In this document: piece after piece, positions 1 through 49,546 of the stretch
Numbering within the stretch: position 1 is the first letter of the stretch
How the letters are laid out: each line of letters begins with the position of its first letter
Virus record (IMG/VR): IMGVR_UViG_3300036940_000315
Coordinates: 1-49,546 of that record
Reading direction: 5' to 3' (one strand)
DNA: 49,546 bases
Source of the DNA: a virus
Taxonomy: Duplodnaviria; Caudoviricetes
Notes under the pieces: generated by a model
Told to the model about the DNA's origin: nothing
The model's database searches: none
The model's input: the letters and a program-made list of their open reading frames with translations, nothing else
Translations under genes and position numbers: made by a program

Positions 1-112
1 GAAAAAATAATCGAAATGATTACAAAAATGTTATAGTTGATCTTTTAATTATTAACCATGAAAAATGGATTTTAAAAAACGGTGAAGAATATAAAATATT
101 CAAGGATTAATT

Positions 113-1009
113 TTGAAAAAAAATAAAACATATTATATGTCTTTTTCTCAATCATTAAATTTAAATGATGGAGGATGTTTATATAAATGGAAATTAAGAA
201 GAATAGATGAAATTAAAATTTCTTTACCATCTATATTTACTACCTTTGGTACTGCTATTCATGAAACTTTACAAGAATGAATAGAAATAATTTATGATAA
301 AAGTAAAAAATTAGCATTAAATGAAAATTTACATATTAATTTTGAAAATAAATTATTAGAAGTATATAAACAAGAAAAAGAAACTTATGGACAAAATTTT
401 ATTACTATTGATGATGTAAAAGAAGTAATAGATGATTCAAAAAATATATTAATTGATTTTAAGAAAAAATGGTTTGAATATTTTAATGTTAGAGATTGGG
501 AATTAGTAGGAATTGAAGTTCCAGTTAATACATTAATATTTGATGAAATTAAAAATTTAAGATTTTTTGGAAAATTAGATATAGTTATGTATAATAAAAA
601 AACCGATGAATATTATATTATTGATTTAAAAACTTCATATAGAGGTTGGAGTAAGAAGAAAAAACAAGAAAGCAAGGATCAGTTATTATATTATAAAAAA
701 TATTATGCTAAGCAAAATAATATAGATGAAAATAAAATTATTCCTATGTTTATTATATTAAAAAGAAAATCTTTTGGTGAAGAAAAATTAGAATTTAAAG
801 TAAATAGAGTTTCAAAATTTATTCCCTCTTCAAAAAGAGCAATGAAAGAATCTATTGAAAATTTTCATAAAAAAATAAAAAAAGTTTTTATATTTAAAGA
901 TAATGAAGCATTTATAAATATAAATAAACAATTTGTTCTTAATCCAAGTAAAGAAAATTGTAAATATTGTCCATATAAAAATACAAAATATTGTAAAGAA
1001 GGAAAATAA
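113..1009 (+). CDS. PD-(D/E)XK nuclease (RecB/Cas4-like exonuclease), TGA=Trp at 278
   Basis: Frame open from TTG113/ATG137 through one TGA into ORF 587. Motifs: SFSQ..C.YKW, FGTAIHETL, E, GKLD, IIDLKT, QLLYY and C-terminal CKYCPY..C. Confidence 0.85.
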
Positions 1010-1010
1010 A

Positions 1011-1187
1011 ATGAAAATTAATAAAAAAAATAATGAAAATTTTACAGTTGTTAATACGGATAAGTATTTAAGTATGAAAGAAAAAATAGAAAGATTTGAA
1101 AGAATAAAATATGATATTTTTTGTTTAGATACTTCAGATAAATATTATTTAAAAAAAGTAAAAAATTTATTAACAAATGTAAAATAA
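1011..1187 (+). CDS. hypothetical protein
   Basis: ATG right after the nuclease stop with AGGAAA upstream; short ORF. Confidence 0.5.
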   Translation: MKINKKNNENFTVVNTDKYLSMKEKIERFERIKYDIFCLDTSDKYYLKKVKNLLTNVK

Positions 1188-1200
1188 ATGAAAGAAAAAA

Positions 1201-1605
1201 ATGTCTATAACAAAAAATGAATTAAATAGTTATTTTGATTTTCAAGAAAAATATTTTGCATTTCTTCATAATAAACTTGGTAAACTTTTTAGAGGAGAAG
1301 CAAGAAAAGCAAATGGTATGATAAAAATTGGTGGTTATCATAATGAATGGGAATATTTAAGTTCTATAGAAGAAACTTATAAATTTAGAAATATTGCTTT
1401 ACAATGTATGAAAGAAAAAGAAATTTTTTTAAAAATAAGATATGGGTCAACATATATAAAAACAAAAACAAATAATTCTATTTTTCCAAAAATGAAAATC
1501 ATTAAATACTTATCAGGAAAAAAATATAATAGTTTATCTATTGGTAATAATATTTATATTTGGGAAGTAAATAATGTAGAAGAAATATATAAACGAATAA
1601 AGTAA
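1201..1605 (+). CDS. hypothetical protein
   Basis: 134-aa ORF in operon-like packing. Confidence 0.6.
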   Translation: MSITKNELNSYFDFQEKYFAFLHNKLGKLFRGEARKANGMIKIGGYHNEWEYLSSIEETYKFRNIALQCMKEKEIFLKIRYGSTYIKTKTNNSIFPKMKIIKYLSGKKYNSLSIGNNIYIWEVNNVEEIYKRIK

Positions 1606-1612
1606 AAAAATT

Positions 1613-1927
1613 ATGAATAAATATATAAAAAAAATATTTAAAAAAATGTGTAAATATTCTAATTTAAATTATAGAAAAATAAATTTTTATGAATTAGGAT
1701 GATATAAAAATTATTCATGAACTGAAGATCAAAAAAATAAATTTGAAAATTGGTTTTATAAATTTTTAAAAAGAAATAAAAATGCTAGAAAAAATTTAAT
1801 GTTTATATCTATAAAAAAAGATAGTTTTATTAAAAATTATATAAATACTTTTCCAATTAAATTTAAGGTAAATAATAATAATGAAAATCGGAATAACTGG
1901 TTCTTTAAATTTTGAAGAAAAAAATAA
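1613..1927 (+). CDS. hypothetical protein (TGA=Trp)
   Basis: ATG1613; reads ...LGWYKNYSWTEDQKNKFENW... only with TGA=W; fills the gap. End uncertain. Confidence 0.5.
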
Positions 1928-2288
1928 ATTAAAAGAAATAATATTTGAATTAAAAAATAAATTTAAAAATAATTTATTAATTGCTACAAGATCAAATAAA
2001 TTTGGTGTAGAAAAACATACAAAACAAATATGTAAATGGGAATTTAATATTCCTTATACTGAATTTCCCCCTTATTTTATGGAATGAAATCCAGATTGTG
2101 AATTAAATGGTACAATAAAATATATATATAATCAAAATTATCATCCAAAATATTTGCATATGAGGGATAATTCTTTTATTAATTTTTGTGATATTATTTT
2201 AGTCTTTATAGATGAAACTGATAAAAATATTAAAAAATTTATTAAAAAATTAGAGAAAAAAAATAAAAAATATATTAAGGTTTTTTAA
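1881..2288 (+). CDS. SLOG/YspA-like Rossmann-fold protein (TGA=Trp)
   Basis: MKIGITGS start, later 'RDNSFINFCDIILVF'; continuous across TGA at 2085. Confidence 0.6.
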
Positions 2289-2296
2289 AAAGTTAT

Positions 2297-2312
2297 AATA
2301 TTTATTTTTGAA
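2297..2312 (+). promoter_or_regulatory. putative late promoter AATATTTAT-N3-TGAA (copy 1 of 6)
   Basis: Same 16-mer pattern at 21434, 28595, 36825 (+) and 39424-39439, 41460-41475 (-); always shortly upstream of a gene start. Confidence 0.7.
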
Positions 2313-2342
2313 AAGGAAAATATAATAATTTATTAAAAGGAA

Positions 2343-2936
2343 ATGAATATGAAAAATAAGGAAATAAATAATAATAAAATTAAAAAAATCCTTATAATGG
2401 GGGATGATCCAATTGTTCCTACTGGTGTTGGAAATCAATTAAGATATTTAGGTAAAGGACTAATTCAAAAAGGATATGAAATAATTGTATTAGGGGGATT
2501 AAGAAAAAGATTACCAAATGATAAAAATCCGAGATTAATTGATGGGATGAAAGTATATCCAGTAGAAGGATATGGAGATCAAACTATTTTAAGAAATTTA
2601 TTAACAATTGAACAACCAGATGCAATTATTTGTATAACAGATCCTCGATATTGAATATGAGTATGAATGATGGAAGATGAAATAAGAAGTCAAATTCCTA
2701 TCTGTTATTGAAATTTATGAGATGATTCTCCTTTCCCTCCAACTCATTATAATAAAACATATTATCAATCTTGTGATGCAATGATACAAATAAGTAAACA
2801 GACAAATATTTTTATAAATAATGTATTTAAAAATGATAATAATGTTAAATTAATAGAAACAAATGCATATAAAAATGTAATTAATTCTGCACATAAAAAG
2901 GCTGGAATGCAAATTTATGGAGATAAAAATGAATAA
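2343..2936 (+). CDS. GT-B (GT4-like) glycosyltransferase, N-terminal half (TGA=Trp x5)
   Basis: GDDPIVPTGVG..., DPRYWIWVWMMEDEIR..YWNLWDD..YQSCD..ISKQT with TGA read as W. Confidence 0.85.
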
Positions 2937-3795
2937 TAAACCACAAAAAATAATAGTTGATTATATTCCACACGGTATTGATTTTACTATTTTCAAACCT
3001 ATTGATAAAACAAATAAAAAATATAAAAAATTTATTGATGAATTTTATAAATCTCAATATAATAATTATAATTTTATTCTTTTTTATAATAATAGAAATA
3101 TAAAAAGAAAAATGCCAGGGGATGTAATATTATCATATGCTACTTTTGTTAGAAAATTATCAAAAGAAAAAAGAAATAAAATTTTACTTGTTATGCATAC
3201 TCATATAGTAGATGAAGCCGGGACCGATTTAAAAGCAGTATATAATGATTTATTTTCTGATGTAAATATTTTATTTTCTAATAGAAAATATGAAGAAGAA
3301 TTTTTAAATTTTATTTATAATTCTGTAGATGTTACAATTAATTTAGCAAATAATGAAGGATATGGATTAGCAACTGCAGAATCATTAATGACTGGGACTC
3401 CTATTATTGCAACTGTTACTGGTGGGTTGCAAGATCAAATGGGATTTGAAGGAGTATTAAATCAAGAATTTTTTAATGAAGATAAAAAACCTCTTTGTGG
3501 AAATTGAGCATATCCTGTATATCCATCCGCAAGATGTTTACAAGGTTCCCCTCCAACTCCTTATATATTTGCAGATTATATTAACTATAATGATGCTGCT
3601 GAAGGAATTAATTATTGATATAATTTAAAAAATAAAAATATTGATAAATTTAATACTTATGGAATGAATGGACGAAAATATTTAATAGAAAATGGTCATA
3701 CTTTTAATAATATGATAAATTCTTTTGATAATATATTAAATTTAATTTCTAAAGAATGAAAACCGAGACAACGAATTTATATTGAAAAATGTTAA
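2929..3795 (+). CDS. GT-B (GT4-like) glycosyltransferase, C-terminal half (TGA=Trp)
   Basis: YIPHGID, NNRNIKRK, NEGYGLATAESLMTGTPII (EX7E motif), TGGLQDQ. Confidence 0.85.
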
Positions 3796-3870
3796 AAAAA
3801 AAATAAAACTATTTGTATTTAAAAAAGAAATTTAATAAATTATATTTAAAATAAATTAAGGAGGTTTTAT

Positions 3871-4572
3871 ATGAAAATGAAATGTAAAGATCATCCAAAA
3901 TATAAAGGTACTACAAAGCCTAATAGAGATTGTCAAAAATGTTGGAAAATGTATGAAAAGAAAAATCCAAATGGAGATACTTATCAAAATTGGATGCATA
4001 AGTGCAAAATTCATAAGAAATATACAGCGAAACATAAACCTAACAATGAATGTCAAGGATGTTGGGATTATTATAATTGGAAACATAATACACATATTAG
4101 TTTAACCCAAATTAAATATAATAAAAATAAAAAAAATAAAAGAAAATTAAAAAAAGAAAATTATAACATTTATAAAAAATTATCAAAATTACTTAAAAAA
4201 AATTTTATAAAAAAGGATGCTTATTATCATGATTATAAACAAAATTATGATAAAGAAAAAAATCCTTATCAATATATATTAACTACAGCAGTAATAAATT
4301 TTGATTTTTTTCATAATATATCAAAATATAAATTATTTAAATTTTTTGATGAAATACATAAAATGAATGATAAAATATTAGGAGAAAATTGGTTAGATAT
4401 TTTAAAAATTAATGTTGATAAATCTAAATATGAATCATTATATAATGAATATATTTCTGAACCTCATACATTTTCAAGTTATGCTTTAGAAGAATATAAA
4501 AAGTTTATTGAAACAAAATATTTTGAAAATAAACATTTTAATTTTGATAATTATAACTTGGAGATTTTGTAA
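3871..4572 (+). CDS. hypothetical protein with duplicated N-terminal C-x2-H...C-x2-C-W module
   Basis: CKDHPKYKG..P.RDCQKCW and CKIHKKYTA..P.NECQGCW; strong AGGAGG RBS; sigma70-like promoter at 3813-3841. Confidence 0.7.
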   Translation: MKMKCKDHPKYKGTTKPNRDCQKCWKMYEKKNPNGDTYQNWMHKCKIHKKYTAKHKPNNECQGCWDYYNWKHNTHISLTQIKYNKNKKNKRKLKKENYNIYKKLSKLLKKNFIKKDAYYHDYKQNYDKEKNPYQYILTTAVINFDFFHNISKYKLFKFFDEIHKMNDKILGENWLDILKINVDKSKYESLYNEYISEPHTFSSYALEEYKKFIETKYFENKHFNFDNYNLEIL

Positions 4573-5063
4573 TGCCAAAAAAATTAAGCAAAATAGCACA
4601 AAATACAGATGCTAAAAGAAAAAGTAAAAGTAAAGTTATACAATTAAAATTAGATAAAATGGGTAAAAAGAAACCTAAACGATGAGATCATTGAAATGTT
4701 TGATTTATGTTTACAGTTCAATCTCAAACAATTCCTGGAAAAACATATGATGTAATAATCCAAACAATTGAAGATATTGGAATTACAAAAGAAAATTGAA
4801 ATCAATTAGCAACTGGAAATATTCCAATGATTGTAACTTGTACATGTCCGGATTTTAAATATCGGTGAGAAGTTGCAAATCAAAGAAAAGGAAATAGTAT
4901 GTTATTACAAAGTAATGGAAATTTACCAGTAATAACAAATCCAAAAATGAAACAATGAATGTGTAAACATGCTTTAGCAGCATATGATAGATTAAAAACG
5001 TTAGTTAGAAATACTTCATTAAATGATATTACTGATATTCAAACTAAAAATTATTATGATTAA
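4572..5063 (+). CDS. SWIM zinc-finger protein (TGA=Trp)
   Basis: VTCTCPDFKYRW...TNP...MCKH; absent from the ORF track because of several TGAs. Confidence 0.75.
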
Positions 5064-5082
5064 AAACTAAAAAGAGGTATAA

Positions 5083-6396
5083 ATGAAAAAAATAAAATTA
5101 GTAATTTGTGCACCATATCCTTCACGAAGTGGTTATGGTTCTCATGCAAGAGATATTATTACATCTATATTTAAAATGAATAAATATAATATTTCATTAA
5201 TTCCATTAAATTGAGGCAATACTCCACAAAATGCTTTAAATGAAAATAATAAATGACATAAATTAATGTTAGAAAAAACAATTAATGGTCCTTTAAAAGA
5301 ACAGCCAGATATTTTTGTTCATATTACAATTCCTAATGAATTCCAACCAATAGGAAAAAAGAATATTGGTATTACTGCTGGAATTGAAACTGATAGAGTT
5401 TCTCCTAATTGAGTTGAACAATGTAATAAAATGGATTTAGTAATTATCCCTTCTTATCATTCTAAAAATAATATTGAACATAGTGTTTATCAATATAAAA
5501 ATAATAATGGACAAGTAGTTGGAGAATTAAAAAATACTACTGATTTAGAAGTATTATTTGAAGGTATTGATACTGAATTATATAAAGAAAATGAAAATAT
5601 TAAAATAGATAATAGTCATCCATTATTTGAATTACAAAATATTCCAGAAGATTTTTGTTTTCTTTCAGTTGGTCAATGACAAATAAAAGGTAATTTTAGA
5701 GATGATAGAAAAGATATTGATGGTACAATATATAATTTTTTAAATGCTTTTCATTATCAAAAAAATAAAGTTGCTTTAATTTTAAAAACATCTGGAGCAG
5801 GATTTAGTTTATTAGATAAACAGGCTATTTTATCAAGAATAAATGAAATTAGAAATAAATTACCAGATAAAGATAAACAACCCAATATTTATTTAATTCA
5901 TGGAAATTTAACTGATAATGAAATGAATGATTTATATAATTTAAATAAAATAAAAGCGATGATTTCTACTACTCACGGAGAAGGATATGGTAGACCCTTT
6001 GCTGAATTTTTAGCAGCAACAGGTAAACCAGTATATGTAACTGGATGAAGTGGACATACTGATTTTATTACAAATGAAGAATTTTTATTTAATTATGAAT
6101 TAAAACCAATTCCACAATCAATGGAATGAAAAAATATATTAGAAAAAGGAAGTCAATGAGCATATGTCAATGATTCTGATGTTCAAATAAAATTAAAACA
6201 GTGTATTCATAATTATAAAGATATGTTAAAGAAATCAAAATTATTAGCAAATACTTTAATAAAAGAAAAATCTTTAGATAAAATGACTGAAAAGTTTGAT
6301 GAAATATTAGAACAATATAAACCAGCAATTCAACAAAATATTGTAATGCCCGGGTCTATTGATATTAGTAAATTAAGAAAAATAAGTGAAAATTAA
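5083..6396 (+). CDS. GT4-like glycosyltransferase (TGA=Trp)
   Basis: SRSGYGSHARD, ITAGIET, LSVGQW, DRKDI, THGEGYGRPFAE, TGWSGHTDF. Confidence 0.9.
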
Positions 6397-6712
6397 AAAT
6401 ATGGATAAATTATATAAAAAAATAGTTTTAGATGAATATCGCTATGGTAAGATAAGATTTTCATTTGAAGTTATATCAGATACATTATCAATATTACAAA
6501 AAGAATTTTTTTCAAAATTTTTTATAACTAAAGTAAAGATATTTGAATATTCTTCTTATATTGAATATGAAGGATTTCATCCGGACTTTATTCCTTATTA
6601 TACTGATAAAATAAATGAATATAAAATCGATGTTATACGAAAAGAAGGGAAAAAAGATATTTTTAAAGTATCAAAAATAATATATGAAAAAGAAGAGGAA
6701 AATAATGAATAA
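6386..6712 (+). CDS. hypothetical protein
   Basis: 108-aa ORF overlapping both neighbours. Confidence 0.55.
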   Translation: MKIKNMDKLYKKIVLDEYRYGKIRFSFEVISDTLSILQKEFFSKFFITKVKIFEYSSYIEYEGFHPDFIPYYTDKINEYKIDVIRKEGKKDIFKVSKIIYEKEEENNE

Positions 6713-7328
6713 AGAACAACCATATTTATCATTTAATATGATAGTACAAAATGAAGCAAAAAGAATAGAACCTACATTAAAATGTATAAAAGATATTGCT
6801 GATGAAATTGTTATTATTGATGGTGGTTCAAAAGATAATACTGTTTCATTATGTAAAAAATATACAGATAAAGTTTATTATAATAATTTTAGTGGAGATT
6901 TTGCTTTTCAGAAAAATTTTGCAAATTTTAAATGTTCTGGAAGATGAATTTTTAATATAGATGCCGATGAAACATTAAATCCACAATTAATAAAAGATTT
7001 AAAAGATTTATTAAAAGTTAATGAAAATATTGATATATTTTATTTAGCGAGATTAAATAAAATTCAAAATTTAGATATGAAATATGCCCAAAAATGAAGA
7101 TGAACTATTGATAAAGAAAATAGAATTAACTGACCCGATTGACAAGGCAGAGTTTATAAAAGATCCGGTAATTTAATGTGAGATGGAAAAGTTCATGAAA
7201 GAATAGTTGGATATAATAATTATGCAGTATTACCAGAAAAATATTTTTTAATTCATGAAAAAACAATGGATAAACAAATAGAACAAAATTTATATTATGA
7301 AAAAATTCAACAAAGAAGAAATATTTAA
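6705..7328 (+). CDS. GT2 glycosyltransferase (WaaE/beta-1,4-glucosyltransferase-like; TGA=Trp)
   Basis: MIVQNE, IIDGGSKDNT, DFAFQKN, WIFNIDADE, NWPDWQGR, WDGKVHE. Confidence 0.9.
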
Positions 7329-7890
7329 AAATCAAATAAATAAAAAAGAAGATAAAACAACCATTTCAAAAAAATTTAAAGAAGATATAATAGATTTTTT
7401 TTATAAAAATAAAAATATTTCTACAAAAAGAATTTTAGAAATTGGTTGTTATGCTGGTTATACTACAAGAATTTTTAGTTATATATTTGATGAAGTAATA
7501 GCTTTTGATAATAGAGAAAAAGTATTAAAAATAGCAAGAGAATTTAATAAAGATAGAAAAAATATAAAATTTCAAAATTTTAGTTCATATAATAAAAAAG
7601 GATGAAATTTTCCTATTTGTGATGTATTTTTTATTGATTGTATGCATGAATATAATAAAGTAAAATCGGATATTAATAATTGTATTAAAAATAATCCAAA
7701 TGGCATTATTATATTCGATGATTATGGATTAATAAAATCAGTTAAAAAAGCAGTTGATAAATTTATTGAAGAAAAAAAGATTGAAGTTATAAAAAAAATA
7801 GGGGAAGAAAAAGGAACAAAATTTAAAGGTACAAGAGATAAAATTTTAAAAGATTATGAAGGTATTATTTGTAAAATAAGGAATATATAA
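7297..7890 (+). CDS. class I SAM-dependent methyltransferase (TGA=Trp)
   Basis: ILEIGCYAGYTT, VFFIDCMHEY, IIFDDYG; joins two track ORFs in the same frame. Confidence 0.85.
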
Positions 7891-7897
7891 AATATAA

Positions 7898-8629
7898 ATG
7901 ATAGATTCTATTCAAATTATTTGTGAACGACATAGCGGTAGTAATTGATTTGTTAAATTATTAAATCATTCATTTAATAATAAAATACAAATTAATGATT
8001 TAGAAAAACATTGATTTTTAAATGAATATAAACTAAATCATTTTTTAGAAACCAGTTCTGCTCCATTAAAAAAGATGAAAAATAATTGTATAAAAAGAAA
8101 TATTAGTTTTAATAATTTTAATGATATTACTAAAAATAATATATTAGTTATAATTATTGTTAGAGATGTTTATGATTGAATATTAGGAATGAAAAAAGAT
8201 CCTCACCATTTTTCAAATAAACAAGAAATAATTAATATGTCTATATCTAATTTTATTAAAATGAAATGAAATAATAATAGAGATATAACACCATATTCTA
8301 TACTTGTTAATAACGTAGTTGATTTAAGAACAAAGAAATATATTAATTGATTTAAATATATACCTCAATTTTGTAAAAATGTAGAGATTTTTAAATATGA
8401 AGATATTTTATTAAATTATAAAGCAATAATAAAGTATTTATGTGAACAATATAATTTTAAATTAGAAAATGATATTAAAAATCAAAATCAATCATTAACT
8501 CAAAATAAAATAGATAATTCTTTATATTTTAATAAAAAATTAATAGATAAATTTTATTCAAAAAAAGACTTGTATTTTATAAAAAAATTTATTAAATTAG
8601 ATATTGAAAAAGAATTAGGTTATTTATAA
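7898..8629 (+). CDS. sulfotransferase-like protein (TGA=Trp)
   Basis: CERHSGSNW (PAPS-binding-loop-like), KHW, IVRDVYDW, FKYED, terminal ELGY. Confidence 0.65.
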
Positions 8630-8644
8630 GAAAGAAAAATTATT

Positions 8645-8890
8645 ATGATTTCAAAAATAGAATCATTTCATAAGGCTTATCAATATTATTTAAAAAATAA
8701 TGATAAATTAATTAAAGAAATAAACAAACAAATTAAAAAAAAATCATCAAACGGAAATGTTAAATTAACATTTGAATTTGAAAATCAACTTGAACATAAA
8801 GATACCGTAATGTTAGATAAATATTATACCTCATTAGGTTATTTTATTAAATTTTTTAAAAAATCAATTATAATATATTGGGATAACTAA
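8645..8890 (+). CDS. hypothetical protein
   Basis: 81-aa ORF between cluster genes. Confidence 0.5.
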   Translation: MISKIESFHKAYQYYLKNNDKLIKEINKQIKKKSSNGNVKLTFEFENQLEHKDTVMLDKYYTSLGYFIKFFKKSIIIYWDN

Positions 8891-8900
8891 AAGGGAAATA

Positions 8901-10142
8901 ATGCAATTAGTATCATTTATATTACCCACAAGAGATAATTTAGAATATTTAAAAATGGCATATAATTCTATTAGAAAGAATAATGGATATGAACATGAAA
9001 TATGTATTGCTGATGATATGTCAAAAGATAATACATGAGAATGATTATTAGAACAAAAAAAATATGATAAAAATTTAAAAATATGAAAAAATGAAACTAA
9101 TCAAAGATATGGTTTAACTATATTATATGATTTTTTAATTAATGAAATAGCAACAAATGAATTAGTGATTGCTTGTCATGCTGATATGTATTATGGTGAA
9201 AACTTTGTTAAAAATTTAGTAAAACATCATAAAGAAAATACCGTAGTTTGTGCTACAAGAATTGAACCAAATATACATCCTCCTGGTCACGAAAAATTAA
9301 TAAGAGATTATGGTTTATATCCTCATAATTTTACAGAAGAAATATTTTTAAATGATTGTAAAAAATTACAAAAACAATATAAAGATAAAATAACAAATGG
9401 ATTTTTTGCCCCTTGATTAATTTCAAAAACTGATTTTTTAGATATCGGTGGGCATGATCCATTATTCAGACCCCAATCAAGGGAAGATTCAGATTTAGGA
9501 AATAGATTGTTATTAAATAATAATAAATTAATTCAATCAAGAGATTCTTTTGTATATCATTTTACTTGTAGAGGTTCACGATTTAAAGATGGAATAGGTA
9601 AAAATAGTATTGAATGGCAGAAATCAAATTATAAAAACGAACGCAATTTTATTAGAAAATGAGGTTCAATGGTTTCTACTGATAAAAATTTATTGCCTAT
9701 TGTAAAAAATAAATATAATATTCAATTAATAATAGATTGTAGAGATGATATAGATAAAATATCTTTTTCTGAATTATTAAGATTATCAGAACCTTTTGTT
9801 AATTCAATAACAATATATGATCCTCAATTATTATTTAAGAAAACAATTGAAAATTATATTCAAACTGAAAATTCAATTACTGATTATGATATTGAAAAAA
9901 AGATATTATATAATCCAATTGAAATAAATAAAATGGATATTGATTTTTTTACTCAGCCATTAATTTTAAGTAAAGATAATGGTAGAACTATTCAATTAAT
10001 ACATCAATTATTAGATCAAATTGAAGAAGAAGGAAAATATGATTATAATGATAATAAAATAGTTGTTAATAGATTATATAGAAAAAATCAATATCAAAAT
10101 ATTATAAATACAAATTCTTATAAAAATTATATGGAGAAATAA
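8901..10142 (+). CDS. GT2 glycosyltransferase with C-terminal extension (TGA=Trp)
   Basis: SFILPTRDNL, ADDMSKDNT, HADM, GGHDPLF.PQSREDSD, VYHFTCRGSR, RNFIRKWG. Confidence 0.9.
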
Positions 10143-11203
10143 TGTCATTTATAAAAAATAAAAATGAAGTATATGTTATTGCTGAAATAGGTCAAAATCA
10201 TAATGGTGATATCAATATTGCTAAAAAATTAATTGATCAATTAGTAGTTTATCCATATGATGAAATAACTGGTAATAGATTAAATTGCGTTAATGGTATA
10301 AAATTATGTAAAAGAGACATGATAGAAGAATTATCAAACAAAGCATATAAAAAACCATATATTAATAATAATTCATTTGGTAAAACTTACGGAGAACATA
10401 GAAAATTTTTAGAATTATCATATAATGATCATTATAAATTAGGTAACTATATTAAAGAAAAAAATGTAGAATTTATTGATACATTATGTTCTATAAAAAC
10501 AGTTCAACAATTAGCAAAACATGTAGATAAAATAAAAGTAGCATCAAGAGATTTAACAAATATTCCATTATTAAAAGAAATAGCAAAACATAAAAAAGAT
10601 GTTATTTTATCTACTGGTTTAGGTGGGGAAGAAGAATTAAATAATGCTTTAGATGTATTAATTGCTGGTAAAACTAATCAGATTATTATACTACATTGTT
10701 TATCTCAATATCCATCAGAATATAAAAATATAAATTTAAAATCAATAGAATGATTATTAAAAAAATATGGAAGTTATTTTACTATTGGTTATTCAGATCA
10801 TAGTTTAGGAAATCATATTGCTTTAGCAGCAGTTGCTTTAGGTGCAAATTATATTGAAAAACATGTTACTTTAGATAAAACTATGAAAGGAACAGACCAT
10901 AAAGGTTCATTAGAACCACATGAATTTAAAGAATTAATGCATAATATTAGAACTTTTGAATTATCAAAAGGAAAATTAGAATTCAAAAAACATCCAAGTA
11001 CAAAAAATAGTGAACAAAAATTATGTAGATCATTAGCATATAATAAAAATATAAAATCATATCAACCAATATATGAATGTGATTTACATATGATTAGTCC
11101 TGGTACTGGATTAACTTGAGAAGAAAGAAAATTAATTTTAGATAAATATTTGATAAAAGATGTAAAACAAAACGATTTAGTAAAATTAGAGGATTTTTTA
11201 TAA
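10142..11203 (+). CDS. neuB: N-acetylneuraminate/nonulosonate synthase with SAF domain (TGA=Trp)
   Basis: IAEIGQNHNGD, KVASRD, LSTG, LHCLSQYP, GYSDHS, IEKHVTLD, GTDH, SPGTG. Confidence 0.95.
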
Positions 11204-11204
11204 A

Positions 11205-11525
11205 ATGAGAAAATTATTCGTAGATATAGATGATACAATTTGTTATTATCCGCCTAATTGTAATTATAGTGATTATACAAAAGCATTACCTTATAAAAAA
11301 AGAATTGAATATATTAATAAATTATATGATGATGGATATGAAGTTACTTATTGAACTGCAAGAGGAGTAATTTCTGGTATTGATTGAGAAAAAGTTACTT
11401 TAGAACAATTTAAAAGATGAGGAGTTAAATTTCATCATTTAAGATTAGATAAACCAGTATATGATATGTTTATAGATGATAAAGTTATAAATGTTCATAC
11501 ATTTTTTGCTTTTAATGAAAAATAA
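11205..11525 (+). CDS. small HAD-family phosphatase (capsule-biosynthesis type; TGA=Trp)
   Basis: FVDIDDTI, YWTARG, KP.YD.FIDDK. Confidence 0.85.
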
Positions 11526-11528
11526 CCT

Positions 11529-11557
11529 TTGTTTTAAATATTAATTTTCATTATATT
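11529..11557 (+). promoter_or_regulatory. sigma70-like (early) promoter TTGTTT-N17-TATATT, representative copy
   Basis: Same architecture at 3813, 18806, 21908, 26719, 47355, 47548 (+) and with -35 boxes starting at 28539, 36768, 40320, 44632, 47170 (-). Spacer 16-17 nt, often with AAAAGTTC upstream. Confidence 0.75.
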
Positions 11558-11583
11558 ATATAGAATTATTAAAAGGAAAATAT

Positions 11584-11853
11584 ATGTCTAAAGAAACAGA
11601 AGATTGGTTTCAACAACAATTAAAAAAGGTTCCATTAAATATAAGAATTGAAACTATGTTATCTTTGGAACTTGAATTATTAAAAATAGATAATCCAATT
11701 GAAAAAGCAGAAAAATGGACTAAATATATATTAGAAGAAATTGATAAATATAATCAAGATAAATTTGATTTAGATATGGAAAAAGTAAGAAAAAAATTTC
11801 CTATTATTCCAGAATATGTTATAGAAACGGAAGAAAAAAATGAAGATAAATAA
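11584..11853 (+). CDS. hypothetical protein (paralog of 12382-12660)
   Basis: Shares LKK..L..RIE..L..E and QDKFDLDMEKV with 12382-12660. Confidence 0.65.
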   Translation: MSKETEDWFQQQLKKVPLNIRIETMLSLELELLKIDNPIEKAEKWTKYILEEIDKYNQDKFDLDMEKVRKKFPIIPEYVIETEEKNEDK

Positions 11854-12223
11854 TTGTAAAATTTGTGGTAAAAATCCAATAATGCTTGGTACACATGTTC
11901 AAAAAGTTAAAGGTTGTAGTGTTTTTTTATGGATAGTTGAATGTGATGGCGATACAGATGAAGAACCGGGATATTTAGAACATAGATTATCTGTATATGG
12001 TAAAGATAAAGAAGAAGCAATAAAAAGATGGAATGAAATTAATAATGATAATGAAGAACCGGTTAAAAATACTAAAAATATTAAAAATTTAAATGAAAAT
12101 GTTCGAAAAAAAATAGTTCATACTGGTGGGAGACCTAACGGGAAACCACCACTTATTAAATCTGACGATTCTAAAAAAAAAGAAAAAATAAATTATAAAG
12201 GTTTTAAATATGTCATATTATGA
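11840..12223 (+). CDS. Lar-like (restriction alleviation) zinc-binding protein
   Basis: N-terminal CKICG, W.V.C, and KEEAIKRWN. Confidence 0.55.
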   Translation: MKINNCKICGKNPIMLGTHVQKVKGCSVFLWIVECDGDTDEEPGYLEHRLSVYGKDKEEAIKRWNEINNDNEEPVKNTKNIKNLNENVRKKIVHTGGRPNGKPPLIKSDDSKKKEKINYKGFKYVIL

Positions 12224-12395
12224 AAAAATAAATGAAGCAATATTTTATTTTAAAAATAAAAATCCAAAATATGAAAAAATTATAGAGGAATTTAAAAAAA
12301 TAGAATCTATGTGTAATAGAGAATTTGATACAGATAATGAAAGAGAATATTTATTATATAAAAAATTAGATGAGATTTTAAATGACAACAGATAA
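12210..12395 (+). CDS. hypothetical protein
   Basis: Short ORF with overlapping start and stop. Confidence 0.45.
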   Translation: MSYYEKINEAIFYFKNKNPKYEKIIEEFKKIESMCNREFDTDNEREYLLYKKLDEILNDNR

Positions 12396-12660
12396 AGATT
12401 TTTTTAAAAATTTATTAAAAAAAATTCTATTAAAAACTAGAATAGAAGTATTGTTAGGTATGGAATTTCAATTACTCGGCGAAGAAAATTGGTTTGAACA
12501 TGCAAAAGAAGTAACTGATTGGATATTTGAAAAAGAAATTCCACAATATATTCAAGATAAATTTGATTTAGATATGGAAAAAGTAGAAAATTTATCTAAA
12601 GATATAATTAAAAAACCATTAGATACTACTAAACATTTTTATATGAATGATGAATTATAA
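12382..12660 (+). CDS. hypothetical protein (paralog of 11584-11853)
   Basis: See paralog. Confidence 0.65.
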   Translation: MTTDKDFFKNLLKKILLKTRIEVLLGMEFQLLGEENWFEHAKEVTDWIFEKEIPQYIQDKFDLDMEKVENLSKDIIKKPLDTTKHFYMNDEL

Positions 12661-12672
12661 AGAATAAAAAGA

Positions 12673-12819
12673 ATGAAAAAATTTTTAAAGAATTATGCTT
12701 GGGTGATATATTTAGGTTGATCATTATCTATATTAGATGCAAGTTTGCTAACTTTAAAATTTTAGTTAGTATTAATCCCTATGATCATATTAGTTGAATG
12801 GTTTAAAATTGATGAATAA
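12673..12819 (+). pseudogene. small membrane protein with in-frame TGA (W) and in-frame TAG at 12763
   Basis: MKKFLKNYAWVIYLG(W)SLSILDASLLTLKF*LVLIPMIILVEWFKIDE; hydrophobic on both sides of the TAG. Confidence 0.4.
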
Positions 12820-13516
12820 AAATATAAAAGAAATATGCTTTATAGTACAAGCAAGATTAAATTCACAAAGAATTCCAAATAAAATGATAAAACCGTTTGG
12901 TAATTCTAACCTATTTGATATTCTATTAAAAAAATTAACATCTAATCAAAGTATTATACCAAGAAGTCAATTATATGTTTCAGTATATGAAAATGAATTA
13001 AAAAATATTGCTAAAAATTATAACGTAAATATTTTTAATCGTTCATGAGAATCCGCTAATAGGGACAATGGTATAAAAACTTTATTTGAATGATATGATA
13101 AATTACCTTATAAATATGTTATAATGATTAGTGCTTGCCATCCATTTTTAAAAATAAATACAATTAATAAATTTATTCAGTATTATATAGATTTAAATTT
13201 ATCAGGATTTTTTGGAGTTACTGGACAAAGAAATTATTATTGAAATAATGATGGTCAATTATTAAATAAATGACCAGAAGAGCAAGATTTATTAAATACA
13301 AAAGCAGTCGAACCAACCTATGAAGCCGCCCATTGTTTATATGCAAGTAAAATGGAAAGTATTAAAAATGGACAATGAGTAGGAGATTGAAAAACTGGAA
13401 AAAATATTAATTTTTGTAATATTAATGAATTTGAAGCATTAGACATAGATTATCAATGACAATTTGATTTATATAATGAATATTTTAAGAAAATAGAAAA
13501 TGAAATGTTACAGTAA
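12812..13516 (+). CDS. neuA: CMP-nonulosonate synthetase (acylneuraminate cytidylyltransferase; TGA=Trp)
   Basis: VQARLNSQRIPNKMIKPF, ACHPFL, EAAHCLY, EALDIDYQWQF. Confidence 0.9.
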
Positions 13517-13545
13517 AAAATATAAAGATGATAAAATAAAAAAAT

Positions 13546-14331
13546 ATGATATTACAAAAAACAAAAAATATTAGAAATAAAATAAATCAATTTGAATATC
13601 AATCAGAAAGAATTGATTATTTAAAAAATAAATATAAAAATAAAATATGTATTATAGTTGCTCCCGGTCCATCATTAAATAATTATGATAATAAAAAATT
13701 AAATGAAATATTAGATAATAATAAATATGCAGTAATGGCTATTAAACAAGCATTTAATTGAATTCCATTTAATACAGATTTTCATATTATGAATACTTGA
13801 AATTTTGATAAATATAAAGGATATACTTATCCATTAGATACAATAGTATTTTTTGGTTTATCAAAATCTTATATGAAAGAACAAGCAAAAAAAATAGGAT
13901 TAAAACCAAGCAGATGTGATTTATGAATTCCAATAGTTAATCCTCCTTTTATTGATAGTTTTAATGCAATTCAAAATAAACAAAATTTTGATAAGTTTTT
14001 TGAAATAGGAACTAAATATGAAATGTATTGAGGAAAAAGTATAATATATGAACAAGCATTTCCCTTAGCAATTCATATGGGATGTAAAAAAATAATTACT
14101 ATTGGATGAGATATAGGTAATCCAGATTTAGGAAAAAACCAAGGACATGCATATAATGATAAAGAAATAAAAACAATTCCTTCTGATAAAAATGATATAA
14201 TTGAAGCAATTAATTCTACTTATGAATTATATAGTTGAATGAAAAAAAATAATATTGTTTTGAAAATTTTATCTAATATTAACCCAGCAGATAATAGATT
14301 TGAAAGATTGAATAGTATAGAAGATTTATAA
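13546..14331 (+). CDS. Maf/DUF115-like Rossmann protein, putative nonulosonate transferase (TGA=Trp)
   Basis: CIIVAPGPSL, AIKQA, LAIHMGCKKIITIGWD; adjacent to neuA. Confidence 0.7.
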
Positions 14332-14518
14332 AAAATGAAAGAACCCAACAAGAATTAAATAAATATGTAAGAGTAAAATATAATTCAGGTTGAAGTTGTC
14401 TTGGTTGTTGTTTTATGTTCGCTGATAGGTGTATCGCACCAGATAAATTTATTAAATTATGCAAAAAAAGTTATGTATAGAAAATAAAAAAGAATAAAAA
14501 ATAAAAAAGAAGTAATAA

Positions 14519-15307
14519 ATGAATAAAAATATAGTATTTATGATAAATGTAAATTTAGATAACCAAAGAAATTTACCATATCAATATTCAATTAAATCTT
14601 GAAAATATTGATGTGAATATAATAATTGTGAATTATTTATATTAGATAAACCTATTACAGATATAAATTATATGAAATTAACTTGACAACGTTATTATTT
14701 ATTTGATATATTAAAAGCAAACGATATTGATTATTCTAATAATAAAATTTTAATGGTAGATGCAGATACTATAATTCATCCAAAATGTCCCAATTTTTTT
14801 AATTTAATAAAAGATGATGAATATGGAGCAATATTAAATGATGGATGTTATGAATGAGTAATAAGAAGTATTAAAGGATGAAAAAAATATATTTTTAAAG
14901 ATGATAATTATGTATTGCCTTGAGAATATATTAATGGTGGATTTCAAATTGTTAATAAAAATCATGAAGAATTTTTTAATAAAGTAACAGAATTTTATAA
15001 AAATAATTATATTGAAATAAAACAAGCAACCGATAAAATAAAAGCAGGAACAGATCAAACTTGTATTAATTTTTTATTAAATAGATATAATATCAAAAAG
15101 AAATATTTACCTAATATATTTAATTTACAAGATATGTTTAGAAAAAATTTATTATATACTAATGGTTATTCGTGATGGGATGATAAATTTTTATATACTA
15201 AAGCGGGATGAATATATCATTTTAATGCAATACCAAATAATCATAATGCTGATAAAACTTTAAAATATATGAAAGAATGTTATGAACATTTATATAGAGG
15301 TCTATAA
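14519..15307 (+). CDS. GT-A fold (GT8-like) glycosyltransferase (TGA=Trp)
   Basis: WQRYY, LMVDADT, YINGGF, GTDQT..NF, IYHFN. Confidence 0.8.
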
Positions 15308-15324
15308 ATAAAAAACCTTTTAAA

Positions 15325-15664
15325 ATGATGAAGAAACAAAATAAAAATACTTTTGAAAATTTTTTTAAAAAACCAGAAAATAAAAAAACAGATGAAGAAA
15401 AAAAATTAGAATTTGATATATGAAAATATGAAATAGTAAAATATTGAAGAAATTATCATTTATCATTCAGGAAAAATAATTATGAATAATCAATTATTAA
15501 CATTTCGACAATGAAAATCATTAATTAATCAAAATGATTTAAAAGCCATTTTTGATGACTTAAGAAAGAAAAGATATTTTAAATTAGATTATAATTTTGA
15601 AAATTATTTATATGATGTATATGTTAATTATATTGATGAAATAAAAAAGAAAGTATTTAAATAA
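15325..15664 (+). CDS. two short hypothetical proteins (15325-15489, 15482-15664; TGA=Trp)
   Basis: Overlapping ATG-started frames that tile the gap when TGA=W. Confidence 0.4.
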
Positions 15665-15667
15665 ATA

Positions 15668-16417
15668 ATGAAATATAACATATTTACTTTGTTTGATTCT
15701 GGATATATTAAATTTGCAAGATTATTTTTTAATTCATTTTATAAAACAAATAATATAGATAATATAGAAAATATTTATGTTTATAATCCAACCTTAAAAG
15801 AAGAATATAAAAAATATTTGTCTAAATTTAAAAAAATAGTTTATATTAATGATTATGATAAGAAATCGGTTTTAAAAGAAAATAAATGAACAGAAAATAT
15901 TATACAAAAAACTCATGTTTTAAAACAATTATTAGAAGAAAAAAATCCTTATCCTCTAATAATGATAGATATTGATTGTATGTTTTTAAGTGATATTAGT
16001 GATTTAATAGATAATAAATTTGATATGCAATTTTGTTGTAGAAAATGAAATAAACAAAAACCATTAATAGCAAGTTTTGTTATAATAAATAATAGTAATT
16101 TTTTAGATTTTTTAGAATTATGAATTAAAAAAATCGATGTTACAGAAGGAAAAATAAAAGAAACTCCTGCTATGTGTAAAATATATAAAGAAAATAAAGA
16201 TAAATTTAATATTGGTTATATTAATTATAATATAGTTTCTGCAACAACGGATAAAGAAATAAATGATACAACCAGAATAATTCATTGCAAAGGCAGTGAC
16301 CCAAAAAGAAATAGTCCAGAAACAAGATTAAAAAAATTACATAAAATTAAAAAGATTCCAAATATAAAAAAATTATCAGAAAAATATATTGAGGTTACTA
16401 AATGTATAGCGTCATAA
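15668..16417 (+). CDS. nucleotide-diphospho-sugar transferase (GT-A; TGA=Trp)
   Basis: MIDIDC DxD motif, IASF, IIHCKG; joins two in-frame track ORFs. Confidence 0.7.
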
Positions 16418-17493
16418 GTGCTAATAGAAGTCCTAAAAAAGCAAATAAAAATTGAAGAATATTTGAACAAAAAAATTTAAAAAATTATTTTGGTTCTATT
16501 TTAAATGTAAATGGAGAAGATGGTTTTAGTGTAATAGAGGCATATAAAAAATATAAAAACACAATAAAATATATTAGATGATATCCTGATCCAGAAAAAA
16601 TGAATGGTTCTGAATATAAAGGTATGTTAATTCAATCAAAACAAATTGGAAATATACCTTATATTACAAATTCACCAGAAGGATTTTTAACCGTACAAAA
16701 TAAAGACGAAGCATTTAGAATATGAAAAGAAAATAATATTTATTGTCCTAATTATTTTGCATATAAAGATGAAAAAGATTTTTATATTCAAAATGAAAAA
16801 TATAATATTAAGCCACCATTTTTATTAAGAGTAAATAATGGGGTTGGTGGCTATAATACTTTTATCGTTAGAGATAACAAATATTTATCAAAATCTTTAA
16901 AACAATTAGATAAAGAATTTAAAAATTATAATAAACCAAATCAAAGAATTAAAACTAAAAAATTATGTGTTCAATTAATTAATTCTATAGATAAAGAAAA
17001 GAATGTAAATGTATCATATAGAATACATGTTGCTGGAAATAAAGTAATTTCTGGTTATGCAAGAGTAGTTCCAAGTAAAGAATGATGTGCTATTACTGCT
17101 GGTAAATTTAATATAAATCAAATTGATAATTGAGTTTATTTTAATAAAAAATGTGAAAAATTAATATATGAGAAAGAAAAAGAAATTTGTAAAGCAGTTC
17201 GTGTATTAAAATTAAATCATCAAGGTGTAGATATATTAATTGATGAAAATAATAATATATGTTTTTTAGAAGTACAACCAACTTATTCTACTGGTTATCC
17301 AATAAAAATGGGTAAATATTGCCCACCATATTATAATCCATATGATAAAAATCTTGTTAATTTTCTTAAAGAAAATGAATATTGATTAAAAAAAGAAATA
17401 CCAACATATTATAAAAATTGATTAAATAAAGATAATCATTTTAAACAAGTATATAAACATTTAAAGGAATATATTGATAATGTTTGGACCTAA
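16402..17493 (+). CDS. ATP-grasp (RimK-like) ligase (TGA=Trp)
   Basis: NKDE, PFLLRVNNGVGG, YRIHVAG, GVDILID..ICFLEVQ. Confidence 0.8.
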
Positions 17494-18334
17494 TACATAT
17501 GTTAAAACTAAAGTAAATATAAAATATTCACATAGAGATGATAAATTTTTACAATTATATCAAAAGGTTTCAGAAAAATTTAAAAAAAAATTTAATTTAA
17601 ATGATTATGAAATTATTTTTATTCCTGGAAGTGGAACTGTTGGAATGGAATCAATTATTTTTTCATTAAGAGGAAATATAAATGTAACTGGATACGATGG
17701 AGAATTTAAAGAAAGATGAAGACAATTAGTTAACTATTATTATAAAATTGGTTATGATAATAATCTTTATTGTAGATTAGAAACATCTAAAAGTAAATCC
17801 TTTTCTTTTCCTAAAAAAGGTGGAATAATTGATTGTATAAGTTCTTTTCCATTTTATGATATTGATAATGCAGATATATTTGTTACCAGCACAAATAAAT
17901 TATTAGGTTCTTTAGTAGGATTATCTATTATTGGAATAAAAAAAGATTTTATTAAAAATTTAATTCCTTCATCTAATGTATCATATTTAAATTTAAATAG
18001 ATATCTTAATTATAATTCAATAAATCAAACTCCAACAACTACTCCTACTTATATATTTGAACATCTTAATAAAATATTAGATAATTTTAATATAAAAAAA
18101 TTAAAAAATAAAATTAAAAAAAATTGCCAATTAATATATAATACGATTAATAATGAAAAAGCATTTATTGGAGAAATAATTTGTCCAGTATTAACAATCA
18201 AAAAAGAATATATTAATAAACAATTAGCAAAAAAATGACAATTATATGGTATAAATAAAGATAGTGATTATTATCAAATTTTTACATATTCTTGTCCAGA
18301 TAAATATTATAAACAATTTTGTAAGGAGATTTAA
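17474..18334 (+). CDS. class V PLP aminotransferase (AEP-transaminase/serine-pyruvate-like; TGA=Trp)
   Basis: MFGPN, SHR, GSGTVGMES, ETS, DCISSF, STNK, QTPTT. Confidence 0.8.
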
Positions 18335-18816
18335 TGACAACATTATTTTGTGATGTAGATAATACAATCAATAATCATTTTGAAAGAATTCAGCGATGAA
18401 CTAAAAATGGTAAATGTAATTGAAAAAAAGCCTTTTCATATAAAGAAATTATGAAAGATAAAGTATTACCGGGTTCAATAGAAGTAATAGAAAAATTATC
18501 AACAAAATATAAAATTGTATTTTTAACAGCAAGAAATTTTGGTCATGCTTATAAAGTAACAAAAGATTGATTAGATGAAAAAGGTTTTATTTATGAAAAA
18601 ATTATAGTAGTTAAAAATTCAAAAGAAAAAATAAAATATATTAAAAAAGAAAAAGATTGTTTACTTATAGATGATTTATCAAGAAAACACGAAACTAATC
18701 CGCCATATACTATTTTATATGATGATGTAATTGATAAATTAAATAGATTAAAAATCAATTATGAAATATTTGATGGGGATTGAAATAAAATATTAAAAAA
18801 ATATCTTGTTTTTTAA
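18334..18816 (+). CDS. HAD-family phosphatase/nucleotidase (TGA=Trp)
   Basis: FCDVDNTI, FLTAR, T..WL, LLIDD. Confidence 0.8.
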
Positions 18817-18869
18817 TAAAAAAATTTTTATATTATATATGTAAACAAAGTTAAAAAAAAGAAGTAAAA

Positions 18870-19271
18870 ATGAATAAAATATTAAATTTTGTAAAAGTTA
18901 AAGAGACTGAATTTCAAAGATTTTATAAATTATCAGAACCTGTAGACAAAGTACCAAATAAAAATTATAATTGGGAAGAAGAAAAGAAATATAACCTTTT
19001 ACGATTAAAAGATGAATTTAAAAAATATTATCCAGAATTGATTGAATATGTAGTTGTTTCCGATGCGCATACACATATAGAAAGATTAGTTTTTCTTGGA
19101 ATACCAATTAATGAAGAAAAAACAGATTTTGGTTGTTTGTGTGGTTTTCAATTAGATGGTGATAATACAATGTTGATAGAAGGTGGAGATTTAAATAAAG
19201 TATATCCCGATAATTATTATTTACAAAGATTAGCAGAAGTAAATAATTATGAATTTGGATTTATTAAATAA
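18870..19271 (+). CDS. hypothetical protein
   Basis: 133-aa ORF behind its own sigma70-like promoter (18806-18834). Confidence 0.65.
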   Translation: MNKILNFVKVKETEFQRFYKLSEPVDKVPNKNYNWEEEKKYNLLRLKDEFKKYYPELIEYVVVSDAHTHIERLVFLGIPINEEKTDFGCLCGFQLDGDNTMLIEGGDLNKVYPDNYYLQRLAEVNNYEFGFIK

Positions 19272-19293
19272 TTAAAAATAAAAAAATTAACAT

Positions 19294-19482
19294 ATGAAAA
19301 AAGAAAAAATATATTATTATAGATGTAAAAGATGTGGTAAAATTATATGATTTAATAAAAAACCAAAATTTGAAAAAAATTATACTTGTCAATCTATAAT
19401 GTTTTCCAGAATGAATGGATTATGTGAAGGAGAATATGAATCTATAACAAAAGAGGAATATATTAATGAAACTAAAAAATAA
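19294..19482 (+). CDS. small zinc-ribbon protein (TGA=Trp)
   Basis: YRCKRCG...C...CEG. Confidence 0.45.
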
Positions 19483-20476
19483 ATATGCAATTGGATGTCA
19501 TATAATGTTTTATGAAATTGAAATGATTTCTGAATATATAAATTCATGTTTATTAATGGCTGAAAATGTAGAAAATAAAGAAAATTTATTATTTCATTTT
19601 ACATTTAATAGATCAGAATATTTTGAAAAAATAGATTCTTCTAAAATTTCTAAACAGAATTTAATATCTAAATTTACTGATGAAATGATAAAAATTAAAA
19701 AAGCCGGATTTAAAGTTAAATATAATATTAAAACAAATGATTATCCAATCTATAATATACCTTCTTATAGAAGAGATTTAAATTATAACTATTGTTTAGA
19801 TTATGATTATATTTTATGGGGCGAATCTGATTGTATGTGGGCTAAATCTACATTAGAAGATATTGAAAATATTAGTGAATATTGTAAACAACAAAAAATA
19901 CCTAAACATGTAATAACATTCTCTTATAGAAAAATGTGGGATGATTCTTGGCTTCCTGTTGAACATATAAATTTTAAAAATGTTAAATTTCAAAGGGATG
20001 AAAAATGGCAAGCAACAGCAATAGAAAGTCCTAAATCATATATGGATTATGATACTATGAATAGAATAAATGAAGAAAGTAGAAAAGAACATGGTTTATT
20101 GATTAATATTTTAAAAGAACCTAAATTTGATGGATCCTGTCTTATTATTTCTTCTGAATTAATTAAATCTGGAATTAATATTCCTCATTCTTTATTATTA
20201 TGTAGCGAGGATGAAAGTTTTTCTATGTTATGTAAAAAGATATTAGGAGATAATTTTAGACAAGTTGCTATCCAGAATGTGCTTCGGGTGCATAATCGAC
20301 GACATCCAAAAAAACGGAATTATATTTTAAATGAAGAAAATCCTAAAGGTTTCTGTAATCTAAAGGGTCGTTGGTGGAAAGTATTAGAAGATATGAGTAA
20401 AGAAAATTCTTATAAATTATATCATCAATTTAAATTTAATACTTATGAAGATTTTAAAAAGGAATTAAATAAATAA
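19466..20476 (+). CDS. putative glycosyltransferase (GT-A-like); all Trp encoded by TGG
   Basis: RRDLNY, WGESD, DGSC, EDE, VHNRRHPKKR; position within the glycan cluster. Confidence 0.6.
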   Translation: MKLKNKYAIGCHIMFYEIEMISEYINSCLLMAENVENKENLLFHFTFNRSEYFEKIDSSKISKQNLISKFTDEMIKIKKAGFKVKYNIKTNDYPIYNIPSYRRDLNYNYCLDYDYILWGESDCMWAKSTLEDIENISEYCKQQKIPKHVITFSYRKMWDDSWLPVEHINFKNVKFQRDEKWQATAIESPKSYMDYDTMNRINEESRKEHGLLINILKEPKFDGSCLIISSELIKSGINIPHSLLLCSEDESFSMLCKKILGDNFRQVAIQNVLRVHNRRHPKKRNYILNEENPKGFCNLKGRWWKVLEDMSKENSYKLYHQFKFNTYEDFKKELNK

Positions 20477-21426
20477 TGAACTATAAAATAACATTCTTTT
20501 CAGAAAACGGGTTTGAAGGAAAAGTACCAAGAAATCATCCTAATATGCGAACTGAATATGCTTGAATGTCATCATTAAATGCTGATCATTATAATATTTA
20601 TAATATTCCCAAAAATCTAAATTATGATATTGGAATTATAATTTATCCTAAAAATGTAAAACAACAAATAAATTATAATAATTTATATAATAGTAGTAAA
20701 AAAATAGGAATTATGCAAGAAGGTCCTAATTGATATTGGGAATCATTAGAAATAAATGATCAAATTGAATATTATAATAGTTTATCTACAGTTGATTTTA
20801 TTTTATGTCATAATGAAATAGATAAAAAATATTTTAAAGGATTATTGTTAGATAGTAAACCAGTATATATTTTACCTTCTTTAATTATTGAAAATTTAGT
20901 AAAAAATATAAATACAAAAAAAGAAAATAAAACAATTATAGGTGGAAATTTAACTGATTGATATGGTGGATTTCCTTCATATGTTGTTGCCAGTAATTTT
21001 GGGAATTTAATTTATGTCCCACAAATGGGTAGAATGAAAAAAGAAGAATTAAATATTAATGAAATAAATCATTTACCGTATATGAATTGAATTGAATGAA
21101 TGAAAACGTTATCTATTTTTAAATTTGCAGTTCATATGATGCCCACAATAGCGGCTGGAACCTTCACATTAAATTGTGCCTATTTTGGAATTCCTTGTAT
21201 AGGGTATTTTGAGTTAGACACTCAAAGATTATGTCATACAAATACCTCTGTAAATAAAAGTGATATAAAATCAGCAAGTGAAATAGCGATTAAATTAAAA
21301 AATGATGAAAATTTTTACAATGAATGTTCTAAAAATTGTAAAATAAATTTCGACAAATTTTATTCAGAAAAAGTATTTTTAGAAAAGATGACCAAAGTTT
21401 TTGATGAAATTTTAAAAAAATTTTAA
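20476..21426 (+). CDS. putative GT-B glycosyltransferase (TGA=Trp)
   Basis: NMRTEYAW, MQEGP, AAGTFTLNCAYFGIPCIG, C-terminal FYSEK. Confidence 0.7.
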
Positions 21427-21433
21427 AATAAAA

Positions 21434-21449
21434 AATATTTATATTTGAA
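21434..21449 (+). promoter_or_regulatory. putative late promoter AATATTTAT-N3-TGAA
   Basis: Exact motif match upstream of the recoded gene at 21482. Confidence 0.7.
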
Positions 21450-21481
21450 TATTATAATAAAAATAAACTTGGAGAATTTTT

Positions 21482-21841
21482 ATGGCATTGTCAAAAGATG
21501 AAAAACAAGAAATTACAGATATAATTAATAATTGTACTAATTCTGATAATAAATATTTAGAACAATATATTGGTTTATTATCAAAATCTATTGAAACAAA
21601 TTCTAATATTTTTCATGAAATGAAAATTGTTACTGAAGAAATAAAAAATATTTCAAAAGAAATATCAAATGGTATGACAACTATGTTAAAAGAAAATTCA
21701 ATAAAAATTTCCCAAGTATATAAAGATATTTCAAGTAAAGAAGGATATTTACCTGGAATTTCTACAAAATTAAATTATTTTTGAATTCCAATGTTAGTAT
21801 CTATTGTAGGTATAATATTTATGATGTTTAAATTAATATAA
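21482..21841 (+). CDS. coiled-coil protein with C-terminal TM helix (TGA=Trp); possibly lysis-related
   Basis: Readthrough of TGA21782 adds WIPMLVSIVGIIFMMFKLI. Confidence 0.6.
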
Positions 21842-21965
21842 TAAGTAGATAATTTTTTTTATAAAATATTTTTTATTATTTTATATTTAAATTTTTATTT
21901 TTTTTTCTTGTTTATTAACTCCTAATTTATTAAATTATATTACTTAAAAAATTAGGAATTTTATT

Positions 21966-22910
21966 TTGACAAAATATTTTATACCAACTAAAAATTTAAT
22001 TTTTACTACTTTAACTGGTAGTAGATTATACGGTACAAATAATAAAGAATCTGATTATGATTATGTTTCAGTTTGTATTCCTCCAATTAAACAATATTTA
22101 AGTAATTTTGGATTTAATCAAACTCAAAATATTACTCCTACCTTAGATAATACTATTTATGATTTTAGAAAAGCAATTAAATTAATTATGGATAACAATC
22201 CAAATATGATTGAATTGTTATATATTCCGGGAGATAAAATTAAATTATGTACAAAATATTGGCAAAAAGTAATTGATAATAGAGATTTATTTTTATCTAA
22301 AAAAGCAAAGTTTTCATTTTCTGGATATGCTTTTGCACAATTAAAAAGATTAAAAAATCATAAAAAATGGTTAGATAATCCTCCAGTAAAACCAACAAGA
22401 AAACAATTTAATCTTCCAGATCATAAAAATATTAAAAAAGAACATGAAAAAGCAATGTTAGCATTACCTAATAATTATATTTCTGAAAATTTAAAAGAGT
22501 TAATTCAAAATGAAAGATTGTATAGAGATGCAATGAAAAAATGGTCTGATTATAAACAATGGATTGAAAACAGAAATCCAAAAAGAATTAAATTGGAAAA
22601 GAAAATTGGATATGATGCAAAACATGCAATGCATTTATATAGATTGATGTTAATGGCAACAGAAATTTTAGATTTAGGCAGAATTATTGTTGATAGAACA
22701 CAAAATGGAACTGATAAAATATTAAAAGAAATTAGAAATTGTGAATGGTCATATGATAAATTAATTTTTAATGTAGAAAAATTGGAAAATCAAATTGAAG
22801 AATTATATCATGTTTCAGAATTACAACATAAACCGCAAATTAATAAAATTGATGAATTGATGATAGAAATTATTGAAGAATATGATAAGGATAATTATGA
22901 TAATAAATAA
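21966..22910 (+). CDS. DNA polymerase beta-family nucleotidyltransferase (YcgL/RlaP-like)
   Basis: GSRLYGT...SDYD, NPNMIELL, FSGYA.AQ, GYDAKHAMHLYRL. Confidence 0.9.
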   Translation: MTKYFIPTKNLIFTTLTGSRLYGTNNKESDYDYVSVCIPPIKQYLSNFGFNQTQNITPTLDNTIYDFRKAIKLIMDNNPNMIELLYIPGDKIKLCTKYWQKVIDNRDLFLSKKAKFSFSGYAFAQLKRLKNHKKWLDNPPVKPTRKQFNLPDHKNIKKEHEKAMLALPNNYISENLKELIQNERLYRDAMKKWSDYKQWIENRNPKRIKLEKKIGYDAKHAMHLYRLMLMATEILDLGRIIVDRTQNGTDKILKEIRNCEWSYDKLIFNVEKLENQIEELYHVSELQHKPQINKIDELMIEIIEEYDKDNYDNK

Positions 22911-23033
22911 AATAAAAATTAATAATATTACGTTTGTAATTCAATTATTTAAAACTATTGATAATAAAGATATTATAATTTGTGATTATCCTTCACGAAA
23001 ATTTAATTAAAATTAACAAGAAGGAAATAAAAA

Positions 23034-23402
23034 ATGTATAGTATAGCAAAATGTATTAAATCAAGATATAATGATGCATATTTAGATAAATGGTATATTA
23101 TATCTAAAATTGGTGATAATTATTATTTTATTAATAATAAAGACAAATTAAAAAAATGTAATGAAATTCTTAAAGGATGGGACTGTGAAATAGTAAAATT
23201 AATTGAATATAATAATTATTATTTTGACTTAGATAATATTATTACTATTGGGGATTCAGTTTCTTCAATTGGAGAAACTGTTACCGGAAAATTTGTAGCA
23301 TTTAAACCAAATCATAATTTTCCTTTTGGAATACAAGAAGGATTAAAAATAGTTTGGGTTAATAATATAAAAAAATTAAGTAATATAAAAAATATTAATT
23401 GA
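23034..23402 (+). CDS. hypothetical protein
   Basis: 122-aa ORF with AAGGA RBS. Confidence 0.55.
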   Translation: MYSIAKCIKSRYNDAYLDKWYIISKIGDNYYFINNKDKLKKCNEILKGWDCEIVKLIEYNNYYFDLDNIITIGDSVSSIGETVTGKFVAFKPNHNFPFGIQEGLKIVWVNNIKKLSNIKNIN

Positions 23403-23469
23403 TAATAAATGTGTTTTTGAAACACATCAAAAATTTAATTTAAATATAGATATTGATTTAGGAGATTAA

Positions 23470-23820
23470 ATGATCGGAAGAAAAAATGATAATGGAAAAA
23501 GACAATGACATTTATTACCAATTGAACCAATAAATGAAATTATAAAAGTTTTAGAATTTGGTGCTAAAAAATATGAACCAGATAATTGAAAATTCGTTGA
23601 AAATAGAAAAATAAGATATTTTAATGCAGCAATGCGACATTTAACATTATGACAACAAGGATATATAAATGATGGAGATGAATCTGGAAATGAAAAAGAA
23701 GAATTAATTGAAAAAATGGATAAATCTGGCTTAAATCATTTAGCCCATGCGGCTTGTTGTTTATTGTTTTTATTACATGGAGATATGAATAAAGAAAGAG
23801 TAAAAATAAATAAAGATTAA
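23470..23820 (+). CDS. dATP/dGTP diphosphohydrolase-like (DUF5664; TGA=Trp)
   Basis: GRKNDNGK.QWHLLP, VLEFGAKKY..DNW, AAMRHL, SGLNHLAHAACC. Confidence 0.9.
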
Positions 23821-23861
23821 TTTTATTTTAATAATATTTAATAAAAAAGAGAATTAAAAAA

Positions 23862-24053
23862 ATGCCATTGTTTGAATTTAGATGTAAAGCTTGTGGACAT
23901 AAAGAAAATAGATTAATGAAAAATTATAAAATTAATTTAATAAAATGTCCAGTATGTAAAGGATTTATGACAAAACAATTTCCTTTACCTGCAAAACCTA
24001 TTTTTAATGGTAATGGTTTTTATGAAACAGATTATAAAAAGAAAGGAAAATAA
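23862..24053 (+). CDS. FmdB-family zinc-ribbon protein
   Basis: MPLFEFRCKACG...CPVC...FNGNGFYETDY. Confidence 0.9.
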   Translation: MPLFEFRCKACGHKENRLMKNYKINLIKCPVCKGFMTKQFPLPAKPIFNGNGFYETDYKKKGK

Positions 24054-24057
24054 ATAA

Positions 24058-24306
24058 ATGGATGATGAAACTTTAAAAAAAGAACATAAATTTTTTGATT
24101 GATTTGGGGGAAGAAAATTCTTTTTAATATTAATGGTTTCTCTTTTTTATGCTATAGCATTTGGCATTACTTTTTTTACAAATAAACCAACATATTGAAA
24201 TTATTTAGAACATTTTACCAGTTCTTATTTTTGGTTAATTTTTGGATATACAGGTATTAATATTAGTCAAAAAGGACTTAATAAAATAAAACCAAAAAAT
24301 TATTAG
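24058..24306 (+). CDS. small 2-TM membrane protein, holin-like (TGA=Trp)
   Basis: GGRKFFLIL.. TM1, TM2 ending GYTGIN, basic C-terminal tail. Confidence 0.55.
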
Positions 24307-24316
24307 AAATAAAAAA

Positions 24317-24580
24317 ATGAAATATTATTTAATCCCAGTAGAAGAACATAATTTAAATATCATTTCAGAAAGATGATGTATTGGAGAAGATTCTTATAAT
24401 AAATTTTATACCAAAGGTGCATGAAAAATATATAAAGAATTAAAAGATAAATCTACAGATAAAATAAATTTGTTTTCATATTATGAAGTTAAAAATCAAT
24501 ATGGAAAAAAGATAACATGAAAGTCATTTAATAAATTATTAGAAACAAAAAAAATATTAATAGATAAAGGATGGAGTTAA
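24317..24580 (+). CDS. hypothetical protein (TGA=Trp)
   Basis: ATG-started frame that fills the gap, with 3 TGA. Confidence 0.5.
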
Positions 24581-24582
24581 TA

Positions 24583-24825
24583 ATGCAAACACCAATAAAT
24601 TTAAATAAAACAAATTGGATTCCTAATGGTAAAGTTGTAATAATAGATAATCAAAAAGTACAAAGAGGAGAACTTGTTAATTTAAAAAGAAGATTTGAAA
24701 CTGATATTTGTAAACAAATGAATATAACTAAAAAACAATTACAAAAAAGAAAAAGAAATAATTTGGAATTTAAAGAAGAATATAATAAATTATTAAGCGA
24801 ATTTTATAATAGTTTCAACCAATAA
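24583..24825 (+). CDS. hypothetical protein
   Basis: GGAG RBS before ATG24583. Confidence 0.55.
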   Translation: MQTPINLNKTNWIPNGKVVIIDNQKVQRGELVNLKRRFETDICKQMNITKKQLQKRKRNNLEFKEEYNKLLSEFYNSFNQ

Positions 24826-24841
24826 TAAAAAAGGAAATAAT

Positions 24842-25438
24842 ATGGATATATTATTAGATATAGATGCAGTTTTAAGAAACTTTTTAGTTGGAGTATATAA
24901 AACATTAAAGAAATATTATCCAACAAAAATACCAGATAAACAACCAATAGTAACTGAATGAGATTTTACTAAATTTTATTCTCAAATAAAAAAGGAAGAA
25001 ATTTATAAAATAATATTTGATAAAAAAGCAGAAGAAGTTTATTTACATAATGCTGAACCAATTCAATGAATGATTGATGCTATTAAAGATATTAGAAAAT
25101 TATTAGATAAAAATAATTATATATTTTTAAGAACCCATCAACCAGAAAAAGCAATTATTCCTACAATTCAATTTGTACAAAAATATAAAATTGATAATGA
25201 TGGAATATTTTTTTCAAATATTGATGTACCAAAAAATAAAATTTCTAATTCAATTTTAATTGATGATAAACCAGAAAATATAATTCATCATGGTTTAGAT
25301 AAAAGTATTATAATGAATAGACCCTGGAATCAATCTTTTAATCGAGAAAGATATAGAATTTCAAATAAAGATGAATTATTGAAATCAATAAAAAATATTT
25401 TTTATGAAAAGGAATTTAATCATGCAAGGCGACTTTAA
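24842..25438 (+). CDS. 5'(3')-deoxyribonucleotidase (NT5C-like HAD; TGA=Trp)
   Basis: LLDIDAVL, ILIDDKPEN, RPWNQ. Confidence 0.85.
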
Positions 25439-25661
25439 AACAATAATTAAAAGAACATACCAAAATAATTCAATTCCAATATATTTTGCAGAAGGTTATA
25501 ATAAAACAAATAAAAATTTAATTTCAAAATTATTAAAAGAAGGTTATACAATATATGATCAATATGAAAAAAGTTTTGATGGATTTAATGAAAGAACTTA
25601 TATTATGATTAAACAAAATGAAGATCATAATAATAAGAATATTGAAATTTTGAATGATTAA
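25404..25661 (+). CDS. hypothetical protein
   Basis: ORF in operon context. Confidence 0.5.
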   Translation: MKRNLIMQGDFKTIIKRTYQNNSIPIYFAEGYNKTNKNLISKLLKEGYTIYDQYEKSFDGFNERTYIMIKQNEDHNNKNIEILND

Positions 25662-25676
25662 AAAAGGAGAATATTT

Positions 25677-26063
25677 ATGAAATATGATGTATCAAATACT
25701 TGAAACGGAACAACCTATTGTACTAAAAATAAAGAAAAAAAATTTATAATTGTTAATTACAAAAAAATTGCATTTGGTAAATCAAAATTAACAGTATTTT
25801 TATCTGATAATAAAGGAGTAGTAATAGATTTTAATAATCCAATTAAAGAAATTATTTATCCTAATTATAATAAACAATATTTATATGATTATATTAAAGA
25901 AAATGAATATAAAGAAAAAAAGAAAAGAAGAAAAACAAATTCTAAAAAAAGTAAAGAAAATATTACAAATTTAGATGGAACAGATTATACTAAAATAACA
26001 GAAAATACTAATACTAATAAAGAAATAGAAAAAAATATTGAAAATGAGGAATTAAATGAATAG
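25677..26063 (+). CDS. hypothetical protein (TGA=Trp)
   Basis: AGGAG RBS, one TGA near the N-terminus, stop overlaps the next start. Confidence 0.55.
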
Positions 26064-26706
26064 AAAAAAATATAGTGATTCTGATTTAGTTACATTATGG
26101 GATACTTTTAATTCATTAATTCATAAATATATAAAATCTGATAGAATAAAACAAATTGATATAATGTTAGATGATATTAATGAACAATTAACAATTAGTC
26201 CTGCTTCCACCAGATATCATGGAAATTATGAAGGTGGATTAATTGAACATTTAATTGATACTATTGGTGCTGCTTTATATATAAGAAACTTTTTTGTTAA
26301 AATGGATGTAGATGATAAAAGAATTCCTTCAATTGAATCTTGTATTTTTTGTGCTGCCTTTCACGATTTAGGAAAAATTGGAGATATAGGAAAAGAATAT
26401 TATTTACCAGAAAAAAATGATTGGCAACAAAAAAATAGAAATAAATTTTTTGATGTATCTAAAAAAATGACAAATTTACATCATTCAGATGGAAGTTTAT
26501 TTTTATTATCCAAATATAATATTTCAATAACAAGAGAAGAATGGCAAGCAATTATGACTCATGATGGAGCATATCATCCAAAAAATAGATGTTTTGAATA
26601 TGAAAATAAAGTTGACTTTTTAGCAAAAATTATAAGAGAATCAGATATGTTAGCATATATTTTACAAGATATTAATCAATTTACTGATGAAGAATTAAGA
26701 AATTAA
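26056..26706 (+). CDS. HD-domain phosphohydrolase
   Basis: PASTRYH...GGLIEH, FHDLGKIG, H...S, AIMTHDG, SDM. Confidence 0.9.
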   Translation: MNRKKYSDSDLVTLWDTFNSLIHKYIKSDRIKQIDIMLDDINEQLTISPASTRYHGNYEGGLIEHLIDTIGAALYIRNFFVKMDVDDKRIPSIESCIFCAAFHDLGKIGDIGKEYYLPEKNDWQQKNRNKFFDVSKKMTNLHHSDGSLFLLSKYNISITREEWQAIMTHDGAYHPKNRCFEYENKVDFLAKIIRESDMLAYILQDINQFTDEELRN

Positions 26707-26762
26707 TTAAAAAATTTCTTGTTTTTATGATAAATAATTATTAAATTATAAGGATATTTTAT

Positions 26763-26830
26763 ATGAGTGACAGGCTTAGTATAGTTGTTAAACATAACTA
26801 TAAACGTGGGTTCAATTCCCACCACTCGTA
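26763..26830 (+). ncRNA. D-stem-less tRNA-like RNA resembling the tmRNA tRNA-like domain
   Basis: Acceptor ATGAGTG/CACTCGT, T arm GTGGG-TTCAATT-CCCAC, hairpin TATAGTT/AACTATA, no D stem; just downstream of promoter 26719-26747. Confidence 0.6.
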
Positions 26831-26855
26831 CTAATTAAAAAGAAAGAATAAACCT

Positions 26856-27146
26856 ATGTATTATTGAATAACAACAGTAACAATTTTATCAATTATAATT
26901 ATTTTGTTAATATTAAATATTATTAGAAAAAATTCAATAATTGCAAAAATAAAAGAAGAATATGATAAACAATTTACATTAGTTGAAAACATAGCACATT
27001 ATTATAATCAAATGTTAAATAAAATGTTAACTTTAGATGAAATGAAAGCATATGAAACTAATGATGATTTAGGTATATTTTTTAAGTATGTTAAACAAAG
27101 TTTGTATGACATAAATGATTTATATAATAATGATAGTAGTAAATAA
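26856..27146 (+). CDS. N-terminally membrane-anchored hypothetical protein (TGA=Trp at codon 4)
   Basis: MYY(W)ITTVTILSIIIILLIL.. in frame with track ORF 26904. Confidence 0.6.
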
Positions 27147-27216
27147 AGTTTTTATTTAAAAGAAGTTATAAAATGAAAATTATTATTAATAACAAAAATT
27201 TAAATAAGGACTTTAA

Positions 27217-27939
27217 ATGCCATATTTTGGAAAAAAAGAAGAAGCAGCGGTAAGAGAATATTTAAAAGCAAAAACAAAAATAGAAAAAGATAAAATTTAT
27301 AATGAAAAATTAGAAAAAGCATTTAATATATTAGTTGAAAGTATTATTGGTATTTTTGGAAAAAAATATCATATATTTGATACTGGTTTAGATTTTTATA
27401 CTTTGAAATTAATGGGATTATCATATATTTTTCATAAACTTGATAAATTTGATCCTAATAGAGTTAATGATAAAGGGCAACCAATAAAAGCATATTCATT
27501 TTTTGGCACAATTTTAAGAAATTATTATTTAAAATTAAAACAAGATTTTGATTTAGAAAGACAAAGAAAATTAAATATTCATAATTTAGATTTAATGGAA
27601 AATTTTCAATCTTATTTATCATATGAAGAAGAACATATTCCACATGAAAAAATATTTTTACAAAAAATAATACTTTGATATGAATCCCATTTAGATTCAT
27701 TATTTATAAAAAAAGATGATAAAAAAATTGCGTCTGCAGTAATACAAATAATGAAAAATGTGGATAATATTGAAAATTTTAATAAAAAATATTTGTATAT
27801 TCAAATAAGAGAAATTACAAATATTGAATCTGTTCAAAAAATTACTCCAGTATTAAATAAAATGAAAGTATCATATAAACATCTTAGAAATAATTTTAAT
27901 AATTATGGAGAAGTATTATCTGGTAGTCTTAGTATTTAA
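27217..27939 (+). CDS. phage sigma-factor-like protein (T4 gp55-like region 2; one TGA=Trp)
   Basis: YF..EE..V.EY, KLDKFDP....KAYSFFGTILRNY; joins two in-frame ORFs across TGA27676. Confidence 0.6.
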
Positions 27940-27963
27940 ATTTTAGATTATATATAAATAATA

Positions 27964-27993
27964 AGTCCTATAATAAAATTATAGGACTTTTTT
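27964..27993 (+). terminator. intrinsic terminator
   Basis: AAGTCCTATAAT-aaa-ATTATAGGACTT followed by a T-run, between convergent genes. Confidence 0.8.
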
Positions 27994-28017
27994 GTTTATG
28001 TAAGTAAGTTAGGAGGT

Positions 28018-28220
28018 TTATAAATTATATTTATCTATCATATTTCCATAATATCTATAAAAATCATGCAAACATAAACCAATACTCATAGAAGCATGAA
28101 ATAAAATTAATGCTTCTATTGTATTTGTATCATTTAATTTTAATCTTTTATTTTCAACTATAGATTTTAATTTTTTCAATTCTTTATACTCTTCAATTTT
28201 ATTTTTAATTATACTATTCA
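28018..28220 (-). CDS. hypothetical protein
   Basis: ATG just after the upstream stop (MNSIIKNK...). Confidence 0.5.
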
Positions 28221-28222
28221 TT

Positions 28223-28477
28223 TTACATTTCTTCATAAAAATTAAAATTCGGGAGAATATCAAAAATAACCTTTTTGATTCTCCAATTTTGATCAAAGAA
28301 ATTAATTTCCCCTACATGATAGTTATATATAGCGGGCAAAATAATACAACTTGATCCAAACCAAAAGTAGTCATTCCCATGAATACCAGTCTGTACTTTG
28401 TCGGCCATACTGGCAATCAAATTTTCATTTTGATTGAATTTTTTTGTTTCATCCTGTGTTAATTTTCTTACTTTCAT
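28223..28477 (-). CDS. hypothetical protein
   Basis: AGGAG RBS and sigma70-like promoter 28511-28539. Confidence 0.65.
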   Translation of the reverse strand: MKVRKLTQDETKKFNQNENLIASMADKVQTGIHGNDYFWFGSSCIILPAIYNYHVGEINFFDQNWRIKKVIFDILPNFNFYEEM

Positions 28478-28632
28478 TTTTTCTCCTTTGTTTTCTTTAT
28501 TTACATTATAAATATAATAAATAAAATTGTTATATCCAATAATTTTTTAATAAAAATTTCAAAAAAAATATTTTACAATAAAACTTTTTATTTAAATATT
28601 TATTAATGAAATAACTTTATTGGAGTAAACAA

Positions 28633-29232
28633 ATGATATTAAATCAAGCCCAAAGATTAGGAGTTAAAACTGGAGATCAATTAGTATTTGAAGCAAAAGA
28701 TATTGTAGGACATTCTATTGGTTTTTTTACAAATTCTAAATATAGTCATGTTGGAACTATAATTGTAATTGGAGGATTTGTTTTTGTTTTAGAGGCAGTA
28801 CAAAATAATAAAGGAGGAGTAAGATTAATTTCTTTATGAGATTGTGTGGAAAATAGAAAAGTTTGATTATTAAAATTAAAAACTCCTTTATTAAAAGAAC
28901 AACAATTGTTAAATGATTTAGATAAAATTACAGATAAAAAATATGCAAAGAAAAAAAATTTTTTAAAACATATTTTAATAAATGATAGAAAATATTCTAA
29001 AATTATTAAAAAAATATTTCCTTCGATTTCTATTAAAGAAAAATTAAATGAACATATTTGTTCTGGATTAAGTACATTTATTTATGAAAAATATCATACA
29101 TTAAAAGAAATAAATTATGCTACTGTTGTTCCCGATGATTATGTTTTTAATCCAGATAAAAAATTAGATAATAATAGAAAATTAATTCAAAATTTATTTC
29201 AAAAAGAAATAATAAAATTAAAAGGAATTTAA
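28633..29232 (+). CDS. permuted papain-like amidase (YaeF/YiiX-like; TGA=Trp)
   Basis: KTGD.L, S.YSHVG, EA, ICSGL, P.D; late motif at 28595-28610. Confidence 0.75.
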
Positions 29233-29233
29233 A

Positions 29234-29677
29234 ATGGAAGAAAATGAAAAAATTAAAATATTAGATAATCCTATTTTTAAAGATAAAAAAGTAAATGATT
29301 TATTACAAGAAATATATACATCAATAAAAGATGAACATGATGATATAAAAGATTTAATGAAAGATATTACTGATTTAATTGATAAAGATACTGATGAAGG
29401 TATGCTTGGATTTATTGGACCAGTATTAAAAGATTTATTAGATGTATCAGTAAAAAATAATGAACAATATATAAAATTAGCAGGTACAATACAAAGATTT
29501 TTATCATTAGATTATAAAAATGCTCAAAATAAAGGAACTTCTATAAATGATGAAGATTTTATTAGTTTAACAGAAGAAGAAAAAAATCAATTAAAAGATA
29601 TAAAAAAAGCAAATCAATTAATAGATTTAAAAAGAAATGAAATTAAAAATAATTTATCTTTATTAAAAGCAGAATAA
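29234..29677 (+). CDS. hypothetical protein (structural-module context)
   Basis: 147-aa helical ORF upstream of the baseplate genes. Confidence 0.65.
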   Translation: MEENEKIKILDNPIFKDKKVNDLLQEIYTSIKDEHDDIKDLMKDITDLIDKDTDEGMLGFIGPVLKDLLDVSVKNNEQYIKLAGTIQRFLSLDYKNAQNKGTSINDEDFISLTEEEKNQLKDIKKANQLIDLKRNEIKNNLSLLKAE

Positions 29678-29679
29678 AA

Positions 29680-29862
29680 ATGATTGAACAAGATAAAAAA
29701 ATATTAGAAAATAGATTAAATAATTTAATTAATGAATATCAAACAGAAGTTAAAAATCTTAATGATTTACAATGAAAAATTTTAAGAAAAAGAAATGAAA
29801 TTGAAACTATATGTAAAAAATTAGGATTAGAAATACAAGAAAATGAAAATAACAAACAATAA
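29680..29862 (+). CDS. short coiled-coil protein (TGA=Trp)
   Basis: Tiles the gap with one TGA. Confidence 0.45.
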
Positions 29863-30907
29863 AAATTTTTATACTAATGCTAATGAATTTTTTAATAATT
29901 TAGAAAATTCAAATTTAACTAATTTACAATATTTTAATGCTAAAGTTATTAAATCTATAAAAGATAAATTACCAGGCACTATTGAATTCAGAATGTTAAA
30001 TCAAGATAATTCTTCTATTTTAAATAATGAAAATTTATTTGTTGCATATCCATTAAATCCAAATAATTATACTATACCAGTTCCTAATCAAATTATAAAA
30101 TTAATTGAAATACAAGGAATATATTATTATTTTGGTATAAATCAAATAACAGCAAATGAAAATGGAGATTTTGTTTTTGATTATGCAAATAATGATCAAT
30201 TAGGAACAAATAATAAAATTAATAGTGATGATTATAAACAAATTTTTTCGGGTAATAAATCTCCTAATCAACAAGGTAATTATGATTTAGAAGATTTTAT
30301 TAAAAAAGAAAATAAAATTCCTCCTATTAAAGAAAAAGTTGGAGATACTATTTTAAAAGGCATGCAAAATAATAATATAATTTTAAGTTATGATAAGAAT
30401 GGTAACCCTTTTATTTCTTTTGTAATAAATCGAGAAGATGAAAATTTTAATGAAAATTCAAATAATATTAGTATTTATAGTAATCTTGATATTGATAGTA
30501 ATTTTAATTATGCTGCTGATAAAAAAACTAATATTCCTAATAATGAAAAAAAAGGAACTTTAGGCTTAATTAATCTTGATAAACTTCGAATAAATGCTAA
30601 AAATGGGTCTATTATATTATCAGCCAACAATAGTTTTACCGTTACAACTAATAACAATGTGAACATTGATAATAAAACCAAGGTAAATATTAATTCACCA
30701 GAAATATACTTAGGTGAAAATGCAAAAGAACCTTTAGTATTAGGAAATGAATTAACATCATTATTAGAAAAATTAATTGATGAAATTAATAAATTAACAG
30801 TTTTAACTCCACAAGGACCAAGTTCTACTCCAGTTAATAAACCACAATTTTCAATTATAAAACAAAAGATTAAAAAAATATTAAGCAGACAAAATAAAAC
30901 AAAATAG
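29843..30907 (+). CDS. baseplate spike/hub-like protein
   Basis: N-terminal OB-like region (AYPL...P), beta-rich repeats, C-terminal IYLG..AKEPLVLG..L..LL...TPQGPS; next to gp25. Confidence 0.65.
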   Translation: MKITNNKNFYTNANEFFNNLENSNLTNLQYFNAKVIKSIKDKLPGTIEFRMLNQDNSSILNNENLFVAYPLNPNNYTIPVPNQIIKLIEIQGIYYYFGINQITANENGDFVFDYANNDQLGTNNKINSDDYKQIFSGNKSPNQQGNYDLEDFIKKENKIPPIKEKVGDTILKGMQNNNIILSYDKNGNPFISFVINREDENFNENSNNISIYSNLDIDSNFNYAADKKTNIPNNEKKGTLGLINLDKLRINAKNGSIILSANNSFTVTTNNNVNIDNKTKVNINSPEIYLGENAKEPLVLGNELTSLLEKLIDEINKLTVLTPQGPSSTPVNKPQFSIIKQKIKKILSRQNKTK

Positions 30908-30918
30908 AGGATAAAATA

Positions 30919-31311
30919 ATGAATCAAGAACAATTAAATATCATAGCAAAGTTAATAAAAAAATCTGTTTTAAAAGAAGTTAAAAAACAAATGAAAAAAG
31001 AAATTAGAGAAGAAATAAAATATGCTTTATCATTATTAAATGAAAATACTGGATTTAATAATATTAATAATACTACTTCTTCATCTAATCAAAATAATGA
31101 AAATAATAAATTAGATGAAAATACTAAAAGTAAATTAAGACAAAAATATATAAACGAATTAAATTTTAATGGTTCAAATAATATTCCAAATAATAATGTA
31201 ACAATACAAGGACATAAAAATTCAATTGATCCAAATTCCGAACAAGGTAAACATTTAGTAGAAATACAACAAAAAGATTATAGTGCATTAATGAAAGCGA
31301 TGAATAAATAA
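30919..31311 (+). CDS. hypothetical protein
   Basis: ORF ending KDYSALMKAM within the baseplate cluster. Confidence 0.65.
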   Translation: MNQEQLNIIAKLIKKSVLKEVKKQMKKEIREEIKYALSLLNENTGFNNINNTTSSSNQNNENNKLDENTKSKLRQKYINELNFNGSNNIPNNNVTIQGHKNSIDPNSEQGKHLVEIQQKDYSALMKAMNK

Positions 31312-31559
31312 TGTTAAATAAAAATAAATTAAAAAAATTATTTAAAACATATTTTACTGAATTTAGAAAAAATCCAGATAAAGCCGCTGCAGATATGGCT
31401 GATATAATTGATGATTATATAAAAGAAGCAATTGTTAAAAGCGAAGGAACTGTTGTTATTCCCACAGGCTTAATAAATGTAATTGGTTCTGCTGGAAGTT
31501 CAACAAATGTTCAACCAATTATTATAAAAAATATTAAAAATACAGGAAAATTACATTAA
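31311..31559 (+). CDS. hypothetical structural protein
   Basis: MADIIDDYIK.A.V; baseplate context. Confidence 0.55.
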   Translation: MLNKNKLKKLFKTYFTEFRKNPDKAAADMADIIDDYIKEAIVKSEGTVVIPTGLINVIGSAGSSTNVQPIIIKNIKNTGKLH

Positions 31560-31560
31560 A

Positions 31561-32001
31561 ATGCCAATTAGAAAACATTATACTGGAAGTTTAGATAATA
31601 ATATACTAAATCAAAAAGAACTTAGAGAACAAGGTATAAGTATTGAATATCCTTTTGGAAAATCAAATAAACCATTTTCATATACATATAATACATTAGA
31701 AACAGCAAAAAGTAAAATAAAAATGTTATTTGATTCTAAAAAAGGTGAAAGATTGATGAATCCAGAAGTAGGAATGGCTTTAGATAAATATCAATTTGAA
31801 CCTATTAATGAAGCAACTAAATTAGCAATAAAAAAAGAAATATCTGATAATATAAAAAAATATGTTCCTGAAGTTTTTATTATTAAAATGAATATTGATA
31901 TAAATGATAATAATAAAGATAGAAATATTATTTCAGTTAGTATTCAATTTAGTTTAAAAAATGAAGTAAATATTTCTGATAATATTAATTTAGAAATTTA
32001 G
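31561..32001 (+). CDS. baseplate wedge protein, GPW/gp25 family
   Basis: GISIEYPF, KKGERLMNPEVG..L..YQFE, I..YVP.V. Confidence 0.9.
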   Translation: MPIRKHYTGSLDNNILNQKELREQGISIEYPFGKSNKPFSYTYNTLETAKSKIKMLFDSKKGERLMNPEVGMALDKYQFEPINEATKLAIKKEISDNIKKYVPEVFIIKMNIDINDNNKDRNIISVSIQFSLKNEVNISDNINLEI

Positions 32002-32061
32002 ATTATTTATTATTTACTTATTTTTTATTACTTACATAATTATTAATCATGTTTGTTCAAT

Positions 32062-32370
32062 TTAATCGGCAAATTTCCATATATTTCCTTCCCATTCATT
32101 TTTATTATTTAGTGTATATACTACTCCATTATCGCCAAGTCCTAATATCCTGCCCTGTCATGTTTCGTTATTTTCAGTTACAATTATTTGCACTATCTTA
32201 GGTTGCCGTTGAATATTTGATGGAGACGAACTGCTTATTCTTTTTAGCAATATATCATACCACTCTTTTTCATAGTTTTTACTTTTACTATTGCACAATT
32301 CGTACAGGGCTTCTTCAATACTCCCATCTTTATGTGGGTATAAAAAACTTACTTTTTCATCATCATACAT
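32062..32370 (-). CDS. cassette-junction-spanning hypothetical protein (one TGA=Trp)
   Basis: GAGG RBS; reads through a half-site (SSSSPSNIQRQ); continues WQGRILGLGDNG.. past the TGA. Confidence 0.6.
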
Positions 32371-32429
32371 TTTTTACCTCTACTTTCTGAGCGCAGTCGC
32401 TCACGCAGCCATTATATCGTGGTTCATCT

Positions 32430-32657
32430 CTATTTTATCCATTCTTCTTTTTCTGCACATTTTGGACATATCCATACACCATCTTCATCTGGAGGGCAAT
32501 ATTTTATGTGATTTGTATAATGCCATCCTTCTGACTGTGCGTGTGCGTATGAAAAATATATTTCAACGTTCTCGTCTTCTTTTTTTATACAGTCTCGGCA
32601 CGAACACTGTATCGTTTCTTTGTGGTTAGAAAAATTTATTATTGCTATTTTTTTCAT
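32430..32657 (-). CDS. Cys-rich cassette protein
   Basis: GAGG RBS before MKKIAII; CSCRDC ... CPKC. Confidence 0.65.
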   Translation of the reverse strand: MKKIAIINFSNHKETIQCSCRDCIKKEDENVEIYFSYAHAQSEGWHYTNHIKYCPPDEDGVWICPKCAEKEEWIK

Positions 32658-32741
32658 TTTACAAATCCTCTTTATTTCTGTTTTAACGTCAAAAACGATA
32701 TAATAACTGGATGGAGTCAGAACGGCTACAGCCATTGCTTT

Positions 32742-32929
32742 TTACCACCGATTTGTATTTTTACAGTTATTTATTGCTTCTTTTAGATCATCTGCTACTG
32801 CGGTACACTGTTTTCCATCTATTTCTATTACCACCATTTTTTCATCGTTCCAGTGATTATGTACTCTCATATTTGTTTTTTTTTTTTCGGATTATCATAG
32901 TTTGTTACTTCACATGTTATTTTTATCAT
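32742..32929 (-). pseudogene. small protein frameshifted at an A12 tract
   Basis: MIKITCEVTNYDNPK.. then, in a shifted frame, NMRVHNHWNDEKMVVIEIDG...NTNRW*. Confidence 0.6.
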
Positions 32930-33024
32930 TTTTATTCCTTTCGTGGTTATTTACCGCCGTCGCTCATCCTTGTTCATTAGCCGAACACCCTGACGCATTC
33001 TCATGCGTCAGTGTTTTGCTCCGG

Positions 33025-34020
33025 CTACGCAGACGTCCTGTCTGCTTGGTTTATTTGTTTATACTTGTTGTTATAATCAATACATACGTCAAGGCAATTT
33101 TTTCTACATATTGGGTCTTTATATGTATTTAGTTTTTCAAGATATTTTTTTCTTTCTTCCCTCATATTTTCAGATACTACTCCAATAGGCTTACATCCCT
33201 CTCGCATTTTAATTACACATGGATAATGATATTTTCCTTTAATTATAGTATCGTCTATCATTAACCCGCATTTGTGACTATCCATCTTTGTTATTCCACG
33301 TACATTCCTTCCAATTTTGAAATTATTTATTCTATACTTTAAAATTGGATGTTTATTTAATATTTTTTTATCAATATTTAGGTTTTTAAAAATTGAAAAA
33401 TCATTCCATTGTGCTGCTGAAATTATACGTATATCAGAAACACCAAGATTGCTTGCAAACAATATAGAATCTTTCATTTCACTTGAATTTTGCTTGTCGA
33501 AAACCATTCCTACCGTTACATAAGTTAATTTTGACAATTCCCTTATATTAGACACAACCTTTTCCCAAGAACCAATTACGCCTCCAGACATCATATCCCC
33601 AATGGAAGAGCAGCAAGCATCAAGTGAAATTGAATAATCATTAACGCCAAGTTTAATCAAATCTTTGTATAATCCAATATCCGAATAACCATTGGTTGAT
33701 ATTGCAATATGTTCAATTTCAGAACAAACTTCTTTTGTGTATCTGATGATTTCTTTTATTCCTTTATGTACAGTTGGCTCGCCACCAGAAAACCTTACAT
33801 TTTTCACATTTTGTAAAGCCCAAACATCAATAGACTTCTTTACTTCATTTAAAGGCATATCGCCTTTTTTACCATCAATATCAGTTCCCCTGCAATATGG
33901 GCAATTAAAATTACATCTTGAAGTAATAATCATTTCGTTGCGCCATAGCGGTGAGTTTACACATGCGTTTTTTGCCCTAAAATCTTCTAATGTGTAAAAT
34001 CCTATATCTTCCAATTTCAT
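33025..34020 (-). CDS. radical SAM protein (MoaA-like fold)
   Basis: CNFNCPYC, FSGGEPT, ISTNG, SISLD, C-terminal Cys cluster. Confidence 0.9.
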   Translation of the reverse strand: MKLEDIGFYTLEDFRAKNACVNSPLWRNEMIITSRCNFNCPYCRGTDIDGKKGDMPLNEVKKSIDVWALQNVKNVRFSGGEPTVHKGIKEIIRYTKEVCSEIEHIAISTNGYSDIGLYKDLIKLGVNDYSISLDACCSSIGDMMSGGVIGSWEKVVSNIRELSKLTYVTVGMVFDKQNSSEMKDSILFASNLGVSDIRIISAAQWNDFSIFKNLNIDKKILNKHPILKYRINNFKIGRNVRGITKMDSHKCGLMIDDTIIKGKYHYPCVIKMREGCKPIGVVSENMREERKKYLEKLNTYKDPICRKNCLDVCIDYNNKYKQINQADRTSA

Positions 34021-34110
34021 TTTTTTCTCCTCTTCTGATTATTTATTCATCACATTTTCAACTGTTTGCGCGCCTGCTAATAATCACATGGAGACGAACA
34101 CGCACCGTCA

Positions 34111-34326
34111 TTATCTGGACTCGCTTTGGTTTAATATTAGATTTTTAGATATGATTAATTCTTGTCCACAATCACACTTAAATCGTGTTATATTGTTTGA
34201 TTTTGACAAGGTGTTTTTCCAGGTCGTTTTACAATTTGGACATTGAAACTCACTCATATACCACACACTTACATTTTTATGCCATTTTACTATAGTTGAT
34301 TTTGCTCTTTTTGTTGGTTTCCTCAT
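34111..34326 (-). CDS. zinc-ribbon cassette protein
   Basis: AGGAG RBS before MRKPTK; CPNC ... CDCG. Confidence 0.65.
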   Translation of the reverse strand: MRKPTKRAKSTIVKWHKNVSVWYMSEFQCPNCKTTWKNTLSKSNNITRFKCDCGQELIISKNLILNQSESR

Positions 34327-34410
34327 AGTTTTCTCCTTTATTACTGGCTCGCCAAAGATAATAACTGTCTGCACCGCTAACGAGAGTACTCGTACGGTGA
34401 GACCTGTTCA

Positions 34411-34626
34411 TTATATGGATGGCTTATTATATTTTCTAAACATCCATACTGCGTATGATGGTTGTACATCATACTCCAAGTCACCCTTATCGCCTATTTT
34501 TACATTTTTTGGTTTAGCCCACCCACAAAGCAACTCACTCTCTGTTATACCTTCACCATGTTTTACCCTTACGAAATAATCTGTTATTTCAGTTACTTCA
34601 CAATTGTGTCTTACTTTTTTTATCAT
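34411..34626 (-). CDS. small OB-like cassette protein
   Basis: AGGAG RBS; stop lies in the TAATGA half-site. Confidence 0.6.
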   Translation of the reverse strand: MIKKVRHNCEVTEITDYFVRVKHGEGITESELLCGWAKPKNVKIGDKGDLEYDVQPSYAVWMFRKYNKPSI

Positions 34627-34763
34627 ATTTTGCTCCTACGTTTGACGCCACCCTACAATCTCACATGGATCGAACCGCTAAAGCGGTTCTTTTTTGCGAG
34701 TTGTGGCAAATTTTGTTGTTTTTTCATCTTTATTATTCTTTCAGCGGTCGCTCATGCTTGTCA

Positions 34764-34994
34764 TTAGGTGGACTTTATCACTCTTTCTTCTATTATGCGG
34801 ATTTTATCACCTTCATTCAAAATTTCATTATACCTTATCTCAGCATCCTCTATTGATTCAAAAACCCCATCTTCAAAAGTCATCCATTTTTTCCACGTTG
34901 TATCTTCAAAAAATTCCAATCGCCACCTAATAACTTCATGGATTGAACTGCTATTCTCGTCGATATTTTTATTGTTTTTTTCTTTATCACACAT
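34764..34994 (-). CDS. cassette-junction-spanning hypothetical protein
   Basis: AGGAG RBS inside the site loop; half-site translated as SSSIHEVIRW. Confidence 0.65.
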   Translation of the reverse strand: MCDKEKNNKNIDENSSSIHEVIRWRLEFFEDTTWKKWMTFEDGVFESIEDAEIRYNEILNEGDKIRIIEERVIKST

Positions 34995-35051
34995 TTTGAT
35001 TATCTCCTATTTATTGTTTTCATTATCACCGCAGTCACTCATGACTGCACA

Positions 35052-35399
35052 TTAGCCGAACTTATCTATATTTAATTCCAACCACATCCTATTATTTACA
35101 TCTATTTTTTGTGCTATTTTGTTTGCCATATATTCTCTATTATTTTTCTTATCAATAGGTATTTCACATTCAAAGCATAATTCACGAAGCACCTTTTTGT
35201 CTAAACCTTGTAATACTTTACTCCATTTAGTATGGTTTATCTGTAATCGTCGGCTAATACTAGATGGACTCGAACTGCTATGTTGATTTTCTATGATCTT
35301 ATCTTTACACAATTCTATACTTACATGATACCAGCATCCATCTTCCACACTATCCGTATTATATTTACAATCTTTATTTATGCATTTTTCATTACTCAT
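35052..35399 (-). CDS. cassette-junction-spanning hypothetical protein
   Basis: Cys-rich N-part + SSSSPSSISRR linker + C-part. Confidence 0.65.
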   Translation of the reverse strand: MSNEKCINKDCKYNTDSVEDGCWYHVSIELCKDKIIENQHSSSSPSSISRRLQINHTKWSKVLQGLDKKVLRELCFECEIPIDKKNNREYMANKIAQKIDVNNRMWLELNIDKFG

Positions 35400-35443
35400 T
35401 ATCTACATCTCTTTCTACAACCGCAGTCGGTCATCTTTGTTCA

Positions 35444-35806
35444 TTAGCCGAACAGTTCTTTTTCTATTGTTTTTATAAGTTTTTCAATTTTCGCATTGTG
35501 TTCATCCGCTCCGCAAGAACATTCATTTTCATCATAGTCGTCATTTGCACACCCATCTTCCGCTTTTGGGCAACTATACCACGAATCCACACAATAATAA
35601 TGTTCCCGCTTTGCTAATTTTGCTATTTCTTTTATAGCATCTATTGTTTGTCGGCTAATAACTGGATGCAACGATCCACTTGATTTTAGTGTATTGATAG
35701 CATCATTCATCGCTTTTACATATCCGTGATTGTAGGATGATTCGTTTTTATTCGGCATTTCGTGTTCTATTTTTAGTTTTTTGAATTTTCCTATTATTTT
35801 TTCCAT
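35444..35806 (-). CDS. cassette-junction-spanning hypothetical protein
   Basis: N-part + SSGSLHPVISR linker + Cys-rich C-part. Confidence 0.65.
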   Translation of the reverse strand: MEKIIGKFKKLKIEHEMPNKNESSYNHGYVKAMNDAINTLKSSGSLHPVISRQTIDAIKEIAKLAKREHYYCVDSWYSCPKAEDGCANDDYDENECSCGADEHNAKIEKLIKTIEKELFG

Positions 35807-35863
35807 GTTATTATTTCCTCTCTTTCGTTACGTGGTCACTGATCCATGATGCATTGATAGTCA

Positions 35864-36196
35864 CTATTCTTTCTCCCATTGAAGGCAACCAATTTCAGTT
35901 AATCTTAGATTTTCATCTGGAAACATAATGTCTATCTCTTTTCCGTGTTTATTACACATATTACCAATCTCTGCCATGCCAATCCACTCACGATATTTAC
36001 AATTGCTACAAGAGTGACTTTCAATAGTCGCCTGCACCGAACAATCATCCGTGGTTATTATATCAGAAATTGCTGCTGTAAAATTTTCTTGTGTTATTAC
36101 TTTTAATTTTCCTACCTCGGTTTCCGCTTCTAACGCATATTTTTCGAATAGTTCTTGTACATTCATATTTACCTCATTTTTTTTGTTTTCTTTCAT
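35864..36196 (-). CDS. cassette-junction-spanning hypothetical protein
   Basis: N-part + CSVQATIES linker + CSNCKY..C..C C-part. Confidence 0.6.
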   Translation of the reverse strand: MKENKKNEVNMNVQELFEKYALEAETEVGKLKVITQENFTAAISDIITTDDCSVQATIESHSCSNCKYREWIGMAEIGNMCNKHGKEIDIMFPDENLRLTEIGCLQWEKE

Positions 36197-36198
36197 CT

Positions 36199-36699
36199 TC
36201 AAATCTCTTTTTCAAATTTTAAATCTCCATGACATTTACAACAATAATATAACCTTGGATTTTTTTTCATTTTATTATGTTTTTTAATTGATAAGTAATG
36301 TTTTTGACAATTACATTTATAAACATATTTATAAACTCTTGTATCTGGAATATTTACTTTATCTTCTACTCTTTTAGGTGATGCTCCTAATTCAATCATT
36401 ATCATTTGCCAGGTTCTTCCATGACTTAAATTATTATATAATTGTTTATCAACTGCATGGGCGATTTCATGTAAACAAGTATTTTTAAAAATTTCTGGAT
36501 ATTTTTTAACATACCATAAATTTATTTTGATAACAAAAGTTTCTTCAATATTATTAAAAATACATTTACCTAAAGATCTTCCTTTTAAATTGGTATCTAA
36601 ATAAATTTTATTTGTATTAAATTTAGGAAAATGAGTTTTAGTTTTTTCTAAGTATTTTTGAAATGTTAAATGAACTTTAAATTTTTCTTCTGTTGTCAT
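36199..36699 (-). CDS. SprT-like zinc metalloprotease
   Basis: HEIAH, HGRTWQMIM..LG, YVYKCNC, CCKC. Confidence 0.9.
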   Translation of the reverse strand: MTTEEKFKVHLTFQKYLEKTKTHFPKFNTNKIYLDTNLKGRSLGKCIFNNIEETFVIKINLWYVKKYPEIFKNTCLHEIAHAVDKQLYNNLSHGRTWQMIMIELGASPKRVEDKVNIPDTRVYKYVYKCNCQKHYLSIKKHNKMKKNPRLYYCCKCHGDLKFEKEI

Positions 36700-36740
36700 A
36701 ATTTAAAACCTCCTTTTTAATTAACCTTATTTACATATAT

Positions 36741-36768
36741 AATATAAGGAATAAATATATAATATCAA
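36741..36768 (-). promoter_or_regulatory. sigma70-like promoter pointing into sprT and the cassette array
   Basis: AAAAGTTCT-TTGATA-N16-TATATT, followed by AGGAGG RBS. Confidence 0.7.
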
Positions 36769-36866
36769 AGAACTTTTTAATAAAATTTTAATTTTTTTTC
36801 TTTCATGTTAAAAAACTATAAAAAAATATTTATAATTGAAATTAAAATAAAAGGAATTAATATATA

Positions 36867-38795
36867 ATGAATAGTAAAAAGAATGTAAATTATTTAGGTA
36901 GAGATTATCAATCATTAAAATCAAATTTACAAACCTTTATAAAAAGTTATTATCCAAATCAATATCAAGATTTTTCAGAAGCATCTCCTGGTGAAATGAT
37001 GATTGAATTAGCATCTTATGTTGGAGACGTTCTTGGTTTTCATATGGATAAAAATTTACAAGAATTATTTTCATCAAATCCTAAACAAAGAAGAAACGCT
37101 ATTGAATTAGCAAAAAGATTAGGTTATAAACCTAAAGCGGCTGTCTCGTCAAATACAAATATTGATATTTATTTAACTGTTCCTGCTACTGGTAGTATAA
37201 ATCAAAAAGTTCCTAATCCTAATTATTTACCAATTATTAAAAAAGAAACAAAATTAAGATCTAATACAAATCCTTCTGTAATATTTGAATTAGTAGAAGA
37301 TTTAAATTTTAAAGTAGATTTAGGAGATTCAAAAATAGAAAAAACAATTGCAGAAGTTGATAATAATAATTTTCCAACAAAATTTTTATTAAAAAAATCT
37401 GTACCTGTTATATCCGGTGAAACTAAATCTTTTACAGTTTCTATAAATGAACCAGAAAAATATCTTTCAATTGAATTACCAAGTGATACAGTAAGTGAAA
37501 TTATTGAAGTAAAAGATGCCGATGATAATATTTGATATGAAGTGGATTCATTAGCACAAGATACAATATTTTTTGATGAAGAAAATTTATTACAAAATGA
37601 TCCAGAAAGTTCTAATGATACATCTACTGTACCATATAATTTAAAATTAAAAAGAGTACCAAAAAGATTTACAGTTAATATAAATGAAGATAATTTAACA
37701 TATATTAATTTTGGTTCTGGTGTTTCAAATTCTAATGATGAAGAATTAATACCAAATCCATCTAATGTTGGTTCACCTATTTTAAATTCAAGTAATAAAT
37801 ATGATTATGCTTTAGATCCTGAAAATTTTTTAAAAACAAAAACCTTTGGAGAAGCACCAGGTAATACTACATTAACAATTAAATATAGAAATAGCGGAGG
37901 TATAAAAACTAATGTACCTGCTAATTCAATTAATACAGTAAATAATGCAGTATTTACATGACCAATAAATGAAAATTTATTAAATTCAAATACAATTTCA
38001 GAAATTAAATCCAGTATTGCTTGTGATAATCCACAACCAGCAACTGGGGGTAAAGGAATTCAAACAAATAAAGAAATTGTTGAAATGTCATTTGCTGAAT
38101 TAAAATCTCAAAAAAGATGTATTACTAAAGAAGATTATATTGTAAGAACTTATTCATTACCTTCTAAATTTGGTAATATTGCAAAAGTATATATTGAAAA
38201 AGATGATATTGTAAAATCTCAATTATCAAATGAAACTCAAATAGCACAAGAAAATAATAATATTACAAGAAATCCATTTGGATTAAATTTATATGTATTA
38301 GCATACAATAACAATAATAATTTAATTAATGCTTCTACTGCATTAAAGAAAAATTTAAAAAATTATTTATCTCAGTATAGAATGTTAACCGATACAATAA
38401 ATATATTAGATGGAAATATTATTAATATAAAAGTAAATTTTGAAATTATAGTTAATAAAAATAAAAATAAAAATGAAGTATTATTAAAATGTATTAAAAA
38501 TTTACAAGATTATTTTAATATAAATAATTGAAATTTTAATCAACCAATTATATATTCTGATATTGCTAAAATATTAACAGATGTAAATGGAGTAAAATCA
38601 ATACCTATTGATTATGATATTAATTCTAATATGAGAAGAGGTATTTGAATTGAATGTCAATATAGTGGAAATTATTCAAATAAATATGTAGATATAAATG
38701 CTTTAACAAAAAATGGAATTATTTATCCGCCTAAAGAAATTAGTATATTTGAGGTGAAATTTCCAAAAACTGATATTGTAGGATATGCTTTATAA
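36867..38795 (+). CDS. baseplate wedge subunit (T4 gp6/baseplate J-like; TGA=Trp)
   Basis: YLGRDY..LK, DFSEASPG.M.IE..SYVGDVL.F, WYEVDSLAQD, INFGSG, GG, QKRCITKEDY; late motif at 36825-36840. Confidence 0.9.
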
Positions 38796-38851
38796 AAACT
38801 TTATTTTATTTCTTTTAATATTTTTATTATGTCTTTATTAACATTATTTTT

Positions 38852-39055
38852 TTATGCTAATCTTTTCCCTCAATCAATTGCTTCTTGAGGGCAAGCTGCT
38901 ATACATGCACCACAACTAACACATTCAGAATCGTCTATACATCCTGCTTTTCCATATAACATTTCAAGAGTATCTGTAGGACAAGTATCAATACAAATTT
39001 TACATCCATCGCATTTATCACGATCTACCACTATATTCATTGTATAATTTGACAA
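38852..39055 (-). CDS. 2[4Fe-4S] ferredoxin
   Basis: CDGCKICIDTCP and CVSCGACIAACP; AGGAGG RBS, TTG start; ends at 38870 if TGA is a stop. Confidence 0.9.
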
Positions 39056-39074
39056 AATAATCCTCCTTTTTTTA

Positions 39075-39410
39075 TTATTTTATTTCTTTCAATATTTTTG
39101 TTATATCTTTATCAACATTATCTTCAAATTGTTTAAAATATTTAATTACTATTTCATCAATGTTATTTTGAATTTCTTTTGCCATATTTGCTTGTTCTTG
39201 AAATTTATCTTTACCAAATTTTAAAGATTTTTTTATTTTTCAACCTCCAACATTTAAGTCAGAAGTAAATGATAAATTAACATGTATAGAATTATCTCCC
39301 ACCAATACATCCGCTCTATTATATTTTAATCCCATATACTTATTATTATATCCAGATTTTGCTTCAAACATTTTTCTTTTTAATAAATTAATATCTAAAT
39401 TATTTTTCAT
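39075..39410 (-). CDS. hypothetical protein (TGA=Trp)
   Basis: ATG39410 after late motif 39424-39439; one TGA (GGWK). Confidence 0.6.
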
Positions 39411-39452
39411 ACTAAATTATCCTTTCAATAATAAATATTTTTTATTAATTTT

Positions 39453-40265
39453 TTAATTTTCTTCTTCTATATCATTTTCATTATTATCTATTTGTTTACT
39501 TTCAAATTCCATAAAAGACCAATTTTTTAATTTTAAAGGAATCATATTAAAAATATTTTCAATTCTTAATACTATACCTTCTGCTGGTACTTCAAAATTA
39601 TTCATTTCACATTTAGAATCGTTTAAATTAAAATTATCATTTTTTTCTAATTTTTCAATAAATTTTAATGTCCAATTTTTATCATTAAAGTTTAAATTAA
39701 ATAAATTTTTTATTTTTCCATAATAATATAAAGGAGTATATTTTAAACCATATTTATTACAAAAATTTTCAATTGCTGGTCTATTTAATTCAGTAACTAA
39801 ACCATCTTCATTTGTAAATGTTATTTTATAAACATAAAATTCAGAAATTCCTGGTTCACATCCATAATGATAATTTTTTTGAATAAATTTATTATTAGAT
39901 AAATATCCAACAATTTCTCCATATAAAGTAAATCCTTTTGGAATAATATTTTTTAATTTATCAGCCCAGAGTTGCCAAATATTTTCTGAATAATAAGAAT
40001 TTTTATTAGGAAAAAATTTATTTTTTATAACTCGTCTGGATGAATATATACAATCATATTCTTTTTCTTGTATTTTAAAACCTAATTTTTTTAATATTTT
40101 TTCAAAAATATTTAATTTTCTTTTTACTAAAATATTACTAAACACTGCTGATGTATTGTGTATTAAAATGCCATTCGCAAAAAAATTATGAGTAGAATTT
40201 ATTGTTAAATCATATCTATCTTGTTTTAATATTTTTTTGATTGATTTTATTTTTGAATATTTCAT
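39453..40265 (-). CDS. split intein C-part + RNA ligase C-terminal part
   Basis: MKYSKIKSIKKI..RYDLTINSTHNFFANGILIHN|TS; then SRR, LYGEIVG, FYVY, PLYY.G, EGIVLR, LKLK. Confidence 0.9.
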   Translation of the reverse strand: MKYSKIKSIKKILKQDRYDLTINSTHNFFANGILIHNTSAVFSNILVKRKLNIFEKILKKLGFKIQEKEYDCIYSSRRVIKNKFFPNKNSYYSENIWQLWADKLKNIIPKGFTLYGEIVGYLSNNKFIQKNYHYGCEPGISEFYVYKITFTNEDGLVTELNRPAIENFCNKYGLKYTPLYYYGKIKNLFNLNFNDKNWTLKFIEKLEKNDNFNLNDSKCEMNNFEVPAEGIVLRIENIFNMIPLKLKNWSFMEFESKQIDNNENDIEEEN

Positions 40266-40320
40266 TTTATAAATCCTTTCATTTTATATATTAATATAAC
40301 ATTTTTTTAATAATAAACAA

Positions 40321-41430
40321 TTATTTTTTACAATATTCTAATATTTTTTTGATTGTATCATTTTTATTATTTTTTAATTCATTTTCTCAAATAACTAATA
40401 CTTCATAATTATTTTCTTTTGCAAAATTTATTTTTTGTTCATCTTTTTTTCATTTATTTTTTACTAATATCTCACCGTTCGAATTTGCTAATATTCTATC
40501 ATTTGATTTATAAAATTTAGGATTGCCATGTCAATAATCGCCATTTATCTCAATTATTTTATTCGAATTTTTTAAAAGTATATCATATGCATAATATCTA
40601 GTTTTATTTCTTTTTATTTTAAATTCAATAAAAAATTCAATATTATTATTTTTTAAAATATTAAATACTTGTTTATTTAAATTACTAATTATTCCTTGTC
40701 CTCTTACTGAATAACCATGTTTTCAATATTCTTTACCATATCTAGTAATTAACGTATTAATAATTTTTTCTTTAACTTCTTTTCTTTGAAAAACTGTAGT
40801 TATTCCTTCTTCTTCTAATAGTCGTTTTTGTCATTTTATTCTTGAAGGATGATTTTTACAAAAATTATGTTCTGCTCCATATATTTTTAAATTAGTTTTT
40901 CTTATTCTTTGTTTTACTTTTTCATTATTTAATGATTTTTTTATTGAAATATCAATATTTAATTCATTGAATAATTTATAAAAATTAGCAATTGAAAATG
41001 TTGTATATTCCTTTTGTAATTCCAATAAACTTCCTTTTTCATTATATAATTTTTCTAATTTATTTTTATTTAAATTATTTTCTGTTAAAAAATTATATTT
41101 ATTTTCACATCAAATATAATGTTTTTTTAATGCCGAAACAACTGGCTGTTTAATAAAAATTTTATTACAGTACTTACAAGTTGTTTTTGTACATTTAATT
41201 TTATATCTTCTTAAAATTGATTTAAAAAATGATTCATCAATTGGATATTTTTTTAATAAATTTTTTCATCCATTTTCATTATTTATTTCATTTTTTAATT
41301 TTTCAATTGATAAATTATATTTTTTAAAATATTGTTTTAAATTATTACAAAATTTAATTTGTTTTGAATTTATTAATCCATTTTTATTATAATGAGATGT
41401 TTTACAAAAATTACATATTTCATATTTCAT
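40321..41430 (-). CDS. free-standing Vsr/EDxHD-like homing endonuclease (TGA=Trp)
   Basis: YAYDI...IIEINGDYWHGNP...WKKDEQK...YEVLVIWE; T.L..YG repeats; late motif at 41460-41475. Confidence 0.85.
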
Positions 41431-41516
41431 ATAATTAATTCCTTATAAAAAATAATAATTTCAACAATAAATATTTCTATAAAGAAAAAATTACATAGAA
41501 TTGTGTAATTTTTTAA

Positions 41517-42419
41517 TTAGTCAAATAATAAAACATCATCTACTTTCAAATCTTTTACTTCTCTATAACAATTTAAATCTGGTAACCATACAGGATTATT
41601 TGATGTTATCTTTATTTTTTTACCATTTTCTAATTCGATTTCATACCATTCACCATGATTTTTCTTGAAATAATAATTATCAATTGGAACAAAAATAATT
41701 TCATTAGTATTTACATCAAATGCTTTTATTCTACAATCTAATTTATTATCAACTATTTCTTTTATAGTTTTATTACCATATTCTAAAGTTTCTATAATTG
41801 TATCTTCAGAAACACAACCATGAATTTTTTTTGAGATAGATATTATAGATTCTGGTGTTAACAAATGTAAATTTCTTTTTAAATGTTTTGTATCTGGATG
41901 TAAATGAAATTGTCCTTCTATTAATTTAAAAATATTTTTAAATTTATTTTTTTGTTTTCCTTGTCCAGTACCACCAGTTTTATTTTGTTTTACAATATAT
42001 TTTTCACATATTGGAATGCCATTTAATTCATCAAATTCATCACCTAATTTAGGTAAAGACTTTTCATTTGAAGCATAAATCAATGATTCGATTGGCATAA
42101 AAAGTCCTTCACTTTTATGTCCTTGAAATTTTTGTAGTCTTAGTCTTCCATTATCTTCAAAATAACCTTTTTTATTTACGTTAACATTCAATTTTTTATG
42201 TCTATATAAATTATTATTTGAAAGATAACTATTTGATAATTTACATTCTACTGGGAAAAATACCCCAATATCACCTATTTTTGCATTTTTTTGAACAATT
42301 ACATGAGAACCTAAAACAATAGCGCCGGCTATATTATCACAATTTTCTAAAGGGATAATATTATCTATTTTTGCAATAGTAGCACAATAATTTGGATTTT
42401 TTAGTTTTTTTAATTTCAT
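41517..42419 (-). CDS. RNA ligase N-terminal part + split intein N-part
   Basis: OB-like N-domain (I.NCDNI, GDIGVFF, SEGL), KKIHG|CVSEDTII..., intein block B-like ITSNNPVW, VKDLKVDD. Confidence 0.9.
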   Translation of the reverse strand: MKLKKLKNPNYCATIAKIDNIIPLENCDNIAGAIVLGSHVIVQKNAKIGDIGVFFPVECKLSNSYLSNNNLYRHKKLNVNVNKKGYFEDNGRLRLQKFQGHKSEGLFMPIESLIYASNEKSLPKLGDEFDELNGIPICEKYIVKQNKTGGTGQGKQKNKFKNIFKLIEGQFHLHPDTKHLKRNLHLLTPESIISISKKIHGCVSEDTIIETLEYGNKTIKEIVDNKLDCRIKAFDVNTNEIIFVPIDNYYFKKNHGEWYEIELENGKKIKITSNNPVWLPDLNCYREVKDLKVDDVLLFD

Positions 42420-42456
42420 TTTATTTTTTTCTTTAACTATTTTATTTTTAATTTAT

Positions 42457-42568
42457 AAAATAGGTAATAATTTAAGTATGCCTAACAACTGGACTTTCAC
42501 CGGGGTTTTTCGAGGTTATTGGTTTGCATACAATACTACTAACCTTTTTTCTTATTATTACCTATTTT
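42457..42568 (-). ncRNA. candidate structured RNA upstream of the RNA ligase gene
   Basis: Perfect 14-bp closing repeat AAAATAGGTAATAA/TTATTACCTATTTT, inner GTATGC/GCATAC stem, GC-richer core. Confidence 0.5.
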
Positions 42569-42574
42569 TATTTT

Positions 42575-43183
42575 CTAATTAATAATTTTATTCAAATCAT
42601 TACTTAATTTTGAAGATTTTAAATCAATAATAAATGCATTTCTAAATTTATATTGTTCAGCAAAATCCATTTCCAATATATCTATTCTTCTTTTAAATCG
42701 TCTATTCATTAAATCTTTTATAATATAAACTCCATTTTTAACTCCAGCATTTAATAATAATACTTTATCTCCAAATTTAAAAGGTCCGCCATATCTTGAA
42801 TGTAAATCTCTTGAAACGGCAATATATTTTAATTCATTAATTTTTTCTTTTATAATAAAAGTATTATCAGCAGTAATTAATGGTGAATTATCAGTTTGTG
42901 ATTCTTCTGCATTATACATAGTTACAGTAACATAAAATGTATAACGAGCATCTGATATTGCTTCTAAAAAATGTTTGTATTCATTTATTTGTAAACTATC
43001 TTTTTTAATTTTATTTGATAAAATTGTGTTTACATTTAATATAGAATCAACCATAGCAGTTCTTTCATCTATTAAAATTTGTTGTCTTTTCAATACATCT
43101 CGTTGGATTCCTAAAAGTCCAATAATACAAATCATTAATATAAATATCACTGTTATTCCATATTTATTCAACCATTTTAACAT
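42575..43183 (-). CDS. membrane-anchored 3D-domain (MltA-like) peptidoglycan hydrolase
   Basis: N-terminal TM; TVTMYN...QTD..P.ITAD, IAVSRDL, FGDKV, KDLMN.RF..RIDI. Confidence 0.85.
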   Translation of the reverse strand: MLKWLNKYGITVIFILMICIIGLLGIQRDVLKRQQILIDERTAMVDSILNVNTILSNKIKKDSLQINEYKHFLEAISDARYTFYVTVTMYNAEESQTDNSPLITADNTFIIKEKINELKYIAVSRDLHSRYGGPFKFGDKVLLLNAGVKNGVYIIKDLMNRRFKRRIDILEMDFAEQYKFRNAFIIDLKSSKLSNDLNKIIN

Positions 43184-43236
43184 ATTAATTCTCCTCTTTC
43201 ATTTTAATAAATTATAAATATATTTTTAATTAAAAT

Positions 43237-43446
43237 TTATCCTCAAACTAAATCCTTTGGATTTGTTGATTGAACAGTTCTACTTTTGCAATATAAAACA
43301 AAAACATTATTTTCATTTACATTAATTATTACTCCTTTTTCACAATCTGGATGATTGGCATTTCTTTTTGCATGAGGTGGAATATATGTTACTGGATCAA
43401 GATAAACATATTTTATATTTTTTATTTCTTTTCCATCTATTATCAT
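43237..43446 (-). CDS. hypothetical protein (probably ends ..DLVWG with TGA=Trp)
   Basis: GGAG RBS; GTT TGA GGA TAA at the end. Confidence 0.55.
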
Positions 43447-43806
43447 TTTGTTTCTCCTTTATATATTTTTGTTTTTATATTATCAATATCGAAACTTTCT
43501 GATACTGATGCAGAATGTAAATCATGTATTGCATCTTTATACCCGCGTACATATGATTCTATAATTAATTTAGTCATTTTATCTGATATTTGATTTGTAT
43601 TTTTTAATTCTTCCATTTTTTCCTCCCTTTTATAAATTAATTAATTCAATTGGTTTACAATATTTAATTCCATCCCAACCAACAACATATGTTTTTCTAG
43701 CAAAATCAAAGCAAAATGTTCCAATTGCTTTATAATCTACTTCTTTTATTTTTTCAATTCATATTTTTTCTAATGCTGTCATTTTAACTCCTTTATTTAA
43801 TTTTAT

Positions 43807-44070
43807 TTAAAATCTTTCTGCCGCTTTCCTATTCAAGAAAAAATGAATTCCAGTTGAACATTCTTTAATATTTTCATCATAATCTTCTATGAAAACAGTT
43901 TTTCCAACTTCATATATAAAATTACTATCCCAATTTGATATTCCAGTTTTATATTGTTTTGTTTTTTCAATATTTTCAATTTTCAAAACTTTTGCTTTGT
44001 TAGTTCTACATTTATCATGATTTTCACTTTGAAAAGTTTGATTTTTATCTAATTGTAATTCCGCAATTAA
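43807..44070 (-). pseudogene. DUF5758-like domain lacking a start codon, out of frame with the upstream repeat gene
   Basis: KCRTNKAKVL..., F.YEVG..V, D.....ECSTGIHFF..R..A. Confidence 0.65.
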
Positions 44071-44567
44071 ATTATTTTTGAATTGTTATAAGCCCGAACT
44101 GTTGAACTGTCAAAAGCCTCAACTTTTGAATTATCAAAAACCAGAACTGTTGAATTATCAAAAGCCCGAACTTTTGAATTATCAAAAACCAGAACTGTTG
44201 AACTGTCAAAAGCCTCAATTTTTGAATTGTTATAAGCCCGAACTGTTGAACTGTCAAAAGCCTCAACTTTTGAATTATCACAGGCCCGAACTGTTGAATT
44301 ATCATAAGCCCGAACTTTTGAATTATCAAAAACCAGAACTGTTGAATTATGATAAGCCTCAACTGTTGAATTATCACAGGCCCGAACTGTTGAATTATCA
44401 TAAGCCCGAACTGTTGAACTGTCAAAAGCCTCAACTGTTGAATTTTCATAAACAATGAATTTTTTTATATCACCATAAAACAATATAATATAAGATTCCT
44501 TTTCTAAAATTTTAAAATACTGACTGTTTTCTACTGTAATGTTTAAATTCTCATTTTTGTAATTCAT
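44067..44567 (-). CDS. octapeptide-repeat (beta-helix-like) protein
   Basis: About 15 repeats of (D/N)S(T/K)V(R/E/L)(A/V)(Y/F/C)(D/N); promoter 44604-44632 and AGGAG RBS. Confidence 0.8.
   Translation of the reverse strand: MNYKNENLNITVENSQYFKILEKESYIILFYGDIKKFIVYENSTVEAFDSSTVRAYDNSTVRACDNSTVEAYHNSTVLVFDNSKVRAYDNSTVRACDNSKVEAFDSSTVRAYNNSKIEAFDSSTVLVFDNSKVRAFDNSTVLVFDNSKVEAFDSSTVRAYNNSKII
44075..44445. repeat. 24-bp coding tandem repeat
   Basis: Units such as GAATTATCATAAGCCCGAACTGTT repeated with variants. Confidence 0.9.
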
Positions 44568-44656
44568 TTCTAACTCCTTTTTAATTATCTTATTTACATG
44601 TATAATATAAGGAAGTTTATAATAAAAAACAAGAACTTTTTATTAAAATTTTAATT

Positions 44657-44998
44657 TTATTCAAAATTTCTTTCAGCATCTTTTTGAATTTCTGCATCTA
44701 TGTCTGAATATAAATCTTTATAATCATCTAAATGTTTTTCTGATTCTTCTATTTCGTTTTCAATTTGCAATAAATCTTTTTCCATTTGTTCTAATTCTTC
44801 AAAGGTTTCTACATGAAGAGGAAAATCTGTTACAAAATTTTCAAATAATTCAATTAATTCTTTTCTAAAATTATTTAAATCTTCTTTATTCATAAAATTC
44901 ATTTCGCCTTCTAATTTCCAATCTTCTCCAAATATACCAACACTTGGATCTCCATAATGATAAATATTCCAGCCAGTTACTATAATTTCATTATCCAT
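44657..44998 (-). CDS. acidic hypothetical protein
   Basis: AGGAG RBS before MDNEIIV; GDPSVGIFG motif. Confidence 0.65.
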   Translation of the reverse strand: MDNEIIVTGWNIYHYGDPSVGIFGEDWKLEGEMNFMNKEDLNNFRKELIELFENFVTDFPLHVETFEELEQMEKDLLQIENEIEESEKHLDDYKDLYSDIDAEIQKDAERNFE

Positions 44999-45020
44999 TT
45001 TAATTCTCCTTTTTAATTTA

Positions 45021-45317
45021 TTAATTATATAATTGTGCTCTAAATCTTCTTGTCTCATTTGTATTGTTATGATATTTATCTTTACAATTATTTTTTCCTT
45101 TATTTGAACAAAATTGTGTTTGATATGATTTTTTTATAATTCTTTTACCGCACCAAGCACATTTAATAGTAGTTCCAATATTTGAATTTTTATTTTCTTT
45201 ATATCTATTTAATGCTTTAATACATTTATTTTCATAATCATTATTAATATCATTAAAATAAGAATCAACTTCTCTATCCACATATCTTTCATTTAATGAC
45301 ATTGTTTCGTCAGACAT
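45021..45317 (-). CDS. zinc-finger hypothetical protein
   Basis: CAWCG...FCS.....CKDKYHN. Confidence 0.7.
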   Translation of the reverse strand: MSDETMSLNERYVDREVDSYFNDINNDYENKCIKALNRYKENKNSNIGTTIKCAWCGKRIIKKSYQTQFCSNKGKNNCKDKYHNNTNETRRFRAQLYN

Positions 45318-45318
45318 T

Positions 45319-45525
45319 TTAATTCTCCTTTTTTAAATTTAAATCTTTAGCATCATAAACTATTTTTAAAGTTTTTCCATTATCTTGTATAAACATCTTT
45401 ACATTTTTTACTGTATTTTGAGATTTTACAAATTCTCTACCATTAGGACCAATTATTTCAATTCGATTTATATCTTCTATTGGAAATTCAATATTTACTA
45501 ATTTTTTTAATTCATCTATTTTCAT
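45319..45525 (-). CDS. hypothetical protein
   Basis: NRIEII...GREFV...QDNGKTLKI. Confidence 0.6.
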   Translation of the reverse strand: MKIDELKKLVNIEFPIEDINRIEIIGPNGREFVKSQNTVKNVKMFIQDNGKTLKIVYDAKDLNLKKEN

Positions 45526-45684
45526 AATTTACTCTATTTTATTTATTTTTTTATTAAAAATTCTTTCTTTATTTCTACTAATTCTACTGGATAACATACA
45601 AGAAGCAATTCCTCCTACTATAAAAAATAAAAAAATTAATATAATTATACTCCAAATTAAAATTTTTAAAAGTAACATAATTTT

Positions 45685-46224
45685 TTATTCTCCTTTATAT
45701 AATTTCCAAGTACCAGTTTTTTTATTAATTCTTATAACCCCTCTCATAGTTTCATCATGTTTATCAGAATTAAATAATCCAGCAAATCTATTCCAAATAA
45801 AAATATAATCTTTAGATTCCATTGATTGCCCGCTCGCTTTACCATAGTAATATCCAGTTTCAATATTATAGTATTTTGAATCAATTGAATAAATTACACT
45901 ATTTTTAACTAAAAATGGATGTTGAAATTGTTCAAATTCAACTTTTTCATTTCCTTCTTTATCAATAATAACCCAATGACTTGCAAGATGTGGTTTTTCT
46001 TTTGGATTTTTTGTGATGATGTTATCATAATAATCTTCAATATATTTTAAAAGTAAAAAATAATCATTTTTTAAATTTTCTATGGTTGATAAACCACCTA
46101 AACGATATAAAGTATATCTTAAAACTTTTCCATCTTTTACTAATACTTTATAATCATCTTGATTACCAATATTCCATTTTTTTCTATATTCTGATGAAAT
46201 AATTGCTTCTTGTAATTCTAACAT
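45685..46224 (-). CDS. hypothetical protein
   Basis: 179-aa ORF with AAGGA RBS. Confidence 0.7.
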   Translation of the reverse strand: MLELQEAIISSEYRKKWNIGNQDDYKVLVKDGKVLRYTLYRLGGLSTIENLKNDYFLLLKYIEDYYDNIITKNPKEKPHLASHWVIIDKEGNEKVEFEQFQHPFLVKNSVIYSIDSKYYNIETGYYYGKASGQSMESKDYIFIWNRFAGLFNSDKHDETMRGVIRINKKTGTWKLYKGE

Positions 46225-46251
46225 AATTTATTTCCTTTCTTTTAATAAATA

Positions 46252-46268
46252 AGAGCCTTTCGGCTCAT
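46252..46268 (-). terminator. short GC hairpin, probable terminator
   Basis: GAGCC-GAAA-GGCTC followed by TTATTT on the minus strand. Confidence 0.55.
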
Positions 46269-46276
46269 TATTAAAT

Positions 46277-47101
46277 TTAATTATTAGATAATTCGGAAAT
46301 CATTAATCTTGTTAAACTTTGATTTAATAAATTGGCTCTTTTAATATCTGTTTTTGCAACTTTATTACTTAACCAATTTGTTAATACTGCCCAATATGCC
46401 CACAATTTTGTATAATCTTTAATTGTTTCTCTATACATTGTTTGATACTTTTCATAGGCTTCTGGTAAATTTAATACCAATCTACTACTAAATCCGGCTT
46501 TAATTAACATTTGCATAAACTTTTTTGTAATTTTTACTTCTTGGGATTTTTCAAATAATTCGCCAAACTTTTTTGTTTCCAATAATGTATCATAAAATCC
46601 TTCAAAATCATCTAAATTAAAAATAAAGTTTTTTGAATGTTTTTTAATCTGTCTATAAATTGTTTCTCCAATAACCATACCATTGCTGCAAACTAATCTA
46701 TATAATCCAAACAATTCTGAATATTTAGTTAATCCATCGGTGGAATTAATGATATCAAATGTTGCCATTGTTTCACTGCCATCAACATCCCAACTAATTT
46801 CAGGAAATCCAAAGGTAACTTGCATTGAATTTCTTCCATTGCTTTCATTGGTTTTAAATGATTGAATATTATAATTTAAATGACTTTTTTCAAGTTTATC
46901 AACAACTCTATCAAATGCAGCATCATGTTGTTCAATATGATATTTTTTTGATAAAATTCTAATTGGTCTTTTTTCATTTACTGTGCGAATTAATTCATAA
47001 CCAGGAATTTCTGTATTTTCTGAATATACTGGAACCTTTTCTGCTCTCATTTGTTCCAATTTTGTTTTTACTTCTTGAATTGTTGGATTTGTTTTTATCA
47101 T
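46277..47101 (-). CDS. DUF932-like phage/plasmid protein
   Basis: S..Y..EQH, INSTDG, GLYRLVCSNGM, KH; promoter 47142-47170. Confidence 0.75.
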   Translation of the reverse strand: MIKTNPTIQEVKTKLEQMRAEKVPVYSENTEIPGYELIRTVNEKRPIRILSKKYHIEQHDAAFDRVVDKLEKSHLNYNIQSFKTNESNGRNSMQVTFGFPEISWDVDGSETMATFDIINSTDGLTKYSELFGLYRLVCSNGMVIGETIYRQIKKHSKNFIFNLDDFEGFYDTLLETKKFGELFEKSQEVKITKKFMQMLIKAGFSSRLVLNLPEAYEKYQTMYRETIKDYTKLWAYWAVLTNWLSNKVAKTDIKRANLLNQSLTRLMISELSNN

Positions 47102-47620
47102 CTTTAATTCTCCTTTTTCAATTATTTTTAATTTTATTTATAATATAAGAAACATTTTATTAAAAAACAAGAACTTTTTATTAAAAATTTTAATTAAACA
47201 AAAAAAAATAAAAAAAATCTATGTTTTTGGAAAATTCAAATATATTTAAATATAGAATATATGTTATATATTTAGATATCTACTATATACATTATATATA
47301 TTAAAAAATTTATTAGATAATTTATTACATGGATAAAAAAAATAAAAAAAGTTCTTGGATTTTAAAAAATAAATTTTTATATTAGTAATGTTAATTGAAA
47401 AATGAAATAATGTAATATTTTAATCACTTCCTCCTTATTGATTAACTTACGTTAAAAAAAATCAAATTTTATAAAGTTTTATTTGGATAGTTTTTTATTT
47501 GATTTTCTATCCAATATTTAAAAGTTAAAAATAAAATAAAAAGGTTCTTGGATTTTAAATTAAAATTTTATATATTATAGATTATTAGTTATAAATTGTT
47601 TTTTGAAAATAGAAAAAATT

Positions 47621-47952
47621 AAAATTAATGACAAAGAAAGTTCCTATAAATTTTTAGCAACAAAAAAAGTACTTTCCGTTATTAAATTTTATTTTGTGAT
47701 AAAAATAGTTCCTATTTCGAATACTTGCCAGTTAGGCAAACCATATACTATTTATCACAAATTTATGGAAGATGTAGCTCAATTGGTAGAGCACCCGGAT
47801 AAAATTACCTTTCGTTGTTATAGATAGACAAAAAAGGTTCCTATATATTGAAAAAGGACCAGGGGGTTAGAGGTTCAATTCCTCTCATCTTCCCTAATAG
47901 GTAAAAGAAGTTCCTATAAAATTACACATATAATAAAATACTTCTCACTTAT
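47621..47952 (+). ncRNA. array of four covarying stem-bulge-stem RNA units with invariant GTTCCTAT
   Basis: Units at 47621-47690, 47693-47761, 47807-47844 (permuted) and 47897-47952; compensatory stem changes; downstream of promoter 47548-47576. Confidence 0.8.
47767..47893 (+). ncRNA. tRNA-like RNA with ~60-nt structured insert replacing the anticodon loop
   Basis: GGAAGATG/CATCTTCC acceptor, GCTC-AATTGGTA-GAGC D arm, CCCGG/CCAGG anticodon stem, AGAGG-TTCAATT-CCTCT T arm. Confidence 0.8.
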
Positions 47953-47978
47953 AAATTTTAAAAATGAAAGATTAACAA

Positions 47979-49546
47979 ATGAAAACATTAAAATTATTTA
48001 ATGCAGTTATTTCAAAACCATCAAATATAGTGGATCCTACTATAACTGAAAATGGTTTTATTATTATGCCTAATGCACTTTGGGCTAAAGATAGAATTAC
48101 TGAATATTTAGAAAAAGAAAAATTAAATGGAAATGATTTAAATAAAACATTTCATAAATCTTGGCAAAAAATTAAAGATAGTTCAAGATTTGAATTATTA
48201 ATTCATCAAATTTTACATTATCTTTCTACATATGGAAGTAATTTTGAAGATGAAGTTTATATTCCAAATGAAGTTTTAGAATTACCAGATGTAAAATTAA
48301 AATTTAAAGTTATTAGAGCATATACAAAAGATGAAATGAAAAATAAATGTTTAGATTTATTAAAATCTGGTATTGCTTTAAAAGAAGAAACTATTAATGA
48401 TTTAATTGAAATTTTAGTAGATAAATTAGATTATTCATTTACTGGTAAAGAAGGCATTAAAAATAAAGAGGCAATTGTAAAAATTGCTGATAATTATAAT
48501 GTTTATCCTAATAGTAATGTTGAATTTTTTAGATATATTATTTATAAAACTACCGGACAAACATTATTAATTAAAAATGATGATATGATTGAAAATATTA
48601 AAGTAAGTAATTTTAATCCAACAATTCATTTTAAACGGTTTGGATTGAAAAAACTTGCTGAAATTTTTAATAGATTTAAACCTTTATTTTTAGCATATAA
48701 AACTAAATGTCCTAAAACTATTAATAAAATTAGTAAATTAAGTAAAAAATATCATAAACCATTAATTATGAATCCTTTAAATGAACTTTCTTCTACTTTA
48801 TTAACTAATAATGATATACATTGGTTAAATAATGCTACTATTTTTAGTTTATTTAAAGCATTATCTTATTGTTTTTTAATTATGCAAGGTCCAGATGCTT
48901 TTGTATATAGAATTAGAAATGGTAAATCTTTTGTTGATGAAAAAAATGTTAAAAATAAAAGTAATATATTCTCAAATTTTCAATTTATTTTCAAATATCT
49001 TTCAGATAAATATGATTTTTCAGATAAGAAATTCTATTTTCCAAAAGATATTTATTTTGCATTGCCTACATCAGAAAAGATGTTTGTTGGTAATATTCCT
49101 ACCGGAACAAAGTTTTGTGGTGAAAAATTAGCAGTTGGTATTTACTGGAAAAATAGTTGGGGAGCAAGAGATCTTGATTTATCTGGAGTTAATATTGGCG
49201 GAAAAGTAGGTTGGAATTCAGTTTATAAACAAGGAAGAGGTTCTTTAATGTTTTCTGGTGATATTACAGATGCCCCAAATGGTGCTGTTGAATATCTTTA
49301 TGCTAATAAAGATTTAAATAATCCAACTTTAATTCAAAATAATGTTTATTGTGGTAATATTAATAGTAAATATAAAATTATTATTGGTAAAGGGGATGAT
49401 ATTTCTCAAAATTATATGATGAATCCTAATAATTTATTTACAGAAATATCTACTCAAGGAGTTCAAGAACAAATGATTTTAGGATTATTTTTACCTGAAA
49501 ATGAATCTGGTTCAAAACAATCATTTGTAATTTTAAATTTTGGATC
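47979..49546 (+). CDS. large helical protein with C-terminal TerD-like domain (runs off the window)
   Basis: Open from ATG47979 to the end; TFHKSW, HQILHYLSTYG, FNRFKPLFLA, ALPTSEKMFVGNIP.G, GIYW....DLDLS, FSGDITDAPNGAVEY; all Trp are TGG. Confidence 0.75.
   Translation, partial: MKTLKLFNAVISKPSNIVDPTITENGFIIMPNALWAKDRITEYLEKEKLNGNDLNKTFHKSWQKIKDSSRFELLIHQILHYLSTYGSNFEDEVYIPNEVLELPDVKLKFKVIRAYTKDEMKNKCLDLLKSGIALKEETINDLIEILVDKLDYSFTGKEGIKNKEAIVKIADNYNVYPNSNVEFFRYIIYKTTGQTLLIKNDDMIENIKVSNFNPTIHFKRFGLKKLAEIFNRFKPLFLAYKTKCPKTINKISKLSKKYHKPLIMNPLNELSSTLLTNNDIHWLNNATIFSLFKALSYCFLIMQGPDAFVYRIRNGKSFVDEKNVKNKSNIFSNFQFIFKYLSDKYDFSDKKFYFPKDIYFALPTSEKMFVGNIPTGTKFCGEKLAVGIYWKNSWGARDLDLSGVNIGGKVGWNSVYKQGRGSLMFSGDITDAPNGAVEYLYANKDLNNPTLIQNNVYCGNINSKYKIIIGKGDDISQNYMMNPNNLFTEISTQGVQEQMILGLFLPENESGSKQSFVILNFG

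Follow-up and report, generated by a model that had tools for sequence, protein, structure and literature searches.

Small genes interleaved with attC-like hairpins lie between structural genes of a phage fragment. The question that they raise is whether these genes are integron cassettes and, if so, at which core they are exchanged and by what recombinase.

An array of hairpin sites with AAT/ATT cores

The window (the whole stretch of DNA analysed, 49,546 nucleotides) comes from the record, 25% complete, of a large phage. A sequence-only reading had proposed that it contains an integron-like cassette array with AAT/ATT cores, and this was borne out: positions 32047–36055 contain eight hairpin sites that are complete, along with one isolated arm and one remnant, and all have such cores (Table 1). 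The hairpin arms were chosen by eye on the window sequence. On the minus strand, AAT was found at all eight left cores (35855, 35445, 35053, 34765, 34412, 34112, 32978 and 32413) and ATT at all nine right cores (36025, 35659, 35258, 34931, 34659, 34362, 34081, 32704 and 32214); the conserved attC triplet, AAC or GTT, was present at none (0/8 and 0/9). As an anatomical entity, the array is confirmed.

The array is a GC island (33.5% GC, flanks ∼20%) occupying a variable slot between baseplate genes of a phage fragment that reads TGA as Trp; in the record of a close relative (9% complete), the same slot lacks the array. Of the four TGA positions in the baseplate wedge gene, two are Trp in relatives (50/55 and 53/54), and the SprT-like gene ends at 36199 under code 11 or at 36169 under code 4. 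The array genes use 26 TGG and one TGA, and certain backbone genes likewise use TGG only. AT drift was rejected as the origin of the ATT cores, since it would need paired changes at every site while the genes keep this TGG usage. A similar promoter-like site was seen by eye at the same place in a relative (L059), although sigma70-like matches are not commoner in the window than in shuffled sequence (34 versus 28). Rfam gave nothing in the array, its sole match in the whole window being a tRNA. A PD-(D/E)XK exonuclease is also encoded within the window.

Table 1. Array features and neighbouring genes, with positions in the window
Feature	Positions	Strand	Remarks
Baseplate wedge gene, backbone flank	36867..38795	+	Read through 4 TGA
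Sigma70-like promoter match	36739..36768	-	10/12 consensus; upstream of variable slot
SprT-like gene, first of slot, outside array	36169..36699	-	PF10263; GC 0.21
Site 0, loop and right arm, no left arm	36023..36200	-	Upstream GC-island edge
Gene from loop 0	35864..36166	-	ATT 36025 crossed in frame
Site 1	35657..35855	-	Core to core 199 bp
Gene from loop 1	35444..35806	-	Cys/His-rich body past core; TAA stop shares letters with left core 2
Site 2	35256..35445	-	190 bp
401-bp unit (body 1 + hairpin 2)	35249..35649	-	Missing in contigs of two other runs
Gene from loop 2	35052..35399	-	ATT 35258 crossed in frame
Site 3	34929..35053	-	125 bp
Gene from loop 3	34764..34994	-	ATT 34931 crossed in frame
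Site 4	34657..34765	-	109 bp
Small gene, own start	34411..34626	-	
Site 5, compact hairpin	34360..34412	-	53 bp; z -5.46, 0/200 shuffles
Small CxxC protein gene, own start	34111..34326	-	
Site 6	34079..34112	-	34 bp; internal deletion
Radical SAM gene	33025..34020	-	PF04055; unit ends match poorly
Site 7	32702..32978	-	277 bp
Small Cys-rich gene, own start	32430..32657	-	
Site 8	32212..32413	-	202 bp
Gene from loop 8	32062..32370	-	ATT 32214 crossed in frame; one TGA read through
Remnant of further arm	32047..32075	.	Downstream GC-island edge; 12-letter motif in common with left arm 2
gp25-like baseplate gene, backbone flank	31561..32001	+	PF04965; conserved in L059

Pairing, folding and strand bias of the sites

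The variable bases after each right arm had been said to pair with those before the next left arm. When the letters after each right core were compared with the reverse complement of those before the next left core, the summed score was 46, a value reached by 4 of 40320 permutations, against 15 for pairing within the same site; the cassette ends thus regenerate a paired R box. All the base pairings named by the sequence-only reading were present, some with one mismatch or an extra base. The match of unit ends was poor for the radical SAM unit (score 3) and moderate for bodies 4 and 5 (5 and 4). For the inner arms, pairing is best with the arm of the same site (summed duplex energy −86.4 kcal/mol, 1 of 40320 permutations), and it includes bulges, as had been claimed. 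What had been missed is that 21 of the 22 unpaired bases lie on the right (ATT) arm, like the one-arm extrahelical bases of attC.

The sites have the form of attC-type imperfect hairpins, with R and L boxes flanking an unpaired spacer; site 6 is degenerate and probably dead. The extrahelical bases are regularly placed in sites 1–5 and irregularly in sites 7 and 8. The core-proximal bulge is a C, 8–9 letters from the core, in all seven intact sites, with a second bulge ∼6 pairs inward; position 16/17 is C in 7/7, instead of the G usual at position 16 of attC. The far bulge is T in six of the seven and A in site 1 (usual attC: T at 23/24). Only site 5 folded strongly as a whole (z −5.5), with z about −2 for sites 3 and 4; sites 1, 2, 6, 7 and 8 folded no better than shuffles because their loops are long or, in site 6, the inner arms are lost. 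The coding strand folds more stably than its complement at 8/8 sites (by 0.4–2.7 kcal/mol), as expected of an attC bottom strand. Bulge placement and strand bias therefore indicate that the coding strand corresponds to the attC bottom strand, with the genes likely reversed. The core-to-core lengths (34, 53, 109, 125, 190, 199, 202 and 277 bp) do not keep to the attC range of 57–141 bp; four of the eight exceed it, which counts against the explanation favoured below.

Genes start within hairpins and cross the ATT core in frame

In a typical cassette the gene lies on the top strand, upstream of its own attC and separate from it. Here the genes lie on the bottom-type strand, and of 10 array genes five begin in a loop and cross the ATT core in frame (ATT in frame in 5/5), four of them starting inside a complete hairpin. 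One more, in loop 7, lies wholly within the loop (32742–32870), its 5′ part being out of frame at a run of 12 A. Loop 4, read by hand, contains a 24-codon frame (34653–34727) with its stop just past the core. The loops thus encode start codons and N-terminal halves of proteins; the sequence-only reading had overlooked this and the re-pairing of these halves with other bodies, as well as the five core-crossing genes and the TGA=Trp backbone. For the gene from loop 1, 36 homologs have the body in common and not the loop part. The homology of the gene from loop 8 to Vibrio phage proteins extends across its TGA. Inspection by eye of 200-base flanks of radical SAM homologs at 17 loci in other viral contigs revealed no such arms. 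The end where an attI would be expected carries 12 remnant letters similar to an attC arm; this motif has two matches in the window against 0.03 expected, the pattern having been picked after both were seen.

A counterpart with AAC/GTT cores and its integrase

A homolog of body 1 was found within AAC/GTT sites of like layout at two nearly identical loci, L208 and L209. These differ by one 703-bp unit consisting of a hairpin plus a methyltransferase-like gene; the unit is bounded by a four-letter overlap, TAAC, located in the stop-side arm, so that one whole gene was gained exactly there. Both records encode IntI (TIGR02249, 357.7 bits against a cut-off of 265); after it comes a GTT box that resembles attI and is complementary to the first attC, and their genes lie on the strand opposite to the canonical one. 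The polarity of the sequence-only reading would set the crossover at the ATT arm; going by the bulges and this counterpart, the canonical crossover should be in the left arm, beside the stop codon. The IntI evidence belongs to the AAC/GTT element and not to the ATT-core family, which also counts against the favoured explanation.

Fronts and bodies have other neighbours in other samples

Contigs from other studies' runs were compared with the array (five of 12 listed runs, X3–X7). The contigs with re-paired modules are short and shallow (depth 2–8) and may not belong to the phage, and the oil-field studies may represent one campaign. A single exact deletion joint was seen for the array, and it falls at the ATT core: a 401-bp skip from 35248 to 35650, with 11 common letters including ATT, present in runs X4 and X7. 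The hairpin of site 3 appeared in X4, X6 and X7 with other neighbours on both sides and two or four differing letters in 126–135. At its stop-side core it came after a different body, the breakpoint lying precisely at AAT in X6 and, in X4, nine letters ahead of AAT within common letters; on its ATT side it was joined to another body one letter past ATT (X4, X6 and X7). In X3, body 0 was followed by a different loop. Loop half 0 (an N-terminal half, 36/52 identical) was fused to a Lar-like body in P0040, and loop half 8 (94% identical) was on another body in P0043.

In one set of 12 loose ends, 11 fell at sites, the exception being 35468. Five of the 12 were no more than one letter away from a core (three of these being one junction in three runs), and at these only 3–4 letters are known to be common. 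Among the 24 of 68 loose ends viewed, most were short matches away from sites. Swaps seem to be no rarer at the ATT core than at the stop-side core, a further point against the favoured explanation, and the idea that crossovers are confined to the stop-side core was abandoned once the joints in the other runs' contigs were seen. Three of six joints (31855/32002, 32034/36261 and 34046/36774) were dropped, their sides measuring 24–26 letters in AT-rich DNA; one of them would skip the entire array. A fourth, 32236/35835 (side 34), is uncertain. Cassette content thus varies among relatives with breakpoints at cores, as the sequence-only reading had anticipated. The circular cassettes that it had envisaged found no support, there being no circle joint in the five of 12 listed runs.

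Searches for an integrase and for further sites

No tyrosine recombinase (PF00589, stops read through) was found in the contig (25% complete), in agreement with the earlier statement that the window has no integrase, nor in the close relative's record (9% complete). Collection-wide scans with exact patterns (arm motifs and a longer core motif) did not find an ATT-core site beside an integrase: they gave 28, 7, 2 and 1 loci in the viral collection, 54 in the metagenome and 25 in GTDB genomes, all chance-looking, and motif screens and reading yielded no partner arms and no arrays at these loci. These blanks carry little weight because a strict hairpin detector recovered just one of the eight window sites. 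BLAST of the array gave only radical SAM matches in annotated phages and none in plasmids; against 253 collected loci, nothing outside the radical SAM gene matched except homologs of body 1 and a single stretch of 38 letters. The body-1 protein as a single query had no match in viral contigs or annotated phages, while an alignment query gave 22 loci. Of these, 18 were viewed by eye with their flanks and a clear attC arm was present at three (L207, L208 and L209); this body therefore also exists as an ordinary gene. The loop-2 peptide matched only itself. No earlier all-ATT array was found, and a supposed occurrence of AAT/ATT in archaeal attCs was not borne out, AAT being absent from the main text of the preprint.

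How the genes may be moved

The explanation that we consider probable is that the array consists of reversed integron-type cassettes with AAT/ATT cores, whose genes are moved by an IntI-type integrase from elsewhere, a second route re-pairing fronts and bodies. Such an integrase would likely move whole genes by cutting next to each stop codon, with the coding strand folded; this strand would be the recombined (bottom) strand, the main unit would be a hairpin plus the following gene, and the hairpin would travel with the gene starting in it or after it. The candidate second route would re-pair loop-encoded fronts with different bodies at the other core. Cleavage of the top strand may give rise to these body swaps, or else homology of 4 to 12 letters about the ATT; as ATT is invariably read as Ile, the frame would be preserved. 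Since both array edges are broken hairpins, the block may have entered the accessory slot by non-site-specific capture, and its genes may be read from the slot's phage promoter. The anatomy, the reading frames and the altered neighbours at both cores were observed directly; the anatomy together with the re-paired fronts and backs likely reflects a separate, integrase-driven gene-shuffling pool.

It is unlikely that the hairpins are inherited cassette relics, shuffled at present through arm homology by phage annealing proteins or by slippage and without the action of an integrase. Several breaks do lie in common stretches (11 letters, 9 letters or whole arms), hairpins are broken at both array edges and at site 6, no integrase was found in the contig and the window encodes the exonuclease mentioned above. 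Set against this, the five loose ends nearest to cores have only the few known common letters, the outer ends of the bodies are still self-complementary, and the counterpart's four-letter overlap is too short for homology. The polarity of the sequence-only reading, with crossover mainly at the post-loop ATT, a cassette made of a body plus its downstream hairpin, and moves that fuse a body to an upstream loop start, also appears improbable: the counterpart with IntI breaks at the other arm, its attI-like box agrees, and X3 has the same body with a different downstream loop, even though the 401-bp joint lies at the ATT core and four of five loop halves occur on other bodies with a constant frame at ATT. 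A tyrosine recombinase unlike IntI (phage or Xer-like, from the missing genome or the host) that cuts both cores with hardly any strand preference and is devoted to building two-part genes would suit the breakpoints at both cores and the C, not G, at position 16, but is very unlikely, given that no such gene was seen in the contig or the relative's record, that the geometry suits IntI substrates and that the IntI of the single counterpart tested is a standard one.

Of the original integron interpretation, the cassettes, the AAT/ATT core and the core breakpoints stand, while the polarity and the need for new chemistry do not. A bolder extension of the favoured reading, which we put forward only tentatively, is a private ATT-core phage pool whose integrase cuts both cores, loop starts and bodies being dealt separately and rejoining in frame. 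If so, it would be a natural site-specific machine that assembles new two-part proteins combinatorially and is kept apart from the GTT integrons of hosts. To our knowledge, the GTT core is the sole sequence held common to all integron sites; the array makes testable the existence of separate, non-mixing cassette pools and a possible blind spot of tools trained on GTT. Reversed cassettes with start codons in their hairpins would provide phages with ready-to-express accessory genes, and in-frame re-pairing of fronts and bodies would be a concrete route to new small proteins that bears on cassette origin. ATT sites would also serve as orthogonal parts for integron-based DNA shuffling.

Comparison with known systems

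The same base change was engineered in attCaadA7 and attI1 (Frumerie et al. 2010, PMC2811028). According to Table 4 of that report, IntI1 recombined attC-ATT with attI1-ATT at 1.0 of the wild-type frequency, and mixed ATT/GTT pairs at 3.1–3.4 × 10–3 (∼300-fold less). Those were laboratory constructs, fully active if both partners were changed; here the change is natural and present at every site. For the variant recombination system postulated by the sequence-only reading, no new chemistry is thus required. That laboratory work predicted that the first base could be switched only if all partners switch, and the array looks like a natural case: by this analogy it is probably a natural orthogonal cassette pool and not the mark of a new enzyme; in this pool, ATT sites would recombine with one another and hardly with GTT integrons.

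With canonical attCs such as attCaadA7 and VCR (Nivina et al. 2016, PMC5027507), the array has in common the R and L boxes, the unpaired spacer, two or three extra bases on one arm ∼6 pairs apart and the folding strand bias. In the layout described there, which the bulges of the array match, the bottom strand has its extra bases opposite the cleaved triplet, at positions 16 and 23/24 (6-bp stem), the top strand of wild-type attC recombines 1000–10000 times less, and the AAC/GTT triplet is termed not important per se. The array differs in its first core base (A), in the C at extra-base position 16/17, in protein-coding loops of up to ∼220 bases and in having the gene on the bottom strand.

Two unpublished viral records (G002 and G003; loci L208, L209 and L249) resemble the array in their reversed layout, with the gene start in the loop, in a homologous Cys/His-rich body and in a 3′ arm that, on the coding strand, carries three bulges; they differ in the AAC/GTT core, the G at position 16 and the adjacent intI and attI-like site. 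The CALINs of virulent phages (Qi et al. 2023, PMC9892861) are similar clusters of attC-like hairpins and small genes with no integrase, and five of six attCs tested there recombined with IntI1. Their junctions are G|TT, whereas the cores of the array are all ATT/AAT, and its reversed genes starting inside hairpins are features that the parts of that report drawn on here do not describe for phage CALINs.

Hairpin sites and strand polarity

On the minus strand, eight left and nine right cores were located, and every one read AAT or ATT, as the sequence-only reading had proposed. That reading had also claimed that the variable bases after each right arm match the reverse complement of those before the next left arm, and that each left arm pairs with its own right arm; both patterns held. 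The two ends of each body (the sequence after ATT) were complementary to one another and not to the partner arm of their own hairpin (46 versus 15; 4 of 40 320 permutations), and the best pairing of the left arm was with its own right arm (1 of 40 320 permutations), these tests, on arms picked by eye, gauging the pairing pattern and not its discovery. Whole-site folding was far better than that of shuffles only in compact site 5. The inner part of site 6 is missing, the left arm is absent from site 0, and the other end of the array is marked by a 12-letter remnant of an arm. The array departs from the conventional GTT core, G16, length and gene orientation. It is real and dynamic, and appears to behave like a CALIN.

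Five genes start inside a loop and run across ATT, which is an Ile codon in the same frame in 5/5; in four others a separate start codon follows the core, and a further gene is contained entirely in loop 7. The TAA stop of five units overlaps the left core that comes next.

Of the 22 unpaired bases in the aligned arms, 21 belong to the ATT arm. A bulged C was found 8–9 letters from the core in all seven intact sites, with a second bulge ∼6 pairs deeper. According to the accessible text of PMC5027507 (Nivina et al.), the recombined bottom strand of attC carries, on the arm facing the cleaved triplet, extra bases at positions 16 and 23/24 that are separated by 6 pairs, and it out-folds the top strand. 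The coding strand of the array shows this bottom-strand bulge layout and out-folds the other strand in 8/8 sites. The array genes therefore lie on a bottom-type strand, and canonical cleavage would be expected at AA|T, within the arm that adjoins the stop codon.

An IntI-bearing counterpart

The body of gene 35444–35806 occurs in 22 viral loci. Two of them, L208 and L209, hold it within AAC/GTT hairpins with three bulges on the 3′ arm. A single 703-bp unit distinguishes these two loci: it comprises a hairpin and, after it, a methyltransferase-like gene (assigned from motifs), and the overlap, of 4 letters, falls at TAAC next to the upstream stop codon. Both records concerned (G002 and G003) carry a tyrosine recombinase, and the one tested scored 357.7 bits against TIGR02249 (cut-off 265); a GTT box directly outside the integrase start is, by eye, the exact complement of the inverse core of the first attC. 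Apart from its reversed genes, the counterpart is laid out as an ordinary integron. The reversed layout is common to the counterpart and the window array, whereas the cores are AAC/GTT in the former and AAT/ATT in the latter; by analogy, the GTT-core counterpart shows that a standard IntI that cuts next to the stop codon can serve reversed arrays.

Re-paired modules in other samples

Part of the array was present in 12 public sequencing runs, of which X3–X7 were compared, as contigs only. Twelve loose ends fell within 34640–36170, 11 of them at hairpin arms or ≤12 letters from a core; five lay ≤1 letter from it, three of these being one junction. At the stop-side core (the AAT of the left arm), hairpin 3 stood behind a different body in X6, where the break was exactly at AAT, and in X4, where it was 9 letters before AAT; in X3 a different loop followed body 0. 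At the ATT core, X4 and X7 joined 35248 to 35650, omitting exactly 401 bases, from ATT to the next ATT, with 11 letters in common at the joint, and in X4, X6 and X7 hairpin 3 was attached to a new body one letter past ATT. Three more contigs carried arms of the same family with other loops or bodies. All four new bodies were open in the ATT frame (hand reading, 30 letters each). The re-paired contigs are short, of depth 2–8 and not linked to the backbone of the window phage, and the studies may be one campaign; the runs holding them also hold phage backbone pieces with 0–1 differing letters. No circle joint was seen in the contigs of X3–X7.

Two database proteins carry loop halves (the N-terminal part encoded inside a hairpin loop) on other bodies: P0040 fuses loop half 0 (36/52 identical) to a Lar-like body, and P0043 fuses loop half 8 (32/34 identical) to an unrelated one. 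In both, identity switches two or three residues past Ile.

Mechanism of exchange

We consider it likely that an IntI-type enzyme, supplied in trans, mobilises units of a hairpin and its following gene by cutting at the stop-side core. In addition, bodies would be exchanged in frame behind loop-encoded starts by another route, either cleavage of the top strand or short homology surrounding ATT. This reading is strained above all by how often ATT-core swaps occur, because wild-type attC top strands recombine 1000–10 000 times less (PMC5027507, accessible text). Homology-only shuffling of relic sites could draw on the letters in common at the 35248/35650 joint; set against the break exactly at AAT in X6, it appears unlikely. 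A main cut at the ATT core would suit the ATT-to-ATT omission, and is improbable given the bulge layout. We entertain tentatively an orthogonal pool that would build two-part proteins through site-specific cutting at both cores.

In the available part of Frumerie et al. (PMC2811028), attC-ATT × attI1-ATT recombines at 1.0 of the wild-type level, against ∼0.003 for mixed pairs. An all-ATT array thus needs no new enzyme, which removes the need for the variant recombination system postulated by the sequence-only reading, and it should be almost isolated from GTT integrons. A dedicated enzyme other than IntI is very improbable. No ATT-core integron with its own integrase was found in the 25%-complete record or by a pattern search of GTDB genomes.

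Phage backbone and the slot of the array

The window is an entire linear IMG/VR record of 49,546 bases (estimated completeness 25%) with baseplate, RNA ligase and glycosylation genes. Frames of ≥100 codons cover 0.88 of it when TGA is read; the corresponding values are 0.57 for code 11 and 0.59 when TAG is read. Backbone TGA is an amino acid, Trp; in the baseplate wedge gene, two conserved TGA positions are Trp in relatives (50/55 and 53/54) and the other two positions are variable. TGA/TGG use is split by gene, some having only TGA (14 TGA and 0 TGG in four checked) and others, including RNA ligase parts and a nucleotidyltransferase, only TGG, which suggests mixed origin or timing.

The array sits in a slot flanked by two baseplate genes. 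In a close relative (L059), with both flanks 70–83% identical, the same slot holds unrelated low-GC genes and no array. Since the array ends in a broken site on either side, non-specific capture seems to have brought the block into the phage; its genes are probably read from the slot's promoter.

Features of the window and of the counterpart locus
Location	Strand	Feature
2337–21426	+	Long cluster of glycosyltransferase, NeuB, cytidylyltransferase, methyltransferase, ATP-grasp and aminotransferase genes, most complete only when translated with code 4
32047–36200		Island of 33% GC (surroundings ∼20%)
32874–32887		12-A run in loop 7, between upstream start and small loop gene; may act as a slippage switch or be an assembly artefact
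32985–33050		Two additional GC-rich hairpins 3′ of the radical SAM stop; possibly what is left of a further site, or else + strand terminators
35444–35806		Gene with 36 homologs; the part after the core is common, the loop part is not
38852–39055	−	Small gene, 4Fe-4S dicluster ferredoxin
39453–42419	−	RNA ligase gene divided by intein halves; frame between its two parts separate, 369 aa, TGA-containing, endonuclease-like by eye (DUF7487)
44067–44567	−	Protein of tandem 8-residue repeats (24-base units); weak beta-flower match
47768–47893	+	126-base tRNA-like match by Rfam, not found by ARAGORN
L249:1441–3160 (G002/G003)		Complete integron (IntI, attI-like site, AAC/GTT array), genes read toward intI

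Relation to known systems

In the mainly open-access literature searched, no report was found of natural AAT/ATT arrays or of cassette genes starting inside attC loops. CALINs in phages are already published; in the accessible text of that work (PMC9892861) their junctions are G|TT, whereas all cores of the window array are AAT/ATT.

What the first reader, a model, noticed from the sequence alone, without database searches (positions are those of the whole stretch)
34764..36196. ORFs start inside the recombination-site loop and read through the crossover: built-in protein domain shuffling
Seen: the two arms of several sites are separated by ~60-230 nt containing an RBS, an ATG and an N-terminal coding segment. 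The frame runs through the right arm, giving related linkers (CSVQATIES, SSGSLHPVISR, SSSSPSSISRR, SSSIHEVIRW, and SSSSPSNIQRQ at ~32210), and on into the next cassette. All five cross the core in the same frame (core ATT = Ile), and several stop at the TAA of the next left arm. Inference: each cassette carries a C-terminal module plus the next gene's N-terminal module, so reordering cassettes would create new in-frame fusion proteins. Classical cassettes carry whole genes.
Basis: partly seen in the sequence, partly recalled or inferred. Interest (0 to 1): 0.86.

Follow-up and report, generated by a model that had tools for sequence, protein, structure and literature searches.

The report
Phage cassettes that swap protein halves
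In this large phage, five small genes start upstream of one arm of an integron-like DNA hairpin and read through it, and related sequences carry the same gene halves joined to other partners at that arm, so the array likely mixes protein parts as well as moving whole genes at the hairpin's other arm.

Summary
Observation largely confirmed; mechanism half right. The window is a fragment of an AT-rich, TGA-read-through myophage with a 4.2-kb array of attC-like sites (AAT/ATT cores) and no integrase in the fragment. Five of nine right arms are crossed by a gene in the Ile frame; four of these start in a loop, the fifth arm has no partner.

A related phage integron shows a precise 699-bp loss at that arm, so standard reordering would move whole genes.

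A front-8/back-7 join occurs in 2 of 6 runs laid, front 6 on a new back in 3 of 6, and three database proteins share one half with another partner at the linker. ORF1's halves are separate families: 77 N-only, 67 C-only and 1 both (itself) of 145 hits.

The enzyme, rates and expression are untested. New variant of phage attC arrays; not found in print in my searches.

The parts
32033..36200 (.). Cassette array, GC about 33% against about 20% in the phage, between the gp25 gene and the SprT-like gene
   Evidence: (CG 27/kb vs 0-5/kb)
35864..36166 (-). ORF9: leader module N9, linker CSVQATIES, body C9; first gene of the array in coding direction
   Evidence: N9 occurs on a Lar domain in P0185
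36019..36045 (+). Lone read-through arm A9 (R''-L''-like), no partner found
35653..35859 (+). Site 8 (arm A core 35657-35659, arm B core 35853-35855); loop holds RBS, ATG and N8; weak stem
   Evidence: p 0.31
35444..35806 (-). ORF8: N8, linker SSGSLHPVISR, Cys/His-rich body C8; stops in arm B7
35252..35449 (+). Site 7 (cores 35256-35258 and 35443-35445); best-formed site, three extra bases on arm A
   Evidence: p<0.004
35052..35399 (-). ORF7: N7, linker SSSSPSSISRR, body C7; stops in arm B6
   Evidence: C7 joined to N8 in runs X4 and X7
34925..35057 (+). Site 6 (cores 34929-34931 and 35051-35053); loop holds RBS, ATG and short N6
   Evidence: breaks at 34928 and 35053 in other runs
34764..34994 (-). 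ORF6: N6, linker SSSIHEVIRW, body C6; stops in arm B5
34653..34769 (+). Site 5, not read through
34411..34626 (-). Cassette gene with its own RBS and ATG
34356..34416 (+). Site 4, short classical-size attC-like site (61 nt)
34111..34326 (-). Cassette gene with its own start, zinc-ribbon-like (Pfam hits below cut-off); Ile frame also open into it
34075..34116 (+). Site 3, short and degenerate
33025..34020 (-). Radical SAM cassette gene with its own start
32698..32982 (+). Site 2; its long loop holds a whole small gene (about 32738-32929, minus strand, frameshifted in a poly-A run) that stops before the arm
32430..32657 (-). Cassette gene with its own RBS and ATG
32208..32417 (+). Site 1 (cores 32212-32214 and 32411-32413); loop holds domain N1
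32062..32370 (-). ORF1: domain N1, linker SSSSPSNIQRQ, domain C1; one TGA read as Trp; ends at lone arm B0
32040..32066 (+). Lone stop-codon arm B0 at the border with phage DNA; attI-like or insertion site (inferred)
   Evidence: analogous lone arm before intI in L006
36169..36699 (-). SprT-like protease gene upstream of the array, phage-like composition
36741..36768 (-). Promoter-like site within a repeated phage element; would drive SprT and the array (inferred)
   Evidence: (family D2)
31561..32001 (+). Baseplate wedge gp25 gene, flank
36867..38795 (+). Baseplate wedge subunit, flank, 4 in-frame TGA

Best explanation
This is a phage-borne array of attC-like cassettes whose genes lie on the strand predicted to be recombined, so each hairpin has two exchange points: the stop-codon arm, where an integron-type integrase would move whole genes, and the read-through arm, where gene fronts and backs are found re-paired in frame, likely by the same enzyme cutting the other strand. 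Shown: the anatomy, the frames, breakpoints at both arms in natural variants, and that ORF1's halves are independent protein families. Inferred: that the integrase is supplied in trans (host, or the unseen part of the phage), that it makes the swaps, and that the fusions are expressed from a phage promoter upstream of SprT. Back halves without a strong start of their own would depend on the loop for translation, which would favour loops and bodies that keep the Ile frame.
For: Geometry. G at position 16 of arm A in 8 of 8 paired sites. Extra bases on arm A in 6 of 8 automatic alignments; site 1 by eye, site 3 degenerate. At site 7 they read T, A and C on the coding strand with 6 paired bases between first and last, as in PMC5027507. 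The coding-strand duplex is lower in energy in 7 of 8 (one tie), and the six loops over 60 nt are 65-74% purine on it. Stop-arm exchange. L006 vs L007 differ by a precise 699-bp unit between stop-arm AAC triplets beside a true IntI. A 367-nt AAC-to-AAC duplicate sits in L109/L110. Site 6 with the same new body has different neighbours beyond arm B in X6 (break at 35053) and X4 (break at 35062). Read-through-arm exchange. Join 35248 to 35650 in X4 and X7; the 11 shared letters include the core. Loop 6 sits on a new body from 34928 in X4, X6 and X7. P0042 (N1, 94%), P0041 (C1, 65%) and P0185 (N9, 69%) carry other partners at the linker. A 417-nt repeat in L117-L119 ends at GTT+5. The orientation is general: of 64 paired GTT-type viral sites, 36 have an ORF ending on the bottom strand only, 4 on the top only, 9 both, 9 none, 6 had no room.
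Against: No integrase in the fragment, which is 25% complete. For IntI1, top-strand recombination is 1,000-10,000 times rarer (PMC5027507), yet in the runs laid the read-through arm shows 2 distinct events against 1-2 at the stop arm. Either strand choice is relaxed here or another process makes the swaps. The first extra base is C on the coding strand, not the usual G, and cores are AAT/ATT, not AAC/GTT. The contigs with swaps are shallow (depth 2.1-5.7) and most runs date from one year and habitat. In the three proteins, shared linker extends 2-3 residues past the Ile, so the break is not placed at A|TT. Other breaks fall at the stem/loop border (35835 in X3; 35279 and 35420 in X6), which neither crossover explains. 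Sites 3 and 8 fold no better than shuffles. Expression was not tested.
Confidence: 0.5

Rival explanations
1. Whole genes move at the stop-codon arm, but front/back swaps arise by short-homology recombination or slippage between similar arms, without an integrase cut at the read-through arm.
For: The N8/C7 join has 11 identical letters. Arms form a sequence family reused with other loops and bodies (X3 records 1-2, X6 records 7-8). Breaks also occur at stem ends. Linker identity runs past the Ile in P0042 and P0185. Slippage and illegitimate events at attC are a described source of fused cassettes (PMC8876359).
Against: The N8/C7 break is confined to the core box although arms 7 and 8 differ inside. 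The loop-6 swap breaks at the edge of the core (34928). Shared sites in other viral arrays end at GTT+4 to +10.
Confidence: 0.25
2. One reading: the regular crossover is at the Ile core, each cassette is a back half plus the next front half, and every reordering makes fusions.
For: Two distinct DNA events and three proteins with breaks at or just past the linker. A lone read-through arm with its own leader at the 5' end resembles attI1 with ORF-11. A G at position 16 lies on the plus strand, and the canonically oriented sites in L032 also carry an extra G on the coding strand's 5' arm (by eye).
Against: Extra bases lie on the read-through arm (rule). The L006/L007 excision and the L109/L110 duplicate are bounded at the stop arm. 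A break at 35053 in X6. In L006 the lone arm next to intI is the stop-type arm. The N9 leader has cassette-like composition, while the stop-type lone arm B0 borders phage DNA.
Confidence: 0.18
3. The swaps are assembly or library chimeras; the array is an ordinary inverted CALIN whose genes merely overlap their sites.
For: Low depth, contigs not raw reads, repeats at the junctions.
Against: The same two junctions appear in 2 and 3 runs of different coded studies. An 11-letter overlap is shorter than the 31-letter words these contigs are indexed by (word size for assembly recalled as 31). Three proteins from other collections show the same pattern.
Confidence: 0.05

Closest known systems
CALINs and integrons in phage genomes (Qi et al. 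2023, PMC9892861; read parts 1-3 of 7 and a term search)
   Same: attC clusters without an integrase in phages; small genes of unknown function; 5 of 6 tested phage sites recombined with IntI1.
   Different: The parts read describe no genes on the bottom strand, no starts inside the loop and no swaps of gene halves. Here cores are AAT/ATT and sites reach 285 nt. Supplements were not opened and may show gene orientation.
Integron attC sites and strand selection (Nivina et al. 2016, PMC5027507; read parts 1 and 3 of 7 and passages)
   Same: Core box, 5-nt spacer, extra bases at about 16, 20 and 23/24 on one arm, purine-rich and more stable recombined strand.
   Different: Genes are normally on the top strand and end at R''. 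Here they run the other way and begin in the loop. First extra base is C rather than G; sites exceed the 57-141 bp range.
gcuF1-blaOXA-28 fusion (Hocquet et al. 2012, PMC3375312; passages) and fused cassettes / ORF-11 (review PMC8876359; passages)
   Same: Reading frames that cross an att site and give a fusion protein or supply a translation start.
   Different: Single cases at the standard crossover or after attC loss; not an array in which loops encode domains and halves re-pair.
[quoted passage not shown] 2020, PMC7439510; passages)
   Same: An attC arm doubling as a protein linker is workable.
   Different: Engineered; the array here is natural, and only one arm is translated as the linker.
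Inverted phage integron in IMG/VR loci L006/L007
   Same: Genes on the bottom strand, starts in loops, read-through of the arm with extra bases, same C8 domain.
   Different: Has its own IntI, GTT cores, another reading frame through the core, and mostly short leader peptides in the loops.

Membership tests
attC site | Inverted core boxes with 5'-AAC-3' / GTTRRRY | tested here: not met
   All 18 arms have AAT/ATT instead; one base off. The gcuF1 site has a T at this place in R'' and still excises.
attC site | Imperfect hairpin with extra bases on one arm near positions 16, 20, 23/24 | tested here: met
   G16 in 8 of 8; extra bases on arm A in 6 of 8 automatic alignments; inner arms pair best with their own partner in 6 of 8.
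attC site | Length 57-141 bp | tested here: not met
   42, 61, 117, 133, 198, 207, 210 and 285 nt: 3 of 8 in range.
attC site | Recombined as a folded single strand by IntI | not testable with these tools
   Needs an assay; only natural breakpoints seen.
Gene cassette | Ends of each unit complementary (R''/R' from one cassette) | tested here: met
   Adjacent outer flanks are best or joint-best match for 6 of 9 bodies, with 6-7 of 7 letters for five of them. Does not tell which arm is cut.
Gene cassette | Whole gene on the top strand, ending at R'' | tested here: not met
   Genes lie on the predicted bottom strand; 4 start inside a loop.
Gene cassette | Mobility at core boundaries | tested here: met
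   Breaks at 35053, 34928 and 35248/35650 in other runs.
Complete integron | intI gene | tested here: inconclusive
   No TIGR02249 match in G000, which is 25% complete.
Complete integron | attI site | tested here: inconclusive
   Lone arm B0 is a candidate by position and by analogy to L006.
CALIN in a phage | Two or more attC-like sites, no adjacent intI, phage context | tested here: met
   8 paired sites between baseplate genes.
CALIN in a phage | Called by IntegronFinder or HattCI models | not testable with these tools
   Models not available; Rfam gave only a tRNA.

The most novel reading that the evidence does not exclude
Phages have turned attC arrays into a two-slot protein assembly kit: one integrase reaction reorders whole genes, a second at the opposite arm re-pairs front and back domains in a fixed frame, and both slots are loaded from one pool of phage micro-domains, which would also offer a route by which new cassettes are born.
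Probability: 0.35. Interest if true: 0.9.

Novelty: new variant of a known kind. Interest (0 to 1): 0.68.

Why it matters
Integron cassettes are taken to carry whole genes and to be cut on one strand only. Here natural variants break at both arms, and the loop encodes real domains. If an integrase does this, it is a natural version of what has so far been engineered (attC sites as protein linkers), and a site-specific source of the mosaic small proteins common in phages. It also makes an open question testable (recalled, not from a call): how attC sites get attached to new genes. The same domain occurs in the loop here and apparently in the body slot elsewhere. Practically, orientation must be read from the extra bases, not from the genes, or cassette boundaries in phages are drawn at the wrong arm.

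Tried and rejected
Searches for other AAT-type arrays found none. Viral contigs patterns gave 0 hits, 46 loci with no partner arm and 7 chance loci. The metagenome scan gave one chance locus; GTDB gave two. ORF8 as a single query found no viral locus. Baseplate relatives L001/L002 were used only for the TGA check; I did not scan them for arms. INPHARED: no match for P0003; only two records matching the radical SAM gene. The IntI query returned only its own two contigs in IMG/VR. Rctr41k (L032) has canonically oriented cassettes and is not a model for this array (by eye). Of the 26 viral loci with the C8 domain, arms were evident by eye in L006, L007 and L011, possibly L026; most sit in ordinary context. 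ORF7 has no homolog but itself; ORF6 was not searched. Pfam and PHROGs name none of the five read-through ORFs above cut-off; PDB profiles of N1 and C1 found nothing; Atlas hits were unnamed. Whole-site MFE folds mostly missed the arm pairing for long loops. The local partner search was underpowered. A mixed N/C alignment was wrong and was dropped. The N1 structure job never finished and the C1 job was not accepted, so there is no structure. Openness of the 30-letter loose ends in the Ile frame (4 of 4 new bodies, 2 of 2 new loops, read by hand) is weak: for the two I checked, the other frames were open too. No RNA holder listed. Joint 32654-34291 in X1 (side 22) was set aside as another organism or repeat. 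A universal fixed frame is rejected: in GTT-type viral sites 15 of 18 read-throughs use another frame.

Full report
Context. The window is the whole record G000, a virus fragment estimated 25% complete. Reading through TGA raises long-frame cover from 0.53 to 0.85. Two of four TGA codons in the baseplate gene align with Trp in L002 and one of four in L001, so code 4 is likely. Between a gp25 gene and an SprT-like gene lies a 4.2-kb island with 33% GC against about 20%. Its nine genes use TGG 24 times and TGA once, against 26 and 87 in 20 phage genes. The island is therefore foreign in origin and nearly code-neutral. No integron integrase is in the fragment.

Anatomy. On the plus strand the island alternates two arms. 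Arm A has core AAT, a 5-nt spacer and a stem; arm B has a stem, a spacer and core ATT. The order is a lone B0, eight A-loop-B sites of 42-285 nt, and a lone A9. Inner arms pair best with their own partner in 6 of 8 sites. The two ends of each body are complementary, best or joint-best in 6 of 9. All array genes are on the minus strand. Five of nine A arms (1, 6, 7, 8, 9) are crossed in the frame that makes the core an Ile codon, with an ATG 21-57 codons upstream and 50-71 codons downstream. Shuffled upstream stretches are all open with probability about 7e-7. In-frame start codons exist inside these bodies, but none near the core has a clear RBS (by eye). The other four bodies have their own RBS and ATG.

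Which arm is cut. In attC sites the extra bases lie on the arm opposite the recombined triplet (PMC5027507). Here they lie on arm A: G at position 16 in 8 of 8 sites, and gaps in arm B only in 6 of 8 automatic alignments, with site 1 readable by eye and site 3 degenerate. The coding strand pairs slightly better in 7 of 8 and its long loops are purine-rich, both marks of the bottom strand in that paper. So the coding strand is the predicted substrate, and the standard cut falls in arm B, on the stop codon. A standard cassette is then arm B, loop with start, arm A, body: a whole two-part gene.

A natural experiment agrees. Loci L006 and L007, found through the C8 domain, are identical except for a 699-bp methyltransferase unit bounded by the stop-arm AAC triplets. 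They carry a true IntI, with extra bases on the read-through arm. The orientation is common in viral contigs: of 64 paired GTT-type sites, an ORF ends at the site on the bottom strand only in 36, top only in 4, both in 9, neither in 9, and 6 lacked room. That scan stopped at 130 of about 170 stretches and the pattern came from L006. A 367-nt duplicate in one array runs AAC to AAC.

Halves nevertheless swap. Twelve DNA runs hold all or part of the array; I laid six. X4 and X7 each have a contig joining 35248 to 35650. The 401-nt skip equals the distance between cores A7 and A8, and the 11 shared letters include the core, so front 8 is in frame on back 7. X4, X6 and X7 carry loop 6 on the same new body, breaking at 34928, the letter after the core. 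That unit has different neighbours beyond arm B: X6 breaks at 35053, the end of the core, and X4 at 35062. Both arms are therefore breakpoints in one population. Other contigs reuse arms 7 and 8 with other loops and bodies, breaking at stem ends (X3 records 1-2, X6 records 7-8). These contigs are shallow (depth 2.1-8.2), and X1 showed no credible variant.

Proteins agree. Of 145 phmmer hits to ORF1, 77 match only the front, 67 only the back and 1, the window's own, both. P0042 has front 1 (94%) and the linker on another back; P0041 has another front and the linker on a back-1 homolog. P0185 has front 9 (69% over 52 residues) and the linker on a Lar domain. The 36 other hits to ORF8 all match its back domain behind varied fronts. 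Several front-1 homologs are preceded by peptides that look like translated arms, which suggests that this domain fills the body slot elsewhere; their DNA was not seen. In site 2 the loop holds a whole gene. In other viral arrays shared sites end at GTT+4 to +10, and one repeat starts at AAC and ends at GTT+5. Sharing of whole sites could also reflect site families, as in chromosomal integrons (recalled).

How it most likely works. An integron-type integrase supplied in trans would insert and excise whole genes at the stop arm, perhaps at the lone arm B0 (inferred from geometry and L006). A phage promoter upstream of SprT would transcribe the array (promoter counts are no higher than shuffles). 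Exchange at the read-through arm re-pairs fronts and backs (shown), likely by cuts on the other strand (inferred). For IntI1 that reaction is 1,000-10,000 times rarer, but my small counts do not show it rarer here. The C in place of G16 might relax strand choice (speculation), or short homology may do the work. The fixed frame is a property of this arm family, not of the class: 15 of 18 read-throughs at 65 GTT-type sites use another frame.

Comparison and novelty. It works like an attC array and meets the hairpin, end-complementarity and mobility tests. It fails the core sequence, length and gene-orientation tests, so I call it attC-like, a variant of phage CALINs (PMC9892861). Precedents for frames crossing att sites are single cases or engineered. 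Eight literature searches (listings only, except the six papers opened) showed no report of bottom-strand phage arrays with half swaps; the library lacks most subscription papers, and no supplements were opened. One preprint opened (10.1101/2022.09.11.507474, passages) did not bear on the question. Earlier notes of this scan describe the same pattern in eight other genomes. They are unchecked leads, one partly fell on later checking, and they make the feature recurrent rather than unique.

Verdict. Interest 0.68; new variant of a known kind.

Noticed in passing
window whole; 36867-38795: The phage reads through TGA, probably as Trp, while its cassettes almost avoid TGA (24 TGG, 1 TGA); the one TGA is in the cassette next to the lone arm B0.
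   Followed up: partly
L006:338-1036 and 3188-4189 (vs L007): A complete viral integron with genes on the bottom strand, co-directional with a downstream intI, caught with and without a methyltransferase cassette.
   Followed up: yes
window 32977-33045: A gene-less hairpin with inverted ends directly after arm B2, then a second small hairpin over the radical SAM stop; possibly an empty mini-cassette or decayed site, terminator-like on the plus strand.
   Followed up: no
window 32738-32929 (-): A whole small gene inside the loop of site 2, frameshifted in a poly-A run; real or an assembly error.
   Followed up: no
window 40321-42419 and 39453-40265 (-): RNA ligase gene split by intein-like segments around a DUF559/DUF7487 nuclease-like ORF; the three frames are separate ORFs.
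   Followed up: no
window 44004-44531 (-): Gene of 24-nt tandem repeats (8-residue units); the called ORF stops at 44067 while the repeat match runs on to 44004.
   Followed up: no
window 2343-21426: Long cluster of genes that look like glycosyltransferases and sialic-acid-pathway enzymes (judged by eye from translations, not scanned).
   Followed up: no
window 36727-36803, 44590-44666, 47128-47204, 18786-18854, 47335-47403: Repeated phage intergenic element with promoter-like boxes on both strands (families D2-D4).
   Followed up: partly
window 47768-47893: tRNA match of 126 nt, longer than the model, so it may hold an insert or intron.
   Followed up: no
L032:4680-10100 (KX853513): Virus Rctr41k carries an IntI relative with canonically oriented cassettes downstream on the same strand; annotated only as xerD.
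   Followed up: partly
L119:830-1246 and 2306-2721: Duplicated cassette within one viral array, with the following loop joined to two different bodies.
   Followed up: partly
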